DNA from: a virus
Direction: 5' to 3' (one strand)
Length of the DNA stretch: 64,000 nt
Virus record (IMG/VR): IMGVR_UViG_3300030060_003575
Coordinates: 11,142-75,141 of that record
Shown: positions 1 through 64,000 of the stretch, in pieces
How positions within the stretch are numbered: the stretch's first letter is position 1
How the letters are laid out: the number at the start of each line of letters is the position of its first letter
Notes under the pieces: model-generated
Databases searched by the model: none
What the model was told of the DNA's origin: nothing
Seen by the model: only the letters and a program-made list of their open reading frames with translations
Position numbers and translations under genes: made by a program

Positions 1-1
1 G

Positions 2-3000
2 TTAAATGCAAATTTAATTAATGCTTTAAATATAGCCACATCCGGTTCGTTTGTTGCTAGTGGTGGAAACATCACAATGTCTGCTGGTAGTAGTAATACT
101 ATATATGCCATCTCTGAAATCAAATATTTCCGCGATGGTAAACTTTTAACAATGTCTGCATTAAGCAGTAACAATGAACCCACATGGAACATTAATGCAA
201 ACTTCGATTGGTTTGGTTTAATTGTTATTGCAGATGGTACTGAAACAAGTGAAGGTGGTTCTGATGTTATTAAGTTTAGAGGCAGTAGTACATTAGGTGA
301 GACATTTGTTGATGGTGCTACACCTAAAAACGGAGACATTCCAATAGCAGCAGTTCATATTTCTAAAGCATCTACTAATACTGCTACTAACAGAAAAATT
401 CAATTCTTAGGTATGGGCAAATTAAACTCAGAGTTTTCTGCTGTCAACAACGGTACTGAAACACTTAGGATAAATAAAGACGGGACTATAACAAAGGGCG
501 GTCAAACTATAACTTTGCCGTCTACTACAGGAAATGTAGTAACCACAGGAGATACAAATACAATTACAGAAAGTATGATTGCAGATAATGCTATTGGTAA
601 TGACCAGATGGCTAATAATGCAGTTAACACAAATGAAATAGCAAATGATGCAGTCACATTTGCTAAGATGACTAATATATCAACAAACTCATTTATAGGT
701 AGAAATAGCGCAGGAACAGGTAATCCTGAAAATCTAACTAAAACACAGGCTTTAACAGTATTAAATGTAGAAGACGGTGCTGACGTAACGGACACAACAA
801 ATGTCAAGGCTGCATTGAACGCTGACTTGGGCGGGTCTATGACAATAGGTGATGCTAATGATACAGTTACAATTGCTGGTGATTTAATAGTTACAGGAAC
901 CACCACAACTGAATCAGTAGAAACTGTATCAACTTCTAATGGTGTAGTGTTTGAAGGTTCAGTTGCAGATAATCATGAAATAACATTAAAGGCTGGAACC
1001 GTTACAACTGACAGAACGATAACATTACCAAACGCAACCGGGACTATAGCACTTACCTCTAGTAATATAACTGGTAACGCTGCTACTGCTACGCAATTAC
1101 AAACAGGTAGAACAATCAACGGTGTTACTTTTAATGGTACTTCTAATATAACTGTTACAGCAGCAGCCGGAACATTAACTGGTAATACATTAAAGAGCAG
1201 TGTAACTGCTTCTTCATTAACAAGCGTTGGTACAATAGGTACAGGAACATGGCAAGGCACACCAATTGCAGATGCTTACATTTCTTCTGCTTCTACTTGG
1301 AACGCTAAACTTCCAACGATTGATAGTCACGATTTAGAATCTAACATAAATATTAACAATGATTTATTATTGATGCATGATGATTCGGCTAGTGGTACTA
1401 AGGAACACAAGATTAGTATTGCAACTATGTTAGGTAAAATTACTGCATCTCAATTAGCAGGTTCTGGTAAGGTTTTCGGTACTCTACCTGAGAGTGGTGC
1501 AGAAGTCAATCAAAACGCATTTACCACTATTGCTGTTTCAGGACAATCAAATGTTATAGCAGACCAAAAAACAGATACATTAACATTAGCAAGTGGTGGT
1601 GCTACTACAATTACTACTGCCGCAGGTAGCGATACAATTACTGTTTCTTCTACAAACACCACTTATTCAGCAGGAAATGGTATTGCTTTATCTGGGACTA
1701 CATTTAGTGTTGCTGCTGGGGATGCACTTACTCAAACATCAACAGGTTTAAAATTAGCAGACCCAGCAACATTATCAGAATTAACAGAAAGCACTGATAA
1801 TGGTTCGGATAAAATATTACTTTGGGATGAAAGCACCAGTGCTTGGAAATATATGAGTATAACAAACTTAGAAGATTCCATTGGAACATATACTGCGGGT
1901 ACTGGTTTAAGTGTATCAAGCAATGTGTTTACTCACGATTCACATACAGGAGAAGTTACTGGTTCTACTGCCTTAACTATTGCTAACAATGTAGTAGATG
2001 AAGCAAACCTAAAAGTCTCTAATAGCCCCACAAACGGATATTTCTTATCTGCTCAATCAGGAAACACAGGTGGTTTAACTTGGGCTGTTCCTGCAAACAC
2101 CCAATTAAGCCAAGAACAAGTTGAAGATTATGTAAATGGATTACTGGTTGCTGGCTCAAATATAACTAAAACTTATGATGATGCGGCAGGTACACTTACA
2201 ATAGCATCAACAGATACTAACACTCAATTAACTACAGAACAAGTTCAGGACATTGTAGGAGCAATGTTTACATCTAACACGGAAACAAGAATAGCAGCAA
2301 CCTATGAAGATGGAGATGGAACCATTGACTTAGTTGTTGATGACATGACAGCAGATACTAACACCCAATTATCAAACGAGCAAGTTCAAGATATTGTAGG
2401 TGCTATGTTTAGTGGAAATACAGAAACAAACATTACTGCAACATATCGAGATACTGATGGTACAGTAGACCTTGTTGCTTCAAGTGGTGATGTTGTTGAT
2501 GATACTTCACCACAACTAGGCGGAGATTTAGATGTTCAAACGCATGAAATTAAAACTACTAGCGGTAATAGAGATATTATTTTAAGACCAGATGGAACAG
2601 GTGCAGTTATAGTTTCAGATGAAGATGAAAGTTTCCCATCTTCTCCTACTCCAAACAAAGGAAAATTAACTGTATTGCATGATGGCGGAACAGGGCCAAC
2701 ACTATTACTCTCTGATACAGATGGTGATGAACATGGTGGCCCTAATTTAAACATTTACAGGGGTTCAGCCAGTCCTGCTGATGATGACATTATCGGGCAA
2801 ATAACTTTTCAAGGAGTTAACGATAATGATGAACTTGCAGGTTATGGTAGAGTTAAAACATCAATAGAAGATAATACAGATAGTACAGAAAGTGGTATAT
2901 TAGCCCTAAGCGTATTGAAGAATGGTACGCATTCTGATATGTTAACTATTAGCGGTGAAAATAATTTAGTTAAAGTCCACGGTAATTTTGAGGTTACAGG

Positions 3001-6000
3001 AACACAAACCGTTGTTGATACTGTAACTATGAATGCAGCAAATGCAATAGTGTTTGAAGGAGCAACTGCTGATGCATATGAAACTACATTAACTATTACA
3101 GACCCAACGGCTGATAGAACAATTACATTACCCAATACTAGCGGAACTGTTGCTTTAACCAGTCAATTAGCAGGTGCTGGTTCAGATACTACTTATTCAG
3201 CAGGTACTAACATCTCATTGAGTGGAACTACTTTCAATGTAGATGATGCTTTCTTGAAGAATGATGGTGATGATACAACAACAGGAACCATTACTGCCGC
3301 AGGGTTAAACTTAACAGCCGCAAATGACCATCCTCTTGTAATACGCAATACAACTAACTCTGGATATGCAGGTATTCAATTCAGCGATAACTCAAACAAC
3401 AGTTATGCACAAAGCGGTGAATTGAGATTTAATCACGCAGATAGCAGTTCACAAGGTAGTGGTGCATCATTCCACTTTACGACCACAGAAGCAGATTTAA
3501 GCATAGTCGGTGGTAAATTCATAGCATCAGACTCAGTTGCTACTGAACCCGGCTTTGGTTTTGCAGGTGATACTGATACAGGTATGTATCAGTCTGCTGC
3601 TAATACATTACAATTCGTAACTGCTGGAACAAACAGAATGCAAATTGCTTCCGGTGGAGGAGTTAGTATCAATAACGATGTTTCAATTACTAAGACATTA
3701 CCAAGTAATAATGCAACAACTCTTAGTGGCGCACAAGCATTTGTTGTTGATTGCATTGACGACCAATCCTCTTCTAGTGGGCCGGGTTTTGCAATTAGAC
3801 TAGAAGCAACAAATGACCATAATGGCCCTAACTATACCAAAACCATTATGGGCGATGGTGGAGGTATGAGAGTTAAAAACATCTTTGGTAACTATGGGTT
3901 TAGTGAATGGTGGTTAGGTGGGACTGCTGATGGTAATAAGCCCATTATGTCTCTTGCGGCAGGTGGAGCCACAAGTGCAGGTGCGGCTCAAGATGGAATA
4001 TTAACACTCTATTCAACTACTTCGGCTTGGGCAAACAATACATATTCACCAACCAATAACACAGCAAAGGTTGTATTAGACGCAGGTGGAGATTCATACT
4101 TTAAAGGCGGAGATGTAGGTATAGGTACATCAACAATAAATGGTATACTTCATATTCGTGATGAAAGTGATGGTGATGACCAATTCTCTGGTATTCGTTT
4201 CTTCCCCGCAGATTCAGAAACAAGTGCTACTGATAATGATTTCTATCATAATATCACGGGTTTCAGAAAAGGAGGATTGATGTTAAGTGGTGGACAAAGT
4301 GGAAACTACACTAGGACATATGCAACACTCAACAATGATGGTTTCAAGGTATTCACGAATGCAGGTGATAATACCGCAGTTAATATGTCTACACAACAAA
4401 GAATGTTAGTTCCTACAGGTGGAGGCGCAACTACATTCTATACAGATATATTAATAGAATCATCAGCGACTTCTGGTGAAGCACCCGTTCTTGACCTATA
4501 CAAAAACGATAGTGGCCCTGCTGTTAGCGAAGCAATGGGTTCAATTAAGTTCTCTGGTGAAAATGATGCAGACCAAAAAGTAACTTATGCTGAAATTCAG
4601 TCATTTATAGAAGATGAAACTGATGCTACTGAAAATGCTGCTTTACAGTTTTGGGTACAAGAAATGGGTACTCCAAGAGAGAATCTACGAATTGCATCCA
4701 ACCAAATCACATTCAACAACACCGAAAGAAACGTAGATGTGTTGATTAAATCAGACGATGGAAGTACAAACTTCTTCTCGGATGCTGGTACTAATCGTGT
4801 AGGAATAGGCACTACAAGCCCTGCTTCATTATTAGACGTAGCATCTGCTTCTACTTCTGTCATTAGACTATCAAACACGGATACTGCACTTACTGAAGAC
4901 CAAATAACAGGTGAGATAATATTCGACCAATCAGATAGCACAAGTGGCGGAGATGGTATAAGTGGGCGTATAGGTATGCGCTCGGCAACAAGACCGGATA
5001 ATGCTAGTTACTTTGGTAATGCAGCAGATATGGGATTCTTTGTTTCAGGTTCGGCTGATGGTACTGCTTCTAACAATGCGGCTTTAGAAGCAATGACTAT
5101 TAGAGCAGGTGGTAAAGTTGGAATAGGCACTACCACACCAACCGGAAAACTAACCATTACTGATGGAGGTCACGACATGATTCATCTGAATCGAACTGTG
5201 AACAACGCAGGGTACGGAATGGGTATAATTGGTAGAGCAGGAAACTCAGCATCCACAACTGCCGCACATGAGTATGCCGCAATATTCCTACAAATAGAAG
5301 ACAACACAGATGGTGCGGAAAAAGGTAGTATAGCATTCAATACATCAAGTGGTGGAACTGCGGCGGATTCAGGTAGCACTCATGCTATGCAAATTACATC
5401 TGCTGGTAATGTCGGGATAGGCACTACAAGCCCTGATGCTAAATTACGCATACATCAGACTGATGGTTCAGTTCATGGATTAAAGGTATCTAGGAACGAT
5501 TCAAGCACTTCTACCCCGTTAGTATTTTTACTTGATGATAGCGTATATGTGGATAGCCCTACACTTCATATAAGAAACGATAGAGCAGACCAATATGGTT
5601 ATTCTGCTTTATTTGAGGGAAGAGTTGGAATAGGTCATGCTGGAAACACGGTAACTGCCCCTGACCAACAATTACACGTTGAAGGTAGTATTCTGATTGA
5701 TGCGTACAATCAAGGTACAACAACAGTAGCCTCTAACTATTCAGATGGTGAGACTTCACTTGTTTTAACTGATGCAAGCACATTTAATGAAAAGGGAACA
5801 GGAACAATTAATGGTGTGAAGTTTAGTTGGACAGCAATAAACTATGGTACAAACACTTTAACTGTTCCAGACCTTAATGCAAACTATGCTTCTGGTGTAA
5901 CTGTTGCTGCTGATACAGGGTTATTCTTTAGAGAAGGGTTTGAAACTGCGGCTCAACCTAGTGTTACTATCTATGACCAAGCCAATAGCGGTGCTTCAAG

Positions 6001-8284
6001 AGATGACCTTTCACTTAATGCTAATAGTGCAATTAGAATGCAGTTGGCTAATAATGCGGAGGTGCTTCTAACTGATGATAAATTAAGCCTAACACCCGGT
6101 AATGAAGATGTTGCCTCATTTGTATTCAGAAACAGAGTAGACTTAGGTATGTTTGAAAGCGGATACAATCTACAACTTGCTGCACCAGAAAATGTTTATG
6201 TTCAAATAGATAGTAATAACAACAATGCTGGTACTAAAGGTTTCATTGTTAAGAAAGATTCAAACAGCGTTGGTGGTGGTACTGAAATATTCAAAGTTAT
6301 GGAAACAGGTGCAGTTACCATTAATCAAGCATTTACATTACCAACAGCAGATGGTTCAGCAAATCAGATATTAAAGACTGATGGAAGCGGTACAGTATCT
6401 TGGGCGGCTGATGGTTATGATGGTGATATTACTACGTTAGATATTGACGGTGGAACAGACATAGGTGAAGCAATAGCAGACTCAGACTTAATTATTGTAG
6501 ATAACGGAGCCGGAGGAACAAACCGTAAAGCAACGTTTAGCAGAGTTAAGACTTGGATTGGGGGTAATGTTTCAGAAGTGAGAATTAGAGATGCTAGAGC
6601 AGACGGTGATATAACACCAGATGACCACACTGATAGGGCTGCTTCATTCCATTTCACAGATGATATTACTGGTAGCCCTAACTCTTGGGATGGAGTATTA
6701 ACCATGAAAGGATGGGGTGACAGTTATACTGCTTGGCAATTACTATCTTCAAACGCTTCTTCAAACATACAAGTAAATCAACCTCTTTACTTTAGGACAG
6801 GAGAAGACGCCGCTTGGAGTAACTTAAGAAAGGTAATAACAGAAGATAACAATGGCCGTGTTGGTATTGGTAACGGTGGTAATGTTCAAGCCACTAACAC
6901 ACTAGAGATAAATCATTCTGGTGCTGATGGCGATAACGGAATAATGATTTCTAGAGATGTTGAAGAAATATCGCAAAACGATGTTCTTGGTGGTATTGGT
7001 TTTGATTCTCACGATGGTAATGACCCAAGCAGTGTTTTAGAAGCATCTGTTGCTATTGTTGCTAAAGCAAGGGAAGACCACAGTACAGGTGACAAAGGAG
7101 GATTCTTAGAATTCATGTATTCACCAACAAACCAAGATGATGATACAACAAGCAGTGTTGGTATGACATTTATAGATGGTAAGTTAGCCATAAACAATGG
7201 TGGGATTCACCCATTAACTACTCTAACTGTGTATCATAATGGCACCGATTTCAATGATGGAATGTTGATTGTTAGAAACGATGGAACTACTGTTGGTGGT
7301 GAATTACTTGGGGCAATTGGTTTTGATTCTAGAGACGGTAATGCTCCTTCACAGGCAACACAAGCATCTGCTGGTATTGCGGCTTATGCGGCAGAAGACC
7401 ATAGCACAGGTGACAAGGGTGGGGCTTTAGCGTTCTTTACATCACCTCTTGACCAAGATGATGATACTGCCTCTATCGAAAGAATGAGGATAAAGGCTGG
7501 TGGTTCTATCATGTTCCAAGATGATAACCCGAACAAGACAATCAGGGTTCATGCAGATACTAATTCAAGCCCTCAACCAAGAATAGAAATGATGCGAGGT
7601 ACGCATGATACATGGGGTAGTGGTGATAACTACAATGATTGGAGATTTATCAATGAAAACGATTTAGTATTCTATTCTGGTACAAGTAGCATTTCAAGCG
7701 GTGCGGCAGTAGAAAGACTAAAACTATATTCAGATGGAAGTGGATTAGAAATAAACAATGCTTACAAATTACCGGGAGCAGATGGTAGTAATGGACAAGT
7801 TTTAGTTACAAATGGTAGTGGAACATTATCATTCGCTGACCAATCAGGCGGGGGTGGAGGTTTAGATACAAACACCTTTGTTATTACTGGTGAAGAAGGA
7901 GACTTATATGCAGGTACAGGTAGCACAGGCAACGCTAACGGTTATCAATTCTCATACGGTAATGGTAGAGCAAACGTGCAAAATTCAAGCAGTGGAACTG
8001 ACTTTGGTATTAACGTACCTGTGAATTGCACATTAACCAGAGTAGATGTAGTATTTGGAAACAATGGTAATGTGAGTACCGGAACCACTACATTCGTTGT
8101 AGTGAAGAACGGTACAAATCAATCAGGTAACTTAAGCACTAGCCATTCATCAGGTGTGCATGATACTCATCATACAGGATTATCACATTCATTCTCAGCA
8201 GGTGATAGATTCAACTTAAGAACAACAACTTCATCTAAGCAAGTTGGCCCTATGAGAATGACAGCATACTTTACTCCAACATGA
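2..8284 (+). CDS. giant tail fibre / adhesin (5' partial; first in-window ATG at 77)
   Basis: The frame is open from position 2. The product exceeds 2700 aa, is G/T/S/N/D-rich, and has repeated G(N/R/K)VGIGTTxP and DRTITLP motifs plus LPxADGSxxQxLxTxGSG linkers typical of marine phage tail fibres. A chaperone-like gene follows. Confidence 0.8.
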   Translation, partial: LNANLINALNIATSGSFVASGGNITMSAGSSNTIYAISEIKYFRDGKLLTMSALSSNNEPTWNINANFDWFGLIVIADGTETSEGGSDVIKFRGSSTLGETFVDGATPKNGDIPIAAVHISKASTNTATNRKIQFLGMGKLNSEFSAVNNGTETLRINKDGTITKGGQTITLPSTTGNVVTTGDTNTITESMIADNAIGNDQMANNAVNTNEIANDAVTFAKMTNISTNSFIGRNSAGTGNPENLTKTQALTVLNVEDGADVTDTTNVKAALNADLGGSMTIGDANDTVTIAGDLIVTGTTTTESVETVSTSNGVVFEGSVADNHEITLKAGTVTTDRTITLPNATGTIALTSSNITGNAATATQLQTGRTINGVTFNGTSNITVTAAAGTLTGNTLKSSVTASSLTSVGTIGTGTWQGTPIADAYISSASTWNAKLPTIDSHDLESNININNDLLLMHDDSASGTKEHKISIATMLGKITASQLAGSGKVFGTLPESGAEVNQNAFTTIAVSGQSNVIADQKTDTLTLASGGATTITTAAGSDTITVSSTNTTYSAGNGIALSGTTFSVAAGDALTQTSTGLKLADPATLSELTESTDNGSDKILLWDESTSAWKYMSITNLEDSIGTYTAGTGLSVSSNVFTHDSHTGEVTGSTALTIANNVVDEANLKVSNSPTNGYFLSAQSGNTGGLTWAVPANTQLSQEQVEDYVNGLLVAGSNITKTYDDAAGTLTIASTDTNTQLTTEQVQDIVGAMFTSNTETRIAATYEDGDGTIDLVVDDMTADTNTQLSNEQVQDIVGAMFSGNTETNITATYRDTDGTVDLVASSGDVVDDTSPQLGGDLDVQTHEIKTTSGNRDIILRPDGTGAVIVSDEDESFPSSPTPNKGKLTVLHDGGTGPTLLLSDTDGDEHGGPNLNIYRGSASPADDDIIGQITFQGVNDNDELAGYGRVKTSIEDNTDSTESGILALSVLKNGTHSDMLTISGENNLVKVHGNFEVTGTQTVVDTVTMNAANAIVFEGATADAYETTLTITDPTADRTITLPNTSGTVALTSQLAGAGSDTTYSAGTNISLSGTTFNVDDAFLKNDGDDTTTGTITAAGLNLTAANDHPLVIRNTTNSGYAGIQFSDNSNNSYAQSGELRFNHADSSSQGSGASFHFTTTEADLSIVGGKFIASDSVATEPGFGFAGDTDTGMYQSAANTLQFVTAGTNRMQIASGGGVSINNDVSITKTLPSNNATTLSGAQAFVVDCIDDQSSSSGPGFAIRLEATNDHNGPNYTKTIMGDGGGMRVKNIFGNYGFSEWWLGGTADGNKPIMSLAAGGATSAGAAQDGILTLYSTTSAWANNTYSPTNNTAKVVLDAGGDSYFKGGDVGIGTSTINGILHIRDESDGDDQFSGIRFFPADSETSATDNDFYHNITGFRKGGLMLSGGQSGNYTRTYATLNNDGFKVFTNAGDNTAVNMSTQQRMLVPTGGGATTFYTDILIESSATSGEAPVLDLYKNDSGPAVSEAMGSIKFSGENDADQKVTYAEIQSFIEDETDATENAALQFWVQEMGTPRENLRIASNQITFNNTERNVDVLIKSDDGSTNFFSDAGTNRVGIGTTSPASLLDVASASTSVIRLSNTDTALTEDQITGEIIFDQSDSTSGGDGISGRIGMRSATRPDNASYFGNAADMGFFVSGSADGTASNNAALEAMTIRAGGKVGIGTTTPTGKLTITDGGHDMIHLNRTVNNAGYGMGIIGRAGNSASTTAAHEYAAIFLQIEDNTDGAEKGSIAFNTSSGGTAADSGSTHAMQITSAGNVGIGTTSPDAKLRIHQTDGSVHGLKVSRNDSSTSTPLVFLLDDSVYVDSPTLHIRNDRADQYGYSALFEGRVGIGHAGNTVTAPDQQLHVEGSILIDAYNQGTTTVASNYSDGETSLVLTDASTFNEKGTGTINGVKFSWTAINYGTNTLTVPDLNANYASGVTVAADTGLFFREGFETAAQPSVTIYDQANSGASRDDLSLNANSAIRMQLANNAEVLLTDDKLSLTPGNEDVASFVFRNRVDLGMFESGYNLQLAAPENVYVQIDSNNNNAGTKGFIVKKDSNSVGGGTEIFKVMETGAVTINQAFTLPTADGSANQILKTDGSGTVSWAADGYDGDITTLDIDGGTDIGEAIADSDLIIVDNGAGGTNRKATFSRVKTWIGGNVSEVRIRDARADGDITPDDHTDRAASFHFTDDITGSPNSWDGVLTMKGWGDSYTAWQLLSSNASSNIQVNQPLYFRTGEDAAWSNLRKVITEDNNGRVGIGNGGNVQATNTLEINHSGADGDNGIMISRDVEEISQNDVLGGIGFDSHDGNDPSSVLEASVAIVAKAREDHSTGDKGGFLEFMYSPTNQDDDTTSSVGMTFIDGKLAINNGGIHPLTTLTVYHNGTDFNDGMLIVRNDGTTVGGELLGAIGFDSRDGNAPSQATQASAGIAAYAAEDHSTGDKGGALAFFTSPLDQDDDTASIERMRIKAGGSIMFQDDNPNKTIRVHADTNSSPQPRIEMMRGTHDTWGSGDNYNDWRFINENDLVFYSGTSSISSGAAVERLKLYSDGSGLEINNAYKLPGADGSNGQVLVTNGSGTLSFADQSGGGGGLDTNTFVITGEEGDLYAGTGSTGNANGYQFSYGNGRANVQNSSSGTDFGINVPVNCTLTRVDVVFGNNGNVSTGTTTFVVVKNGTNQSGNLSTSHSSGVHDTHHTGLSHSFSAGDRFNLRTTTSSKQVGPMRMTAYFTPT
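2096..2480 (+). repeat. three tandem 41-47 aa repeats inside the tail fibre
   Basis: NTQLxxEQV(Q/E)DxVxxxx...TYxDxxGTxxx units start near 2096, 2219 and 2360. Confidence 0.85.
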
Positions 8285-8293
8285 GGTGATTAA

Positions 8294-8587
8294 ATGACAT
8301 TGACAGAAGAACAAGCATGGAATAACGTTAGAGCAGGAAGAGACTATTGGTTAGAAAAATCAGTAGATTTTTATCAGAGTAAACCTCTTTTATATAACTC
8401 ATTAACAGATGAACAAAGAACTGAATTAGGAGAATATAGACAAGCATTATTAGATTTTCCTCAGGATTTAGAGACTTATCTAAATGGAGACATGCCTTTA
8501 GACTATGACCAATACTTTCCAATACAGCCTGAGTTCTTTGAACACAGACAGCATACAGAAGAGACCCAAACTGCTATAACGACTTAA
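8294..8587 (+). CDS. tail fibre assembly chaperone-like protein
   Basis: WxxVRxxRDxxL...YRQALLDFPQ pattern, GAGGTGA RBS, directly downstream of the fibre gene. Confidence 0.7.
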   Translation: MTLTEEQAWNNVRAGRDYWLEKSVDFYQSKPLLYNSLTDEQRTELGEYRQALLDFPQDLETYLNGDMPLDYDQYFPIQPEFFEHRQHTEETQTAITT

Positions 8588-8895
8588 CGCAGAGTCGGTC
8601 TAACATATTACCCAACAAGAACGCCATAGAGCGTGTTTGTGAGTCGGTGCTAAACTAACCGGAATCTGGTTTTTTGTGGCCTCTAAGGGCCATACAAAGC
8701 CCATCTAAGTAGGATTTTTCAGTCGAATCACGGCGATATTTTGCGGGTCACGGGCGACCCCTATCAGCGTGAACAAGAATGAGAAAACCGACACTATTTA
8801 ACATCGAATCTAAAATAGGCTATTCTCAAAAGTTGATTTTCCTAGAGCCTTATTTTGACGTTTTCTTAAAAAGCCGTTTTTGGGGGTTTTGAAAA

Positions 8896-8907
8896 ACCAA
8901 AAAAAAT
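8896..8907 (-). terminator. oligo-T archaeal-type terminator ending the minus-strand operon
   Basis: An A-run on + (T-run on -) lies immediately after the stop codon at 8908, in the convergent intergenic region. Confidence 0.5.
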
Positions 8908-9069
8908 TTAGTGAGCCTCCGCTAAGGGTAAGATTTTTTCAGACCAGAGAGCATTACACTCCCTGCATTCCCAAATCTTAACCCTTTGCGGAGAACCCAC
9001 ATAGAAACCTAGAATTCTTCTAGGAATCGTTTCCTCGCCACAATTGGCACATTGTTCCCTAAGTGCCAC
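8908..9069 (-). CDS. small zinc-ribbon protein (53 aa, GTG start)
   Basis: Manual translation gives VALREQCANCGEE...KIWECRECNALWSE: two CxxC pairs in a TFIIS/RpoM-like ribbon pattern. It overlaps the upstream ORF. Confidence 0.6.
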   Translation of the reverse strand: MALREQCANCGEETIPRRILGFYVGSPQRVKIWECRECNALWSEKILPLAEAH

Positions 9070-9214
9070 GTTGTTGTTCCTCACTAATTAGTTGTTCCAT
9101 ATATTCTTCTATGGTTTCATTTGTGACCTTTGCAGACCCAAATGCCGCGAAGAATAGTAAACTAATAGCGAGTACAAATACAATCCATAGCACTATCTCT
9201 AATGTTGTTGCCAT
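9059..9214 (-). CDS. small single-TM membrane protein (51 aa)
   Basis: Manual translation MATTLEIVLWIVFVLAISLLFFAAFG...; the ATG overlaps the upstream stop. Confidence 0.55.
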   Translation of the reverse strand: MATTLEIVLWIVFVLAISLLFFAAFGSAKVTNETIEEYMEQLISEEQQRGT

Positions 9215-9810
9215 TACCAATCTACCTCCAATGTTCTTTCTTCTTCGTCATCAATTGAATAACCCTTTACAAACCCCTCATCTTTGCCGTGTTTCCACAA
9301 GTCATAAACTAATTGACAATCTTTTAAACAATACTCAGCAACCTCTGAGTATTTACCTTCTTTCCAAATAACAGGTGCGTCTGCACTATCCATTGTTTTT
9401 GCATCACCTAATGTGTGCTTTACTAAATTGCCTAAACTAAAACGCTGTCCTGTTACGGTACTTACTTCCCTACTTGTATCAATGTAGGCTTTCTTATTGA
9501 AGTATTTATTGATACAAAATATATCCATAGAGTCACGTAATACTGGTAGGTCAAAGGCCGCTAAGTTATGTCCTAGTAATATACCACCCTTTTGTATATG
9601 GTCGTCTAGGTCAAACTTTAACTGCCTTAATGATTTAACAACAGTGCCTCCCTTTGTTAAATCATCTACAGCCTTATCAATATAAACAGTACCTACATCA
9701 CCATCCCATGTGCAAACTACAGATGGAAGAAACATATGGGTATTGCCCCACCCACCAATTTCGTGAGCAAAGTTTTTTGTTTCAATATCTAATGCTAATA
9801 CATTACCCAA
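9214..9810 (-). CDS. DEDD/RNase H-fold 3'-5' exonuclease
   Basis: ExoI LDIET, ExoII GHNLAAFD and ExoIII YCLKD motifs. Confidence 0.85.
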   Translation of the reverse strand: MGNVLALDIETKNFAHEIGGWGNTHMFLPSVVCTWDGDVGTVYIDKAVDDLTKGGTVVKSLRQLKFDLDDHIQKGGILLGHNLAAFDLPVLRDSMDIFCINKYFNKKAYIDTSREVSTVTGQRFSLGNLVKHTLGDAKTMDSADAPVIWKEGKYSEVAEYCLKDCQLVYDLWKHGKDEGFVKGYSIDDEEERTLEVDW

Positions 9811-9872
9811 ACAAAGTCAACCCCAATAGTCCTGCAATAACAGTTGCAGTGGTTTTAAGTATTCCAGGAGAT

Positions 9873-10121
9873 TTATTCATCTCCGCCACCCCATAAATTC
9901 TTCAATGTCTTTTCTCTTTCTGCCTTTGGTTCAATAACCTTTGGCGCACTAACTTGCCTGCGTAGGAAAGTTACTATTCTTTCTTCACCTATAGATAAAT
10001 TGTCATATGCTTCCCAACCATCTTTGCCTTCTGCATTTAGATTATCTATCATATTCTTAGGCCCATTCAATATACTGAATACAAGAAACTTATATTCATA
10101 TTTTGCTCCTTCATAACTCAT
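9873..10121 (-). CDS. DUF4177-like small protein
   Basis: KYEYK...LNAEGKDGWE signature. Confidence 0.65.
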   Translation of the reverse strand: MSYEGAKYEYKFLVFSILNGPKNMIDNLNAEGKDGWEAYDNLSIGEERIVTFLRRQVSAPKVIEPKAEREKTLKNLWGGGDE

Positions 10122-11572
10122 GTCATATCCTCCTTTAATTTTACGTAAACGCTTTTATTTATTCTGTTTTCTTCAAAGTATTCCCCAATAGATTTCTTCC
10201 ACCAATTGTAAATAGTTTGTTGTCCCTTCTGGGTTTTCTTTCTAACCTCTTGAAGTAATAATGTTTTATGCACCCATCCATCGTTACTGTCCATATCACG
10301 ATATATTGCTTTAAACACTCCTAAATTCGCTGTTTGTGCCACTGCTACCTTCTCAACCCGAAGTGCCTCATCTAGCCAAGATACGAGACTCTTATAACAT
10401 TGTCGAACAATCGAGGCCGCTTGTTGCACATTTTTCTGTGTAACAATAAATCTTTTGCTTTTATCCTTTATACTTGGGGCTTCCGCTACTGCACACAATA
10501 CTGCCAGTTTTTGGATATGTTTCAATATCCTGTTAATAAAAGTTTCAACTGCTTGAAACACTTCTGGTCTACTATGGCTAATATATTCCTCCATTAGAAT
10601 ACATTCACGCAATAAAGCATCTCTCGCATCAGGTGCTATCTTTATCACCTTAAGTGGGTCTTGCCCTACTTCATCATAACGTTCCTTTACAGCATCATAA
10701 ATCGTAGCAATACTTTTTGAGTATTTAATCTTCGGTGCTTCTTTTTGCTGCACAGTACCATAATCAGAAATTAACTTTCTTCTCATTTTCTTCTGCACAT
10801 CTTGTGGCACTTCCCATATAAATATCAAGAGTCTTTGCAGAACACCCTTTTCTGTAATAACACTTGTTAGTGTCTTTGGGATATATGATGTACCATAAAC
10901 TGAACGCTTGCATATACATTCTATAGGTTCATCACCCTGCTTCAACTTCTTAGAGATAACGAAAGTTTCTCCCCACATGGTATTCATAAATGTATTCAAA
11001 TACACAATTGCATTTTCTTTGTGTTGTGATTGTTTAAACACACCAGAATACTCAAACTCATCCCAGATTGCCATACCTTCTCCATGTAATTGCCCATAGA
11101 TAGGTACATTAACGTCAATCATTCTTGTCCTGCCATCTTCTTCTTCTACTTCTTCTCTTCTTTGCTCAAAGGAACCAATCAATGCAGCGTCTGTATAGTC
11201 GGTAATGTCAAACACGTCAAGATTAGTCCCGTGCTTTTCATTAATTAACTTAAACGCCTCTTCTATTATTGGTAGATACCAATTTGTTAGGGTTGATTTA
11301 CCAGTTCCTGAGGTTTGCAACCACAATATCTGTAATCGGGTATCATCAACGTTGATACCACTAGGTATTGCTATCATATCTTTAATTACTTGTCCTACCA
11401 TTGCGAAAAATGATAGGGTTGCGGGTGTATAATTATAATTAGATGCTTTAACCGCATCATTAGTATAACTAACCGCTACAGCAGGTAGAGTGATTTCTGT
11501 TTCACTCTCCTGCATTCCATTATCTATGAAATCATAGTACATTTCGTCTTCATCTGTATATCGTCTATTCAT
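10118..11572 (-). CDS. MCM-like AAA+ ATPase (putative replicative helicase)
   Basis: Walker A SGTGKS, Walker B IWDEF, arginine-finger-like LQRLL, sensor-2-like RILKHIQKLA and a C-terminal winged-helix-like segment. Confidence 0.65.
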   Translation of the reverse strand: MNRRYTDEDEMYYDFIDNGMQESETEITLPAVAVSYTNDAVKASNYNYTPATLSFFAMVGQVIKDMIAIPSGINVDDTRLQILWLQTSGTGKSTLTNWYLPIIEEAFKLINEKHGTNLDVFDITDYTDAALIGSFEQRREEVEEEDGRTRMIDVNVPIYGQLHGEGMAIWDEFEYSGVFKQSQHKENAIVYLNTFMNTMWGETFVISKKLKQGDEPIECICKRSVYGTSYIPKTLTSVITEKGVLQRLLIFIWEVPQDVQKKMRRKLISDYGTVQQKEAPKIKYSKSIATIYDAVKERYDEVGQDPLKVIKIAPDARDALLRECILMEEYISHSRPEVFQAVETFINRILKHIQKLAVLCAVAEAPSIKDKSKRFIVTQKNVQQAASIVRQCYKSLVSWLDEALRVEKVAVAQTANLGVFKAIYRDMDSNDGWVHKTLLLQEVRKKTQKGQQTIYNWWKKSIGEYFEENRINKSVYVKLKEDMT

Positions 11573-12258
11573 ATTGTCACCTTGTCTTCACTATTTAATG
11601 TGTCTATTATTCTTTGTGCTAATGTTATTCCTATTCCGTCTATTTTAGTTAATTCATCAACTGTGGCCTCACCTATTTCCATCAAGGAGCCAAAGTCATC
11701 TATTAGTATTTGTGCTTTTGTTGTACTTATTCCTTTTATTGTTGCTAACATGTTTATTCTTAGGTCGTCTGTTGTTATTCTTTTCATCAGTGTTGGGCTT
11801 ATTACATCTCTATTTATTGGTCTCATCTTACATATTGTTGTCATCAGTTTTGCTGCTTTCTTTGGGCCTTCAACCCAGAATACTTTTACATCTGTGTCTA
11901 AGGTTATTTTTCCTATTGCGCCATAAAATTTATTTATTAATAAATGGCTAGGAATGTTAATATTAACGTAGTCTGGATAGGCTAGTGCCTGATGGATAGA
12001 ACCATGTATAACAAGAATACAATGCTCAAAATATCTATCCATATTATCTAATTGATTCCACAATCTCTTGTTAATAACAGATTGTAGAAAGTCAATAGTA
12101 GATTTTGCTTCAAAGCAAACATCACTAAATACATAGTCACCAACCTCAATCCATTGTTTTTCAGTCATAATGTTTAATGCTATACATTCTCTTTTGACTG
12201 CATTAGATAAATCAGAATTTTCCCTACTATCTATAATTAACTTATTCATTCTAACCAC
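11569..12258 (-). CDS. ERCC4/XPF-family structure-specific nuclease with HhH
   Basis: IIDSRE, GDY, EAKSxxDFLQS, and two C-terminal HhH motifs (IKGIS, IDGIG). Confidence 0.85.
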   Translation of the reverse strand: MVRMNKLIIDSRENSDLSNAVKRECIALNIMTEKQWIEVGDYVFSDVCFEAKSTIDFLQSVINKRLWNQLDNMDRYFEHCILVIHGSIHQALAYPDYVNINIPSHLLINKFYGAIGKITLDTDVKVFWVEGPKKAAKLMTTICKMRPINRDVISPTLMKRITTDDLRINMLATIKGISTTKAQILIDDFGSLMEIGEATVDELTKIDGIGITLAQRIIDTLNSEDKVTI

Positions 12259-12376
12259 CCAAATAATTCAGCCATAATAATGACGGCTACTATTAAATTC
12301 ACAAATCCCACAAGGGTTCTAACTAATGCTAATGTTCCGAAGTGTAGTTCAGACCAATGTTCTACATCATCTCCAT

Positions 12377-13387
12377 TCATTCAGGATACCTCCAACATTT
12401 ACCCACACAATAACCTTGTGGTATTAATTTACCTTCACAACTTGGGGCATGATAGCCACCACTTACAATAAACCTAACATTCTTTTCAGTTACTGTAGCA
12501 TCCCAATCTAACCATACATTCTCTTTAGATGCTATAGTGTTTAACTCTTGCATTATAACACTCACCATTTCTTCTTGTTTAGTAGAATCCATTTCACGTT
12601 CACCTACTGCTAGTATATCTCTATACCATTGTACCAAATACACTCTTGCATAATGTCCTGGGTTTTCTACCATTATAGAATTATATAAACATGGTAATAT
12701 TGGTAACTCTCCCGGTGGCTTTGGCGGTACTACTTCTATCTTAGAAACCTTAATTGGTTTAACTTCTGTCCATGCTTGTAACTTAGAACCATAGGTTACT
12801 GTTGGTCTATTCCCATGTTTTGCTTTATTAGTTATATCATTTAGGTTACCATCTATTACTTCTTCAACAGTCAAAGGAATACAAAAATACGGGCCTTCGC
12901 TACTAAGATTAACTGTGTTAGGTATTCTCCGAAGCCTATTAGTTTGCACACCAGTATTATCAAGAGTTTCTGTCTTCTCGGCATATCTGATAAAAGTAGA
13001 TTGAATGCTTCTAATATCATCAGCCTTCTCACCCAATACTATTATATGAAACCCCTTCCCACTAAAGTACATTCTAAAAACTATATCTTTCATTCTTAAT
13101 TGCTTTACCACTGCAACAAAATCTTCCCATGCTCTTTCTAATGGTTCTCCGTGTGCATCAAAGTCCAAAAACATTCTATCCAAGATAACAGAAGAGTCTA
13201 CTTTACTATCTACCGCAAAATGCTCAAAGTCATATACTGTTGTATAACAATTCATCTTACCGTTGAAAGCATTAACCCACGTTTCAAATTCAGTCTTGTT
13301 TCTTACTATCACTCTTTTCATTTGTGGTGCGTTTCTTAGGTGGCTTCCTGCCCACACTTCTCTTGGGAACTTCATCTTTATCATCAT
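12377..13387 (-). CDS. archaeo-eukaryotic primase, PriS fused to a PriL-like Fe-S domain
   Basis: LDFD, SGKGFH and RxPNTxN catalytic motifs; C-terminal LPC...HYAR...APSC...YCxxxC. Confidence 0.85.
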   Translation of the reverse strand: MMIKMKFPREVWAGSHLRNAPQMKRVIVRNKTEFETWVNAFNGKMNCYTTVYDFEHFAVDSKVDSSVILDRMFLDFDAHGEPLERAWEDFVAVVKQLRMKDIVFRMYFSGKGFHIIVLGEKADDIRSIQSTFIRYAEKTETLDNTGVQTNRLRRIPNTVNLSSEGPYFCIPLTVEEVIDGNLNDITNKAKHGNRPTVTYGSKLQAWTEVKPIKVSKIEVVPPKPPGELPILPCLYNSIMVENPGHYARVYLVQWYRDILAVGEREMDSTKQEEMVSVIMQELNTIASKENVWLDWDATVTEKNVRFIVSGGYHAPSCEGKLIPQGYCVGKCWRYPE

Positions 13388-13691
13388 CCTTAAAATTTAC
13401 ATTTGCTGTTTGTAGTTCTTCTTTTATTATATCTGCTATTTTATTATTTAATTGCCTTAATACTTCTCCTTGGAAAAACTCACCAAAAAGCATGTCCTCA
13501 TATATTGGAACATCCCATATTAGGTCTACCTTAGACTTAACATCTAAGTCATCATACATCTCACTAGACATAGTAGTTATTATTTCTGCTACGTTACTAA
13601 TCTCTTGAAATGTCCATGTCTTTTCTTTTAACTTACTTCTTACCTTTTCGCCTATTCTCATAACCATGCACCTTCTTCTGCCGCAGGGCAT
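13290..13691 (-). CDS. hypothetical protein (start probably near 13662)
   Basis: ORF coupled between the primase and nuclease genes. Confidence 0.55.
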   Translation of the reverse strand: MPCGRRRCMVMRIGEKVRSKLKEKTWTFQEISNVAEIITTMSSEMYDDLDVKSKVDLIWDVPIYEDMLFGEFFQGEVLRQLNNKIADIIKEELQTANVNFKDDDKDEVPKRSVGRKPPKKRTTNEKSDSKKQD

Positions 13692-14539
13692 ATACTCATA
13701 AAACTACAATATTGGCATGTATTGTAATAATACTTAGGGTTGAACTCCTGTAACTCATATGCCTTTATTAATTGTGTAATGTTCTTATACACCGCAGTTA
13801 TACTTTGTTTCTTAACTGCTTCTACCTGTAGATAATTAGATTGTGGATAATACCAAGCCCAATTTGTAACGGGTATATTAGGGTCTAATCCATTATCTAA
13901 CAACACTTGCTCTGGAGTATTCTCTATCAATATCTTGTAAAAGGCTAATTCTTTACGCATCATAGTTAATTTATAATCTTTCCAAGGGCCAGTCTTTAAT
14001 TCCATAGGTATATACTTACCATCCTGAACAAACATCCTATCAATTATACCTTGTAAATGCACAACATAATCCCTTTCTAAGACACACTTAGGATTATACG
14101 CATGTGGTATTGTGATTTCTGCATCTAGCATAATCTCATTGATAACTGGTAAATACTCATCTACAGTATCATCCTCTTTAGCCTGTAGGAATCGTTCTGC
14201 TTCAAATATTGATATAGTCTTATACATCTCAGTGTAATCATCTATCGGATGCAGACCCATGTTATAAGTCACTAACTCATCATAACTTAAATTCTCTGCC
14301 TTCTTAACATCAAAGTCATTGAAGAAATCCTCTCTACTATTGTGTACCGCAGTACCTTTAATCATAGCCTCCGTTGTTGATTGAGGTAACCTCAATGGAT
14401 ACGAAAACTCATACTTCTTAGGACACCAGTTAAAGGTTCCAAAAGAAGACTTTGTTATTTTTAATATTGGGTTCTCCGGGTTACTATATTCTGCCGGATA
14501 CCATTTATATGTATATTCTCTCATTTTACCACCACTCAT
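13658..14539 (-). CDS. Cas4-like PD-(D/E)xK exonuclease
   Basis: WCP...GIIDR...ELKTG...CxxCxxxxxC four-cysteine Fe-S arrangement. Confidence 0.8.
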   Translation of the reverse strand: MSGGKMREYTYKWYPAEYSNPENPILKITKSSFGTFNWCPKKYEFSYPLRLPQSTTEAMIKGTAVHNSREDFFNDFDVKKAENLSYDELVTYNMGLHPIDDYTEMYKTISIFEAERFLQAKEDDTVDEYLPVINEIMLDAEITIPHAYNPKCVLERDYVVHLQGIIDRMFVQDGKYIPMELKTGPWKDYKLTMMRKELAFYKILIENTPEQVLLDNGLDPNIPVTNWAWYYPQSNYLQVEAVKKQSITAVYKNITQLIKAYELQEFNPKYYYNTCQYCSFMSICPAAEEGAWL

Positions 14540-15443
14540 TTAAATTTGTTTGATTTATATCTTGACTAATTGGTTTAGTGTCCCAACCCATTGCCATGTA
14601 AATAGGTTCTGCCTTTTTAATAACAGATAATGCATAATGCCTCCAATCAGGCTGGAAGTTACAATGCTTATTTAAGTCTACTAAACTAGAAGCCGCAAGA
14701 TATGTAGGCCTCTTAGATACCCCTGTAATTGGATTAACGTAAGTAGGTCTAGATGGGTCATCTGATACTCTCACATAAACATAAGAATCTTCTATGGGAA
14801 CACCATAGACTTGATTCCACCATATAACACCTTCAATACCGCCACCAATACTAGGGTCTTTACCCATCATGGTTCTCAACAATAAGTCTTTACCACACTT
14901 ACTACAAAAAGCATTTTGAGTAAACTCTTTCCTTATCTTTAATACGTCATCTATGTCATATTCTTTAGAACAAAAGTTACACTTGTAACGAACACGTTCT
15001 GGTTTGAACCTACTTCTGTTCGTAATATTCTTTATATCAATCTCACCATTCAGAACCTTGTTATATTCTGTCTTGAGATAGTTAGTTATTTCCTGTTCTG
15101 ATTTCTTTTCAACCCACATTTTTAAAACTGTCAATTGAATATCTTTTGCTAATTGAGTTATTGCCACTCTCTTTGCAGCAAAACCAGTCATAACAAATTC
15201 AGGCTCATCTAATGTAACACCGTCCTTCCAAGAAATAAGCCCCGCGTTTCTATTCTTAGTTATACCAACGCCTAAAGACTCATAATATTTCTCAAACTCT
15301 AATGTTACAGGGTGTTCTTTTAATCCTAAAAGATTAGGAAACAGTCCTCTTACATGGTTATTCAATAAAGCCAATGTTTCTTCTGCTCGATTCATTGGCA
15401 TTTCTACATAGATAGAATCAGTATGTCCATAAACCACTTTCAT
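14526..15443 (-). CDS. polB: family B DNA polymerase, C-terminal part (split gene)
   Basis: Begins MKVVYGHTDS (motif C variant), then LEFEK, KNRNAG, a CxxC...CxxC insertion and a C-terminal PIP-like QTNLNEWW. Confidence 0.9.
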   Translation of the reverse strand: MKVVYGHTDSIYVEMPMNRAEETLALLNNHVRGLFPNLLGLKEHPVTLEFEKYYESLGVGITKNRNAGLISWKDGVTLDEPEFVMTGFAAKRVAITQLAKDIQLTVLKMWVEKKSEQEITNYLKTEYNKVLNGEIDIKNITNRSRFKPERVRYKCNFCSKEYDIDDVLKIRKEFTQNAFCSKCGKDLLLRTMMGKDPSIGGGIEGVIWWNQVYGVPIEDSYVYVRVSDDPSRPTYVNPITGVSKRPTYLAASSLVDLNKHCNFQPDWRHYALSVIKKAEPIYMAMGWDTKPISQDINQTNLNEWW

Positions 15444-16238
15444 TCTACTCTCTCCCAATGTTTTTCATACTTAGTATTAAATCTAAACATCCCGCCTATG
15501 TCATCTAGGTATTCAATTACATATACTGGTAGATACCAATCATGTTCTACATTTACTACCATTGCTTTTTTGCTGGTTAGTCTATTTACTATTATATCAT
15601 TTATTCTAAAAATTGTCATTTATATATTCCCCTTCTTTCTAGCATACAAATATTTTGCTGCTTCATTGATGCATCTAGGACACAGGTTGCCATACATTGT
15701 TGATTGTAAAGCAATTACTATACCATCGGTGTCATCTTTACCATCATAGGTCTCACAATAAAAACACGGTTTCATTATTCTTCCTCCCATAAACTTTCAT
15801 CCCAAGGGTTTACCATGACGATGTAATCATTGACAAAAACATTGATACAAGGAATACAAATACTACCCCCGTCTACCTCAACATATTGTCTTATACCAAA
15901 TATTGTTCTATTGGTATGATTACACACAACACAAGTTTCTATTTGGTGTTGCGATTTATCGCCTGCAAACCATATGGTCATTCTTCTTCTCTCACCTCAA
16001 CGAATAACCAAGCACCAGTTTGCATACATTTACATCTCACATTTTCACTTCCTGTTTACAATAAGTACACAGGCCTTCATCATCAACACTACGATGATGC
16101 TTATTATATTGACAATTACAATAATACTTTCTCATTTTAATATCTCCTTACTTTCTCATCTTGTAATGACCTTAATAATGCATGAACAAATACAACATAA
16201 AAGGCTACTATAGGTATCGTACATAAAAGTTCCGTCAT
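15440..16238 (-). other. six coupled micro-ORFs between the polB halves
   Basis: Manual translation: 16238-16137 (33 aa, hydrophobic), one from 16135 (32 aa, Cys/His), a 20-aa ORF, 15981-15775 (68 aa, two CxxC), 15775-15620 (51 aa, two CxxC) and 15619-15440 (59 aa). Starts and stops overlap or abut. Confidence 0.6.
15775..15981 (-). CDS. small zinc-finger protein
   Basis: CVVC...ICIPC. Confidence 0.6.
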   Translation of the reverse strand: MTIWFAGDKSQHQIETCVVCNHTNRTIFGIRQYVEVDGGSICIPCINVFVNDYIVMVNPWDESLWEEE

Positions 16239-17887
16239 ATTTCCATCACCTTAAACGCTGCTGCTCTAATTGCCTCTCTAGCACTAGCAGTAATACTAGC
16301 AGCCAAATCAACATCAGCCCAGCCAAACCCTTGATAAGCAACGATACCGTAAAAAGAGGCCATTAATCTTTTTACAGCAAGTTGATTGTTGCTCCACTTA
16401 ACATAGTTATCTGGGTCAGTCTTCATCTTCTTTTTATATTCATCTCGCAATTCCTTTAACTCTAAAACTGCTTTAGGTAAAAGCCCAAGTTTATCTGTTT
16501 TATAATAAAGCATTTGCTCATCATCCTCTATCGAGAAATCTCTAGGTGTTAGAATGTTAACACCAAACTCAGTAGGTTCATCTGATTTGGTTTCCCATGA
16601 TATATTCCGGGCTATCATCATAGAGGGATACAGTTGTGCAAAATCAAACGCAGCCACACCTAGATGTAAACCGTTTGTCCCTTCTGTTTCGGGGTTGTAA
16701 ATCATAGCCCCTTGATAATCAACCTTATCACCATGTTCACCAGTAGGTGCCTTCCAAGTAGCATTACGCATAAAGTATATACCACCCATGTTACTAGCAT
16801 AAAAGCAAGCATCGAATGGTGCCTTTAGTAAACGCTGTAATGCAATAACTGCTTCCGATGTGTAGTTCTCTTCATCTATCCTAACAAGAAGCATAACGTC
16901 AACTGCTGCATAATCAAGATAGTGCTTGGTATCTTCCAACCATCCTCTAGAAAAGAATTCATTCTTATCTGGAAACTTTTCCGATACAAGTTTCTTCTCA
17001 CCTAATACAATATCAGCAACGTAATCTAATGCTAATGATGGTAGTGTTCCTCTTTGAGCATCATTCCATTGTCTCTCAAAAGCCAAGTCTAGATTTAATA
17101 CTAGCCTTCCTCTGATTGGTTGTTCAATAGGGCTATAATTGTTCACGTTCTTGGAAAGTTTGATACCTTCATCAAAATAAACCCCCTTCACATCATTATA
17201 TGGAGATAATTTTCTGGGGTCTAGCCCGTTGGCATAGAGTCTTTCGATTAATTTAGGCAAATCGAACTTAGACCCGAACCAAGAAATCATCATATCTGGG
17301 TCTTCTCTAGTCAAGTGACCCACAAAATTCTCTAACATTTCTTTTTCAGTTAGAAACCCTTCACCAATAAGATTTCTTTTCGGTGGTGTATCTCTAGGCA
17401 ACCAATAAGAAACTCTATTTCTTTTAGTGTAGTTATCATAGAAAACCATACAAGTGATAGCACCATCGTGTTCACCCCCCTGCTGCCATTCTAAATCCCA
17501 ATACCACTTTCTGAGATTATACTCAGGCATCTCAGATATGTGGTCTATTGCATATCTATAATGATAAGCAACGTCTGCTTCATAGGTTTGCTTCCACTCC
17601 TTTCTGAGTGTTCGCATATATCCGGGCTTCGGTGGAAACCATGTTACCTTCTTTAACGGTTCACCATCTAGATTAACAGCGTCACCGCTACTGTCATACA
17701 CCAAATCAATACCAATGCTTTTACCAAAATCCCGAAAAGAAACCCGGTGTATTTCTCTTTCACTTTGTTTAATATAAAAATAAGGTGGTGCTTCATTATA
17801 CTCAACTTCCCTTTCTTGTCTATTATTATTCTGGTCTCTCCATCTTAGACCTATCATATTATTTTTATCTACTGTACTAATTATCAT
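16235..17887 (-). CDS. polB: family B DNA polymerase, N-terminal part (exonuclease plus motifs A and B)
   Basis: WDLEW, FGSKFD and YAAVD exonuclease motifs; DFAQLYPS (motif A); KRLMASFYG (motif B). Confidence 0.92.
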   Translation of the reverse strand: MIISTVDKNNMIGLRWRDQNNNRQEREVEYNEAPPYFYIKQSEREIHRVSFRDFGKSIGIDLVYDSSGDAVNLDGEPLKKVTWFPPKPGYMRTLRKEWKQTYEADVAYHYRYAIDHISEMPEYNLRKWYWDLEWQQGGEHDGAITCMVFYDNYTKRNRVSYWLPRDTPPKRNLIGEGFLTEKEMLENFVGHLTREDPDMMISWFGSKFDLPKLIERLYANGLDPRKLSPYNDVKGVYFDEGIKLSKNVNNYSPIEQPIRGRLVLNLDLAFERQWNDAQRGTLPSLALDYVADIVLGEKKLVSEKFPDKNEFFSRGWLEDTKHYLDYAAVDVMLLVRIDEENYTSEAVIALQRLLKAPFDACFYASNMGGIYFMRNATWKAPTGEHGDKVDYQGAMIYNPETEGTNGLHLGVAAFDFAQLYPSMMIARNISWETKSDEPTEFGVNILTPRDFSIEDDEQMLYYKTDKLGLLPKAVLELKELRDEYKKKMKTDPDNYVKWSNNQLAVKRLMASFYGIVAYQGFGWADVDLAASITASAREAIRAAAFKVMEI

Positions 17888-17891
17888 TTAA

Positions 17892-18668
17892 TCATCTCTG
17901 TAAGTATGGCGCAATAACCATCTTACGATTATTGCCCCACAAAATGATGGGTTTATCATCATCACTATAAATATACATAGGCCCATCGGTACAGAATTTA
18001 TCTATGGGTGCAGAAAATGCTACTGTCAAATCAGCAGTAGCAGGTGCAAGCATAGTAATTGTTCTATCAACCATCTCAGTCTGATGGAAGTTTTCCGATG
18101 ATACCTTTAATGTGTCTTTACCAAAAGTAGCATCTATTTTAAAAGATGCTGTTCCTACCAAGTTACAATACTTGATAGCAGTTGCTAAATCCTTACCCTC
18201 AACAAATAGTTTACAGGGTAGGGGTGTTTTACCAAACATCACAGGCTTACCATCTTCGCCCAAATTAAAATCTCTTATCCTTGAGATTAAAGCCATGTTA
18301 GGATGTTCTACTAACTTAGGTAGCCTAACAGATGTTTCTGTAGTCTGAATGAGAATATTAGCATCGGTTATTTTAATATTTATATTTTCACTCTTTAGGT
18401 TTTTAAGATACTTATTTGCCTTTTCAATATCAAAGATAAACAAAGTATCTTCATCTATATTAGTGCGTAAGCCATCTAAAGATACGCTTATACCACACTT
18501 GTCATTACCATTCAATAGTTGCATTGAAGTCTTTGAAAGAATACCTACTGCGGTATTGCTTATCACGTCAACCTTAGATGTGGTTGAGGACTTATACTTG
18601 CCTTTAAGCCAAATTGCCTCAACCGCATCTTTAAAGTCATTTAAATTTACGGTACAAATTATATTCAT
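17892..18668 (-). CDS. pcn: DNA sliding clamp (PCNA-like)
   Basis: About 258 aa with a two-domain clamp pattern ending DKPIIL...MVIAPY; adjacent to polB and near RFC genes. Confidence 0.7.
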   Translation of the reverse strand: MNIICTVNLNDFKDAVEAIWLKGKYKSSTTSKVDVISNTAVGILSKTSMQLLNGNDKCGISVSLDGLRTNIDEDTLFIFDIEKANKYLKNLKSENINIKITDANILIQTTETSVRLPKLVEHPNMALISRIRDFNLGEDGKPVMFGKTPLPCKLFVEGKDLATAIKYCNLVGTASFKIDATFGKDTLKVSSENFHQTEMVDRTITMLAPATADLTVAFSAPIDKFCTDGPMYIYSDDDKPIILWGNNRKMVIAPYLQR

Positions 18669-19561
18669 AGTGTTCCCTCTTGTAGTTCTGGAATCCCAAA
18701 CCATTCATTCTCTCCGTTAGTTGAAAATATAGTCCACTCCGTTCCCACAAGTTTAGGATTCGTTTTACTAGCCGTTAACTTGGCTACGTAGTTTGTGGTT
18801 TTACCCTTAATTACCTTTTCAATGTGAATCATTTGAATAAATCTAGCAGGTGTAGATTTATGCCAATCAGGTACTTCGCCTATTGGTGTAGGTACATTGA
18901 TATTATCATATACAGGTTTCATGTGTGTAATCAAATACCTATCACATTCTAAACTACATACAAGGTCTAGTAATCTGTTATAGATTCTATTCCTTATCTT
19001 CCAGTCAAGAGTAGATACTCTTACTGAATCAGTAGCATGAACAATGCTACCTTCCTTAGTTTGCTGCTTAACTAGCAACTCTCTAAGCACATCACTTGAG
19101 CCTTCAAAGGCCTTATCTACCCCATCTAAACAAAACGATTTAACATCGCCTGTCTTAATTAATTCCTTAGCATATTGGCAAAAGTTATTTGCATTGTTAA
19201 AGGTCTCTTCCCAATCAGTAGAACCGTCTGGGTTAATTTCTAATGGGCAATAGATAATTATATTCTCATCTCTATTCCAACAAGCATCCCATGTAGGTTC
19301 TGCTCCATCATCAAAATCCAAGATAAGAATCTTCTTACCCTGCTTTACTTCTTCCTCAGTTCTACTATCTTGCACTAAACCAGTTTTACCAACCTTGGGG
19401 TTGCCTGTTATTGAACATAGATTATATGTTCTATCTCTAGTTAGTCTTGATTGTATTTGAGCCAATATCTTTGCCTTTGCATCTGCAAAATAATCGCCAC
19501 TCTTTTCTTCTGTTTCACTACCTGCTTTTCCTTTCTTTTCAGTTGTCCAATCCATATTCAT
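18665..19561 (-). CDS. RecA-superfamily (AAA_24/Sak4-like) ATPase
   Basis: GNPKVGKT Walker A, ILDFDDG, CLDGVD Walker B, LITH; close to the SSB gene. Confidence 0.7.
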   Translation of the reverse strand: MNMDWTTEKKGKAGSETEEKSGDYFADAKAKILAQIQSRLTRDRTYNLCSITGNPKVGKTGLVQDSRTEEEVKQGKKILILDFDDGAEPTWDACWNRDENIIIYCPLEINPDGSTDWEETFNNANNFCQYAKELIKTGDVKSFCLDGVDKAFEGSSDVLRELLVKQQTKEGSIVHATDSVRVSTLDWKIRNRIYNRLLDLVCSLECDRYLITHMKPVYDNINVPTPIGEVPDWHKSTPARFIQMIHIEKVIKGKTTNYVAKLTASKTNPKLVGTEWTIFSTNGENEWFGIPELQEGTL

Positions 19562-19781
19562 CGCCTATATCTAATTCTAATGTTTCTTGATATACTTCAT
19601 CCACTATATCTCTTAGGTCGTCTTCACCGACCTTTATTCTTATCTCTTTACCAGAAGGTAAATGAAGTTTCACCCAATAATCTTTGGTCTCTTCATTTAG
19701 TCTCCAAGTTAGAAACTCTATATTATCTAGATTCAATGCATAACTGCTTCCATGCATTATTCTATTTTCAATTTTAAACAT
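19539..19781 (-). CDS. hypothetical protein
   Basis: Likely start MFKIENR with a GAGGA RBS; overlaps the downstream gene. Confidence 0.55.
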   Translation of the reverse strand: MFKIENRIMHGSSYALNLDNIEFLTWRLNEETKDYWVKLHLPSGKEIRIKVGEDDLRDIVDEVYQETLELDIGDEYGLDN

Positions 19782-19845
19782 ATTAATTCCTCTTTTGGGG
19801 CATCGCACCCCATAGTCGGTCACTACCACCGATAGGATACAAAAC

Positions 19846-21069
19846 TCAGAACCAGTCCAAGTCTTCTTCTTCTGCAACAAATGGTTCTGCAACAACACCC
19901 ATGTTGTTAGTGCATAGAATACCACTAAGGTTCAATGAAACATCTCTCATGCTACCATCATCGTTCCTTCCTTGCGAAGTCCTACCAACAACTAATACAC
20001 TTGAATTGATACCAAAATCAATATCAAGGTGTGTAGGAATCCAGCAGGTAGTACCTGCCCAAGAACCATCATAACTGTAATCAGCATTTACATCGGTAAT
20101 AGTAAGTCTTCTGCTACCAACCTTGTTAGGTTGCATGTTCATAGCAGTTACAGTACCATCAGTAATCACAAATCTCTCAGCATAAGTCCTATCTGATACA
20201 GATGAGTGATACCTGTTTAGGTCAATCAGTGGGCTATAGTTACCCATTGCATGTTCCATAGTGTAGTTCTGCATATCTTCAATAGAAGGCTCAGGTAGTC
20301 TACCATCAGTCATATCACTATTGTATACCAAACTCTCTAGAGTACCAGTCTTAAACCCATAAATCCTGTTAGCATTGTTACTATCTGGTATACACTCAAA
20401 GTGAACCAACTTGAAGGTTCTAGGTGTAAACTTCTTTGCTGCTTCCCCCTTGTAGGAGAAGTAGTAAAGAGCACTATTACCATCAACTTCACCCAAGAAA
20501 ACACCTTGCATCCTGTTCTGATTAGCAGGCAATGGCTTCCCATAGTTAGGGTTCTTTCTCTCACCATATGCAGCAATGTTATCTAGTGGTATAACCCAAG
20601 TACCAGTGTCAACTTCATGGTGATTAGCAGGTAGTTCCTTTACAGTCCTTTCCTGTGCTTCGCCATCAAACATCCTCTTAACAACGAAACCGCCATCAAT
20701 CTGTTCTGCAAGGGCAACCCTACCACTTTGATAAGTAGCATTATTGTCCCTTCTCCACTCTTCTACAATCTGAGTATTGAGCCTTGCACCCATATCCATA
20801 GGCTCATTAACAGAGATAAAGAAACCTACTGCCTTCTTTACCAAACTGCCACTACTACTGCTTTGTTCTTGTGGTGCATCCTTATACTGGTATGCTCCAC
20901 TAAACCATTGCCTAAACAATGACAATGCCAATAGCATGTCACCACTTGGGTCAAGGTTATTTGTCTTGCAGATTTCGTGATACTTTGCCTCTACAACACT
21001 TACTTCCATTCCTAGTTTCTCACTAGCCTTATTTACTTCATTACGTACTTTTTCTTCCATAATATTCAT
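19846..21069 (-). CDS. putative RPA-like single-stranded DNA-binding protein
   Basis: C-terminal OB-fold-like pattern (ITDGTV..RLTITD..TCW..VLVVG), acidic-aromatic tail EEEDLDWF, replication context. Confidence 0.55.
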   Translation of the reverse strand: MNIMEEKVRNEVNKASEKLGMEVSVVEAKYHEICKTNNLDPSGDMLLALSLFRQWFSGAYQYKDAPQEQSSSSGSLVKKAVGFFISVNEPMDMGARLNTQIVEEWRRDNNATYQSGRVALAEQIDGGFVVKRMFDGEAQERTVKELPANHHEVDTGTWVIPLDNIAAYGERKNPNYGKPLPANQNRMQGVFLGEVDGNSALYYFSYKGEAAKKFTPRTFKLVHFECIPDSNNANRIYGFKTGTLESLVYNSDMTDGRLPEPSIEDMQNYTMEHAMGNYSPLIDLNRYHSSVSDRTYAERFVITDGTVTAMNMQPNKVGSRRLTITDVNADYSYDGSWAGTTCWIPTHLDIDFGINSSVLVVGRTSQGRNDDGSMRDVSLNLSGILCTNNMGVVAEPFVAEEEDLDWF

Positions 21070-21170
21070 TCCTTATTTTTTCTTTTTATTTGCTTCCATA
21101 TTCCTGTGATAGCGTTCCCAGGTCATACCTTCATCTTCAAGAAACCACATAATTATCCTTTTAAAGACAT

Positions 21171-21464
21171 TCATCGTTCTTCCTCATGTGGTATGAGTTT
21201 TCTTCTTCTACGCTCGTAGATAATTTCTAATAGTGCTTCCGCACTAATTACGATTCCTGCTAGTACCCAGAATGTATCTGAGTTAACAGTAATCACACCC
21301 AACGAATTGAGTATGGGTAATACAATTAGTAATACCCCACCTAGTAAGATAATTTCATATCTTAACATTAGATGCTTGAAATCATTTATATCAATGACTC
21401 CATCATCATTAAAGTCTAATATTTTTCTTACCATATTAAAACCTCCCATAATTATCTCTAACAA
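21171..21464 (-). CDS. membrane protein with EF-hand-like loop
   Basis: DFNDDGVIDINDF followed by two hydrophobic helices. Confidence 0.6.
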   Translation of the reverse strand: MLEIIMGGFNMVRKILDFNDDGVIDINDFKHLMLRYEIILLGGVLLIVLPILNSLGVITVNSDTFWVLAGIVISAEALLEIIYERRRRKLIPHEEER

Positions 21465-21515
21465 ATAGTAGCCGATACAAAATAAAACATACTATAACTA
21501 CTATGATTCCATCCA

Positions 21516-22418
21516 TTATATCATCTGTCCTATCATCCATGAAGCCAATATCTTAGGGGTCATACTACTACTTCTCCATTCTGCTTCACCAATAACACGT
21601 AGATACTTAAACTTCTCAGGAGGCGGCAGTTCAGCCTTCAAGAAAACATCATGCAAATTTTGGCATACTGCTTTCATATCTACCGATAAGTAAACTAATC
21701 GCTGTAGTTCTTTGAGTCCTCCATTGTAATCTTTATTGAGAACAGAATCTAATATTTTAACATAAGGTTCTTGGGTTCTCTCTATTAGCATTGTTAATGG
21801 GGTATTACTATTTACCGAGGCTTGTAGTTCGGTGATTCCCCTGCGTATGTCACCTTGAAGTGTACTAATAAAGGTGTCGAAATCTTCTGCATCGGGAACG
21901 GGTTTACCTTCCATTTGAAGTATATCAGTCAATACCTTCTTTATCTCATCATTACTTAGTGCGGTAAAACGATAGTTAGCACATCTAGATTGTAAAGGTG
22001 CTATAATCTTATGCCTATGATTACATGTAATGATAAACCTACAATTATCAGAATAACGTTCCATTATTCTCTTCAATGCATTCTGAGCATCAGGAGTCAT
22101 ACCATCCATCTCATCCAATAAAATAATCTTATGTGGTGCATCACCAACCTTTAGAGACATAGCAACCTCCTTTATGGTTGTTCTAACTGTCTCTAACTTT
22201 CTATCATCAGATGCATTGATTTCAAAGAAGTTTGCCTTCATATCATCCTTCAATACAGTATGTCCTATTACATTTGCCGCAGCAGTTTTGCCAACTCCAG
22301 CAGGCCCATACAAAAGAACATTAGGCATTGTTACCCAATTTTGTAAATCGTTAGCAAACTTATCTTGTCCAATCAATTGTTCTATTTTATACGGTCTATA
22401 CTTTTCTGTCCATAACAT
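21516..22418 (-). CDS. rfcS: replication factor C small subunit
   Basis: WTEKYRP, GPAGVGKT, EINASD, DEMDGMT, AQNALKR, LQSRC. Confidence 0.95.
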   Translation of the reverse strand: MLWTEKYRPYKIEQLIGQDKFANDLQNWVTMPNVLLYGPAGVGKTAAANVIGHTVLKDDMKANFFEINASDDRKLETVRTTIKEVAMSLKVGDAPHKIILLDEMDGMTPDAQNALKRIMERYSDNCRFIITCNHRHKIIAPLQSRCANYRFTALSNDEIKKVLTDILQMEGKPVPDAEDFDTFISTLQGDIRRGITELQASVNSNTPLTMLIERTQEPYVKILDSVLNKDYNGGLKELQRLVYLSVDMKAVCQNLHDVFLKAELPPPEKFKYLRVIGEAEWRSSSMTPKILASWMIGQMI

Positions 22419-22941
22419 GTTTAATTCTCCTTTCTTCTAATTCTTTTCTTTTGTTGCTCATATGGTTTGCAGGATACCAGTCAGGTTTTCCTAGTCTCCA
22501 TTCAGCAAAATACCACTTATCACCTAAGTAGTAATCTTGATATGATTTAGTTACACTATCATAATCTTTATACTCATCTGGCATAGCCAATGCAAATGGT
22601 GTAAGTCCCTTGTCTGTTAAGAAATCAAGTAACTTAGCAATCTCATCAGCATACTTATCAAGGGTAGTTTCAACCTTGTGAACCTTACCATATCTCTCAG
22701 TGTAAGTATGACACAATGCATAAGCATGGTCAACCAACCACTGCATGTTTTGTCTACTTCTTCTTGCCCACATGGTACAAGGATGATTCAACATTACAGG
22801 TCTGTATGGTGATTCAAAACCATAGTAATCCAAACATGTAGAAATCATCTGCAAACTTTCTGTTGGCATTTTGACTACATGTTTATCACACATTTCATTC
22901 GCACTCTCAATTGGGCATTCATTCAATACAAAAATATTCAT
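22396..22941 (-). CDS. pyrimidine-dimer DNA glycosylase (endonuclease V-like) family protein
   Basis: MNIFVL...DKHVVKMxxESxQM...NHPCTxW...RYGKVH pattern. Confidence 0.65.
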   Translation of the reverse strand: MNIFVLNECPIESANEMCDKHVVKMPTESLQMISTCLDYYGFESPYRPVMLNHPCTMWARRSRQNMQWLVDHAYALCHTYTERYGKVHKVETTLDKYADEIAKLLDFLTDKGLTPFALAMPDEYKDYDSVTKSYQDYYLGDKWYFAEWRLGKPDWYPANHMSNKRKELEERRIKHVMDRKV

Positions 22942-23201
22942 TCTTCTTCACTTCCTACGTATATCCATTTAGCAACCTTATTTGATTTAAGTTGCGTTAC
23001 TTGAAACTCTTTGTTACCTTTCAGTAAGTTACCTACTTGATGAACATTAGAGTTTGTAAACCTATGTGGTTTACCTAAACCATTCTTATACTCATTAAGA
23101 AAACGGGTGGCTTCTACTGCGGTGAACATTTCACCTTTCTGTTTTACACCAAATTCTCTTAATGCCATTAATCTATATTTGTGTCTTAGTGGGCCTGCCA
23201 T
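22938..23201 (-). CDS. hypothetical protein
   Basis: Coupled ORF, 87 aa. Confidence 0.6.
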   Translation of the reverse strand: MAGPLRHKYRLMALREFGVKQKGEMFTAVEATRFLNEYKNGLGKPHRFTNSNVHQVGNLLKGNKEFQVTQLKSNKVAKWIYVGSEEE

Positions 23202-24052
23202 TAGAAATAATCCTCCAGTCTACTGTTTGCTATTGTTGGCTTCTTAGCCTTGCCCTTCTTAACACCTAACTTAACCCTCTCAACAGAAGAGAGTTTAGTA
23301 TACATATAGTGTTCAAAGTCAGGGTCTTGCTTTAATAAGTTTAACATCTCATATTCATCAGGTCTCATACCTATCTTCTTACAAATAGATGGTCGCTTAT
23401 CATACGCTCTCCTTCTAGGCGGAGAAAAAGAAATCGGCATACCATTATGTGCATAAGCAAGTAATTCAAAGAAGTAATCTGATGACCACTTTCTTTTTAC
23501 TTTAGCATCTATCCATGCTATCTTTTCTGTGTTTAGAGATGACATTGCCCATGCTAATATCTGTTCATCAAAAGGCTTGTTAAACTTTAGCATTTCTGCT
23601 ACAGCATCTCTATCCTTAGATTTGAGATAAATATTAATCATCTCAAATATATTCTTTTCAAGAGTTCCTATATATGATTCTGCATTCACACATGCATTCT
23701 CTTCTTGTAATTCAAGAAGGGCATAATTAGTTGTGCCTGCTCTCTTTAGTTTACACTTATCATATATCTTTTTATCAACATCTTTCTGATTCACAGATGT
23801 TAATACAATCTTACCTTTATATTCTAGTAATGTTTTAACTATAAGGTCAACCTTTGGTTTATAGTGAACCTCTTCAATTAGAATCCCTGTCTCTCTAGGG
23901 ATACTAAAGTTATCATCAATGTCATATTCGTCTGCATATTTAATAATAGGATTCGGTGGTAAGAAATTCAAAGCCTTTGTTGTCTTTCCTGTTCCCGGTT
24001 TACCTACTACTATCAATGGTCTTTCTGTTGTTTTTATATTAATCATTATCAT
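23201..24052 (-). CDS. divergent RFC large subunit-like ATPase
   Basis: GKPGTGKTT, LIEEV and a C-terminal PIP-like NSRLEDYF; near rfcS. Confidence 0.65.
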   Translation of the reverse strand: MIMINIKTTERPLIVVGKPGTGKTTKALNFLPPNPIIKYADEYDIDDNFSIPRETGILIEEVHYKPKVDLIVKTLLEYKGKIVLTSVNQKDVDKKIYDKCKLKRAGTTNYALLELQEENACVNAESYIGTLEKNIFEMINIYLKSKDRDAVAEMLKFNKPFDEQILAWAMSSLNTEKIAWIDAKVKRKWSSDYFFELLAYAHNGMPISFSPPRRRAYDKRPSICKKIGMRPDEYEMLNLLKQDPDFEHYMYTKLSSVERVKLGVKKGKAKKPTIANSRLEDYF

Positions 24053-24257
24053 TCCTCATTGTCATTATCTCTTTATATTCAGTATCACAATCAGGACATT
24101 CTACATCTATAAAAAATACTTTAGTACCGTCTGGTTCTCTTGTTACGTGTGTACTAAAGAATATATATCTAAAACCACAATCTCTACAACCATGTTTGAT
24201 GGTTTTATCAACGTAATCTTTTAGAGTATCAATGTCCTGCTTGGTGAATTCCATCAC
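24039..24257 (-). CDS. zinc-finger protein
   Basis: CRDC...CPDC. Confidence 0.65.
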   Translation of the reverse strand: MMEFTKQDIDTLKDYVDKTIKHGCRDCGFRYIFFSTHVTREPDGTKVFFIDVECPDCDTEYKEIMTMRNDND

Positions 24258-24649
24258 AATTCACCTTTTATTTGTAGTATTCTTTCCAACCCCTCAAGGG
24301 TATGATGTTCGCCATTGTCTAAGATTTCTACTATCTCTTCAAAATCATTCCAATTGTTTTTAGCATCTGGTAAGTCTGGTATTAATTGACATAACTTCCA
24401 GATGTTAGTCAAACCACCTATTGTCAATATAGGTCTTGGTCTACTCTTATGTTCTTTTTCTTTGTAGTTTGCTTCTACACCATTCTGTGCAAGTGTTCTT
24501 TGCACACCAATCAAAAAGTCAGATGAACCTCTTATGTTCACCCTAACTCTAACTCTATATCCTATCTGTAACTTAGAGGCTTTTGCTACATGAACCTCAG
24601 GTTTAGCAATAGATAGGAGGATACCTTGCAATTGTCCTTTACTATACAT
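24254..24649 (-). CDS. single-domain LAGLIDADG-like protein (degenerate active site)
   Basis: N-terminal helix LQGILLSIA and C-terminal HHTLEGLERILQIK, typical of LAGLIDADG homing endonucleases. Confidence 0.6.
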   Translation of the reverse strand: MYSKGQLQGILLSIAKPEVHVAKASKLQIGYRVRVRVNIRGSSDFLIGVQRTLAQNGVEANYKEKEHKSRPRPILTIGGLTNIWKLCQLIPDLPDAKNNWNDFEEIVEILDNGEHHTLEGLERILQIKGEL

Positions 24650-25121
24650 CTAATCCATTCCTCAAATACATTTTATAATCTTTAGCCAATTCTCTATTTC
24701 CGGGCCACTTTCCAAACCCTTGATGTTTTTCTAGTTCTAACCAATACCAATGTGCTGCTGTTATTCTATCATCACCCGCTTCTTCTGCATTTGTTTCTGC
24801 TCTATCGGCTAACATCATAACTAAAGATTCTAAGTGTTCTGCTACTATGTATGCCAAGTCGTGTGATATTGGCATATCAACTTGTTCTTTAATTGTTTTC
24901 ATATAATGAAATCTTGTCATTCTTTTACGATTAACAGGTGGGGGTTTCGGGGTAATAAGTTGGTTTTTCTCGTCCACAAAAGGGACTAATTTGGCATCCA
25001 TTTTCCGATACCTACCCCTACTTTCCTCCCCGACCTTCTTCAAATACGCCACGCCGTCCTCGATTTTAATACAAGTATACGGCAAATGGTCTAATAGGGT
25101 CATTGAGCCTACGGTAATCAC
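24642..25121 (-). CDS. protein with C-terminal histone fold
   Basis: KTIKE..MPISHDLAYIVAEHLE..LADRAETNAEEAGDDRITAAH aligns by eye with the archaeal histone pattern RVSxxA...AxHAGRKTIKAED. Confidence 0.55.
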   Translation of the reverse strand: MITVGSMTLLDHLPYTCIKIEDGVAYLKKVGEESRGRYRKMDAKLVPFVDEKNQLITPKPPPVNRKRMTRFHYMKTIKEQVDMPISHDLAYIVAEHLESLVMMLADRAETNAEEAGDDRITAAHWYWLELEKHQGFGKWPGNRELAKDYKMYLRNGLDV

Positions 25122-26690
25122 TTAACTCAACTCCTGCACCCTTTGGAGGGTATCAATATCTGCGGCGTACTTATCGTGCCGTACTCGCATACTGCGAGGG
25201 AACCTCAAACCAATCTGTCCATCCGCATTGCTGGTTATTAAATCGCTAGTTACTTGTAATACAATCCTTGGATTAAAGTAATACGTATTGCCTTCATATC
25301 TATCTATGTGTTTCCTTAGTTCAGTAGTTAAAAGTGCCAGTTCATCATCTGAGAAACCAGTACCTACTTTACCTACTTCAACGTAATCAGCATCATTCTT
25401 CACAGATATTCCAAAGGTACCAAACCATCCACTACGCTTACCTTTACCATATTCAGCAGAAGTAATAACTACATCTAATTCAATCCTCGGTGGTTTATAC
25501 TTCAACCATCCTTTACTTCTTTTACCGGGTTCATAGGCCATGTCTGCATCCTTAATCATAACACCTTCATATCCCCAATCTATAGCCAGATTATAAGCAG
25601 CAGTAATAGATGTTATATCCATCTTATCAAACCTCTTTGCGATATAAGGTTCCTCAACATTTTCTTCAAGTTTTAGAATACGATTAGATAATGGTTCATC
25701 TATTAACGCTCTGCCTTGAATAGATAGAATATCAAACACTGCAAGTTGCACAGGGCATTGTTGCACCGCTTCTGTTTTATTCTTCTTATGAACTCTCTTT
25801 GCCAATAACTTGTGGTCGGCAGGAGAACCATCGGTTTTAACCGGATATATTTCAGTATCAACAATACAAGGAGAGCATAATACTTTCCCATCTAGTATAT
25901 CATTTACAACATCAGGGAATTGGTCAGTAACAACAACACCCTTTCTATTAAAAATCAATACACTGGGTTCGTACGGCCCCATAGGGCCATAATGAATTTG
26001 ATAACGATTACCATCATACTTAACATCAACAATATAATTATCAGGTCTTTCCATTCCCTTCCTAGGTTTTGCTAACATGGGCGTTACAAACTTACCCCAT
26101 TCTAAATTACACTCTGGCTCAAAACCCGAATGTAATTGTGAACAAATTTCACTAGCAGTGTTAAACATATAATACTTTTTAATCTCAGTAATAGTATGCC
26201 CATAGTGTTTAGCCATTACCTTAAGCGGTACGTTGTTGTTAACACCATTTCTAGGTTTACCTAACCAATAGCGTACAAACCACTTCTTTTCCCTAGCACT
26301 CATTTTGTTTAGTGCTTCTGCTATCTGTTGATAGGAATTACTAACCATACTACTACAGTCTAATCTAAGCAAGTTCCAAAACGCACCTAACGTAATATCA
26401 GAATCTTCTTCATTACCTAAGTCAATCTCTAATACTGCTTCACCTAAATCACCCCATGTATGAACAGCATCTTCTACTTCATCATCAAACAAGCGTAAAG
26501 CATTAGCCACCCATGTTATCGCTCTTTTCTCAGCAATGTTGTTAACACCATACTCTAAAGAGAGAATAGCAATCGCCAAGTGTTTATCATCACCAAAACT
26601 ATTTAGTGAACCATCTATAGTATTTATCTTACCAGTCGGTGTTTGGTTTTCAATTACCTCACACATTCTTGCAAACGTTGCTAAACTCAT
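25122..26690 (-). CDS. lig: ATP-dependent DNA ligase
   Basis: KYDGNR, DTEI, FDIL, EGVMIK, WLKYK, VGTGFSD, LRFPR. Confidence 0.95.
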   Translation of the reverse strand: MSLATFARMCEVIENQTPTGKINTIDGSLNSFGDDKHLAIAILSLEYGVNNIAEKRAITWVANALRLFDDEVEDAVHTWGDLGEAVLEIDLGNEEDSDITLGAFWNLLRLDCSSMVSNSYQQIAEALNKMSAREKKWFVRYWLGKPRNGVNNNVPLKVMAKHYGHTITEIKKYYMFNTASEICSQLHSGFEPECNLEWGKFVTPMLAKPRKGMERPDNYIVDVKYDGNRYQIHYGPMGPYEPSVLIFNRKGVVVTDQFPDVVNDILDGKVLCSPCIVDTEIYPVKTDGSPADHKLLAKRVHKKNKTEAVQQCPVQLAVFDILSIQGRALIDEPLSNRILKLEENVEEPYIAKRFDKMDITSITAAYNLAIDWGYEGVMIKDADMAYEPGKRSKGWLKYKPPRIELDVVITSAEYGKGKRSGWFGTFGISVKNDADYVEVGKVGTGFSDDELALLTTELRKHIDRYEGNTYYFNPRIVLQVTSDLITSNADGQIGLRFPRSMRVRHDKYAADIDTLQRVQELS

Positions 26691-26932
26691 CTCATCACCT
26701 TCATCTTACCATAAGCAACCCAAACATCTTCTGTAGTAATAGCGTCACTACCAGAAGAAGCAAGTGCCTCATCCACAATAGCAATACAAAGGACTTCAAA
26801 TTCCTTTTGCATTATCTCTTGAATGGCTTCAGTTGTTCCACTTCTAATATGATTATTCTGTGGTATCATAGTTCTAAGTTGTTGCTTAATCTTCCTCTCG
26901 CTTATTACCATGTTGTTCAACTGCCTTTTCAA
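26687..26932 (-). CDS. small histone-fold protein
   Basis: About 75 aa with a three-helix pattern, IKQQLR...HIRSGTTEAI...AITTEDV. Confidence 0.55.
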   Translation of the reverse strand: MKRQLNNMVISERKIKQQLRTMIPQNNHIRSGTTEAIQEIMQKEFEVLCIAIVDEALASSGSDAITTEDVWVAYGKMKVMR

Positions 26933-27110
26933 TTGCCCTCAATAACTGAGGGGCTTCTTGCATATTTACTCTTATACCCTTACGGGATACCTTTCCATTT
27001 TCATACCATCTAATATCTAGAATGTCTATATTCCAATAGTTACCTGTTCTGATAACTAATTCTTGTGTAGCATTTCTAGGTACTCTGGCAATTATTTTTT
27101 CATCATTCAT
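26886..27110 (-). CDS. PC4-like ssDNA-binding protein / coactivator
   Basis: LDIRWY...SRKGI motif. Confidence 0.75.
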   Translation of the reverse strand: MNDEKIIARVPRNATQELVIRTGNYWNIDILDIRWYENGKVSRKGIRVNMQEAPQLLRAIEKAVEQHGNKREED

Positions 27111-27520
27111 GTTGTCATACCTTCTTTAAATTGTTGTAATCCCTTCAAACTATAGAAGTATCTTGGTGCAGCAAATTCATCTAACCTATTGGCTATCCAA
27201 ACTGCGCCACCTAAACTACTTATTTGAACAATCTCAAATTGTCCGTTTTCAGTTTCTATAACTTCTATTGTTTCTACTTCGGGTACGAGACCAGTTACTC
27301 TTGTAAGTTCAGAAGCCACAGCACTAAGATTCTCAGCAACATATTTTATGATATGTCCTCTTTGAATAGGAATCTTAGCATCTACTGTAATTCTAATCTT
27401 ACCATCAAATTCACAGGCTTTACAGCCCCTGCCCCTTTTACCTTCAACATCTGCACATACAGGGCAGGCTATCTCAGCAGGCAAGGGGGCAGGGAATCTG
27501 ATGGTTATTGCTTCTTTCAT
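27107..27520 (-). CDS. hypothetical protein with DnaJ-like Cys motif
   Basis: CPVC...GCKACxxxG. Confidence 0.6.
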   Translation of the reverse strand: MKEAITIRFPAPLPAEIACPVCADVEGKRGRGCKACEFDGKIRITVDAKIPIQRGHIIKYVAENLSAVASELTRVTGLVPEVETIEVIETENGQFEIVQISSLGGAVWIANRLDEFAAPRYFYSLKGLQQFKEGMTT

Positions 27521-27975
27521 TCATGTCCCGTCCATTCTCTATATACACAATAGTATTCTATTGTAATATCATAGGGAAACGTAGGCGTATAAATATCTAC
27601 AGTTCCCATATTAGGTGCATACCCATTACTAAATAATACACCATCTTGCGATGCATAACCTTCTAGTTTAAAGGTATAGTTAGAAAACACTATCTGGTTA
27701 TCAACCACCTCAAAACTCAGATGGGATGCATTCAATGTAATAATCTGGATTTGCATCCATGTAGAATTATTACCCACAGTAATTATTGGTGCTGTTGAGT
27801 TATTATCTCCAGCCATTACAGTATAATTACCACTTAACGTTTCCCATCCACTTACAACTATCACAGTTTCACCATCATCCTCAGACGGTGCATCTGGTAT
27901 AGCATCTGCACAACCCGCTAATAGTATTGAAACCATTAACAATGTCATTATTCTTTTCATTACTTCACCTATCAC
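27517..27975 (-). CDS. lipoprotein
   Basis: MKR plus a hydrophobic stretch plus the LAGC lipobox. Confidence 0.7.
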   Translation of the reverse strand: MIGEVMKRIMTLLMVSILLAGCADAIPDAPSEDDGETVIVVSGWETLSGNYTVMAGDNNSTAPIITVGNNSTWMQIQIITLNASHLSFEVVDNQIVFSNYTFKLEGYASQDGVLFSNGYAPNMGTVDIYTPTFPYDITIEYYCVYREWTGHE

Positions 27976-28089
27976 TTAACTCTAGCATTTCATTAACGAT
28001 TGCTAGATTTGCTCTTATCGCATTCATTGCTGCTACGATTATTGCTTTATCTTTCTTATCCAAGTCAACACCTTTCTTTTCGTTACTAA

Positions 28090-28599
28090 TCATTCTTCTT
28101 CACCTTTGCATTCACTACAACATGTTTCTTCGTTAGTTGTGTTTCCCCATGTAAATTGGCTGAACACTTCATAGTGGTCTTTACCGTCTTCACCTACTCT
28201 AAAGTATACTGAATACTTCTCGCCGTTCCCCAACACGGTGGCGGAGTTTAAGAACCTTTCATACATCGAAATTGTTCTTAGGTCTGTACCACTAAAATAT
28301 GCCTTTCCAAATGGATGTGTGTGAATCCATTCTTTAAGTGGAAAGCGCATACCTTCTGTTTCATCCTGTCCACCAAAGGTTACAAACCCCGGTGAACCCA
28401 CACTTATGAACAAGCGGTCATTCCCATCAATGACTACTTGAACTTCTCTTGGCTTATCAAAAGCCGACATAGACATATCCCATATCCTTTGATGAAAGAC
28501 ATGTTCATTTATGTTAAACCCATCTTGGATAACATCTTTCCAAAAGGGTTGCACAACAAAAAACTCTTCCCCACGTACATCTGCAAGATAATCTGTCAT
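28090..28599 (-). CDS. JAB/MPN+ metallo-isopeptidase
   Basis: Upstream E (PREV), then WIHTHP...FSGTD matching the JAMM motif HxH-x7-S-x2-D. Confidence 0.85.
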   Translation of the reverse strand: MTDYLADVRGEEFFVVQPFWKDVIQDGFNINEHVFHQRIWDMSMSAFDKPREVQVVIDGNDRLFISVGSPGFVTFGGQDETEGMRFPLKEWIHTHPFGKAYFSGTDLRTISMYERFLNSATVLGNGEKYSVYFRVGEDGKDHYEVFSQFTWGNTTNEETCCSECKGEEE

Positions 28600-29249
28600 T
28601 GTAGTGCCTCCAATTGCTTTTGGAGTTTCGCAGCCTTTCTCTTCATTCTAAGAGCCTTTCTTTTACTTCTCCATTCAGTAAACCTAAACCATAGGCTTCT
28701 GTTCTTGCAACCTTCACAGCACTCACAGTCTTCTTTAACAGGTTCTCCTGCAAATTCCATTGAGCGCATTTGCGGCATTTCCTTACCAGCAATTAGAGTA
28801 TTGCGGTATTCAGGCCAACGCTTTGTTATCCTGTTAAGCCTAGTTTGGCAACCCTTCACACTTCTGCTTAGGTGTTTTGCTACTGCTTCTCTTTCCTCTG
28901 AGTCTGATGACCAGTTTCTAACAAGATACATATCATCCTTTGGACTCCACTTCATTCTGCTATTAGCATGAAGTTTAGGCTTTACAAGTTCTTTCTTCAT
29001 CTTCTCTACTTCCTTCTTTAAATCAACCTTAGTTACTCTCTTTCGCACACCCATCTGCTTTAACTTCGATTTAATCGCGTTAAAGGTTCTATCCTCTTTA
29101 TCTGGTTGCACTCTATTGTAGTGGTTGTTAAATAGAACAGTTATTAGTTCTACCGTTACTGGCCTACCGTCATCCAGTTTTGTTTCCATACACTTTCTCA
29201 AGTATTTTTCTTCATCTGCTGTCCATCTCTTTCCCATATTATCACACAT
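28596..29249 (-). CDS. Myb/SANT-like tandem HTH protein
   Basis: Repeats RWTADEEKYL...RTFNAIKSK and KWSPKDDMYL...RSVKGCQTR. Confidence 0.7.
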   Translation of the reverse strand: MCDNMGKRWTADEEKYLRKCMETKLDDGRPVTVELITVLFNNHYNRVQPDKEDRTFNAIKSKLKQMGVRKRVTKVDLKKEVEKMKKELVKPKLHANSRMKWSPKDDMYLVRNWSSDSEEREAVAKHLSRSVKGCQTRLNRITKRWPEYRNTLIAGKEMPQMRSMEFAGEPVKEDCECCEGCKNRSLWFRFTEWRSKRKALRMKRKAAKLQKQLEALQ

Positions 29250-29874
29250 TTATTATTATTTTATCTGCTACTTTTTCTTCATTAAACCAACGTTGAATCC
29301 ATTGCGCCCCATATCCAGCAATCGCAACGTGAGTAAAATGTAACACTTCCTTCTTTCCCGATTCGTTAAAGTTTTCACCTTGACAGGAAAAGGAACCTTC
29401 TGGCCCCGTAAGAAATGTTTCACTAAACTTAGGGTCTGTTAAATAACTGATAAGTGCTCCATTGCGACCCTGCGCCCTCAGGTCTAACCACTTAGTTTTA
29501 CAATCATCTTGAAACCCTTCTGCATAGAGAAGTTTCCGTACTGCTAGATTATCTGCACAACATACAACTAAATCATATCCTTCTATTTGTTTTCTGGTTA
29601 CGATTGGAAATTGAATCCCAAGTCGGATACCAACATCATTGTAATGATTCATACATGTTGTTTCTCTTTTCATAGCGGAAACCTTCATCATATCCAGAGA
29701 CCCTACTGCATAGTTTTGATAACTTAGGTTCTTTTCTTCTACAGTATCTGGGTCTGCTATCGTTATTTCATATAGTTCTGTCTTGTGTAAAAGCGGTGCT
29801 AGAAAACTTCCAATACCGCCTACACCAATTATTAATATTTTTCTTGTCATTTTAATTACCTTATCCCTGCACAA
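29242..29874 (-). CDS. ThiF/MoeB/E1-like adenylating enzyme
   Basis: IIGVGGIGS, DxDTVEEKNLxxQ, K, VVCCADNLAVR and a later Cys (FSC). Confidence 0.9.
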   Translation of the reverse strand: MCRDKVIKMTRKILIIGVGGIGSFLAPLLHKTELYEITIADPDTVEEKNLSYQNYAVGSLDMMKVSAMKRETTCMNHYNDVGIRLGIQFPIVTRKQIEGYDLVVCCADNLAVRKLLYAEGFQDDCKTKWLDLRAQGRNGALISYLTDPKFSETFLTGPEGSFSCQGENFNESGKKEVLHFTHVAIAGYGAQWIQRWFNEEKVADKIIINV

Positions 29875-30788
29875 AATCCTTCTACATCCAACGTTGATAG
29901 TTTATCCTTATCTATATTGAACATAGGATATAGTTTCTTAGTTGTCAATCTTTGTGCTACTGCTGTGCATTTGCAAGCATCACAAATTGCCTGTTGAGTA
30001 TGTTCAACCTTACCAATCTTTCTAAGCATAGAGGCTATCCAAACAGCAGAAGCCATATGACTCCTTGTAAAATGAATATCTCTCAACGTTAGATAATCAT
30101 GGATATAATTTACAACCGTCTTTGTTTCCGATGTAAACTCAATCGAGGCATCTAAGTCAGAACATATTCTATCAACCCAAGGATTAATAGGCATGTTTTG
30201 CAGTATGTTAGACTTGCCTAAATGTCTAGCAAAATGTCTAGCATACTTAGATACCTTATGTGCATCTTCATTGTTTTGTTCTGCTATTTCAGATATTGTT
30301 ATAGGAACCCCATTTTCTCTCAAACAAATAACAACAATCGCACATGCTCGTAATGGCAATGTCACTCCCCTTAACTTATGGTCTAGATACAAAGAACGAT
30401 AGTAACTGTGTACTCTGTCCTTTAACCCATGATTTGGTAGGAATGGTGACATAACCATATTACATTCTAACAATCCCTTTTGAATAGAGGTTTCATGTGA
30501 ACTACTTCTAAATCTCTTATTAGTCCTTCTAAGTTGTCTACTCAAACGACTGTTATCATCATTACCAATTAGTGACCCTAATTCTCCGGGTCTATCTATT
30601 TCATTCTTATAGGTAAAATTACCTGCTTTCAATTGTTCATAGTCAATGGTTCGGTTTGTCTTATCCTCAAAGATATTACGAACCTGCACATAACCACAAT
30701 CATCACAGACTGTTTCACCCATTCTATCATCATAACTAAAATTATTTCCATCACATTCTTCACATTTCATGAAATCACCGTGTCCCAA
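29856..30788 (-). CDS. tfb: transcription initiation factor IIB (TFB) homologue
   Basis: Zn ribbon CEEC...GETVCDDCGYV and two cyclin-like repeats (PITISEIA; TQQAI). Confidence 0.85.
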   Translation of the reverse strand: MGHGDFMKCEECDGNNFSYDDRMGETVCDDCGYVQVRNIFEDKTNRTIDYEQLKAGNFTYKNEIDRPGELGSLIGNDDNSRLSRQLRRTNKRFRSSSHETSIQKGLLECNMVMSPFLPNHGLKDRVHSYYRSLYLDHKLRGVTLPLRACAIVVICLRENGVPITISEIAEQNNEDAHKVSKYARHFARHLGKSNILQNMPINPWVDRICSDLDASIEFTSETKTVVNYIHDYLTLRDIHFTRSHMASAVWIASMLRKIGKVEHTQQAICDACKCTAVAQRLTTKKLYPMFNIDKDKLSTLDVEGFCAGIR

Positions 30789-32116
30789 TTATAATCTATA
30801 TCCCCCATGAATTCCCAATCTAGACTAAATCTAGATTCTACTTTTCCTTCCATCACTCTACGAGGAATATATCTACCTATTGTATTAACTAACTTTACAG
30901 TTACATTGTCATTCAATAGTGCTAATGCCCTAGCAGCATATTGGTCACCTAAACTAGAGTTAGCATGTATATTGTCAATACATATAGGCCCATTGAATCT
31001 ACCTAGTAACTTAGTATCAAAGTCTGATGGATTAGTTATTGGCTGTGCCTCATCAGAAATAAATACATATGTCTTTACTTTCTGAGTATCAGTCTTGTAA
31101 GCAGAATTAATGATAACCCAATCACATAGTTTACCTCTAACTAACATTACTTTATATCTGCTCCTGTGGTTAGTGTAATCTAGAATCTTAATCCTATCTG
31201 GGTATTTAACTTCAAGGCTGTTCATCAATTCCTTTGCCCTGTTCTCAATCATATCAGATGTTCTGTTTTGAACAAGGAATTCTTCCATAAGTTCCAATGC
31301 TGCTTCGCTAGGTTCTTCACCCATAAGTTTAGTCCATAACTTCTTAGGTGTAGTATTAGCCCATGTCTTTGCTCTAGAATGTTCATGATAAAAATAGTTA
31401 ACCATAATATCTAAATCAGCAACGTTGATTGGTGCCCAAATACCATCTGATATTTCAATAGCGGCTTCTGTATTACTAATCAACACAGTGTTTAACCTAC
31501 AACTAACCTTCTCTCTTTCCTTTACGTTAAAGTACCAGAATGGTGTTCTGTTTTCCAATACATAGGTAACATTCTCTGGCATTGTTATCATTCTAATTAC
31601 ATATTCGAGTAAAGGTTGCGCCTCTTTCTCAAAGCAAGAACGGTAAATATATCTAGATAAAGCAAAAAGCAAATTCTTCTTTCTAACTCTTTGATTCATC
31701 ATCTTGTAATATGTCTGTCCCTTTTCAACCATTACGGCCATACTGCTTTCGGGCAATACAAAAGCCATTTTAAATTGCTTAGGAACATGATTACGGTAAC
31801 TGTTTCTTGAACCCCAACCTAACACAGTCTGAAGAACATTCTTTAGTTCAACCATCAAAGGTTCTCCTTTATCATATGCTCTTTGCTGCAACTTACAATT
31901 TACAATTGTCCTTTCTATCTCTCTATTATTCTCAACAATAGCAAGATAACTCTTACCACTATATCTACGCATCTTTAGCCTTTCAATAGGGTAAGTAGAG
32001 TATATATCCACCTTTGTCTGGTGAAAACTACTATCATCATTTGCTGAGTATATTCTAAATACACACTCATGCTTATTTCCATAATGGTCAAACATTTTAA
32101 TTCCTCGGTTTCTCAT
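30767..32116 (-). CDS. hypothetical protein (C-terminal NGPICID...GDQxxxRALALLND motif)
   Basis: 449-aa coupled ORF. Confidence 0.7.
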   Translation of the reverse strand: MRNRGIKMFDHYGNKHECVFRIYSANDDSSFHQTKVDIYSTYPIERLKMRRYSGKSYLAIVENNREIERTIVNCKLQQRAYDKGEPLMVELKNVLQTVLGWGSRNSYRNHVPKQFKMAFVLPESSMAVMVEKGQTYYKMMNQRVRKKNLLFALSRYIYRSCFEKEAQPLLEYVIRMITMPENVTYVLENRTPFWYFNVKEREKVSCRLNTVLISNTEAAIEISDGIWAPINVADLDIMVNYFYHEHSRAKTWANTTPKKLWTKLMGEEPSEAALELMEEFLVQNRTSDMIENRAKELMNSLEVKYPDRIKILDYTNHRSRYKVMLVRGKLCDWVIINSAYKTDTQKVKTYVFISDEAQPITNPSDFDTKLLGRFNGPICIDNIHANSSLGDQYAARALALLNDNVTVKLVNTIGRYIPRRVMEGKVESRFSLDWEFMGDIDYNWDTVIS

Positions 32117-32492
32117 TTACTAGAAGAAAGTCCGGTGGCTTTTGAATAAACTTACCATTTACATGGAATGTTCTCCATCCTAACTTTCTTCTCTCTTCCC
32201 ACTTATCTTGCTTTCTAGTAAACCAACCACTCTTCTTCAATTCCTGTAGATAGGGTAGTTTGCATCCTTTCAAGAAAGCATATACTATTATAACATCTTT
32301 CGGTAACTTCTTAAACTGAGTCCAAGAATAGGTAATACCTTCAATGGTTGGTCTTTCTAACCCATTACCTTTACTCTTACCGAAGCCGTCACTTCTCTTA
32401 CGCTTAATCTTATTATCTCTAAGATACTTTTGAAGTCCTGCTATAATTTCACTCTTGGTGTAATCACCATACAATTCTACTATTTCACTCAT
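32097..32492 (-). CDS. hypothetical basic protein
   Basis: Coupled ORF. Confidence 0.6.
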   Translation of the reverse strand: MSEIVELYGDYTKSEIIAGLQKYLRDNKIKRKRSDGFGKSKGNGLERPTIEGITYSWTQFKKLPKDVIIVYAFLKGCKLPYLQELKKSGWFTRKQDKWEERRKLGWRTFHVNGKFIQKPPDFLLVNEKPRN

Positions 32493-32928
32493 TTATATCA
32501 ACCTCAACATATTCTACGTCCTTTACATAGTAACCTGTGTGTAGTCTAACATTAAACTTACCCAACGGTACAATGCTTATAAATTCCAACTCAAGTCTCT
32601 TTCTTCTCTCGTTGAATTTATACTTCCAGATGATGTGCTTATCTCGCCATCTTGTGCATTGAAACTTCTTTCGCTTTGCTACCTTTTCGATAGCGGTTGC
32701 TATTTTCAATACATCTTCGACTTCTGCATCTGGCACTCTTTCTTCAAGCCTCTCAATAAAGTGTGGAGTGAAGATTGCCCAAAAGAAATGGAACCCGTCT
32801 TCTTTTATCACCTTTTCGTGAATAGCAGAAAACGGATTGAAGTATTTGCCACATGCTGTGCATACCATCTTTCCATTACCTTTCATCTCAAATTTATCAT
32901 TTCCACATCTACAGTCATTAAATCTCAT
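32485..32928 (-). CDS. hypothetical protein with N-terminal Zn ribbon
   Basis: CRCG...CTACG; HFIERLEER. Confidence 0.6.
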   Translation of the reverse strand: MRFNDCRCGNDKFEMKGNGKMVCTACGKYFNPFSAIHEKVIKEDGFHFFWAIFTPHFIERLEERVPDAEVEDVLKIATAIEKVAKRKKFQCTRWRDKHIIWKYKFNERRKRLELEFISIVPLGKFNVRLHTGYYVKDVEYVEVDINE

Positions 32929-33307
32929 TTTTATTCGCCTCTATATAGTTTGCTAATTGTTTCATTTCCATTATTTTAGTGTTGAATTCACTGTCGTCTT
33001 TTGCTTTACCAGAACATATGTAAATACGCTTGGCAAATCTTAACCAATCTCTCACAGAATACTTACCAGTAATAGTATCCTGCGTTGCCCTGTCAAATGA
33101 TGCATGTAAAGTTTCCGCATTGTGATACGGATACCTTGCACTCTTTGACAAGATTGTAGGCAATATATGTTCAATCTCATGCATTTCGTCACGCATATAT
33201 GATGCGATTAATGCAACGTGTTCTGGTGTTCTTATAATCTGGTGACTATATTTCACACGCACCGCCACCACACGCTGGTTCATCACCAAAATTAGTATCA
33301 TCATCAT
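32918..33307 (-). CDS. hypothetical protein (true start probably near 33256)
   Basis: ORF coupled to the end of nrdJ. Confidence 0.5.
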   Translation of the reverse strand: MMMILILVMNQRVVAVRVKYSHQIIRTPEHVALIASYMRDEMHEIEHILPTILSKSARYPYHNAETLHASFDRATQDTITGKYSVRDWLRFAKRIYICSGKAKDDSEFNTKIMEMKQLANYIEANKNEI

Positions 33308-35129
33308 ATTCTATTATTTGCGTTAGGTCTAATGCCTTTAGAGATTTCATCATTTCTTCATAAGTACCTTTAGTACAAGCCTCAAATGGTGCTTGCACAT
33401 ATACTGAATCATCATTAGGGAAACAGGATAATCCATTGTAGAAGTGTCTGTTTAGCCACATCCACTCTCCAACTTCATTCCAATCATTCTTATTGATGTA
33501 AACAGTTGCTGATACATTGTGGGTATTCTGTCCATTACTATGTCCAGGGTTTACCCATCTAACCGTTGTGTTCTTTACTCTTTCTAAGAACATAAACGTG
33601 TCTTCTTGCTTCTTCAATAATGCACCTACTGGTGCTTTCTGTGGTATCTCAATAATCATTCCATCAGGATTGAATTGGTCTTCAACAATCAATTCTGGAT
33701 GGTTTTCTACCAGATAACCACAGATTGCCTCAGTCTTTCCAACTCTTATTCTTCTGATGTAATAATCGTTATGCCATGCATGTATACCAGAAGATGAACC
33801 ACAAACCATAGATGCAGTACCACTTGGCTTAACACAAGTAATCCTAGCAGCAGCGTTTATTCCTAGAACATCTGCCCATTTCTTGTTAACTTCCTTAGCC
33901 ATGTATGCAGTACCAGTAATGTCTAGATTAGTTACCTTATTGGATGCTAGTCCTGTCATTGATACACCTAGTAATGCATCCTTCTCAGTCGTTGTCTTCC
34001 ATATATCTCTTAGATAGTGGAAGTCAGTATAAGATGCTTGAAGAGTACCTAGTATAGTAGCGGCCTCAACTCTAGCATTCAAATCTTCTTGGTCAACAAC
34101 ACTTGAAGAATTTATTTCTGTCAAATTACAGAATTGATAGGGTCTAAGAGCAATCTCGCAGCAAGGATTCGTTCCCCAATCTTTATCATTTGTTAGATAA
34201 ATACCCGGTTCTCCAGAACCACCTGCTTCAATTCTATCCCATATCTTATCAAAGAAGTCTTTCTTTATCCTGTGTCTTAGTAATACTACAGAATTGTTAG
34301 CACGTTGTCTCTGAGGATTCTTCTCCCAAAACTGTCCTGCTTTACAATTCATCATGTGTGCATCATCAGCACTAAACAAAGCAATCAAAGCGGCCCTTCT
34401 ATTACCACCTGCTGTTACTGCATCTGCAAGATGGCACATAATATCATGGCACTCTAAAGTAGATAGTTGTTCACCATCTTCCTTTGTTTGTAGTATATTC
34501 TCTACTTTAACCATACATTCTCTCAATGGTTCAGGGCCGGGTGCTCTACCGCCTCTTGTCTTTAACCTTGCACCTTTCGGTCTAATATCATCATAGATAA
34601 ATCTAGGTCGCTGAGTCAATTCACCAGTATAAGAACGGAATAGTTCTTTAACTGCATCTGCCCAACCAATAATAGAATCCTGAATAACAATCTTTCTTGT
34701 TCTATCTTTGTTTGGTTGTTTAATCTCAGGCAGTTGTCTAACGTGATGTTGTTGAACAGAATATCCTAATCCTGTCCCATTCATCAACAAAAACATTGCT
34801 TCATGGAAACACTCAACCGAATCCACAGGCATGTATGAACAGTTGTAAATACTGTTAGGTGATACTTCAATAGCCTTACCTGCATATTGCATAGACCTCA
34901 TAGATGGAAGTATCTTAAATGGTAATACATAGTGCTCATAAATATCTACAACCTTAGTGTAGTATTCAGACATCTCCCCATATCCCATCTCTTTTAACTT
35001 ATTCAAATGCATATCTCTGTTTCTATATACAATCTCTTCCCATGTTTCTTTCCTTAACGCTTCTGGTAGCCACTTGGCATACTTCATGTATATCGTTATG
35101 TCACTCATTATTTTACTTGCTAATTCCAT
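33246..35129 (-). CDS. nrdJ: class II (B12-dependent) ribonucleotide reductase
   Basis: TNPCCEI, CNLTEIN, KPSGT and C-terminal ACGGGACEI; no small subunit nearby. Confidence 0.9.
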   Translation of the reverse strand: MELASKIMSDITIYMKYAKWLPEALRKETWEEIVYRNRDMHLNKLKEMGYGEMSEYYTKVVDIYEHYVLPFKILPSMRSMQYAGKAIEVSPNSIYNCSYMPVDSVECFHEAMFLLMNGTGLGYSVQQHHVRQLPEIKQPNKDRTRKIVIQDSIIGWADAVKELFRSYTGELTQRPRFIYDDIRPKGARLKTRGGRAPGPEPLRECMVKVENILQTKEDGEQLSTLECHDIMCHLADAVTAGGNRRAALIALFSADDAHMMNCKAGQFWEKNPQRQRANNSVVLLRHRIKKDFFDKIWDRIEAGGSGEPGIYLTNDKDWGTNPCCEIALRPYQFCNLTEINSSSVVDQEDLNARVEAATILGTLQASYTDFHYLRDIWKTTTEKDALLGVSMTGLASNKVTNLDITGTAYMAKEVNKKWADVLGINAAARITCVKPSGTASMVCGSSSGIHAWHNDYYIRRIRVGKTEAICGYLVENHPELIVEDQFNPDGMIIEIPQKAPVGALLKKQEDTFMFLERVKNTTVRWVNPGHSNGQNTHNVSATVYINKNDWNEVGEWMWLNRHFYNGLSCFPNDDSVYVQAPFEACTKGTYEEMMKSLKALDLTQIIEYDDDTNFGDEPACGGGACEI

Positions 35130-35130
35130 T

Positions 35131-35514
35131 TTAACACCTTACTGTTTTCCTATATGGCATTTCTGCTAGATTGGTAAATGCCGTAACCCATTCGCCGGAC
35201 TTTTTAATTGCCCATTGCTTTTCTATTTTAATTTCCCATTCAGGGAAAGTCTCTATTGCCTTAATTCCATATCTTTCAATCATTTGATTAAAGTCTGTGA
35301 AAGTGTGGCCATCATATATAACTTGCATTTCCCCATCACAAACAATTAATGCTTTTGTGCTATATGCAAATACATGACCTAATGGATAAAAGTCTGCTCT
35401 AACTACAGCCAATCCATCGTGAGTCATAAAATCTTCTTTTATGTTCCAACCAAATATTCTCATTAAATCTGGTAGAACATTTTCATCTACAAAATTAATA
35501 TTATCCTTTAACAT
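35131..35514 (-). CDS. hypothetical protein
   Basis: ORF, 127 aa. Confidence 0.6.
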   Translation of the reverse strand: MLKDNINFVDENVLPDLMRIFGWNIKEDFMTHDGLAVVRADFYPLGHVFAYSTKALIVCDGEMQVIYDGHTFTDFNQMIERYGIKAIETFPEWEIKIEKQWAIKKSGEWVTAFTNLAEMPYRKTVRC

Positions 35515-35582
35515 TCATTTGCCCCCTTTTTGTGAGGGTGGGACGTTGAAGGCTATACGCCCCAACCCTCAATACCAGTGTT

Positions 35583-35789
35583 TTACTGGATACCGCCAAC
35601 AATGGCTGGTATTAAATCTACAGACTCAACGGAGTCCCAACTTACTGATGAAATCATTTCTCTGGAGGTTAAGTCGCCATCAATAACTACCCAATGTGAA
35701 GGGTGGTCGTTTATTTGGTCTATAACCTTCTCAGCCGTCTGATTTACCAGTTCTGTATGTCCTGTCTCATTAATTATCGTCAATAACAT
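35583..35789 (-). CDS. ubiquitin-like (MoaD/ThiS/SAMP beta-grasp) protein precursor
   Basis: 68 aa from the ATG at 35789 (GAGGA RBS); WVVIDG...VDLIPAIVGG followed by a 2-residue extension IQ. Confidence 0.75.
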   Translation of the reverse strand: MLLTIINETGHTELVNQTAEKVIDQINDHPSHWVVIDGDLTSREMISSVSWDSVESVDLIPAIVGGIQ

Positions 35790-35829
35790 ATTCATTCCTC
35801 GGTAATTTTTTGTAAAGCAAGCCGCCTTA

Positions 35830-36033
35830 TCAATCTTGCGCTTGCCTTCCTTCCAATAGCCTAGCAGTAAGCAGGTTAATGGTTTCTTCATATTTGTTTA
35901 CTAAAACAGCCAAATTCCTATTAGCCGTTACTAGGGATTGATACCCTACACTTAACTGGTTAAGTTGCTCAGTCGCCTTTTCCAACTCTTCTTCCAGTTC
36001 CTTCTTGGTCTTAGTCTTTTCACTCATGTCCAA
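35830..36033 (-). CDS. coiled-coil protein
   Basis: Heptad Leu pattern. Confidence 0.6.
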   Translation of the reverse strand: MDMSEKTKTKKELEEELEKATEQLNQLSVGYQSLVTANRNLAVLVNKYEETINLLTARLLEGRQAQD

Positions 36034-37181
36034 TCATTCCTTGTATTATCGCGCTTTAGTTTTTTTATCCAAGAACTCGCGTCATGCTTGGAGATTTCAT
36101 CAAGGTCGCCTTCATACCCTAACTTAATCAAATAGTCCTTTTGTTTCTGTGTGGCTAATTCAACGTTCCCATCACCGTTTACTATATCCCACAGTTTATT
36201 CACTTGATTTTCACTCAAAACAGTACCATTTAACATTTTCTTCTTAATATCTTTAAGGAAACTTTCTTCCCAATTGTCCTTACCCTGTTCAGGAACAAAC
36301 GGTTTTATTCCATAATACTCACAGGCTTCGGCAAATTCTTCCGAATGTGTGATGTTCTCAAGGTTTGCCACAACTTTTTGCTTCCTTTCAAAGTCTCTCG
36401 TCTTGGCTCTCTTTTGATTTCTATCAAATTCTTCCAGAGTCTCGCGTCTTTTAGCCAACATTTTGTCCTCTTTTTCCACTTCTGCCTCTGCCTGTTCCAC
36501 GTTAAAGAAGAACATCAACAAATCGCTGTAAAGTTTCTGATTAGGAAAACCGTAGGTATTTATCTGCGCTTTTGGATTATCTGGATGATTCCATCTCCAA
36601 ACTATAGAAGCCATTCTATAGCCGGGTTGTCCATACTTTCCACTTGAAGACTTACGGATATAGGTTTTATCTCGATACATTTTGTGGTATGCATCATAAT
36701 ATCTACCTTTCTTTCTAACGTTCACTCTTAGGTCAAGGTCTTTGACCCTATCAAACATATTAGTAAACTGCTCCCCATGTAGTCTCCACCAAGCATTTCT
36801 CTTTAACGCTTGAACTCTAACAGTAATCCATTCCTCTATCATTTCATCAGTAATCTGGTCATCTGCTAAACCAGTTTCTTCTTTGATAGCCCTAAAGATT
36901 AGGTAAGAGTTAATGTGGTCTGAACCTACACATTCACGCACACCAGTCTCAGTATTGTGAATCTCAAAGTGATATACTATATCATGTCCACATAAACACT
37001 TACGAATATGTTTCTTTGCCCATTCGGGTGGGTCACCCAATTCACTCCACCAAACTTCACCAGTGGCTATCCACTCATGTTTGGCATCATCGTAATTATC
37101 AGCCTTGGATAGAATAACCATATTTTCTATTAGTTTTCTATCCCAACGACCATTACCTAATTGTCTATTAGGCTTAACCAT
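36024..37181 (-). CDS. hypothetical protein with Zn-binding motif
   Basis: CLCGH...VGSDH; C-terminal ATQKQ..YL..LG...ASxWI motif. Confidence 0.7.
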   Translation of the reverse strand: MVKPNRQLGNGRWDRKLIENMVILSKADNYDDAKHEWIATGEVWWSELGDPPEWAKKHIRKCLCGHDIVYHFEIHNTETGVRECVGSDHINSYLIFRAIKEETGLADDQITDEMIEEWITVRVQALKRNAWWRLHGEQFTNMFDRVKDLDLRVNVRKKGRYYDAYHKMYRDKTYIRKSSSGKYGQPGYRMASIVWRWNHPDNPKAQINTYGFPNQKLYSDLLMFFFNVEQAEAEVEKEDKMLAKRRETLEEFDRNQKRAKTRDFERKQKVVANLENITHSEEFAEACEYYGIKPFVPEQGKDNWEESFLKDIKKKMLNGTVLSENQVNKLWDIVNGDGNVELATQKQKDYLIKLGYEGDLDEISKHDASSWIKKLKRDNTRNDWT

Positions 37182-37630
37182 TAGGCATTACTCCCTGCTG
37201 GCCCCTTATCATACTTATCATATGGGGTATTAGTCTGATGTTTAAATCTATTCAATTTAGACTGCGTTGCTTGCCTTCTTCTTGCTATTGCATTGTTCTT
37301 CGTTAATTCATCAACAGCAATACGTGAAAACTGGGGCTGATTACCTCCTGCACCAGTCAATAAATAATCCCACACTTTAATAGTGCTGTCTTTATTTTTA
37401 AGTGTATACATGAAATATCTGCCTTCCTTTTTTGCCTTCTCTCTTACTTCTGTTGTCCACTCTAATCCTCTTTCAAATATAGTGAGGTCTTCTCTATAAT
37501 CATTCGGCATTGGAGGAACACCGTCTATTTGCATAACATTCTTTCTGTCTACAACAACATAGACTTTACCAGAGTATTGTCCTTTTATTCCTCTGACAAT
37601 TTCGCCATCTGTTAATACTTTATATGCCAT
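37181..37630 (-). CDS. hypothetical protein
   Basis: Coupled ORF. Confidence 0.65.
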   Translation of the reverse strand: MAYKVLTDGEIVRGIKGQYSGKVYVVVDRKNVMQIDGVPPMPNDYREDLTIFERGLEWTTEVREKAKKEGRYFMYTLKNKDSTIKVWDYLLTGAGGNQPQFSRIAVDELTKNNAIARRRQATQSKLNRFKHQTNTPYDKYDKGPAGSNA

Positions 37631-38045
37631 TATTCTTCCTCTTCGTTTGTATTATAGTACAAAAGATGGTAAATTGCATCATTCAAATAAGTTTCATCGT
37701 TCACATTATAATTGATGAGCAATTCTATTATTTGTTCCATGCCTTCATCTGTTTGTGCTTTCTTCATCGTTGCTCTAATCAATTCTAGATTCATTTAGAT
37801 ACCTCTCATATACATTCTTATCCCAATACCAAATTGCTGCGATTGCTACTGTTGCATACAAAGCAAACAGTTCTGCAAAATCCCTAAAGGTATATTCTAT
37901 TTTCTCAATCCACGGATGGTAGTTATAATTCACTTTGAAAACCTCCGTAGTTTGGCTACTCTCCTACAATGAGCGCAGGGTGATTGCTTATGAATTGCTC
38001 CCTTCGGGATGCCGAATCCGCAAACCTCACAATTATGTTTAGCCA

Positions 38046-38237
38046 TTATTGCACACCTGCCTTGTAATCATACCATTCCAAGAATGGTACTGTTTTAGTC
38101 TCTATGGTGAATATAGTTCCACTACATAGATGCACTTCAACAAACCCATCATCTGTTCTTGTTACTGCTGCTATCTGTTCATATTTAAATCTGGTATAAC
38201 CAGTTCCTGTCTTATAATAATTATCTATCTCATTCAT
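38046..38237 (-). CDS. hypothetical protein
   Basis: GAGGA RBS, 63 aa. Confidence 0.55.
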   Translation of the reverse strand: MNEIDNYYKTGTGYTRFKYEQIAAVTRTDDGFVEVHLCSGTIFTIETKTVPFLEWYDYKAGVQ

Positions 38238-38530
38238 ATTTATTCCTCAAAAATTTCTTTGCATCTTCCAAACTATCAATTATTTGAACTTGATGCATAA
38301 TGCCCAAATGGACTTTCTTCCTCTTTTTGTCTTCTATATATTGGTCAGCCATCCATTGCCTGAGTCTTAACGCTTCTAACTTATCTAATACTATTAAATA
38401 ATCCATTATTCTTCCTCCATACTAGGTATAGTCACTAAGACTACTTTACAATCATCACACAAATCATCCATTCTTGTCATCCATTCGTTACAAGTTGGAC
38501 ACTTTACTGATACTCTTCCCGACATACTTT

Positions 38531-38779
38531 TCACTCCATTTTCTGGAATGCTCTTTGGTCTGCTAGATGACTTGTTAATAGTTCATCTATCTTACCAAAC
38601 AATGCTTCTGCACATCCTCCAATAGTCTTTCTATGTAAACATAGCCAAATCGCATAATCACGATTGATAACTACCTTTGGTTGGTCTTGCTCATCCATAG
38701 TTATTACTATGGGTGGCATATCCACATCTTCAATTAAACGAAACTCAATCTCCCTTTTATCTTGTTCCTCTAATCTCAT
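38531..38779 (-). CDS. hypothetical protein
   Basis: Coupled ORF. Confidence 0.6.
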   Translation of the reverse strand: MRLEEQDKREIEFRLIEDVDMPPIVITMDEQDQPKVVINRDYAIWLCLHRKTIGGCAEALFGKIDELLTSHLADQRAFQKME

Positions 38780-39153
38780 TCTATTCCCACCGCTTTATCT
38801 TTTGTTTCCTTGAGCCTTTGTTCTTGGTCAAAAGAATTCTTTTGAATCTCTAGTTCATTATCTAGATTCTTGATTCTAAAGACGGCAGAATCAACTACCT
38901 GTCTTTCTTCCAATAACGTCCACTTTGGCATATTTAGCCATTCTATCTTCATTACAAGAGGGTAGGCAATACTTACCATCTGTCCCTCTTTCGTCTTAAG
39001 GTTCAAGAAGGAGTTTGCCATTGGCATATTGACATAAATCATCTCTCCTTCTATAGTCTCCAAACTCTCCCCATAGTCCTCAGACTCCTTATACTTATCC
39101 ATTGAGTATGTTACTCTCATGTTTAACTTGTTTTCTTTTTTCCAACTTTTCAT
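38776..39153 (-). CDS. hypothetical protein
   Basis: GAGGT RBS, 125 aa. Confidence 0.6.
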   Translation of the reverse strand: MKSWKKENKLNMRVTYSMDKYKESEDYGESLETIEGEMIYVNMPMANSFLNLKTKEGQMVSIAYPLVMKIEWLNMPKWTLLEERQVVDSAVFRIKNLDNELEIQKNSFDQEQRLKETKDKAVGIE

Positions 39154-39370
39154 TTTATTACCTCGTAATTGTCCTATCTTTCAGAACCTATTAAGGGTTT
39201 GCCCTCACGTTATTAAACCATCCACCATAACGCTTGCATTCTTCCTTAACATAACAATCACATGGTTCTGGTATGTATTCACCGATTGCTATCTGTTTCA
39301 TTATTATTCCTTTTATACATTTTTTGCATTCTTTCATTTTTATTTGCCTCCTATAAATATAGGTTTGAAT

Positions 39371-39457
39371 TGGTTGCGGGAGGGGGATTTGAACCCCCGA
39401 AGCACTACGCACCGAATCTTAAGTCCGGCCCCTTTGACCATACTTGGGAATCCCGCA
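39371..39457 (-). tRNA. trnL: tRNA-Leu(UAA) with encoded CCA
   Basis: Acceptor TGCGGGA/TCCCGCA plus ACCA; anticodon arm CCGGA-CTTAAGA-TTCGG; long variable arm; T arm GGGGG-TTCAAAT-CCCCC. Confidence 0.93.
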
Positions 39458-39462
39458 TTATG

Positions 39463-39699
39463 ATTGAGCAAAGGAAAAAGGAGGGAGAACGAATCCCTAA
39501 ATCTCGGAAGATAACACAAGAGAACTTCTACCTTTTATTACCGATTCAAAACCTTTGCTCAATAGTGAGTTTAATTGTGTAGGAAAAGCAAACGATTACA
39601 ATATTACTTGTGCCGAGCATCAATCGTTGTATTGGGTTTAATTGATTACTATGTCAACAGGGGCAACCCGTTATTTTTGCTTTTTAGTTACAAACCTAC
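39463..39699 (-). ncRNA. two tandem putative structured small RNAs upstream of the tRNA
   Basis: A 12-bp closing stem (39463-39474/39552-39563) and a second multi-stem unit (39579-39699). Confidence 0.35.
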
Positions 39700-39714
39700 C
39701 TTTATCCATTAGGA

Positions 39715-40296
39715 TTATTCACGCATATTAACTAGCAAAAGAACCAAGTATCCTATTAGGTCTTTTACTACGTCTTCATCAGATTCTAATGATGCATTAC
39801 CTTGCATCAACCTGTTCAATTTATCATCTATGCGAACTTTCAACTGTTCTGTCTTATCAGCCCTAGAAAATATTCTTATTGGCTGTAAAGCGGAATCACC
39901 ATATTGGTCATTCTTATCAAGGAGAAACTGTGTTATTTCTCCCATTGTCTTTGAAATCTTAAAACTGGATTCGTCTTGGCCCTTCACAGGCTTGGCCTGC
40001 TCTTTCGCCTTATTATACTTACCCGCTATCAGATTAGGTTGCATATGTGTTCCCCATTGAGAGGAACCCATTATCTTTTTAAGATAAGGTTCATTTATTA
40101 TCTTCTCTTTAGATTGACTCTTTGGTTTTCTACCACCATTTCTTTTACTGATTGTTCCTTGAGCCTGTAGTCTGTAAATGCGTTGTCTTACAGAACCGAC
40201 TGTTCTATTCATTTTCTTGGCTATTGCTATCGCAGTTAGCCCTTGCTTCCACAGTTTCATTAACTGTGTTTCTTCTTTCTTTGTCCATTTCGTCAT
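39715..40296 (-). CDS. HTH protein fused to a DUF1599/nucleotide-modification-associated domain
   Basis: N-terminal KWTKKEE...IAKKMNRTVGSV; C-terminal KNDQYGDS...RIDDKLNR...DVVKDLIGY. Confidence 0.7.
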   Translation of the reverse strand: MTKWTKKEETQLMKLWKQGLTAIAIAKKMNRTVGSVRQRIYRLQAQGTISKRNGGRKPKSQSKEKIINEPYLKKIMGSSQWGTHMQPNLIAGKYNKAKEQAKPVKGQDESSFKISKTMGEITQFLLDKNDQYGDSALQPIRIFSRADKTEQLKVRIDDKLNRLMQGNASLESDEDVVKDLIGYLVLLLVNMRE

Positions 40297-40329
40297 AAAA
40301 TCACCGATGTTAATTATCTCAGTTTCTTG

Positions 40330-40700
40330 CAGAGTGTTGTTTCCACAACATTTCTACAAGTCTGGAAACGACATAATGATGCGGTTAGCATCACTAACTC
40401 AGCCATATTGCCCCCATTCGTTTTCGTTTCCATTTTTCCATCATTTACACCCCCTGCTCAAAAGGAAGGAAGGAAGGAAGGAAGGAAGGATAGAGAGAGA
40501 GGGGTGGAAAAGTATGTAATAATGTAAATATATTATAATGTATTAGATATATTATCTAACTCTTCCATTCTATCTCACTTTCATTTCCAACTCCAATTGG
40601 AAACGTGGAAACGTTTGACCCCCTTATCATATCATATAGGATATGTCATATGCATAAGTGTATAGTATATACATATATTATACATAGAGAGTCTTCCCGG
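40330..40700. other. candidate replication origin (TGGAAA boxes, purine tract, AT-rich element)
   Basis: Several TGGAAA(C)/TTTCCA boxes in both orientations, (AAGG)7 and an AT-rich stretch at 40510-40560, at the edge of the strand switch. Confidence 0.4.
40462..40489 (+). repeat. (AAGG)7 microsatellite within a polypurine tract
   Basis: Read directly from the sequence. Confidence 0.95.
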
Positions 40701-41025
40701 TACATATCGAATCAATGGCGCGATTTAACATCATAACATTTTACGCCATAAATTCTGATTAGTATATACTGGCCTTTGGTGGAATACGTGCTTGTAAGGC
40801 CATTGATTGTAATTGCCACCAACAATTCTATAGATGGCAGGGGATATATAAGTCGGCGGCACCCCTCGATGCCCCTCGTCTATAAATATCCTATTTGTCG
40901 AACCATATGGTATCAACAACTTTGTCCAGTTGAAACCTGATTTTGAGGAGTCCGACAGGAAAGGGCGACTTTATCCCTTTCCTGCCAGACAAGAATTGCT
41001 GCTAACTAGGCGTGAAAGAAGGGTT

Positions 41026-41535
41026 TTATTCCTCTTCCTCCACAAAGTCGTATTCTGCACAAGCGGCAAGTCCATCTAGTGAACCATCCCATGAGCCGTC
41101 CTTGTAAAGTTCCCTTGCCGTCTGCTTTGCTTTCTTAGCGAGGGTGTTTGCGTAATCATTAGCATCTGTGAACACAGGTGGCCCTGCGCTCTTTCCGTGC
41201 TTTCTGAGCAATGGCTGAGAATACTGCGCTGTGCTCTCAAAGAACGTATATGCAGCCTCTCGGATTGCTTCAGCAGCAGAATCAACCACTACTGATGCAG
41301 CAGCAGGTAGTAATCCTTGATTACCTCTGCGCCATACAACCTTTCCTGAAGGGAAGTCCTTCAGCATTGCTTTAATGGATAGAGCCAAAGCAGCCCTATT
41401 ATCCACATTGTTGTCACCAGTCTCTATTAGCATAGTTGCTAGAGACCTTACATCATCGGGGATTGTTCCATCAACGTCACCCTCGATGCATGAGTTTACC
41501 TTCATCTTTACCGATTCCCAATTTACTTCATCCAT
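41026..41535 (-). CDS. cassette-borne hypothetical protein, paralogue of 43265-43798
   Basis: Likely start MDEVNW downstream of a TATA box; shares HGKSxG...YA...WDGS with the second cassette gene. Confidence 0.75.
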   Translation of the reverse strand: MDEVNWESVKMKVNSCIEGDVDGTIPDDVRSLATMLIETGDNNVDNRAALALSIKAMLKDFPSGKVVWRRGNQGLLPAAASVVVDSAAEAIREAAYTFFESTAQYSQPLLRKHGKSAGPPVFTDANDYANTLAKKAKQTARELYKDGSWDGSLDGLAACAEYDFVEEEE

Positions 41536-41595
41536 AATATTCACTTTCCTATTTTTTCTTTCTTTGCCCGTTAGCGGCATAGTTGTCAATTCTCT

Positions 41596-41614
41596 GGGAT
41601 ATATAAGAGGTTTC
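41596..41614 (-). promoter_or_regulatory. archaeal BRE/TATA promoter of cassette A
   Basis: Minus strand reads GAAACCTCTTATATATCCC; the same CTTATATATCCC 12-mer recurs at 40841-40852. Confidence 0.6.
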
Positions 41615-43264
41615 AAACAAAGCGAAACCATATGGTAATGAGAGTTTTTTCAGGATACAAAGAAACATGCATAGAAAAACGCGCGAATTTTCCTTAGTCT
41701 AAATTCTTAGTGTGTTTTCTGCACCTCAGTTTCCACTGGTTTTGTTATTTAACATCACTTCTTTTACGCCCATTACATGACCATATGGATAGTTAGTACG
41801 TAGTTACGAGAGGGTCTATGAGAGTCGAGGACTCGTTTAGACTGCTATAAAGTCGAATAGACGTAAACTGCGTTAAGCAGTAGTAGACGGTAGCATAGGG
41901 TGAAGTAAAAGAAGGATTGCGGGTGACTGGTCTACGTACTCAGTTTCCCGATACATGAGGATATTTTACATGCTTACGCATAATTAACACCATATGATAG
42001 CAGTGTAACGTTAGTTAAACGTAATGAATAATGGTGTTTAATGAAACACCAATGAAATGTAGTAACGATACGTGTAACGAGGTATCTGATTGCTTCTACG
42101 AAGACGCTACGCTACAATCATATGGTGTTGATAAAACATAGGTGGCACTGAAAAGGTACCGCTTGTTTACAATATCCTTATGATTTGCTCCGCTTTTTAC
42201 TATAGCCTATGCTACGTGCTTAATGCACTGTCGCAAAAAGAGTTCCCAAATCATATGGTTGGTTAAGGTTTCCTCTGGTTACCAGTGTGAGGTGCGGAAC
42301 TAAGGTGCATTACGCACCAACGAAGGTGGTTTGTTCCGGCACGAACATGGTAAGCGGAGGTGCCAATTATACAACCTCAATGGGATTGGTCTATTCATCT
42401 CATTTAACCAACCATATGGTTATAATTCCTCTGGTATACGATTAAAGATGATTAGACACATTAAGTGTCCATCAGGATACCAGAGGAATATATACCCTAA
42501 TAAAAAAAATAGGGTCTTGCGTCATAAGGCCTATATCCCTTAGCCTGTAACTTGACAGCACACCTCGTCCGGTACTACTGTGCGAGAGAAAATATGAATT
42601 CTTCATAATCCCTACATAAATGTAAACGGACGCTAAATGCGTCTTATCGTTTTATATACATTTATTCTCGCCCGTTGTACCACGACGATTGTGCTGCAAT
42701 TTACAGCCTAACGCCTATAAAACCTTATCTCATACCATATGGTCGTAGACCTTAAGGGAACGTTAAAGGAATCTAACTCCGCGCACTTGTACGCATTGTC
42801 TCATGCACCTTTGTTGGTGCTAAATGCACCTTTTCGACAATGGCACGAAGTCCACTTCCGTTATATCCTTTAACTTCTTCGACCCATATGATACTAATGA
42901 AATGGTGTTTGTAAAAAAAGTCGCGGTAACTTGTTAGCGTGACTACTCTACGTTAGTGCGTTAAGCACTAATCTAGATGTAGTAGCATAGGGTTTTTTAC
43001 AAACAAGTATCTGATAGTCCAAGTATTCCTATCATATGGGTTTAGGTTCCAAAGATATACAAGAGGTGAAGATAAAAGAAAAATGCATTAAGCATGAGCC
43101 GTAGGCGGTTCTTTTATTATTGGCGGAAGCCATGCTTCACCTATTGTATAGCACGGAACAACTACCCTCAATTGGGGTCATGTTCTCTAAAGTGAGAACA
43201 TGTTACCATATGGTCATAACTTTGTGAAAAAGACCAGAAGAGGTTGGTGGCGACTAAAACCAAC

Positions 43265-43798
43265 CTATTCTTCTGAACCCCCATTATCGGTGACGGCTGG
43301 ATAGCCATCATCGGTGTACGACCCGTCCCAGTAGTATCTCTTATCGGTACCATTGGTAAACGCATTGAAAGCGGCATTCAAGAATAGCCTCTCTTTCTTG
43401 GTCATATCATCTGCGTATGCAGATGCACCATCATCCATAGTGGAGTAAAGAACCCCACCGGACTTTCCGTGTGTCTTCGCAGTACCAGCCACTAGAGGGT
43501 ACACGACTGTTGCCATGTTATCCCTGAAGGTTGCTAGGTACTTGTCGAAATCGGACTTAACGGCAGTTGTCATTAGAGACTTTCTACCGCCACCAATAGG
43601 TGAATTGTCCAAATCAGCGAATACTACGCTGATGCTCGACCAGTGCCTCTTCCTGAGGTCAGGCTGTGCATCGCCTATTGCGAAGAGACCATCTACAATG
43701 ACCCTTCTTCCCTCATGCTCTGGGTTCGCGTCAAACCACTCATTGACGTGTTCTTTCTTGTTGTTCCATACGCTGTCTTCCATGCTGTAATCAACCAT
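43265..43798 (-). CDS. cassette-borne hypothetical protein, paralogue of 41026-41535
   Basis: GGAGTGA RBS; THGKSGG...AYADDM...YWDGS. Confidence 0.75.
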   Translation of the reverse strand: MVDYSMEDSVWNNKKEHVNEWFDANPEHEGRRVIVDGLFAIGDAQPDLRKRHWSSISVVFADLDNSPIGGGRKSLMTTAVKSDFDKYLATFRDNMATVVYPLVAGTAKTHGKSGGVLYSTMDDGASAYADDMTKKERLFLNAAFNAFTNGTDKRYYWDGSYTDDGYPAVTDNGGSEE

Positions 43799-43854
43799 AT
43801 CTATCACTCCTGTGAATTAGGTGGTTTAGTCGCCACCATAGCACTATTTTCAAT

Positions 43855-43868
43855 GGTATATTTAAGGT
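43855..43868 (-). promoter_or_regulatory. TATA-like promoter of cassette B
   Basis: Minus strand reads ACCTTAAATATACC; equivalent boxes sit at the same position in cassette C (ACCTTAAGTAAA, near 44480) and cassette D (ACCTTATAAATT, near 45005). Confidence 0.55.
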
Positions 43869-44099
43869 ACAGTTTAAACAAAGTAACGTACCATATGGGT
43901 GCAGGTTTAAGAATGCGTAGCATTCTCATTTAGTTGCTCGGCAACGATAAACGAGCAACAAATGGCAAACCAAAGCCCCGTGGGAATGTTTGAGGCACGT
44001 AGTAAGATGCTGCTGGTGTCCTTAGACTTGGCTTAATGCCAACGAGTCCAGCAGCACCTGTTATCTACTTCCATATGGTCATACTTTGTTAAACAGACC

Positions 44100-44465
44100 A
44101 TAATCGCTCAACAATGATGCAACGATTTAAACTTGCGCTAACATCAATTTTACAAGTCGTTGTCTTACTCACTATTGAGATGCATCGTTTTTTGGTAACT
44201 GCCAGAAACGTGCAAAACTGGCTCAAGGATGGATGAGTGGATTCGTTTCCTTACCCTCAAGGTTACATGGGTGTTAGTTCATGCCATTAATTTTGCATGG
44301 GCTTTAACCCGTACCTACCAATAACCGACCCGCTAAGGTCATTGTAGTGCCTGTCTTTTTCTTCGACCGACTCCCTGTGCCGCTAAGCACCGATTATTGT
44401 GCCTTTCACCCTAACAACGGTGATATTCAGCCAATCCGGGTCACTCCGTCAAGTGACATAGCAAT
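44100..44465 (-). ncRNA. putative structured ncRNA occupying cassette C
   Basis: Same promoter and end architecture as the gene cassettes, but no ORF of 60 aa or more; multiple hairpins, two with an identical CGCTAA loop on + (TTAGCG on -). Confidence 0.45.
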
Positions 44466-44678
44466 AATATTGATGGTTTACTTAAGGTAATGTTTAACAA
44501 AGTTACATTACCATATGGGTTGGCATTAAGCCAATGTTTAGACATTCCCTCATTTATCTGGCTGCGAGTACCGCTAGGCTTACATTAACCTCTGAAGGAG
44601 GTCTAAACAACCTCTTATCTTCCGAGGTTAATTGATACTCTCATCCATATGGTATTGAACTTTGTCAACAATACCTGA

Positions 44679-44879
44679 CTAACTGGAATCATCTCCAGTT
44701 AAGCCAAGATAATCATTCAATGCTAGATTCAAATCATCCATGACTTGACCCAAATCATCACCTGATACACGTAGTTTACTGATTGAAAGCACCAGTGAAG
44801 AACCAGATTTCATATGCTTGACTTCAAGCACATATTTGGGTTCGTTGATTTGTTGAACGATTGTTTTTTCTTCTGTCAT
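44679..44879 (-). CDS. cassette-borne small hypothetical protein
   Basis: GGTGA RBS, 66 aa, inside cassette D. Confidence 0.65.
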   Translation of the reverse strand: MTEEKTIVQQINEPKYVLEVKHMKSGSSLVLSISKLRVSGDDLGQVMDDLNLALNDYLGLTGDDSS

Positions 44880-46346
44880 AATATCACCAAAGGTGGAGGG
44901 GCCATTGAACCAAGTGACTACTTACAGGCATTGAATGCTCGGCGGCAATATACTGTATTATCCAGTGTTGGTTGGCCCCTCTATATCAATAGGTATTATG
45001 TAATTTATAAGGTAATGTTTACAAAGCCCATTACCATATGGTTTAGTAAGTGACGGTCTTACTTGCCAGGGAAGGTACGTATACGCGCTTCAGGAACGTA
45101 AGTCGTTTAAACGCATTAAGCGTTAGACAAGTGAACGCGCGTAAACGTCCTGGAACTGGCAAGTAAGAGCAGGAACGCACGTTAAAACCCCGTTAAACCT
45201 GAAGGGCATAAGGAACCTCCTTTAAGGCACTCTTGCTTAACGTAACTTAGACAAGACATATCTTCCGTTAAACGCTTTTGCTGGTACTTAATGTACCTAC
45301 CACTCCATATCTGTCTTGTCTAACTTACGTTAAGCAAGGTAAACCTTAAATCCAACTCCATATGATACGAGGTAGGATTCATCTGGGCTTTAGGCCCAAA
45401 CTAAGGTGGTATGAATCCTTTGAAGTATCTTATGAGGATAGGATAAGCAAGCGGTATATCCACAAGGGAGAAACCTATGCAATATTCCCACCATATGTTC
45501 ACATAAGTGGGCGAACTCAATGGGGATTTATGGGCAATTACCTCCATCTTCGTTCATGTCTTATATCAAGACATTGTGTGTATTATCATATGCCCATTAC
45601 CATATGGTTCCAGCATCGCTGGAAGATAACTTGCAATGGAAGCATACAGCAATGAAAGACGCATTAAGCGTCCACTTAGGTGTAGCAGGCTGTATGCATC
45701 CTAAATGCAAGTTATTCACAGCCCCATTTGAGGATATACATCCATATGGTTATTAATCACTTTCTACAAGAATGTCCTCCAAGGGCTTGTAAAATGTCCT
45801 AGAGACGCATTAAGCGTCTAACAAAGGTGAAGGGACATTTTAAGGGGATTCGCCGTAGAAAGTTACAACGCAGTGTTAATCACCTCAGGTTGCTTAACGC
45901 TTCGCTACAACCATATGCTTTGCATTCGATTTTTTTTCTTATTAAACATTCGTTTGTTTACCCGATTTTGGCATAAGATTTTGTTCTACCTAAGAACACT
46001 TTGATATAGAAGCATCTTAGATGCGCGTATAGAGAAGGCTCAGGTGTGCTAAACATATTTTAATTAATTAAAAATAGATTCGCGGTGCTTCAAGGATACA
46101 AAGAAACAAGTATGCTCTAAACACTGCTATTCAACCATTGATACACTGTGATTAAATAACAAACAAAGGCTTATTCTGGAAATGCACAAGTTTTATATAG
46201 AAAAAAAACGCAAGTGCCGGATAAATTACAGGTCAAATTTTGAAAAATAAAGGTCTAAAAAATTCCGCCAAAAAAATGGGGTAAATAGAGAATGAAAAAA
46301 CTACCATTAAAGAAGGTAAAATTAACAAAGTTTAGGTGGTGGGACT

Positions 46347-46754
46347 GTGAGTTGGTTTGAAGTAGTTAAAAATACGCCAGACATAAACTTTCAAGAAGAA
46401 GGAAATCAGTCTTGTTGTAATCAGGCTCAAAGAAACATTAGAAAAGAGAGACCTATAATGTATGGTGATATGTGGCATAGTGGTTATTTTGACCAAAGGA
46501 ACATGTGCTATATATTAAAAGAGTGGTTCACTAATAGATTAAATTGGGACGGTAAGGTAATTTTTGATTCTGGTAAAAGATTAAGATTGGAACAACAGAA
46601 AAAGGGCTGGTTACAAGATTGGGAAGACTGTAATAAAATCCAAGGAGAAAAAGGCCCGTTTCCTACGTTACAGAATCGTTTGAATATTCCTGATAAATCT
46701 AGAAAAGATATAGGTATAGATGAATCTATGTTTGAGGACACGGGGTATGAGTGA
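46347..46754 (+). CDS. WxxILK-tagged protein, CC...WxxC family
   Basis: MSWFEVVK; SCC...C...WEDC. Confidence 0.7.
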   Translation: MSWFEVVKNTPDINFQEEGNQSCCNQAQRNIRKERPIMYGDMWHSGYFDQRNMCYILKEWFTNRLNWDGKVIFDSGKRLRLEQQKKGWLQDWEDCNKIQGEKGPFPTLQNRLNIPDKSRKDIGIDESMFEDTGYE

Positions 46755-47109
46755 TTTTATGACTATCAGAAATGAATGGAGAGACCAATTACTCAAAGAG
46801 TATGCAGAACAAGAATTTGAAGACGATGGAACGATGTTAGAAATTAACATAGATACTGGTGATGATGATGAGTGTTGTGAAATGATTAAACGAAAATATA
46901 ATAATTTTGATAATCGTTATGGTACAGATTGCAATCAAATAAGACTGTACGTAGAAAAAAATGCCTATGAACTTGTTCCAGATTTTGCAACATTTACACC
47001 AAAAGACCCTGAGGCTGCGCGGAGAAGAATGGCAAAATATAAAGCAATAGTAGAAGAATGGGATGAGTGTGAAATGAAAAAGAATAGTTGGAAGACTCAA
47101 TTGGAGTGA
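46747..47109 (+). CDS. CC...WxxC family protein
   Basis: EWRDQLLK near the N-terminus; ECC...C...WDEC. Confidence 0.65.
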   Translation: MSDFMTIRNEWRDQLLKEYAEQEFEDDGTMLEINIDTGDDDECCEMIKRKYNNFDNRYGTDCNQIRLYVEKNAYELVPDFATFTPKDPEAARRRMAKYKAIVEEWDECEMKKNSWKTQLE

Positions 47110-47113
47110 TATT

Positions 47114-47602
47114 ATGTGTAATAATTGTGATGATTGGAAAGACATTTTAAAGAGTGATGAAGATAATGATGTATTTTTGAAGGACATTTTTGATAGAGAT
47201 GACTTTGGTGATGATGATGATGGTGGTTTAGATTTCGGTTCAAGGAAAGTCCATCAAAGAAGTATGGATAATTACAGTGATAAAACAGCAGTTGGGTTGT
47301 TTGATACTCAAGAACAAGAAGACTTGTACCAATATGGTATAAAATGTTATTATTGTGATGAACCAGCAGAATGGAAGTGTATTAACGGGTTAACAAAAGG
47401 CTGTGCATATGAAGGCCCATCTAATGATGGAGTTCAAGTATGCGGTTCAAATAGTAACTTTGCAGATGACACCCACCCAGAAGGTCATAAAACATATGCA
47501 CTGAACCGCAACTCAGGACACACCTTTGTTCCTATTGAAGATTATTTCGATTTAGACCCAGAATTTGGGTATCAACATGGAAAACACAGGGGTAATAGAT
47601 AA
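47114..47602 (+). CDS. WxxILK-tagged acidic protein with Cys/His Zn-binding domain
   Basis: DWKDILK; CYYC...C...C...C...H. Confidence 0.7.
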   Translation: MCNNCDDWKDILKSDEDNDVFLKDIFDRDDFGDDDDGGLDFGSRKVHQRSMDNYSDKTAVGLFDTQEQEDLYQYGIKCYYCDEPAEWKCINGLTKGCAYEGPSNDGVQVCGSNSNFADDTHPEGHKTYALNRNSGHTFVPIEDYFDLDPEFGYQHGKHRGNR

Positions 47603-47681
47603 TGGCTAAAAGACACCCAAATGGAGATTGCAAATTCTTTAGGGATTTTATGAAAGAACTAATTGCAGAAGAGGAAGATGA

Positions 47682-47981
47682 ATGAGTTGGCATACTGTGT
47701 TAAAAGAGGATTGTTTTAAAAGAGCAAGACAGACCTTTGTTTTACACACAATAGAAGGATTGCAGAGAAAAGGTTATCCATTTACTCAAAAAGATATAGA
47801 TACTTTAACCAGTAAAATTAAGAAGGCTTCATCAAGCGGGTTTAAGAGAAGTTTAAGAGAATTTTCAAAAGGTAAGAATTTACCAGATGATGAAAGATTA
47901 GCAGCAATTAGAAAAGAAGCAGCAACAGAAGCAATTAATGAGTGGGACAAATGTGTAGAAAGGAGCCGTGATTTCATATGA
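47682..47981 (+). CDS. WxxILK-tagged protein, CC...WxxC family
   Basis: MSWHTVLK; DC...WDKC. Confidence 0.7.
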   Translation: MSWHTVLKEDCFKRARQTFVLHTIEGLQRKGYPFTQKDIDTLTSKIKKASSSGFKRSLREFSKGKNLPDDERLAAIRKEAATEAINEWDKCVERSRDFI

Positions 47982-48286
47982 CATGGGAACAAATAATAAA
48001 AAGAGGATATGGTAAGAAGTATATGCACCCTGTAACAAGAGAAGCACTTTCGACTGTTAGGACTCCCTCAGAAATTGGAACTATTCAAACTATAATTAGA
48101 GAGCATATTAGAAAAGAAAATGAAAAGAGAAAAGCACAGGTAGGTGGAAACAAAAAACCTAAAATTTCAGAATCTAGAGCAATGCTTCCTAATTCAAGAT
48201 TAAAGGTTTTTATAAATAAAGAAATTAGATTAGGTAATATGCGCCAACAAGGTGATAGGTATTTATGGGTGGGTAAGGATATATGA
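47978..48286 (+). CDS. WxxILK-tagged basic protein
   Basis: MTWEQIIK. Confidence 0.7.
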   Translation: MTWEQIIKRGYGKKYMHPVTREALSTVRTPSEIGTIQTIIREHIRKENEKRKAQVGGNKKPKISESRAMLPNSRLKVFINKEIRLGNMRQQGDRYLWVGKDI

Positions 48287-48750
48287 CTTGGCAAGATATT
48301 CTTAAGATTAGACCTAGAAAAAGAAAGCGTCAAATCAACCCACCTAATATCTTTGCTGGAGAAACTAATGAAGAGAATCCAAGAAGAATTATGGGCAGGG
48401 GTGTAATGAGAGATTTACGAACAGGAGAAGAAGTCGAATCCATAAAAGAAAATACTCCCAAAGCAAAGCACCACGCACGAAAAATAAAACAAAGACAGGG
48501 TTCAATAAGAGAATCAAACACAAGAGCAGGAATTGCCAGTGCAGAACCGGGAGATTTCACAGGGTTTAGTAAAAACCCTAGAATTGGTGCAAAAAAAGCA
48601 AGGAAGGCAACAAAAACATTTCCTAGAAATAGATGTGCTAGATGTGGCCGTATGTTATCAGCAAGGAAAAGAAATGATATTAGGGTGAAAGGTAAAGACT
48701 TAAGATTATCATTTTGTGATGAATGTGCAGCAGACATGGTGAAAGAATGA
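48283..48750 (+). CDS. WxxILK-tagged basic protein with C-terminal Zn finger
   Basis: MTWQDILK; CARC...CDEC. Confidence 0.7.
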   Translation: MTWQDILKIRPRKRKRQINPPNIFAGETNEENPRRIMGRGVMRDLRTGEEVESIKENTPKAKHHARKIKQRQGSIRESNTRAGIASAEPGDFTGFSKNPRIGAKKARKATKTFPRNRCARCGRMLSARKRNDIRVKGKDLRLSFCDECAADMVKE

Positions 48751-49235
48751 CTTGGTTCGATATAGTCAAACAATTTGATTGGCGTAAAAATAGAGATGCA
48801 AGAATAATGAGACCATCAGGAGAACCATCAGGAGATGCACCAACAGAAGAACTTGAAGATATTAAATTTACAAATGTTGGGGGTAGCGGTAAAACACAGG
48901 TTAGCGCAATGGGGTTTAAAGCAGCAAGAGACAACTATACAGCATTTAAAAAAGCAAATATAAATTCGCATTATGAAAATGTTGCAAACATATTAGAAAA
49001 GTATTCAAAGACAAGAACTGTTCAACCACAAAGAAATCTTATGGAAGAGTATATGGCTGATTATTGGGAAGATAGTTTAGTATCACTTAGAAATTTGTAT
49101 GTGAATATAGAAAAGATAGCAAAAGAAGTGGATAATAAATTCAAAGATGAACCTGAATATCTAACTGGTAAAGATAGTGCATATGTTTTACAGCAGGCTA
49201 ATAAAATCAGACAAGAAGATGAGGCGGCGTTATAA
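48747..49235 (+). CDS. WxxILK-tagged hypothetical protein
   Basis: MTWFDIVK at an ATGA overlap. Confidence 0.7.
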   Translation: MTWFDIVKQFDWRKNRDARIMRPSGEPSGDAPTEELEDIKFTNVGGSGKTQVSAMGFKAARDNYTAFKKANINSHYENVANILEKYSKTRTVQPQRNLMEEYMADYWEDSLVSLRNLYVNIEKIAKEVDNKFKDEPEYLTGKDSAYVLQQANKIRQEDEAAL

Positions 49236-49558
49236 TGGAAGTTTGGTTTGAGATAATTCAAAAGAAAAGTAAACGCCGAAGAAAGGCTGGTCGCAAGAAA
49301 AGAAGAAAGAAATCTTCTGGTGGTCGCTGCACAAGAGCAACGAAGAAAACATCATCTACAAGAAAAGGTAAGAAATGGATGAAATGTGTACCTGACGGTA
49401 ATGGTGGATATAAGAGAGTTCATTGGGGTCAAAGAGGTGTAACTGTTTCTGGTAAAAGAAAGGGTAAGAGAAGAAAATCATTTAGAGCAAGGCATAACTG
49501 TTCTAGTTGCGATAGTAGTGATTATTCTGCTAGATGTATGGCTTGCAGGGATTGGTGA
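49235..49558 (+). CDS. tagged highly basic Cys-rich protein
   Basis: MEVWFEIIQK; K/R tracts; RVHWGQ...RRKSFRARHNC. Confidence 0.7.
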   Translation: MEVWFEIIQKKSKRRRKAGRKKRRKKSSGGRCTRATKKTSSTRKGKKWMKCVPDGNGGYKRVHWGQRGVTVSGKRKGKRRKSFRARHNCSSCDSSDYSARCMACRDW

Positions 49559-49643
49559 AAATAATGGGATATGCGGCTAAACCTACAGAATGTTATAAAA
49601 CTTATAGAGCAAGAAAGAAGGCTATGATTGAGGAGGAAGAATA

Positions 49644-49829
49644 ATGTCTTGGTTTGAAGTTGTAAAGGCTAAAAAGAAGAAAGCCAGAAGGCGTAAGAAA
49701 AAGAAAAATGTAGATGATTGTTGTACTAGAAAGGTAAAGGCAAGATATGATGTTTGGCCGTCTGCTTATGCTTCTGGTGCAGTTGTGCGATGTAGAAAGG
49801 TTGGCTGTGCAAACTGGGGTAAATCATAA
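49644..49829 (+). CDS. tagged small basic protein
   Basis: MSWFEVVK; WPSAYASGAVVRCRK. Confidence 0.7.
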   Translation: MSWFEVVKAKKKKARRRKKKKNVDDCCTRKVKARYDVWPSAYASGAVVRCRKVGCANWGKS

Positions 49830-50662
49830 TGTCTTGGATGATGGTTCTAAAGAAAGATTCTAAGTGGAATGAAAAAACACTTAATGCCGAGCGAAGGCAA
49901 CTCTTAAACAAAGAACCATCATTAAAGGTAGAATTTCCAGAAATGTCACACCCAAGTAATGAAAGTGAAATACCAAAAGTTATTGAAGCAATTAAGAATA
50001 ATAAATTAGATGATAAAACACAAACTGATTTAGACAAAAACTTCAATGAAAAAATGCTTGAGATTGTAGGCGAAGATATAAAAGATTGGCAACAGTTAAT
50101 TGAAGATATGAACATAATGATAATTAAATTAAAGATGAAATATAAAAGACCAAGACCTTATGAGGTGACAGATAAAATAGATTCAGTAACTGGAACTGAT
50201 GATAGCCCTTCTTTCCCTAGTGGACATGCAACAGAATCTCATGCAATGGCAAAAATACTTGGTAATAAATATCCTGATAAGCAAGGTGAATTAGAAGACT
50301 ATGCAAATAAAATAGCATTACATAGAATGCAAATTGGAAGTCATTATCCTAGTGATATAGAAGCAGGTAAAAAGACAGGGCAGTTAATTGCTGATGCATA
50401 TTTATCTACAAATAAACTTGAGAAGTGGCAAGACATTATTGTTAAAGGTAACTTACATCAATGGTTTAAAAGAAGGGGAGGAAAAGAAACCAAAGATGGA
50501 AAAACACAAGGAGGATGGATTGACTGTTCCTCCTGTGGAAGTAAAAATGGGCCTAAACCATGTGGAAGAAAAGACGCTTCAGTAGGCAGAAAGAGAAGAT
50601 GTAGACCAACTTGTTCAGCCTGTAAAGATTATCCAAGAAGAAAAGGGAGAGGAAAAAAATGA
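49829..50662 (+). CDS. tagged PAP2-superfamily phosphatase fused to a basic Cys-rich module
   Basis: KxxxxRPRP, SFPSGH, RxxxGxHYPSD; an internal WQDIIVK precedes the second module. Confidence 0.85.
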   Translation: MSWMMVLKKDSKWNEKTLNAERRQLLNKEPSLKVEFPEMSHPSNESEIPKVIEAIKNNKLDDKTQTDLDKNFNEKMLEIVGEDIKDWQQLIEDMNIMIIKLKMKYKRPRPYEVTDKIDSVTGTDDSPSFPSGHATESHAMAKILGNKYPDKQGELEDYANKIALHRMQIGSHYPSDIEAGKKTGQLIADAYLSTNKLEKWQDIIVKGNLHQWFKRRGGKETKDGKTQGGWIDCSSCGSKNGPKPCGRKDASVGRKRRCRPTCSACKDYPRRKGRGKK

Positions 50663-50976
50663 GTTGGTTTAAAGTGATGAAATTAGATAACGTTGATATT
50701 GCTAGGATAGTGTTAGAAGGGCAACCAACCGACAATACTCCGGGAAACTATGACCCTTGCTGTGAAGGAGCAAGAGAAGCAGCAGAAAGACAATTACGTG
50801 ATTATGGCGACATTGGAGATAATGTAATAGGAAGTTCAGATTGGAAAAATTTAAATTGTGTTAATCTAAGAAAAGAAATAGAAATGTTTGCTGATATGGG
50901 TTTTCCTGGTATGATACTAATAGTAGAAGCATGGGATAAATGTGCAAATATGGGTGGTGCCGATGACTTGGTTTGA
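50659..50976 (+). CDS. tagged protein, CC...WxxC family
   Basis: MSWFKVMK; PCC...C...WDKC. Confidence 0.7.
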   Translation: MSWFKVMKLDNVDIARIVLEGQPTDNTPGNYDPCCEGAREAAERQLRDYGDIGDNVIGSSDWKNLNCVNLRKEIEMFADMGFPGMILIVEAWDKCANMGGADDLV

Positions 50977-51316
50977 TTTAGTTAAATCTTCAGAAATGAA
51001 GGAATTTGAAATGCTTGCTGAGAAGTATGCAAAACCTAATGATATGAAACATTTAGATTATCTTAGAAAGAAACACGGAAAGAAAAGTCCACAGTTTTAT
51101 GATACATTAGACAAACAAATAGACTCTTTCTTAACTGATGAGTGGGTTAGCATTCAAGAAATTGTTAAATCTTTAAGAAAACAAAATCCCGGATTAAAGG
51201 ATTCTGATGAAAACCTAACTGCATTTTTACGCAAGCGATTAGATAGTATGGACATTAAGAAGAAACAAGAACCCGCAGTAGGAAGAACGGGTAAAAAAAC
51301 ATTTTACAGGTCATAA
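50963..51316 (+). CDS. tagged hypothetical protein (possible winged helix)
   Basis: MTWFDLVK. Confidence 0.65.
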   Translation: MTWFDLVKSSEMKEFEMLAEKYAKPNDMKHLDYLRKKHGKKSPQFYDTLDKQIDSFLTDEWVSIQEIVKSLRKQNPGLKDSDENLTAFLRKRLDSMDIKKKQEPAVGRTGKKTFYRS

Positions 51317-51317
51317 T

Positions 51318-53801
51318 ATGAGTATGTTAATGAAGGCTTTACTTAAAGCATTAGGTGTTGGTCGTGAGATTGGTACCGAAGATGAAGCACAAGCATTATG
51401 GTCAGAGACATTAGGAAAGTTGGGATATAAACCACAACAAGCCTTTCCTGATAATATGACAAAGGGAACAGATAGGCTTCTTGGTGACCCTACTATTGGA
51501 AGAACGACAAGTGTTGTAGACCATGTGTTTAAACCTCGTTTTATAACTAAAACTTATTATGATTTAGAAACTGGAGTGCCTTTGTATAGTAGAACTAAAG
51601 GAGTATTAAGTAATCCTGACCTTGTTATTTGGGCTGGAATAGTTGGAATGAGAGATGTTCTAGGTAATAGATTCCCTAAATCAGATGATGATAAAAGAAC
51701 AGATATTTATAGAGAAGGCCATCCAGCATTAGGTGGTAAAAAACAACAGCCTGTAATGATTGAAGCAAGTAAAATACTTAGTCGAGAGGGACAACCGTTT
51801 ACTGGTGAACAACCAGATAAATTACCTGCCTTTGATTCTTTAGAGGAACAAGAGAAATGGTTAGAAACAAACTATCCTGAATATCATAAATGGCTAGTAG
51901 AGAATTTACACATGCCAATTGAAGCACAAGGTAATTTAGACAAGTTAGGTGTAAGCAAAGATAGAGCAGATTTATTAAGATTAGTAGATGAAATAACTCC
52001 TAAAAATTTAATAAATACAGTGTTTGATGATGCTGTCAAAGAAGACAATGATAAATATCAAATAGTTTTAATCGCAAATGACAGCGTTAAAAGTAAAGTT
52101 ACTGATAGAGGTTTTGTTAGAATATTTTCAGATGGTTATTATAGAACACTCATGGATTCAGATGAAGTTTCTGATTACATTAAATTAGCATTAGAAAAAA
52201 TAAACAGCGATGAAGGTAGAGTTATCGGGGCAAAGTCCGAATACTTTATTAGACTGCCTCAGGGTGCAAAGTTGAAGTCTAAAGTTGCTAAATGGTTAAA
52301 CGAATTAAAGGTAGGTAAAACAATGTTTGATGACAAAAAGAAAGATTCCGAATGGCGGAATATAATTAAAAACGAAGGTAAGAAAGGTGCCGATGAACAA
52401 GCAACCATTTCGCAAAGGTCTAAAGGTAGTATGTATCAGGATGATTGGGAAGTTGAGGGTGAGTTAGATAGATTTACAGCACTTCCAAAAGATGCTGCTA
52501 AAGTGGTTAGAGATAAAGGAGTAGCGAGTGAAGATACTAACTGTTGTCTTTTAGTTAAAGATAACATTCAAGACTATATTAGATTTGAAGAGCCTAGAAT
52601 TCATCAAGTTTTCGGTACTGACAGAGTTCGACAAATTATTAGTGAACAATTAACCTGCCCAGATATAGAGGAAATGTTTGTGGAGGAAGGCCGAAGAACA
52701 GGTGAGGTAAAAAACCAGCAGGGTACTGTTCTGTATAGAGGTAGATTACCAGAAAAGAAGATAACTATTGATTTTAATGACCAAATGACTCCTAAAGGTA
52801 AACCATATAGAGCAGGTGGAACTGCAAAGGTAACAATAGATATACATAAACCTGCACCGTTTATGATGCATGCTGGTAAAGGTTCGTTAACACCTAAAAT
52901 GGCATATGATTTAATGGATTTTGAGTATGACACTAGAGGATATAGTAGTAGAGATACACCTGCTAGACAAAAGCCCGGTACTGGTATGAGTTACAGTTTA
53001 GTAGATATATATCTAATATGTAAAACAGGAGAAATACAAGTACCCGGAAGTAAAAAGATTAGATTACGAACTGGTGACGAATCTGAAAACTTAAGTTATT
53101 ATGAAGACGTAGGAATGGATATGAAAGTATCTCAAAAAACTAAAGACATGATAATTTCAACTTGGGTAAGAAGTTATGGTGGCAATCCTATATCATTACA
53201 GAGAGGACAGTTATCACCAGCAGAATTAGCCAAAATGAAAAAAGAATGGCCTGATGGACATGCTATGTATAGAGGGGAAAAACAAGTTTCTGATACAGGA
53301 AAAGTTACAGTTAGAGAAATGAATCTAAACGAAAGAATGAGAGAATCTTTCTGGGATGATGAAGATGAACTTAGTAGATTTTTACATGAGAAAAAGATGA
53401 AAGAAAAGTATCCTAATAGACCAGATATGTGGGGTAAAGCACCTAGAGTTGATAGAGGACATTCTGATATGAGCCAAAGCCCAGATAGAAAACTGAGTGA
53501 AGAAGAGAGGAAGAAAAGAGGATGGGGCTTAAAGGATTACGATGTAGCAACAAGAAAGAGAATGACTATTTGGACTAAAATACCAGACGCAGGTGAAGAT
53601 ACTACTTTTTATGATTCCTTGCTTGACATGTTAGATAGTTTAGATGCTAACGCATTGGTAGGTATAAAGGATATTAGTGAACTAGACACAAAAGACCCTA
53701 TACAGGAAAAAATAAGTGAGATGACAACCTTCCCTGTATTACAACACGGTAGTGAACTTATTACAAACGATATAGGGAAGTATATTAAGGATAGATTGTG
53801 A
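51318..53801 (+). CDS. large hypothetical protein with an internal WRNIIK tag and CC module
   Basis: 827-aa ORF. Confidence 0.75.
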   Translation: MSMLMKALLKALGVGREIGTEDEAQALWSETLGKLGYKPQQAFPDNMTKGTDRLLGDPTIGRTTSVVDHVFKPRFITKTYYDLETGVPLYSRTKGVLSNPDLVIWAGIVGMRDVLGNRFPKSDDDKRTDIYREGHPALGGKKQQPVMIEASKILSREGQPFTGEQPDKLPAFDSLEEQEKWLETNYPEYHKWLVENLHMPIEAQGNLDKLGVSKDRADLLRLVDEITPKNLINTVFDDAVKEDNDKYQIVLIANDSVKSKVTDRGFVRIFSDGYYRTLMDSDEVSDYIKLALEKINSDEGRVIGAKSEYFIRLPQGAKLKSKVAKWLNELKVGKTMFDDKKKDSEWRNIIKNEGKKGADEQATISQRSKGSMYQDDWEVEGELDRFTALPKDAAKVVRDKGVASEDTNCCLLVKDNIQDYIRFEEPRIHQVFGTDRVRQIISEQLTCPDIEEMFVEEGRRTGEVKNQQGTVLYRGRLPEKKITIDFNDQMTPKGKPYRAGGTAKVTIDIHKPAPFMMHAGKGSLTPKMAYDLMDFEYDTRGYSSRDTPARQKPGTGMSYSLVDIYLICKTGEIQVPGSKKIRLRTGDESENLSYYEDVGMDMKVSQKTKDMIISTWVRSYGGNPISLQRGQLSPAELAKMKKEWPDGHAMYRGEKQVSDTGKVTVREMNLNERMRESFWDDEDELSRFLHEKKMKEKYPNRPDMWGKAPRVDRGHSDMSQSPDRKLSEEERKKRGWGLKDYDVATRKRMTIWTKIPDAGEDTTFYDSLLDMLDSLDANALVGIKDISELDTKDPIQEKISEMTTFPVLQHGSELITNDIGKYIKDRL

Positions 53802-53962
53802 TGGGTTGGTTTGAATTACTTAAAACGCAAGGTGCGGTTGTTTCGGGTGCAGCGTATGGCGGAGAAGGTAATGAAGGAACTGATGCATTGTTTAACATAA
53901 CCTATGATGGGTTTGAGGAAGAAGATTGGGAGGAATGGATGCGTGGCAAAGAAAGGAAATAA
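53801..53962 (+). CDS. tagged micro-protein (53 aa)
   Basis: Manual translation MGWFELLKTQG...; TGATG overlap with the upstream stop. Confidence 0.65.
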   Translation: MGWFELLKTQGAVVSGAAYGGEGNEGTDALFNITYDGFEEEDWEEWMRGKERK

Positions 53963-55079
53963 AAAGAAAGCATCAAGACCTATTAAGGGTCGAGGGTATG
54001 CTGGTATTCAAGAGTTTGATTATGGTAAGTTTCAACAAATGTTTGATGCTTGGAAAACCCAGTGTAATGTAGGTGGTTCTAAACTAGGAGTAACATCAGG
54101 AACTAAACTTATTGATTTAATAAAAAATCATGGTGTGGTTGCTAGACCTTATACTAAGAATAAAGTTAGCAGAACTGAAGGTGCAGGTAGTATTGTTGAA
54201 ATGTTAGAAGAGTGGGATAATGATGCTGCTATATTAGAAGAGGTGGATTTAGAGGCTCTTGATGATGTTATCAAAGCATTAGATAATATGAGAGACTCAG
54301 ATACTGACCCAAGAAACATTAGATTTACTGTTCCTGTACCATCAGAGATAGATGAAGATACTGGTGACTATGATGATGATGATGTGACAATTGTTTATGG
54401 GCATTATCGAACACCTGATTATAATAAAGTAAGAGAAATATTATCTGGAGTTTCTGGCAGAGAAAAGAAAGAAACCATTTCTCCTGTTAACTCTAGTTGG
54501 TATGCAATAGGAAGTGATGGTAAGAATACAGCAAAGCCTCCTATGTGGCAAGCATTATTTGCTAATGGTGATGGGGATGTTGTTAAATATGGATTGTATT
54601 ATATTTGCCAAGAAGCAAAGAAATTGACTAAGGAAGCAACTATTACTAACTTAAAGTTAAAAGTTGATGATGAAGGAGATGGTCTGCTTGCAGCAGATTT
54701 GATTAAGATACCTTCTGTAAAGAGATGGGTAGAATCTAAAGTTGGAACTATGACTACTCCCGGCCCCGGTATAAACAAGAAAACATTACATTGGATGGAC
54801 AGACCAATGTATAATGAAGCAATTAATGAAAAGTTTGCAGTAGCAGGCCTTAATCAAAGTGAGTTTTTGAAAAGAGAGGGTGGTCTAGACGAGATAGCAG
54901 GAACTATAAAGACATTTCAATTAAATATATCTAGAAGACAAGTTAGAAAATTAGCAACATTAACTGGTAAGTGTAAGAAATATCCAGGAAGAGATGTTGT
55001 TTATCACGTTAGTAAAGATGTTGAAAAGAAAAAGGAGGTTAAGAAATCATGGGAACAGATTATTGGGAAGACATTATAA
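53904..55079 (+). CDS. hypothetical protein with C-terminal SWEQII motif (start possibly GTG 53943)
   Basis: 391-aa ORF. Confidence 0.75.
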   Translation: MMGLRKKIGRNGCVAKKGNKKKASRPIKGRGYAGIQEFDYGKFQQMFDAWKTQCNVGGSKLGVTSGTKLIDLIKNHGVVARPYTKNKVSRTEGAGSIVEMLEEWDNDAAILEEVDLEALDDVIKALDNMRDSDTDPRNIRFTVPVPSEIDEDTGDYDDDDVTIVYGHYRTPDYNKVREILSGVSGREKKETISPVNSSWYAIGSDGKNTAKPPMWQALFANGDGDVVKYGLYYICQEAKKLTKEATITNLKLKVDDEGDGLLAADLIKIPSVKRWVESKVGTMTTPGPGINKKTLHWMDRPMYNEAINEKFAVAGLNQSEFLKREGGLDEIAGTIKTFQLNISRRQVRKLATLTGKCKKYPGRDVVYHVSKDVEKKKEVKKSWEQIIGKTL

Positions 55080-55339
55080 AAGTAGATTGTGATAAAAGGG
55101 CAATGCTTTATTTTTTTGAAGAAGCAGGGCGTTTAGATTTATCTGATGTTGAATTAAATATGTTTAAAGAACATAGCGCAAGACCTCGCCATTTGTTATT
55201 ATATATTTCAAAGGTAGATGAAAAATTAAAATTAGTAACAGACCCAATGGAAAGAAGAAGAGGTAATGATTTGAGAAGAGTTATTGCATTAACTCTTGAT
55301 ATGCATAAAAGATGCTTACAAAGTAGTGGTAAAAGATGA
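55049..55339 (+). CDS. tagged hypothetical protein
   Basis: YWEDIIK. Confidence 0.65.
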   Translation: MGTDYWEDIIKVDCDKRAMLYFFEEAGRLDLSDVELNMFKEHSARPRHLLLYISKVDEKLKLVTDPMERRRGNDLRRVIALTLDMHKRCLQSSGKR

Positions 55340-55563
55340 GTTGGGAAAATATATTAAAAAATGAAGCAAAAGTCATGCAAATATATACTGAGGTAAAACG
55401 TAGGTATCCTCATTATTGGGAAGAGGCATCACAGTTAGCAGGACAAGGAGAAGTAGCAACATTAGATTCTATTGTAATGCGAACAATTAAAGAGAATTTA
55501 GATAAAGGTAATATTGTTGAATTAGCAGCAATGGCAGCCGAGAGTTATATATTTAGTAATTAG
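55336..55563 (+). CDS. tagged hypothetical protein
   Basis: MSWENILK. Confidence 0.7.
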   Translation: MSWENILKNEAKVMQIYTEVKRRYPHYWEEASQLAGQGEVATLDSIVMRTIKENLDKGNIVELAAMAAESYIFSN

Positions 55564-55571
55564 GTGATAAA

Positions 55572-56228
55572 ATGGTAACAAGAAAAAGATGTAAGTTATG
55601 TAATCACGAAGACCGTGATGATATAGAAGCAGCATTAGAAACTATGGCTAGAAGGCCAGATGCAATAGATTTAGAATATGGGTGGCCTAGTGGCACTACG
55701 GCTAAACACCAGAGAAATCATATGGGAGAATATTATGACGCTTCTAATCCTAGATGTAAGATTTGCACCCATGAATTGAGAGGGCTTATTGAAGAACAAT
55801 TAAGTGAAGGTAAAGTCACTCCTGATTTAGTCGCAAGAATGGCAGATTGTTCAGAAGAGCAGGTTAAGCGTCACATGAGGAAACATTTGCAGCCGTTAGT
55901 TCAGAAGACTGCGGCAAGCATTATAGCCGTGAAGGAAGTGGATGAAGTTGAGTCCTTGAGCAAGATTCTTGTGAGACTTGAAGACAAGTTAGATTTGTTA
56001 TTTGACCAAGATGAAATACATCCTAAATATATTGATAGTTTAACGAAATTAGCAAAGGAAGTAAGAGAAAGTCTAAGATACTTATTAGAATTCAAAGGTA
56101 AATTAGTACACAAGAGACAAGATACAGTTATTGTTGCACAAATGCAAATTGTTCAAGAAGTATTAGCACAAAATCATCCACAAGTTTGGTTAGACGTTAA
56201 ACAAAAAATGGAAGAGAAGTTAGCATGA
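55572..56228 (+). CDS. putative terminase small subunit-like / DNA-binding protein
   Basis: Two CxxC-HTH-HxxxH repeats plus a helical oligomerisation region; GGTGA RBS; lacks the tag. Confidence 0.5.
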   Translation: MVTRKRCKLCNHEDRDDIEAALETMARRPDAIDLEYGWPSGTTAKHQRNHMGEYYDASNPRCKICTHELRGLIEEQLSEGKVTPDLVARMADCSEEQVKRHMRKHLQPLVQKTAASIIAVKEVDEVESLSKILVRLEDKLDLLFDQDEIHPKYIDSLTKLAKEVRESLRYLLEFKGKLVHKRQDTVIVAQMQIVQEVLAQNHPQVWLDVKQKMEEKLA

Positions 56229-56521
56229 ATTGGTTTGATATAATTAAAGGAAAATATATTTCTCGTAAAGTAATGAAACAAATAAAAGAAGGAATAGAAA
56301 GCGTGGATGGGGTTACAATTGATGAAATTATTGCTAGTAAAAATCAACATTTAAAAATACATTGTACGTATGAAGGAGAAGATAGTCCTGATGGTAAACC
56401 TGTTAAATTTATTATAACAACATCTGGAAGAGGCGCAGTAGTTAGTAAAGTAAAAGCCTTAATGAAAAAGAATGTTAAACAAGCACTAGAAAGAAAAAAT
56501 GTATTTATAGGAGAATGGTAA
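56225..56521 (+). CDS. tagged HicA-like (dsRBD-fold) protein
   Basis: MNWFDIIK; G..I....KNQHLKI...IITTS pattern. Confidence 0.45.
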   Translation: MNWFDIIKGKYISRKVMKQIKEGIESVDGVTIDEIIASKNQHLKIHCTYEGEDSPDGKPVKFIITTSGRGAVVSKVKALMKKNVKQALERKNVFIGEW

Positions 56522-56522
56522 C

Positions 56523-56699
56523 ATGAGTTGGAAAAATATTTTGAAAGAAGATAAAGGATTAGGTGATACTATTGAAAGGGTCACTAAAGCAACTGGTATA
56601 AAAAAAGCAGTTGATTATGTATCTGAGAAGACTGGAAAAGACTGTGGCTGTGCTGCTAGAAAAGAAAAACTAAATGAGAGGTTTAGTTATGGAAATTAG
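56523..56699 (+). CDS. tagged micro-protein (58 aa)
   Basis: Manual translation MSWKNILKEDKGLGDTIERVTKATGIKK...DCGCAARKEKLN. Confidence 0.7.
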   Translation: MSWKNILKEDKGLGDTIERVTKATGIKKAVDYVSEKTGKDCGCAARKEKLNERFSYGN

Positions 56700-57306
56700 A
56701 AAGAAGGATTATAGCCGCGTTTTTGATATGGTATTGGCAGAATTAAGAATGATGGGCTACGAAGGTATGGTCAATCATTTGAAGCAATATCCACCTAAGA
56801 AATTAAAAGGAACAATGTATAGTAGCGAGTTAGTATCTTCTTTGTTGGATGCTAAAGAAAACGCAGGCCCAGAACTAGGCGGTCTTAAATTATCAGAATT
56901 AACTTCTTTTGATAATTATGGAAATGTTAGAACTATGTTACAACATAAGGAAAGAGGTGATTGGTTTAATGAATTAAAGGCCAAACCTACAAATCCAAAT
57001 CTTGACCCTCCCGGTGGTGGTGAAATGGGTGGTGGGGGTGCAGGTGCAAGGCAACAAGTTGTTGTAATAAATGAAACTGCATTAGGTGATTGGGGAGAAG
57101 GAGACCCCGATGATGATAATGAGTGTGTTTGTGATATGTGTGATGAATATCCTATTTGGAAAAATCCAGATACACAAGAACAATTATGCCCAACTCATTT
57201 TGAAGAGAGAGTAGAACAAGTGGGTGGAAGTCACGGTTTCCAACCTTGGGATTGTGAAGATGATGAATACCGTGAATACGTTGATGATGTAGGAATTAGA
57301 CAATAG
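56689..57306 (+). CDS. hypothetical protein with internal WFNELK and C-terminal Zn finger
   Basis: Gly-rich linker; CDMC...CPTH. Confidence 0.65.
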   Translation: MEIRKKDYSRVFDMVLAELRMMGYEGMVNHLKQYPPKKLKGTMYSSELVSSLLDAKENAGPELGGLKLSELTSFDNYGNVRTMLQHKERGDWFNELKAKPTNPNLDPPGGGEMGGGGAGARQQVVVINETALGDWGEGDPDDDNECVCDMCDEYPIWKNPDTQEQLCPTHFEERVEQVGGSHGFQPWDCEDDEYREYVDDVGIRQ

Positions 57307-57314
57307 GTGAGAAA

Positions 57315-57434
57315 ATGAAGTGGCAAGAAATACTTAAATTAAAAGGAAAGCAGAAAAAACTTGACCGTAACAAAGATGGTAAAATAAGCGGTGAAGATTT
57401 TGAAATGTTAAGAGAAGAAGGTGAAGAAGAATGA
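57315..57434 (+). CDS. tagged EF-hand micro-protein (39 aa)
   Basis: Manual translation MKWQEILK...LDRNKDGKISGEDF; GGTGA RBS. Confidence 0.65.
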   Translation: MKWQEILKLKGKQKKLDRNKDGKISGEDFEMLREEGEEE

Positions 57435-58345
57435 CATGGTTTAAAACAATAAGAAAAGCACCCCCGCCATTTAAGCCAAGCGGTGATGAATACACTATAG
57501 TTCAAATAGCGGATATACCCGGTGCTCAAAAGTTATTCTCACCCGGTTATTTCCCTGCTGAACAATACTTACCAAGAGGTGGTTCTGATGTTACGGCTGA
57601 AGTTCGTAGATTACCTACTAAAAGATTTGCACCTTCACTTCGTAGTAAAAATTATCATGTTGGTTTAGTTACAATTCTTAATGTTGAAACAGGACAAGTT
57701 ACATACCCTTGGGCTAAAATGAGATTACAGAATGATATTATGTCTCCACCTACTGCAATGGAATTAAGATTAGGTCAAGGACAAGAACCCCTTGATTTAG
57801 AGGATGATGAAATAGGTTTGATGGTTCACATGAGAGATGGTAGAATACCTAGAATGAAGTTTGCATTTGAAGTATATGGATTTGTACCACCAGAAAGCAA
57901 GTTCTTAGACACTATAGAAGTTCCTACTGGTGTGGAACCTATGGATTATGATTTAACAAATGGTGCAGTAGCAGCATTACTATTATTTACACAAATGACA
58001 AAGCCTAGAGAAAGTAAAAGAAGAAAACAGGAATTTGCTGCCTTTGGTTTGGGTGAGTTAAGTAAGGATACAGATAGTAAATACATAAAGGAACTTACAG
58101 ACAAAGGACTAATGAGAAGAGAAGCGGGACATGCACAAGCAAGCATGAGAAACTTCCCACGACCTACTCCTAAAGGAAAAGCAGCATCTAATAGATTTGA
58201 AATGCACCATGATGAGTTCTATGGTGAATTTAAGGATTTGGTTAGAAGAAGCCCAGATGCAGAGTTTGATTCTTTTAGTGACCAATATAGGCCAGATAGA
58301 GGTAGTGGTGAAGGAACAGGTAGTTTCAGAACTGATTTGGCTTAG
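57431..58345 (+). CDS. tagged hypothetical protein
   Basis: MTWFKTIRK. Confidence 0.75.
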   Translation: MTWFKTIRKAPPPFKPSGDEYTIVQIADIPGAQKLFSPGYFPAEQYLPRGGSDVTAEVRRLPTKRFAPSLRSKNYHVGLVTILNVETGQVTYPWAKMRLQNDIMSPPTAMELRLGQGQEPLDLEDDEIGLMVHMRDGRIPRMKFAFEVYGFVPPESKFLDTIEVPTGVEPMDYDLTNGAVAALLLFTQMTKPRESKRRKQEFAAFGLGELSKDTDSKYIKELTDKGLMRREAGHAQASMRNFPRPTPKGKAASNRFEMHHDEFYGEFKDLVRRSPDAEFDSFSDQYRPDRGSGEGTGSFRTDLA

Positions 58346-58353
58346 GTGATTAA

Positions 58354-64000: not shown

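Follow-up and report, generated by a model that had tools for sequence, protein, structure and literature searches.

A rearranging array of palindrome-joined modules in a virus resembling group-B magroviruses

Introduction

What kind of genetic system is a chain of unique modules, most of them ORF-less, joined at one short palindrome, and do its parts move? The question is raised by a locus in the window, the whole 64,000-nt stretch of viral DNA analysed here. The array lies between a leftward replication block and a rightward structural block, at their divergence point; the strand switch placed here by a sequence-only reading is borne out by ORF strands and by a GC-skew turn at ~46 kb, and the array position is the GC-skew minimum. 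The virus looks like a group-B-type magrovirus infecting archaea: the features that define this group (PMC5434244), namely a split PolB (DNA_pol_B ORFs at 14526-15458 and 16235-17887), a tRNA-Leu, an archaeal-type replisome and separate gene blocks, are all present, and the assignment is one by gene content and layout. An RFC-like ATPase, a ligase and RNR were also detected, and a TFB-like protein is encoded.

Results

Layout of the locus. The features are collected in Table 1. Four modules carry cargo (three ORFan proteins and one manA RNA), and ~15 are ORF-less and 115-330 bp long. The region had been called nearly ORF-free, which is mostly true, but the long modules hold three real ORFs. 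To the left, a related contig (L025) is 95% identical to the window as far as the tRNA-Leu(UAA) and then diverges. In most relatives the flanking HTH gene is no more than ~0.4-0.75 kb away from the array; the C-terminal domain of the gene product is highly conserved (KNxQYGDS...DLIGYL), its HTH_28-type domain scores 21 bits, below the cut-off, and only the position of the gene makes the protein a candidate DNA binder. The right flank (46103-46119) has AGGATACAAAGAAACA in common with W01, a shared 16-mer read from the sequence.

Table 1. Coordinates of the array, its modules and its left flank in the window
Feature	Position	Strand	Remarks
tRNA-Leu(UAA)	39371..39457	-	left edge of variable region
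Flanking gene	39715..40296	-	N-terminal HTH (HTH_28/GcrA-like) and C-terminal domain
Whole cassette array	40903..45918	.	20 modules, 21 CATATG-core junctions
Junction starts, first part	40904, 41629, 41782, 41991, 42119, 42252, 42413
Junction starts, middle	42736, 42885, 43033, 43207, 43892, 44072, 44512
Junction starts, last part	44646, 45035, 45359, (45492), 45587/45601, 45743, 45912
Real ORFs within array	41026-41535, 43265-43807, 44679-44879	-	in long modules
W00 cargo cassette	40904..41634	-	ORF 41026-41535 (169 aa, ORFan); TATA box 41599-41606; RNA-library contig, 598 nt, on 40981-41578
W01 ORF-less module	41629..41787	.	weakly structured
W02-W09, eight ORF-less structured modules	41782..43212	.	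folds, compensatory changes
W02	41782-41996
W03	41991-42124
W04	42119-42257
W05	42252-42418
W06	42413-42741		double
W07	42736-42890
W08	42885-43038
W09	43033-43212
W10 cargo cassette	43207..43897	-	ORF 43265-43807 (180 aa, ORFan); hairpin and TATA box 43857-43865; RNA-library contigs on 43277-43836
W11 ORF-less structured module	43892..44077	.	pentaloop on minus strand
W12 cargo cassette	44072..44517	-	manA RNA 44226-44456; own hairpin and TATA-like box 44477-44485; no conserved ORF in window copy; RNA-library contigs on 44260-44433
W13 ORF-less structured module	44512..44651	.	pentaloop hairpin 10 nt from junction
W14 cargo cassette	44646..45040	-	ORF 44679-44879 (66 aa); hairpin and TATA box 45003-45010
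W15-W19 ORF-less modules	45035..45917	.
W15	45035-45364		double; pentaloops on both strands
W16 and W17	45359-45592
Junction doublet	45587/45601		14 bp
W18	45601-45748
W19	45743-45917

The junction palindrome. The window contains 14 copies of CCATATGG where 1.0 would be expected, a count reached by none of 100 shuffles, and 13 of them fall within 40903-45749; CATATG occurs 44 times against 22 expected. The array contains 23 CATATG, and setting aside the one inside an ORF (44811) recovers the 22 core sites counted earlier; their spacing (mostly 128-209 bp, two of ~323 bp, four long modules) also stands. Across 203 sites in related viruses the junction consensus is an invariant 10-bp palindrome, ACCATATGGT, which holds in viruses whose flanking protein is as little as 41% identical, and a single TA between ACCA and TGGT is common to the adjoining modules. 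The pairing of each site's right half with the left half of the next, put forward as a fold-back, is present but follows trivially from the palindromic junction itself, with no general extra match: past TATGG(T), module ends match no better than chance, both in the window and in 281 non-redundant modules, the exception being W05 (13 nt). Covariation of the A/T variant ends is real in all three window cases. Among relatives a T-end closes 5 of the 12 modules with an A-start, where 0.6 would be expected; ends matched in this way would leave a module perfectly palindromic at its own junction once excised.

Rearrangement among relatives. Every relative with enough sequence has an array at the same locus, and in 40-odd related contigs it is of the same kind but differs in module order, orientation and content, even between strains that are ~94-99% identical. 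Breakpoints fall inside the 6 bp of CATATG, and the bases just outside travel with their module. Whole-module translocation, inversion, gain and loss at CATATG thus strongly support the suggestion that the system is modular and rearrangeable. Between the window and L005 the flanks are collinear at ~80% identity, W10, W12 and W14 have changed both place and orientation, and 8 of 8 alignment ends lie ≤7 nt from a junction. W10 is likewise inverted relative to its flanks in L008, L025 and others, and W14 in L008, L009 and L026. In L043 the DNA of the W00 cassette is 99.5% identical to the window's, W02 now lies between W12 and W13, and W03 is absent; module identity with the window ranges from 87% to 99.5% as a module-wise mosaic. 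L042 lacks W07 and L044 has one extra module, and the rearranged joins of all three contigs are exact junction sequences. One module has been translocated by 2.5 kb with all else unchanged, and two further pairs (L005/L045 and L059/L060) have ~15 families in common with order and orientation scrambled. Small modules, with only the 10-bp core in common with their neighbours, move and flip as often as cargo does; they number from 0 to ~25 among relatives and are nearly all different in sequence. Modules are unique (102 singletons among 215; 281 families in a larger non-redundant set), their loss leaves one perfect palindrome and no footprint, and no copies were seen outside the array. These rearrangements are deduced by comparing assemblies and contigs rather than reads within one population. 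Repeats of such density can cause breaks or false joins in short-read assemblies; separate studies nonetheless recover identical joins, and independent contigs from a 2024 seawater run carry the joins 41781>42119 and 41988>44510.

Cargo cassettes. The four cargo modules are complete archaeal transcription units, in the order junction, CTTTGT-loop hairpin, TATA box, gene, T-run, ACAAAG hairpin, junction. In W00 the CTTTGT-loop hairpin is on the promoter side and the ACAAAG hairpin, on the terminator side, adjoins the junction; in W10 a T-run and ACAAAG hairpin lie 3′. These hairpins give cargo ends an inverted similarity of ~18-30 bp (24 of 30 positions in W14). RNA-library contigs on W00 and W10 end ~21 nt downstream of the TATA box. 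The W00 product, with homologous cassettes at 28 loci, has no Pfam or PHROG match, and for W10 there is a weak Atlas lead to DUF5895/Pam3_Gp34 (score 0.87).

On its minus strand W12 matches the manA RNA motif (RF01745; Weinberg et al. 2010, PMC2864571) at 39.2 bits (E 2e-7), below the gathering score of 55.2 bits. Copies in relatives score 29-61 bits (29-47 bits apart from L055), and membership of this cassette lineage (19 distinct members) in the manA family is supported because the homologous L055 cassette, at 60.9 bits, exceeds the gathering score; the window copy would then be a divergent member. Published manA RNAs come from T4-like cyanophages, gamma-proteobacteria and unassigned marine DNA, usually as 5′ leaders (PMC2864571). 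W12 resembles them in matching the full-length model, in the window copy below the gathering score, and in being marine and virus-borne, but it is a self-contained cassette of an archaeal virus, with its own TATA box and no ORF downstream. In the manA cassettes of L052 and L055 an ORF does follow.

ORF-less modules. The internal stems quoted in the sequence-only reading exist, and folding exceeds chance (-0.243 kcal/mol per nt against -0.188 in shuffles). Most module families show compensatory changes, for example in 8 of 47 pairs in W08 and 7 of 54 in W07; in W01, which usually adjoins W00 in relatives, 13 of 36 predicted pairs are broken and there is therefore no conserved fold. A C-RTTAA-G pentaloop hairpin occupies the first third of many ORF-less modules, in either genome orientation, and 77 of 79 modules have it in their 5′ half; often there is a TAC-type loop hairpin as well, at the far end only. 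The pentaloop motif is lineage-specific. No coding signal was seen in W02-W09, and small modules have TATA boxes at neither end. They lie on either strand at random (73 plus, 71 minus), independently of their position in the array. There is no G-U versus A-C asymmetry (GT 26, AC 21) and the strand bias in folding energy is weak (47:32, p=0.11), so neither measure singles out an acting strand or molecule. We infer, more weakly than the cut-and-rejoin step discussed below, that the ORF-less modules work in the form of folded single strands, whose function would not depend on genome orientation. They might be single-stranded DNA elements, which we put a little short of an even chance, or non-coding RNAs, a possibility held more tentatively.

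Search for an enzyme. Five viral records, of which three are ≥90% complete, were searched for six common families. Tyrosine recombinases (PF00589) were absent at E≤1, with control genomes positive, and serine recombinases (PF00239), DDE_3, rve, Y1_Tnp and the TnpB TNB domain were absent as well. Any enzyme that cuts and rejoins the junctions is therefore hypothetical.

Discussion

With confidence that is evenly balanced, we read the array as the block in which a group-B-type magrovirus carries its accessory cassettes, with autonomous palindrome-bounded modules chained head to tail. A palindrome-recognising factor, perhaps a new protein of the virus or one of its host, would cut and then rejoin at the central TA, a step whose chances we judge to be about equal either way. 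The symmetry of the core would let any two junctions be joined in either orientation, and inversion, excision and re-insertion would yield the permutations seen. Conservation of the palindrome might also have some other cause, a regulator site for instance, and recombination would then be incidental.

We found no published description of such a palindrome-cassette system, and the earlier judgement that the array matches no recognised type is fair. The nearest described elements are the promoter-early stem-loop (PeSL) mobile regulatory cassettes in the hyperplastic regions of T4-type phages (Arbiol et al. 2010, PMC2839356; Comeau et al. 2014, PMC4122927). In both, a block of small, non-essential and mostly ORFan genes, each with its own promoter and stem-loop/terminator, differs between close relatives by insertion, deletion and replacement at a repeated boundary signal; here too the indels and replacements map to that signal, and a composite terminator/promoter signal separates accessory genes at the cargo modules, though not at the ~15 small ones. 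The magrovirus boundary, however, is an invariant 10-bp perfect palindrome, its modules also invert and permute freely, and three quarters of them are ORF-less, promoterless and structured. Exchange is within 6 bp, in contrast to the 50-70-bp homologous motif of PeSLs, which exchange by homologous recombination and form mini-circles (PMC2839356, PMC4122927). The resemblance is one of analogy, not homology, because the virus is archaeal and its promoters are of the TATA type, unlike the sigma-70 early promoters of bacterial T4-type phages.

Other known systems fit less well. An integron-like array had been proposed, and integrons likewise place tandem unrelated cassettes, some non-coding, at one locus with a conserved boundary form and unique cargo, their folded recombination sites evolving by compensatory change. 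Integron cassettes, however, are co-oriented and promoterless and are bounded by attC R/L boxes with GTTRRRY, whereas the magrovirus array lacks attI and a Pc promoter; the absence, from the five viral records, of PF00589 and of any IntI, tyrosine or serine recombinase, free inversion in random orientation, the cargo's own TATA boxes and the ACCATATGGT junction led us to reject membership. Shufflons and serine-invertase systems (Rci of R64; Gin/Hin/Cin) also invert and reorder multiple segments at short repeated sites, but their sfx, hix and gix sites are asymmetric or imperfect where the magrovirus sites are perfectly symmetric, and the magrovirus segments are also gained and lost and do not switch one gene's 3′ end; with PF00589 and PF00239 absent from the same five records, membership was rejected. 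IS200/IS605 PATE-like elements were set aside since Y1_Tnp and the TnpB TNB domain are absent from these records and the junctions are symmetric, unlike PATE ends, which are asymmetric and free of inverted repeats.

The strongest competitor holds that palindrome and hairpins are PeSL-like regulatory signals, conserved as such, with no dedicated enzyme. The palindrome would join terminator to promoter and might be bound by a dimeric regulator, for which the neighbouring HTH protein or a factor that works with the viral TFB-like protein would be examples, and shuffling would be a by-product of homologous or microhomology recombination, or of template switching, by viral replication and recombination proteins. 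In cargo modules the palindrome does have a T-run terminator directly on one side and a hairpin with a TATA promoter on the other, as in PeSLs; the inverted similarity of cargo ends extends the available homology beyond 10 bp, XPF/ERCC4, PD-(D/E)XK and RNase H-like nucleases are encoded by the virus beside its ligase, and no recombinase was found in the five records. Yet the ~15 small modules, with neither promoter nor terminator signals, are still palindrome-bounded at both ends and are as mobile as cargo with the 10-bp core only, breaks are confined to 6 bp, and the 2.5-kb move of a single module would need two precise 10-bp exchanges by homology only. We consider this account unlikely.

Highly improbable, in our estimate, is TA-targeting transposition, in which the modules would be non-autonomous TGGT...ACCA elements that insert at and duplicate TA in the manner of IS630/Tc1-mariner and Correia/MITE elements, the tandem growing as new elements land beside existing ones. 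The exactly one TA between adjoining ACCA and TGGT, the TG...CA-like ends, folding and 100-200-bp size, the inverted terminal similarity of cargo and the covarying variant ends all recall this class, and the neighbour's HTH_28-type fold, common in IS630-type transposases, would suit it were its score not sub-threshold. But the MITE-like array of the earlier reading, and with it membership in the IS630-Tc1-mariner group, founders on modules that are unique rather than multicopy, are lost without footprint and have no copies elsewhere, on the absence of DDE_3, rve and Y1 catalytic domains from the five viral records, and on the small, all-conserved C-terminal domain of the HTH protein, which has no DDE signature. 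A processed multi-RNA precursor, in which inter-pairing palindromes would be processing sites releasing ~20 small structured RNAs from long transcripts, could draw on the covarying structures, on the one module that matches a known RNA, manA, and on the 10-bp duplex possible between any two junctions; with random polarity, however, half the small modules would be antisense in any one precursor, the flanking operons point away from the array, the recognisable promoters serve single T-run-ended cassettes, and the junction duplexes would be perfect helices, lacking the bulge-helix-bulge motif that the archaeal splicing endonuclease needs, so that a single precursor seems barely credible. Hairpin modules serving as single-stranded DNA priming or unwinding signals, like plasmid sso/ssi, with shuffling incidental, would agree with the GC-skew minimum at the divergence of the gene blocks and with polar, orientation-specific, promoterless folded elements of 130-200 nt on both strands. 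Against such an origin platform, a small-module complement that can fall to zero and is nearly all different in sequence fits dispensable cargo rather than an essential origin, orientation does not switch along the array, and the pentaloop is lineage-specific; we rate it a very slim prospect. As for the genome-end or ejection signal once considered, the array is internal to the 75-kb record, and there is nothing to link it to the ends.

If the reading of autonomous palindrome-bounded modules is right, an abundant ocean virus of archaea carries, in these palindrome-joined modules, a block of accessory cassettes that may be cut, inverted and rejoined at a shared TA.

Junctions and exchange between modules

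The motif that joins the modules of the array is concentrated there: 13 of the 14 copies of CCATATGG in the 64-kb window lie within 40903-45749, and only 1.0 copy is expected in the whole window. The junction consensus, drawn from 203 sites in 18 related arrays, is a 10-bp palindrome, ACCATATGGT, in which CATATG is conserved at 100% and the outer positions at 87% (A), 94% (C), 89% (G) and 78% (T). Counting CATATG cores reproduced the 22 junction-like sites and the spacings described in a sequence-only reading of this region, and its placement of the array at a strand switch agrees with the gene map, since the array sits at the divergence point of minus- and plus-strand genes, where GC skew turns. 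That reading also held that the right half of each junction pairs with the left half of the next. The pairing is real, but it is a consequence of the symmetry of the junction and extends no further: among 281 non-redundant modules, ends beyond TATGG(T) match at chance level only, and end-to-end closing stems likewise do not exceed chance. The exception is position 1: of 12 modules with an A start, 5 have a T end, where 0.6 would be expected, and the three examples of this covariation in the window all fit. A second palindrome, (C)CCTTAAGG(G), is found at 42742-42765, just inside a hairpin of the GGTC-GTA-GACC type that adjoins a junction. It is present in a subset of small modules, both in the window and, in many cases, in the related loci L005, L045, L056 and L059, and the middle CCC can pair either way.

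Comparison with relatives (35 viral contigs found via a flanking protein and 23 metagenome contigs via the protein of module W00) showed a palindrome array at this locus, with 4-28 junction sites, in every relative with enough sequence. The order, orientation and content of the modules differ between relatives, including near-identical strains, as the proposal of a modular, rearrangeable system had anticipated. Between the window and L005, the flanks are collinear at ~80% identity while W10, W12 and W14 are inverted and relocated, and all alignment ends fall within 7 nt of a junction. A closer relative, L043, has a W00 cassette 99.5% identical in DNA, has no W03, and carries W02 shifted by 2.5 kb to a place between W12 and W13; single modules are 87% to 99.5% identical to those of the window, which makes a module-wise mosaic. 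W07 is missing from L042 and L044 has one extra module, and contigs of an unrelated 2024 seawater run join 41781 to 42119 and 41988 to 44510. L005/L045 and L059/L060 have about 15 families in common, with order and orientation scrambled. The bases that immediately flank CATATG remain with their own module at all such joints, which places the exchange within the 6-bp core.

Two further observations concern neighbouring sequence. In two DNA runs >99% identical to the window (X2 and X3), a contig enters W02 at 41780 from a different sequence of 101 nt with a module-like end (...GGATAATTACATTATTCCC); W02 therefore has another left neighbour in these strains. Outside the array, 36689-39459 is 95% identical to the related contig L025 up to tRNA-Leu, past which L025 continues with an HTH gene and array like those of L008, at ~70% identity; a recombination breakpoint therefore lies at the tRNA, where the variable region has its edge.

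Cargo cassettes and small modules

The four long modules are complete transcription units in which junction, CTTTGT-loop hairpin, TATA box, gene, T-run, ACAAAG hairpin and next junction follow in order, a layout kept in dozens of homologous cassettes; the stem of the promoter-side CTTTGT hairpin covaries. One RNA library has contigs on 40981-41578, 43277-43836 and 44260-44433, and two of them end ~21 nt downstream of TATA boxes. Three of the cassettes code for ORFans (169, 180 and 66 aa); the cargo proteins fall in no Pfam or PHROG family, and all Atlas leads were sub-threshold. The cargo transcripts apparently start with a short hairpin (minus strand, 41566-41578, 43820-43836 and 44440-44457), such as GCCG-CUAA-CGGC for W00, and its form is kept in relatives. 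W12 carries a manA RNA, a cassette that recurs among magroviruses and has a TATA box of its own; copies in relatives score 29-61 bits, one of them above the gathering score. No ORF follows the RNA in the window, and in L052 and L055 an ORF of ~113 aa follows it within a cassette of ~850 bp; the motif is therefore both stand-alone and a leader.

The remaining ~15 modules, of 115-330 bp, differ in kind. They show no coding signal: frames that start at the junction ATG are open for no longer than in shuffled sequence. TATA-like elements form no peak close to the junctions at the two ends or ahead of the pentaloop hairpin described below, and these ORF-less modules have no Rfam match. They fold more stably than shuffles, and the helices of most families are kept through compensatory substitutions (compensatory pairs 8/47 in W08 and 7/54 in W07). 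Broken pairs are few, and the slid-partner controls give values close to zero; W01, whose fold is not conserved, is an exception. Most small modules of the window's lineage contain one hairpin with a C-RTTAA-G pentaloop, which is found 10 times in the array and is absent from 17 kb of flanking sequence. It lies, in RTTAA sense, in the first half of 77 of 79 non-redundant modules, and TAC-type loops are confined to the last 45 nt; the modules are thus polar and have a common layout. In the genome, however, they face either way at random (73 vs 71), with no trend along the array.

Which strand might act was approached in several ways. Folding seemed better on the RTTAA strand at first (19/23), but the ratio was 47:32 (p=0.11) in 79 non-redundant modules and the idea was dropped. 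A strand-neutral count (GT 26 vs AC 21) gave null asymmetry, and the G-U share (8.9%; shuffles 13.6%, manA 12%) is uninformative on the acting strand. RNA coverage comes from one library (X15), as contigs; none lies on a small module, which counts neither for nor against expression of these modules, and the remaining five RNA runs contained no more than 16% of the sampled words. A 16-mer, AGGATACAAAGAAACA, occurs twice, in W01 (41652-41668) and in the AT-rich stretch right of the array, 5' of the structural operon (46103-46119); it may be a shared regulatory element.

The host virus

The window spans bases 11142-75141 of an IMG/VR viral record 75 kb long. Among the genes of the virus are those for a split family-B polymerase, an ATP-dependent ligase, an RFC-like ATPase, RNR and tRNA-Leu, together with XPF/ERCC4 and PD-(D/E)XK nucleases and a TFB-like zinc-ribbon protein. 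Its split polymerase, tRNA and layout in replicative and structural blocks match those of the group-B magroviruses of Philosof et al. (PMC5434244). A DNA search of a phage collection gave no match, and the best protein matches there were to haloarchaeal tailed viruses at 25% identity. Through the TFB-like factor, the virus could draw the RNA polymerase of its host to its own promoters. The HTH protein at the left flank of the array, with a C-terminal domain of the form KNxQYGDS...RIDDKLxR...DLIGYL, has 862 homologues in marine data and adjoins the array in most relatives. Between its gene and the array lies a 600-bp AT-rich and repeat-rich spacer in which contigs break at 40456-40507; an IMES-5 match there is at chance level (22 bits, E 0.93).

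Features of the array and its genome (window positions unless stated)
Feature	Position	Strand	Remarks
XPF/ERCC4 nuclease	11569-12258		
PD-(D/E)XK nuclease	13658-14539		
LAGLIDADG_3 match	24380-24526	-	131-aa frame
TFB-like protein	29856-30788	-	310 aa; TFIIB-type zinc ribbon, 25.5 bits, slightly below cut-off
HTH protein	39715-40296	-	N-terminal GcrA/HTH_28-like HTH; C-terminal domain almost invariant
Spacer	40296-40903		
Long module (transcription unit)	40904-41634	-	
Long module (transcription unit)	43207-43897	-	
Long module (transcription unit)	44072-44517	-	
Long module (transcription unit)	44646-45040	-	
manA RNA (RF01745)	44226-44456	-	39 bits; own TATA box
manA RNA in L055	6320-6554 of L055		

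Mechanism of exchange

For the joining of the modules there is one favoured explanation and one main rival. A candidate factor would recognise the palindrome and cut and rejoin at its central TA, a proposal to which we give roughly an even chance. It is favoured because 10 bp are held across deeply diverged viruses, because the palindrome is all that small modules share with their neighbours, because breaks are confined to 6 bp, and because a symmetric core explains joining in either orientation. The main rival takes the promoter-early stem-loop (PeSL) cassettes of T4-type phages (PMC2839356, PMC4122927) as its model: the joint would be a regulatory signal, and homologous recombination there incidental. 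This accords well with the cargo cassettes but poorly with modules that have no promoter, and we consider it less likely.

Five viral records, three of which are 90% complete or more, gave no match to Resolvase (PF00239), Phage_integrase (PF00589), DDE_3 (PF13358), Y1_Tnp (PF01797), rve (PF00665) or the TnpB TNB domain (PF07282), while control genomes gave the expected signals. The HTH protein has no catalytic signature. LAGLIDADG_3 gave only a weak, 15-bit match in two of the five records, confined to the window record and its closest relative. A more far-reaching and less likely reading is that magroviruses have a dedicated, orientation-free site-specific recombination system, with the core ACCA/TA/TGGT and an enzyme outside the known recombinase families, that would circulate promoter-bearing genes and a large, hitherto unrecognised superfamily of folded elements between co-infecting viruses. 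These elements, as RNA or single-stranded DNA, would measure 115-250 nt and comprise at least 150 sequence families with a common pentaloop hairpin.

Distribution and significance

Pairs of palindromes 120-150 bp apart mark 33 stretches in ~30 magrovirus-sized IMG/VR contigs. In prokaryote genomes (596 Gb), the same pattern gave 22 stretches where ~17 are expected by chance (our own arithmetic), a count at about chance that indicates no cellular array. One contig from an Erysipelotrichaceae MAG (L116) proved to be a 198-bp tandem repeat with ACCATATGGT in each unit, without any relation to the magrovirus arrays. Neither magrovirus papers nor sequence-string searches gave a description of the motif.

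Magroviruses are among the most abundant archaeal viruses of the surface ocean. If our reading is true, one locus that swaps, flips and reorders whole genes and folded elements at a 10-bp palindrome would be the principal channel of their accessory-gene flux, and an archaeal-virus counterpart of integrons and PeSLs. Should a protein read the palindrome, it would be a new kind of recombinase or nuclease with a very short symmetric site. The manA cassette, here a stand-alone unit in an archaeal virus, bears on the role of manA RNA, and the ORF-less modules, which are numerous, would constitute either a pool of new viral non-coding RNAs or structured DNA elements of a new class.

Follow-up and report, generated by a model that had tools for sequence, protein, structure and literature searches.

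The locus described here raises the question of why a virus carries a row of small genes and a structured RNA that all stand between the same inverted ends, and whether these ends serve expression, rearrangement or both. The window, which is the whole stretch of 64,000 nucleotides that was analysed (positions 11,142 to 75,141 of IMG/VR record IMGVR_UViG_3300030060_003575), contains four such modules, A to D. A sequence-only reading had described their ends as CTTTGT...ACC and GGT...ACAAAG, and these are present as described, as is the perfect inverted match in C, which spans 13 nt. That reading had counted four modules; the shared ends are real, but the modules are four of about 20 units delimited by one palindrome in an array at 40.9-45.9 kb. 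Our analysis indicates that A to D are probably autonomous archaeal-type transcription units in an accessory region, in which the joint between units would act both as part of the promoter and as a site of exchange. The parts of the array, by position in the window, are as follows.

40903..40910, unstranded: junction palindrome CCATATGG, outer array boundary and 3' end of cassette A
40909..40937, plus strand: 3'-side end hairpin of cassette A, GGTATCAAC / GTTGAAACC with one mismatch, CTTTGT in the loop
41026..41538, minus strand: gene A, conserved all-helical protein of 170 aa, 35 homologous clusters
41599-41606, minus strand: TATA box of A, TTATATAT
41609..41635, minus strand: promoter-side end hairpin of A (GGTTTC / GAAACC, loop GCTTTGTTT) and junction palindrome
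41636..43205, unstranded: nine non-coding, strongly folded, palindrome-bounded units between A and B; context, not cassettes
43206..43235, plus strand: junction palindrome and 3'-side end hairpin of cassette B, GGTC / GACC
43265..43798, minus strand: gene B, about 177 aa from the ATG behind AGGAG, distant paralogue of A
43858..43898, minus strand: TATA box TTAAATAT (43858-43865), promoter-side hairpin GGTAC / GTACC and junction palindrome of cassette B
44071..44099, plus strand: junction palindrome and 3'-side end hairpin of cassette C, GGTC / GACC
44226..44456, minus strand: manA-like structured RNA, cargo of cassette C, RF01745 match
44478..44518, minus strand: TATA box TTAAGTAA (44478-44485), promoter-side hairpin GGTAATGT / ACATTACC and junction palindrome of cassette C
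44645..44675, plus strand: junction palindrome and 3'-side end hairpin of cassette D, GGTATTG / CAATACC
44679..44879, minus strand: gene D, 66-aa acidic protein, open reading frame with orthologues
45003..45041, minus strand: TATA box TTATAAAT (45003-45010), promoter-side hairpin GGTAATG / CATTACC and junction palindrome of cassette D
45042..45917, unstranded: five more non-coding units, closing the array

The palindrome that delimits the units is strongly enriched, with 14 copies of CCATATGG in the window against 1.0 expected, a count reached by no shuffle. Eight of the copies (40903, 41628, 43206, 43891, 44071, 44511, 44645 and 45034) form the ends of modules A to D, and CATATG occurs at 21 places from 40904 to 45912. 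The joints read (A)CCATATGG(T), an invariant palindrome of 8-10 bp. The composite motif CATATGG-N-[CT]TTTG[TA]-N-ACC has eight matches in the 75-kb record, all eight of them ends of modules A to D. The non-coding units carry the palindrome at both ends, with neither a CTTTG hairpin nor a recognisable promoter. At the outer boundary, 40903..40910, homology in close relatives continues across the site into the flank.

Each cassette end folds on itself, with arms of the form GG(T)xxxx and xxxxACC enclosing a loop that holds CTTTG. The end-hairpin stems covary across relatives: 33 ends in five genomes present 17 distinct stems, compensatory stems, GGTTCT/AGAACC and GGTATGC/GCATACC among them, occur in orthologous A cassettes, and the 49 unique promoter ends have a mean perfect stem of 5.43 bp, where permuting the halves gives 3.49 +/- 0.13 bp (2000 permutations, permuted maximum 3.98 bp). 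The earlier proposal that the two ends of a cassette pair with each other to occlude the promoter was not supported, since each end instead self-folds with its own covarying stem. The core of the joint is invariant down to 43% identity of protein A, and the 3'-side end element of A also follows orthologous A genes in relatives. Because the promoter-side end lies upstream of the likely transcript start, it would be absent from the cassette's own RNA. Hairpin formation may take place in single-stranded DNA.

The promoters appear archaeal in form. The minus-strand TATA-like box proposed inside each right end was confirmed in all four cassettes, 0-2 nt after the 3' arm of the promoter-side hairpin; within the 75-kb record, the cassette promoters are the sole places where a TATA-like box closely follows ACC, and nearly all A-family loci keep such a box at A's promoter position. 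Reading the sequence for a sigma-70 promoter gave no -35 hexamer 16-18 nt from the A/T box. Cassettes A, B and C are expressed in the sea, as metatranscriptome RNA contigs from two studies lie on A (40981-41578 and 40998-41395), B (43277-43836 and 43371-43822) and C (44260-44418), those on A and B stopping before either end hairpin. Their upstream ends at 41578 (A) and 43836 (B) fall 28 and 29 nt, respectively, after the first T of the TATA box, and the manA-like model of cassette C begins 27-28 nt after it in the window (28) and in the relatives L002, L004 and L005. An archaeal box, A/T-rich and 8 bp long, is expected about 25 nt before the start; here the boxes are conserved and the contig ends and model start fall 27-29 nt on, the contig ends being distinct from mapped 5' ends and unable to prove one. 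Together, contig ends and covariance-model boundary suggest that transcription starts about 28 nt after the first T, and the contigs and the model start bear out the earlier description of self-contained expression cassettes.

Comparison with related viruses revealed that the same ends are points of rearrangement. Cassettes are inverted, permuted and given new neighbours, with breakpoints at the palindromes. The order, A-B-C-D in the window, is A-B-D-C in L002, with B, C and D in reverse orientation to A; L004 and L005 both read A-D-B-C. A comparison of 80 metagenome loci showed B pointing the same way as A in 16 and the opposite way in 34; for D these counts were 11 and 34, and in 8 loci A itself was reversed with respect to the gene that flanks it. 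Four contigs share 94-99% identity with the window, and of their 28 internal breaks in homology, 21 fall no more than 12 nt from the centre of a palindrome (2.6 expected). A DNA run contains the joints 41781>42119 and 41988>44510, which share 7-8 letters. The end motif was also found around different cargo, as the sequence-only reading had suggested looking for, with cassette ends bracketing unrelated small open reading frames in five magrovirus-like contigs (L011, L012, L016, L022 and L037). Related viruses have flipped, moved, lost and gained units at a folded palindromic signal.

Magroviruses rank with the most abundant viruses in surface seawater; their hosts have not been cultured. The sequencing runs containing the sequence are marine, and the virus appears from its genes to be magrovirus-like and archaeal in type, with a putative archaeal host. 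PolB domains on adjacent open reading frames, an RFC C-terminal domain, an ATP-dependent ligase and ERCC4 are all encoded in the 75-kb, about 75% complete record, a gene content that may point to a magrovirus. A TFB homologue is encoded as well (NCBIfam E 2e-18; PDB TFIIB E 3e-6 across residues 20-288). The magroviruses of marine group II archaea have a linear genome of about 100 kb, a near-complete archaeal-type replication set and, in group B, a split PolB (PMC5434244).

These observations support a model in which each unit would run from an end hairpin through a TATA box within 0-2 nt and a start about 28 nt after its first T to the cargo, then to a cargo-specific hairpin, which lies 3' of the cargo in each unit's layout, and to the inverted end hairpin. 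Units would be joined head to tail by CC-ATAT-GG, in which GG opens one end hairpin and CC closes the neighbour's. The 3' arm of the promoter-side hairpin appears to sit where the TFB-recognition element belongs, directly upstream of the TATA box, and the hairpin would therefore be part of a cassette-specific promoter. Exchange, inversion, deletion and insertion of units would take place at the joint as well: since a palindrome lacks polarity, a unit can lie in either orientation, and one with its own promoter and stop signal can work in any position. A conserved cassette boundary of this kind would explain the turnover of accessory genes in magroviruses, and CCATATGG with a CTTTG-loop hairpin and a TATA box could provide a handle for accessory genes and promoters in archaeal viral metagenomes.

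As to catalysis, the ends had been suggested to bind a common factor or recombinase; that they are recombination points is supported in outcome, as the breakpoints lie at palindromes, but searches for the enzyme gave none. No tyrosine (PF00589) or serine (PF00239) recombinase was matched, either here or in the records of four relatives, and the search of this record found no DDE transposase and no match to the Y1 HUH transposase (PF01797) that marks IS200/IS605-type single-strand transposition. The virus records searched are incomplete, at an estimated 50-75% (about 75% for this one of 75 kb), and a missing match is thus no proof of absence. Our leading guess, to which we give slightly less than even weight, is that the joint, being prone to fold, undergoes break-and-rejoin or template switching while the DNA replicates, for which the tools would be the virus's own repair set, including a PD-(D/E)XK nuclease, an ERCC4-HhH nuclease and the ATP-dependent ligase. 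Against this guess, an 8-bp core is short for homologous exchange, and invariance of the core down to such low identity of protein A fits sequence-specific recognition better. A dedicated, as yet unrecognised magrovirus system of site-specific recombination is somewhat unlikely. Such a system would read the folded joint (hairpin - CC ATAT GG - hairpin, with the conserved CTTTG loop) and swap strands within ATAT, its symmetric core; it would be an archaeal-virus counterpart of integrons that allows inversion as well, with the lineage's many non-coding hairpin units as further substrates or products of one enzyme. The joint offers a defined DNA substrate for seeking new activities in recombination or promoter recognition.

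Among known systems, the PeSL cassettes of T4-type phages come closest. PeSLs (promoter-early stem-loops) are mobile regulatory cassettes of phages phi1 and RB49, in which a promoter and a stem-loop flank small accessory genes in a hyperplastic region (Arbiol et al. 2010, PMC2839356). The array likewise has a repeated promoter-plus-stem-loop signal beside small accessory genes, placed before all four cargos and confined to the array; the signal bounds insertions, deletions and replacements between close relatives (here at the 21 of 28 breakpoints), and each gene moves with its own expression signals. The array cassettes differ in having an apparently archaeal TATA box where PeSLs have a sigma-70 promoter, in their invariant joining palindrome of 8-10 bp, in the hairpins at either end, which have covarying stems and conserve CTTTG in the loop, in frequent inversions, and in a cargo that includes a structured RNA, with non-coding folded units sharing the joints. 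With this precedent for pairing promoter and stem-loop, it is possible, if appreciably short of an even chance, that palindrome and hairpins are promoter-upstream, terminator or insulator signals only, and that shuffling is passive, repeated signals being exchanged by homologous or microhomology-mediated recombination and no protein recognising the joint. Five records without a recombinase match fit such an account, as does a sense-strand T5 run inside the 3'-side end hairpin of B; the remaining 7 of 28 breakpoints fall inside units, which reveals that general recombination acts here too. Against it, non-coding units that lack both the CTTTG hairpin and a recognisable promoter are still exchanged precisely at the palindrome, where only 8-10 bp of identity are shared, and in A, C and D sequence reading found no consistent T-run at the 3' end of the sense strand.

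It is improbable that the units are TA-targeting transposons or MITE-like elements with ends TGG...CCA. Insertion into the TA of a CCA-TA-TGG joint would regenerate the joint and so explain both array growth and random orientation, the termini are inverted with units in both orientations, and a neighbouring gene encodes an N-terminal helix-turn-helix (HTH_28 / IS630-like, at weak E-values). However, the C-terminal domain of this neighbour is helical, resembles MazG no more than weakly and shows no nuclease fold, and the transposase searches described above gave no DDE, Y1, tyrosine or serine candidate. The units are not multi-copy, as blastn within the window matched no two of them, and none was seen outside the array, the sole other copy of CCATATGG, at 15970, lying inside a coding-like stretch. 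Highly improbable is a signal at the RNA level, in which the array would be a long precursor cut into units at stem - AUAU - stem joints: units do start with GG, end with CC and often close on themselves into stems separated by ATAT, and fold more stably than shuffled sequence (z about -2 to -9), but the promoter-side hairpin lies upstream of the likely cassette start, the A and B contigs stop short of both end hairpins, no G.U strand bias was found in the non-coding units, and with cassettes in both orientations within one array no single precursor carries all of them in sense.

Joints that serve as promoter part and exchange site, as we propose, invite comparison with two further families of systems. 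Integron arrays (IntI, attI, attC) are also arrays of small mobile units, and the boundary sites studied here, like folded attC sites, conserve structure over sequence. Integron cassettes are promoterless behind a common Pc, with one attC each and one orientation, whereas array cassettes each have their own TATA box and units have two inverted ends and occur in both orientations; no integrase was found here in five incomplete records. Shufflons and invertible segments (Rci on R64; Hin/Gin/Cin) resemble the array in that clustered segments are inverted or permuted at short repeated sites. Those systems require their own recombinase as well as sites with polarity, and the parts they rearrange belong to one gene. 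In the array the incomplete records yielded no recombinase, the site is a perfect palindrome, and the units are whole genes, which relatives have lost and gained as well.

The cargo of cassette C had been taken for a putative non-coding RNA, and the sequence agrees: there is no open reading frame within the cassette, and the cargo covers the full manA model (RF01745, 1-192 of 192) at 39.2 bits, E 1e-7 to 1e-8, below the gathering score of 55.2. The cassette scores 54.3 bits in L005, 50.2 in L004 and 41.9 in L002, likewise under that threshold, and the window's copy keeps the conserved stretches CUGAAUA, GGUAG and GGGUA...AAUCC. As described, the manA motif occurs in T4-like cyanophages, in marine metagenomes and in two gamma-proteobacteria, for the most part within 5' UTRs (Weinberg et al. 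2010, PMC2864571). Marine origin and full-model alignment are shared with it; the C cargo differs in standing alone with its own TATA promoter, no open reading frame following it, and in residing in an archaeal virus. Such an RNA had so far been linked to cyanophages and bacteria; here it would be a stand-alone and highly represented transcript made by an archaeal virus. On its 3' side follow about 150 nt that hold further hairpins.

The other cargos are proteins. The A family comprises 35 homologous clusters, mostly of 168-169 aa and with no Pfam domain recorded; the window's A has no Pfam or PHROG match, and its AF2 model (pLDDT 82.8) gave no fold match in the PDB. Gene B is taken from the ATG behind AGGAG in preference to the GTG at 43807 at which the ORF lister begins, and its orthologues in L002, L004 and L005 are 65-87% identical. 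The suggested paralogy of A and B is visible only at the profile level (hhalign of B against the A family, 92.9%, E 3.8e-7 over 141 columns; BLASTP alone, E 0.14). Gene D, the 66-aa gene already recognised as one cargo, has no Pfam or PHROG match; its orthologues in the same three relatives are 56-76% identical, and it is preceded by a leader of about 110 nt that holds a hairpin.

The array analysed here occupies the divergent gap between minus-strand genes (8-40 kb) and plus-strand genes (46 kb onward) of one virus record, which is 75,141 bp long with an estimated completeness of ~75% and of which the window makes up 64 kb. The window contains 14 copies of the palindrome CCATATGG where 1.0 would be expected, 13 of them within 40903-45749, and CATATG, near-variants included, is found at 21 places from 40904 to 45912, cutting the gap into ~20 units. 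The four cargo cassettes of the sequence-only reading, A (40903-41635), B (43206-43898), C (44071-44518) and D (44645-45041), are units 1, 11, 13 and 15 of this array. The composite end motif which that reading described (palindrome, short spacer, CTTTGT, short spacer, ACC) is present at all eight of their ends and absent elsewhere in 75 kb, and the sequence also bears out the 13-nt inverted match in C and the four A/T boxes that it reported. Sixteen non-coding units (41636-43205, 43899-44070, 44519-44644 and 45042-45917) have the palindromic joints in common with the cassettes. Long, A/T-rich, non-coding flanks (40297-40902 and 45918-46346) border the array. The cumulative GC skew turns between the two gene blocks, with its minimum at ~44-46 kb, and a replication origin may therefore lie in this region.

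Each cassette end forms a local self-fold in which the 5' arm begins at the GG(T) of the palindrome, CTTTG lies in the loop and ACC closes the 3' arm. The stem sequences vary between ends and between genomes while complementarity is kept, as in the following end stems:
GGTAATG/CATTACC
GGTAC/GTACC
GGTTTC/GAAACC
GGTAG/CTACC
GGTGT/ACACC
GGTTCTA/TAGAACC
In a set of 49 unique promoter-side ends taken from relatives, perfect stems average 5.43 bp; after permutation of the 5' and 3' halves between sequences the average is 3.49 +/- 0.13 bp. Compensatory stems persist in orthologous A cassettes down to 47% protein identity. Because each end self-folds with varying but complementary stems, the joint can be read as hairpin - CC ATAT GG - hairpin. 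Literature on CCATATGG yielded cloning primers only, and the magrovirus literature searched mentions neither palindromes, promoters, hairpins nor intergenic regions, nor, in the part of it checked for the word, cassettes.

Comparison with relatives revealed that these units are mobile and that they break at the joint. Cassette order is A-B-C-D in the window, A-B-D-C in the close relative L002 and A-D-B-C in the related contigs L004 and L005, while B, C and D are inverted relative to A in contig 3300030450_002194 (L001/L002). In 80 metagenome loci located through the A family, B has the same orientation as A in 16 and the opposed one in 34, D the same in 11 and opposed in 34, distances range from 305 to 2842 nt, and A is flipped relative to the flanking helix-turn-helix (HTH) gene in 8. 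In four contigs at 94-99% identity to the window, units have been moved, lost, added and inverted, and 21 of the 28 internal homology breakpoints fall within 12 nt of a palindrome centre (2.6 expected; maximum of 10 in 10,000 trials). Breakpoints are found, among other places, at 44512, where C has its promoter end, and at 44646, where D has its 3' end. One DNA run contains the joints 41781>42119 and 41988>44510, each with 7-8 letters in common, and another has a different left neighbour at 41780. The search for the same end motif around different cargo succeeded, as other magrovirus-like contigs enclose unrelated small ORFs of 42-240 aa within it. Nor is the cargo generally found without its ends in relatives, the pattern that would have spoken against the cassette reading: among 71 A loci whose upstream sequence is long enough, 50 pass a strict perfect-stem test, nearly all others combine the palindrome with a CTTTG hairpin whose stem is bulged or short, and 3 have no palindrome.

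Interpretation of the A/T boxes depends on the type of virus. The minus-strand genes include a family B DNA polymerase, an ATP-dependent ligase and a ribonucleotide reductase, and Pfam searches of 56 ORFs returned ERCC4 and HhH, a PD-(D/E)XK nuclease, the replication factor C C-terminal domain, DNA_pol_B, ThiF and a TFIIB zinc ribbon; among control genomes, only archaeal ones had an ERCC4 match. The 310-aa ORF at 29856-30788 (-) is a TFB/TFIIB homologue that matches over its whole length (NCBIfam E 2e-18; PDB E 3e-6 over residues 20-288). The polymerase finds its best tblastn matches in haloarchaeal tailed viruses at 25% identity, PolB is apparently split, and the sequencing runs containing the stretch are marine. 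On this archaeal gene content, marine origin and apparent split PolB, the virus appears to fit the magroviruses of marine group II archaea (PMC5434244), and the boxes are therefore best read as archaeal TATA boxes. The viral TFB homologue is full-length but divergent, with zinc ribbon and core, and could be a source of virus-specific promoter specificity. The array had no blastn match in 50,697 phage records, and tblastn of protein A gave none either. Bacterial-phage readings, namely a crAss-like or N4-like phage whose hairpin promoters serve a virion RNA polymerase, and sigma-70 or Bacteroidetes promoters, were dropped on three grounds: the 2735-aa protein has neither a DFDxD motif nor a PHROG match, the spacing to any -35 element fails, and the genes are of archaeal type.

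Contigs from two metatranscriptome studies cover A (40981-41578 and 40998-41395), B (43277-43836 and 43371-43822) and the manA-like RNA of C (44260-44418). The sequence-only reading placed transcription starts about 25 nt past the TATA boxes; the upstream contig ends lie 28 nt (A) and 29 nt (B) past the first T of the box, and the manA RNA model starts 27-28 nt past it in four of four genomes. Contigs cannot prove a 5' end, but the spacing is concordant in three independent cassettes. The RNA pieces stop short of both end hairpins. D and the non-coding units have no RNA contig in these data, which should not be taken as a sign that they are silent.

As probably autonomous units of transcription, the cassettes would tolerate any position and orientation, and since the palindromic joint has no polarity, exchange there can invert, delete or insert. 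Our leading guess for the exchange is replication-coupled break-and-rejoin or template switching, which would act at the fold-prone joint through viral nucleases and ligase. Two nucleases of the replication module are candidate actors:
11569-12258 (-), ERCC4-HhH (short XPF-like) nuclease
13658-14539 (-), Cas4/RecB-like PD-(D/E)XK nuclease
A purely regulatory boundary that is passively shuffled seems to us somewhat doubtful, as it leaves unexplained why promoterless non-coding units keep the palindrome and break there. A dedicated, still unrecognised enzyme acting at the joint is rather unlikely in our assessment; an 8-bp core invariant across deep divergence and conserved loops on covarying stems fit such an enzyme better than they fit the leading guess. 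Recombinase searches were negative, with no tyrosine, serine or Y1 enzyme in the window's record and no tyrosine or serine recombinase in those of four relatives, all five records being incomplete. The HTH gene (39715-40296, -) was considered as the recombinase, but searches for a nuclease or recombinase signal in it were negative. The N-terminal HTH of its product is modelled well, and the low-confidence C-terminal helical bundle weakly resembles all-alpha pyrophosphatases; the protein has the look of a helical domain joined to a DNA-binding one rather than of a nuclease. The C-terminal domain is highly conserved (KNxQYGDS ... DLIGYL), the family comprises 862 clusters, many on 90-100 kb contigs, and the gene keeps its place beside the array in all close relatives.

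Of the systems described so far, the promoter-early stem-loop (PeSL) cassettes of T4-type phages (PMC2839356) come closest; they likewise combine a promoter and stem-loop with an accessory gene and shuffle at the motif. The present array differs in its archaeal promoter, invariant palindromic joint, hairpins at both ends, frequent inversion, RNA cargo and co-resident non-coding units. Cassette design and the lack of a recombinase match in the incomplete records searched set it apart from integrons and shufflons.

Most units in the lineage are non-coding hairpin modules. Those of the window fold far better than shuffled sequence (z to -9), and most carry a pentaloop-type hairpin, NNN(G/A)C-ATTAA-G(C/T)NNN, with covarying stems and in either orientation; it occurs in 57 of 97 units from five genomes and is absent from the other magrovirus-like arrays scanned. 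A strand test found no G.U bias with respect to hairpin orientation. When pairwise covariation was scored on single-sequence MFE folds the picture was murky, with 50 pairs compensatory, 63 one-sided and 259 broken, in part because units are mosaics; clear compensatory stems are seen in individual pairs. Only 6 of the 20 window units (A-D and two non-coding) are matched by blastn in the closest IMG/VR relative. Other magrovirus-like arrays contain a second small-unit type of 85-125 nt, with covarying stems and the end hairpin loop GCGTTAGCATATT (or GCGAAAGCATATT), at these loci:
L011:1996-2287
L012:5670-5772
L016:8034-8123
L073:8725-8853

The cargo of C matches the manA RNA model (Rfam RF01745) over its full length at 39.2 bits, and its counterparts in L005, L004 and L002 score 54.3, 50.2 and 41.9 bits:
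44226-44456 (-), manA-like RNA of the window
L005:6022-6245, manA-like RNA
L004:3601-3828, manA-like RNA
L002:6259-6492, manA-like RNA
No ORF lies downstream, and the RNA is a stand-alone transcript in an archaeal virus. In one metatranscriptome it has the top contig depth of the stretch, a value that is no measure of expression. Protein A belongs to a family of ~169-aa marine metagenome proteins with no known domain, and its all-helical model (pLDDT 82.8) matches no PDB fold. B is distantly paralogous to A (hhalign 92.9%, E 3.8e-7), D is an acidic protein of 66 aa, and A, B and D have no match in Pfam, PHROGs or NCBIfam. Many metagenome contigs carrying A homologues are just 620-1000 nt, about the size of one cassette, as would be expected from assembly breaks at variable joints or from free cassette circles. 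The closest IMG/VR relative has a second A-like reading frame away from its array, at L002:13893-14084, which is partial and shows 46% identity over 67 aa.

Follow-up and report, generated by a model that had tools for sequence, protein, structure and literature searches.

We describe a hairpin whose five-base loop is fixed on a variable stem, repeated in a module array of a magrovirus, a marine virus of archaea, and we take this C-RTTAA-G hairpin to be a structural element under selection that is specific to one strand and marks the 5' junction-proximal side of modules that have no open reading frame (ORF-less modules). The window, i.e., the whole 64,000-nucleotide stretch of viral DNA analyzed here, contains the array at positions 40903..45918, with about 20 modules and 21 CCATATGG-type junctions in about 5 kb. 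Sixteen modules are ORF-less and four carry cargo. Allowing at most one mismatch, we found 44 CCATATGG sites in the whole window versus 24 expected, and 21 of the 44 lie within the array. The modules share a common architecture and fall into subfamilies, but sequence likeness between them was detectable only in the loop and at the junction, and 8 to 10 bp (ACCATATGGT) form the sole conserved stretch between joints.

The window harbors 11 copies of C-RTTAA-G on a stem of about 5 bp and three loop variants, at positions 41867-45819 (Table 1). A first-pass annotation of this stretch had listed seven copies on the plus strand and two reversed ones, all of which were found in place; two further canonical copies with an A-T second pair, one per strand, had been overlooked. 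The loop variants, also listed there, were recovered by a covariance model trained on 70 hairpins, and 14 of its 15 window hits with E<0.05 fell inside 41859-45826. Searched as a plain motif, GCRTTAAGC matched 11 times versus 0.61 expected from shuffles, with 10 matches in 41870-45900 and a single one elsewhere, at 158. A stem of just 2 bp is present at the 45892 match, which is not an RTTAA hairpin. The idea of one hairpin per module holds for 12 of the 16 ORF-less modules, two of which are double modules with two inward-facing hairpins each, but not for the other four or for any cargo module.

Table 1. Junctions, cargo modules, and hairpins of the array (window coordinates).
Feature	Position	Strand	Remark
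Junction starts	40903, 41628, 41781, 41990, 42118, 42251, 42412, 42735, 42884, 43032, 43206		
Junction starts, continued	43891, 44071, 44511, 44645, 45034, 45358, 45491, 45600, 45742, 45911		
Cargo module, 201-aa orphan protein (41026-41631)	40903..41635	-	no RTTAA hairpin
Cargo module, 180-aa paralogue (43265-43807)	43206..43898	-	no RTTAA hairpin
Cargo module, manA-like structured RNA (44226-44456)	44071..44518	-	no RTTAA hairpin
Cargo module, 66-aa ORF (44679-44879)	44645..45041	-	no RTTAA hairpin
Hairpin, 5-bp stem, loop GTTAA	41867..41881	+	GTAGCATAGG next, at 41890
Hairpin, 4-bp stem, loop ATTAA	42216..42228	-	GTAGCATAGG (- strand) at 42206-42215
Variant hairpin, loop ATTAC	42304..42318	+	covariance model, 17.7 bits
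Hairpin, 5-bp stem, loop ATTAA, second pair A-T	42455..42469	+	new
Variant hairpin, loop ATTTA	42629..42643	-	covariance model, 17.3 bits; second, inward-facing hairpin of double module 42413-42741
Variant hairpin, loop ATTTA	42816..42830	-	covariance model, 19.3 bits
Hairpin, 8-bp stem, loop GTTAA	42952..42972	+	GTAGCATAGG next, at 42982
Hairpin, 4-bp stem, loop ATTAA	43083..43095	+	
Hairpin, 5-bp stem, loop ATTAA	44028..44042	-	
Hairpin, 6-bp stem, loop ATTAA	44519..44535	+	abuts junction 44511-44518
Hairpin, 5-bp stem, loop ATTAA	45110..45124	+	left hairpin of double module 45035-45364
Hairpin, 5-bp stem, loop ATTAA	45283..45297	-	covariance model, 27.9 bits; new; right, inward-facing hairpin of double module 45035-45364
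Hairpin, 5-bp stem, loop ATTAA	45658..45672	+	near apex of fold-back module 45601-45748
Hairpin, 6-bp stem, loop ATTAA	45803..45819	+	

We then analyzed the stems of 69 distinct hairpin sequences. The closing C-G pair was invariant, while the next pair was G-C in 54, A-U in 11, and U-A in 4. The fifth pair, to which no selection had been applied, was formed in 54 of the 69. Overall, 73.9% of cells were paired compared to 53.5% in shuffles, and double-change cells numbered 154 compared to 73. Similarly, stem changes between orthologous modules were compensatory in 10 cases and disruptive in 4, and the stem at 42952..42972 is fully compensated in its orthologue in a related genome (L001). G-U made up only about 1.5% of the pairs at inner stem positions, and C-RTTAA-G were the only conserved columns in an alignment of 70 hairpins. 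A structure-dependent element with a sequence-specific loop, as the first-pass annotation had suggested from fixed loops on differing but paired stems, is supported, since no other reading accounts for a loop that never varies on Watson-Crick stems that covary freely; the compensatory changes in orthologous modules and the loop variant of a sister lineage strengthen it. Because the five-base loop is constant while the stem varies, the loop is probably read by something.

The hairpin is conserved in related genomes, with 11 to 19 copies per array. Four related magrovirus contigs contained 54 hairpins in 23.9 kb of array versus 1 in 101.8 kb outside, a density about 230-fold higher inside the arrays. 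Furthermore, its placement within modules is polar, which is new with respect to the first annotation: of 70 non-redundant modules, 69 had the loop closer, on the RTTAA strand, to the 5' CATATG junction, and none had it closer to the 3' junction. The distance from junction to loop ranged from 13 to 127 nt, and in 7 of 67 tabulated modules no gap separated the hairpin from CCATATGG. In double modules, a hairpin points inward from each end, in the manner of terminal inverted repeats. Within arrays, hairpin orientation was about 50:50, with no left-right pattern around any center. A sister subclade (L031 and L043) has the same architecture and the same polarity (10/10) with the loop C-ACTTA-G, and in other magrovirus lineages the array is present without the RTTAA hairpin.

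GTAGCATAGG does occur 7 to 20 nt 3' of three window hairpins, as previously noted, but this is not general: it is absent from the relatives' arrays and is therefore a mark of a local module subfamily rather than of the hairpin family. A C-TTAA-G tetraloop was not enriched as a general second hairpin. We also dropped the notion that every hairpin forms the tip of a symmetric fold-back, the median z of mirrored domains being only -3.4 and the unbranched-tracing criterion too strict. Finally, a putative resemblance of GCAUUAAGC to a conserved stretch of 16S rRNA is taken to be coincidental because the stems vary.

Cargo modules are built differently at their ends. A different conserved-loop hairpin (ACTTTGTNAAAC) abuts the junction at both ends, where ORF-less modules have RTTAA, and cargo modules have their own TATA-like boxes. 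In module 43206..43898, hairpins with ACTTTGTNAAAC-type loops face inward from both ends and are followed by a TATA-like box. In two metatranscriptome studies, RNA contigs covered cargo modules only, at depths of 40 to 260, and none fell on ORF-less modules, a weak hint, since contigs cannot demonstrate absence and say nothing about small structured RNAs. The cargo-borne paralogue was predicted to be helical (pLDDT 86.9), an uninformative fold that gave generic matches only in a structure search (Z at most 6.1, Foldseek E above 2).

As for the ORF-less modules, whole-module folds were alike on both strands in energy (mean, -45.2 versus -44.0 kcal/mol) and in G-U pairs (6.7% versus 6.0%, compared to 13.8% in shuffled sequences), with no strand asymmetry in either. 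Runs of at least six A/T were enriched 20 to 35 nt inside the 3' junction (88 versus 27 at the 5' end). In some modules, e.g., one of L036, the AT-rich box looks by eye like the cargo promoter TTATAAATTAC and points at the junction. Directional TATA patterns at module ends gave too few matches for an orientation, and no 3'-end motif common to all modules was found, only subfamily motifs. Peptide coding from the junction ATG was rejected (median of 9 codons versus 6 in control frames). In an Rfam search of this array and those of three relatives, ORF-less modules matched no curated RNA family; the only matches in the four arrays were manA-like and tRNA (E of at most 1 for the window and at most 0.01 for the relatives). 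A three-junction pattern searched in 185,579 species genomes returned unrelated tandem repeats only, with no arrays and no Poseidoniales record, and a literature search for the octamer returned primer sequences only.

The first-pass annotation had also suggested past inversion at the palindromic junctions, and comparisons between genomes, rather than within a clone, bear this out. L005 and L007 have flanks that are 92 to 95% identical, yet their modules are permuted and inverted, and the compared block ends coincide with CATATG junctions. Likewise, modules are inverted and permuted between the window and L001, with the block ends that we checked lying at CATATG junctions, and a DNA contig from another sample has a different module joined at junction 41781. 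Cargo modules also rearrange, though without the RTTAA hairpin, which is therefore not strictly required. We searched six viral records (the window's and five related ones, three of them 92 to 100% complete) for enzymes and found no tyrosine recombinase (Phage_integrase, PF00589), no serine recombinase (Resolvase), and no Y1/HUH transposase (Y1_Tnp, PF01797). Pfam and PHROG scans of most ORFs of at least 150 aa revealed no recombinase but did reveal an ERCC4-HhH nuclease (11569-12258), a PD-(D/E)XK nuclease (13658-14539), and an ATP-dependent ligase; a 2735-aa ORF had no Pfam or PHROG family match. The window also encodes a 193-aa HTH protein (39715-40296) and a TFB-like protein (29856-30788).

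Our preferred explanation, held with less than even confidence, is that the hairpin signals a module end, is read when the DNA is single-stranded or extruded, and is tied to recombination at CCATATGG. A module would become single-stranded or extruded via replication, resection, or a cruciform; its fold-back would present the fixed loop to a putative lineage-specific protein; and the hairpin, together with the adjacent CCATATGG core, would define the module end for breakage and rejoining, whole modules being inverted and permuted. The ACTTTGTNAAAC-loop hairpins of cargo modules could be the equivalent signal there. Reading on DNA is favored by the rarity of G-U, which is DNA-like pairing, and by the equal folding of whole modules on both strands. 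The explanation as a whole draws on the end-signal geometry (polarity, hairpins against CCATATGG, inward pairs in double modules, and a different conserved-loop hairpin at the cargo ends), on the fixed loop with covarying stems, on confinement to the arrays, on the lineage-specific loop, and on the rearrangements at junctions; the restriction of RNA contigs to cargo modules is a weak hint in the same direction. On the other hand, the six records gave no recombinase or Y1 transposase, cargo modules rearrange without the RTTAA hairpin, the fold of the cargo paralogue is uninformative, the spread of 13 to 127 nt between junction and loop is awkward for a fixed protein geometry, and a 5-bp hairpin alone cannot extrude from duplex DNA. 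Moreover, strict polarity and an AT-rich box near the opposite junction suit a transcription unit equally well.

A role in RNA is thus a close rival, possible but rather doubtful to us. Each ORF-less module would be a short non-coding transcription unit or regulatory cassette, with an RUUAA pentaloop hairpin near the 5' end of an RNA starting at or near the junction and bound by a putative viral RNA-binding protein; transcription inward from the AT-rich box would instead place a hairpin with a UUAAY loop at the 3' end. The strict module polarity and the confinement of loop information to one strand are consistent with this, but the 50:50 orientation would require transcription of both strands, and the rarity of G-U and the lack of sense/antisense asymmetry count against it. 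The AT runs near the 3' junction, some resembling TTATAAATTAC by eye, could be promoters, but directional scans gave too few matches to fix an orientation, and a hairpin abutting the junction leaves no space for an internal promoter upstream. Cargo modules of the same array are transcribed, one of them as a structured manA-like RNA, while their ORF-less neighbors lack RNA contigs (weak evidence) and any Rfam family match. Known RNA-peptide sites, boxB among them, likewise consist of a 5-bp stem and a pentaloop.

We consider it improbable that the array is an origin region whose hairpins serve as single-strand initiation or loading signals for a viral primase-helicase or another replication protein. 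The array does lie where a leftward replication block gives way to a rightward block, at the cumulative GC skew minimum, but the skew is not independent, as it coincides with the change in gene orientation. Although the virus encodes a split PolB, RFC, a ligase, and a DUF3987-type helicase, and single-stranded DNA would expose the hairpins, permutation and inversion between near-identical genomes are unexpected for origins, hairpin orientation has no left-right pattern around any center, and the array occurs without this hairpin in other magrovirus lineages. Slightly less probable still is a hairpin without a function of its own, a hitchhiking relic of a founder module spread by duplication, its stems kept paired by DNA-level arm-to-arm correction of palindromes: equal folding of both strands, rare G-U, and module subfamilies would agree with it, but the loop is invariant in 69 distinct copies, with stems and flanks diverged past detection, the sister lineage has a coherently different loop, polarity is never violated, and arm correction leaves an asymmetric conserved loop unexplained.

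In the surface ocean, magroviruses rank among the most abundant viruses (PMC5434244), and the two magrovirus papers that we searched do not mention the array. It keeps a fixed place in the genome, yet its content is hypervariable and rapidly reshuffled, and its conserved-loop hairpin switches sequence between lineages. Defined oligonucleotides and a few viral proteins provide a handle for finding a new nucleic-acid-recognizing protein, and the array is a handle on how cassette-like regions rearrange in archaeal viruses without a known recombinase. If the hairpin acts in RNA, it would instead represent a new family of viral non-coding RNAs. More speculatively, the hairpins and the CCATATGG core might be the cis signals of a new structure-guided rearrangement system of archaeal viruses, one that would cut and rejoin at a palindromic core, with loops co-evolving with a putative lineage-specific protein, outside the known recombinase and transposase families; we regard this as unlikely enough to be offered with caution.

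Several known systems share part of this architecture. Integron attC sites are recombination sites recognized as folded hairpins in cassette arrays, with variable stem sequences and a conserved structure. The array resembles them in its cassettes and in stems that vary while structure is kept, and the covarying stems would be compatible with folded single-strand recognition of this kind. However, there is no IntI or other tyrosine recombinase (PF00589) in the six records, the RYYYAAC/GTTRRRY cores are lacking, the conserved part is the loop, with no extrahelical bases, and cassettes occur in both orientations with their own promoters instead of in one orientation behind an external promoter. 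REP/BIME elements, which are served by RAYT (Y1 HUH) transposases, are also short hairpins; they occur in both orientations, combine a variable stem with a short conserved motif, and are read as single-stranded DNA. Membership in this family, with which the first-pass annotation had compared the hairpin in logic, fails nonetheless: the 70-hairpin alignment has no conserved GTAG head (GTAGCATAGG follows three copies only, on the 3' side), the six viral records have no Y1 transposase, the hairpins are confined to single arrays rather than dispersed (54 versus 1 outside, over 125 kb), and the virus is archaeal.

In the R64 shufflon (Rci/sfx), DNA segments between short repeats are inverted into many isomers. 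Here, too, a deck of segments divided by short repeats is rearranged by inversion, but there is no Rci-type tyrosine recombinase, the core is perfectly palindromic, no single gene has its end remodeled by the segments, and rearrangement is seen between genomes. Phage N4 promoters are DNA hairpins of 5 to 7 bp with a small conserved loop, read by protein after extrusion. The hairpin here likewise has a short stem and a small conserved loop, but the earlier suggestion of an N4-type promoter found no positive evidence: the loop has 5 nt rather than 3, the hairpins do not precede ORFs but are packed as 11 to 19 copies in one array, and no RNA polymerase domain, including that of a single-subunit virion RNA polymerase, was detected, though the 2735-aa ORF, which had no family match, could still encode a polymerase.

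Finally, promoter-early stem-loop (PeSL) cassettes occupy hyperplastic regions of T4-type phages (Arbiol et al. 2010, PMC2839356). Unlike in PeSL regions, the joints here share only 8 to 10 bp (ACCATATGGT), too short for ordinary homologous recombination, and are palindromic, the units invert freely, most of them are ORF-less fold-backs with a fixed pentaloop, and the host is archaeal. As for a promoter/terminator-type signal, cargo ends have a hairpin and a TATA-like box, ORF-less modules have an AT-rich box, and the joints are conserved over 8 to 10 bp. As in PeSL regions, small accessory units within one plastic region are delimited by a short repeated signal, regulatory or structural; cargo modules pair a hairpin with a promoter-like box; and units are gained, lost, and shuffled at that signal between related viruses, shuffling being what we saw between the window and L001 and between L005 and L007.

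The viral record containing the window is 75 kb long and has the gene set of a magrovirus, encoding a split family-B DNA polymerase, RFC, an ATP-dependent ligase, ERCC4-HhH and PD-(D/E)XK nucleases, a TFB-like protein, an RNR-like protein and a tRNA-Leu. The polymerase occupies two ORFs about 780 bp apart (14526-15458 and 16235-17887, - strand). Flanked by a leftward and a rightward gene block, the array (40903-45918) is divided by 21 palindromes of the CCATATGG type, with the core CATATG, into about 20 modules. Four of these carry cargo, and the other 16 are ORF-less, 95 to 330 nt long and fold into irregular long hairpins. The ATGs of the junctions open no ORFs in the ORF-less modules, indicating that these are not peptide genes. 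Many magrovirus contigs have CCATATGG module arrays at this locus, with RNR-like, AAA_13-like and HTH genes as neighbors. A 193-aa protein encoded next to the array (39715-40296, - strand) is syntenic in relatives and combines an N-terminal HTH (HTH_28) with weak transposase-like PHROG matches; it is a candidate DNA-binding partner.

The first-pass annotation had described a conserved GC-RTTAA-GC hairpin in this array. Indeed, the window contains 11 copies of GCRTTAAGC (0.61 expected), 10 of them inside the array, and allowing an A-T second pair added two copies, at 42455 and 45283. A match at 45892 had no real stem and was rejected as a hairpin. When the window's own record and three related contigs (L001, L003 and L005) were pooled, the arrays (23.9 kb) contained 74 C-RTTAA-G motifs, 54 with a stem of at least 4 bp and most commonly 5 bp. 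Outside the arrays (101.8 kb), only 1 of 21 had such a stem, so that the motif is far from equally frequent there. This single GCATTAAGC hairpin (147-177, 4-bp stem) lies within a 2735-aa ORF (77-8284, + strand) without a match in Pfam or PHROG, and is probably a chance occurrence. A covariance model trained on 70 non-redundant hairpins placed 14 of its 15 window matches (E<0.05) within 41859-45826 and also recovered the three loop variants noted in the first pass.

The stems differ but stay paired around a fixed loop, as had been suggested. Among 69 distinct sequences, the closing C-G pair was invariant, the second pair was G-C, A-U or U-A, and pairs three to five each showed at least four pair types; the fifth pair, which had not been a selection criterion, was present in 54. 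Double-sided changes numbered 154, compared to 73 in shuffles, and shifting the partner column lowered pairing from 74% to 27-41%. Furthermore, in orthologous modules, clustered across genomes by their flanks alone, the stem had undergone 10 compensatory double changes, 1 wobble change and 4 disruptive ones around a constant loop. The RTTAA hairpin is thus a genuine, selected structural element, and its loop is probably recognized by some reader. The GTAGCATAGG tail reported to follow it is real but limited to three modules of the window's genome.

The hairpin is strictly oriented. On the RTTAA strand, the loop was nearer to the upstream CATATG in 69 of 70 non-redundant modules, equidistant in one and reversed in none, and all 14 window copies keep this rule. 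Two hairpins, each facing inward from its end, are typical of modules 240-385 nt in length, and in several modules (seven of the 67 tabulated) the hairpin abuts CCATATGG directly. In the ORF-less modules of the window, L001, L003, L005 and metagenome loci, A/T runs of at least 6 located 20-35 nt inside the junction were more numerous at the 3' end (88) than at the 5' end (27) of the RTTAA strand. This AT-rich box may be a promoter directed at the junction or inward; directional TATA patterns had few matches at the module ends. Among magrovirus contigs with arrays, the RTTAA loop was found only in the window's subclade. Two contigs of a sister subclade, L031 and L043, have similar stems capped by C-ACTTA-G-type loops, and the polarity rule holds there too (10/10); no dominant loop was seen in other array-bearing magrovirus lineages. 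In seven magrovirus-like contigs (L008, L013, L015, L018, L123, L129 and L135), the CCATATGG arrays lack the RTTAA hairpin and harbor other recurrent motifs, e.g., the loop motif ATTCAATGAACAAT and C-rich CCCACCCTCA stretches.

All four cargo modules lack the RTTAA hairpin. They carry a different small hairpin with a ACTTTGTNAAAC-type loop and a covarying stem, placed against CCATATGG and facing inward at both ends; at the cargo promoter end it is followed by a TATA-like box. The manA-like RNA, kept in all four arrays (window, L001, L003 and L005), matched the full Rfam model at 39-54 bits, narrowly missing the gathering score of 55.2, and in a metatranscriptome its depth of 263 exceeded that of the rest of the array. 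The two orphan paralogues share about 25% identity, HGKS-G, YA and WDG motifs and an acidic C-terminal tail. Their family (about 60 clusters, all unnamed, no Pfam domain) travels as cargo in arrays of many magrovirus lineages. A confident AlphaFold model of a paralogue (pLDDT 86.9) shows a helical fold and a terminal beta-hairpin; a structural search with it gave no informative match.

Cargo features of the array and of related arrays
Feature	Location	Strand	Remark
201-aa orphan protein	window 41026-41631	-	paralogue of 180-aa protein
180-aa orphan protein	window 43265-43807	-	paralogue of 201-aa protein
66-aa ORF			one of the four cargo modules
manA-like structured RNA	window 44226-44456	-	Rfam manA (RF01745)
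manA-like RNA in relatives	L001 6349-6582; L003 9507-9734; L005 4124-4347		Rfam manA match
ACTTTGTNAAAC-type-loop hairpins	window 43206-43240, 43865-43898, 44071-44105, 44480-44518, 44645-44680, 45008-45041, 41600-41635		

Past inversion at the palindromic junctions, as proposed from the sequence, is well supported by comparison of relatives. L005 and L007 are colinear and 92-95% identical in both flanks, and their arrays consist of matching blocks, mostly 80-95% identical, with many permutations and inversions; those block ends that were compared with the CATATG positions coincide with junctions. Similarly, the window and L001 (flanks about 80% identical) share the cargo modules, which are inverted and reordered, and most ORF-less modules had no detectable counterpart between the two. 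One DNA contig of a different marine sample (found in two runs that appear to be duplicate entries of a single data set, and counted once) matches 41780-42410 and continues with 101 unrelated bases left of junction 41781, which represent a different neighboring module in another population. Several viral contigs (L006, L010 and L014) terminate inside the array or at its edge, L006 inside it, which suggests that assembly breaks there, an expected outcome where several arrangements coexist in a population; the L006 end is also in line with inversion. No Phage_integrase, Resolvase or Y1_Tnp was detected in a six-frame search of the window's record and five related records, three of these being 92-100% complete by CheckV, and no recombinase appeared when most ORFs of at least 150 aa were compared with Pfam and PHROG.

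We tentatively favor a role at the DNA level, in which the hairpin would be a module-end signal tied to rearrangement at CCATATGG. The inner stem positions are almost wholly Watson-Crick (G-U about 1.5%), and whole modules fold equally on both strands (mean -45.2 and -44.0 kcal/mol), with G-U at 6.7% and 6.0%, roughly half the 13.8% seen in shuffled controls. In addition, the inward-facing placement against the junction mirrors that of terminal inverted repeats and of the cargo-end hairpins. In two metatranscriptome studies, RNA contigs covered three cargo modules and no ORF-less module, a silence that is only a hint, as such contigs cannot prove absence of transcripts. A protein-binding hairpin in RNA is a close, somewhat less likely alternative. 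The strict polarity, together with an AT-rich box near the opposite junction, is reminiscent of a transcription unit; by eye, the box of some modules looks like a cargo promoter aimed at the junction; and the loop information is on one strand only. The scarcity of G-U pairs, the strand-equal folding and, weakly, the lack of RNA contigs speak against it. An origin element and a functionless relic both trail these two readings.

Overall, the RTTAA hairpin is confined to a single magrovirus subclade, in which it lies within a recombining, palindrome-jointed array. Neither the hairpin family nor its polarity or lineage-specific loop was mentioned in the two magrovirus papers searched; the polarity, the cargo modules without the hairpin, the lineage-specific loop and the AT-rich box are new features. 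By its tested features, the element does not belong to the REP/RAYT, integron or shufflon systems. By analogy, the hairpin would work somewhat like those of attC and REP, whose recognition depends on their structure, and the array behaves like a shufflon or like PeSL cassettes.
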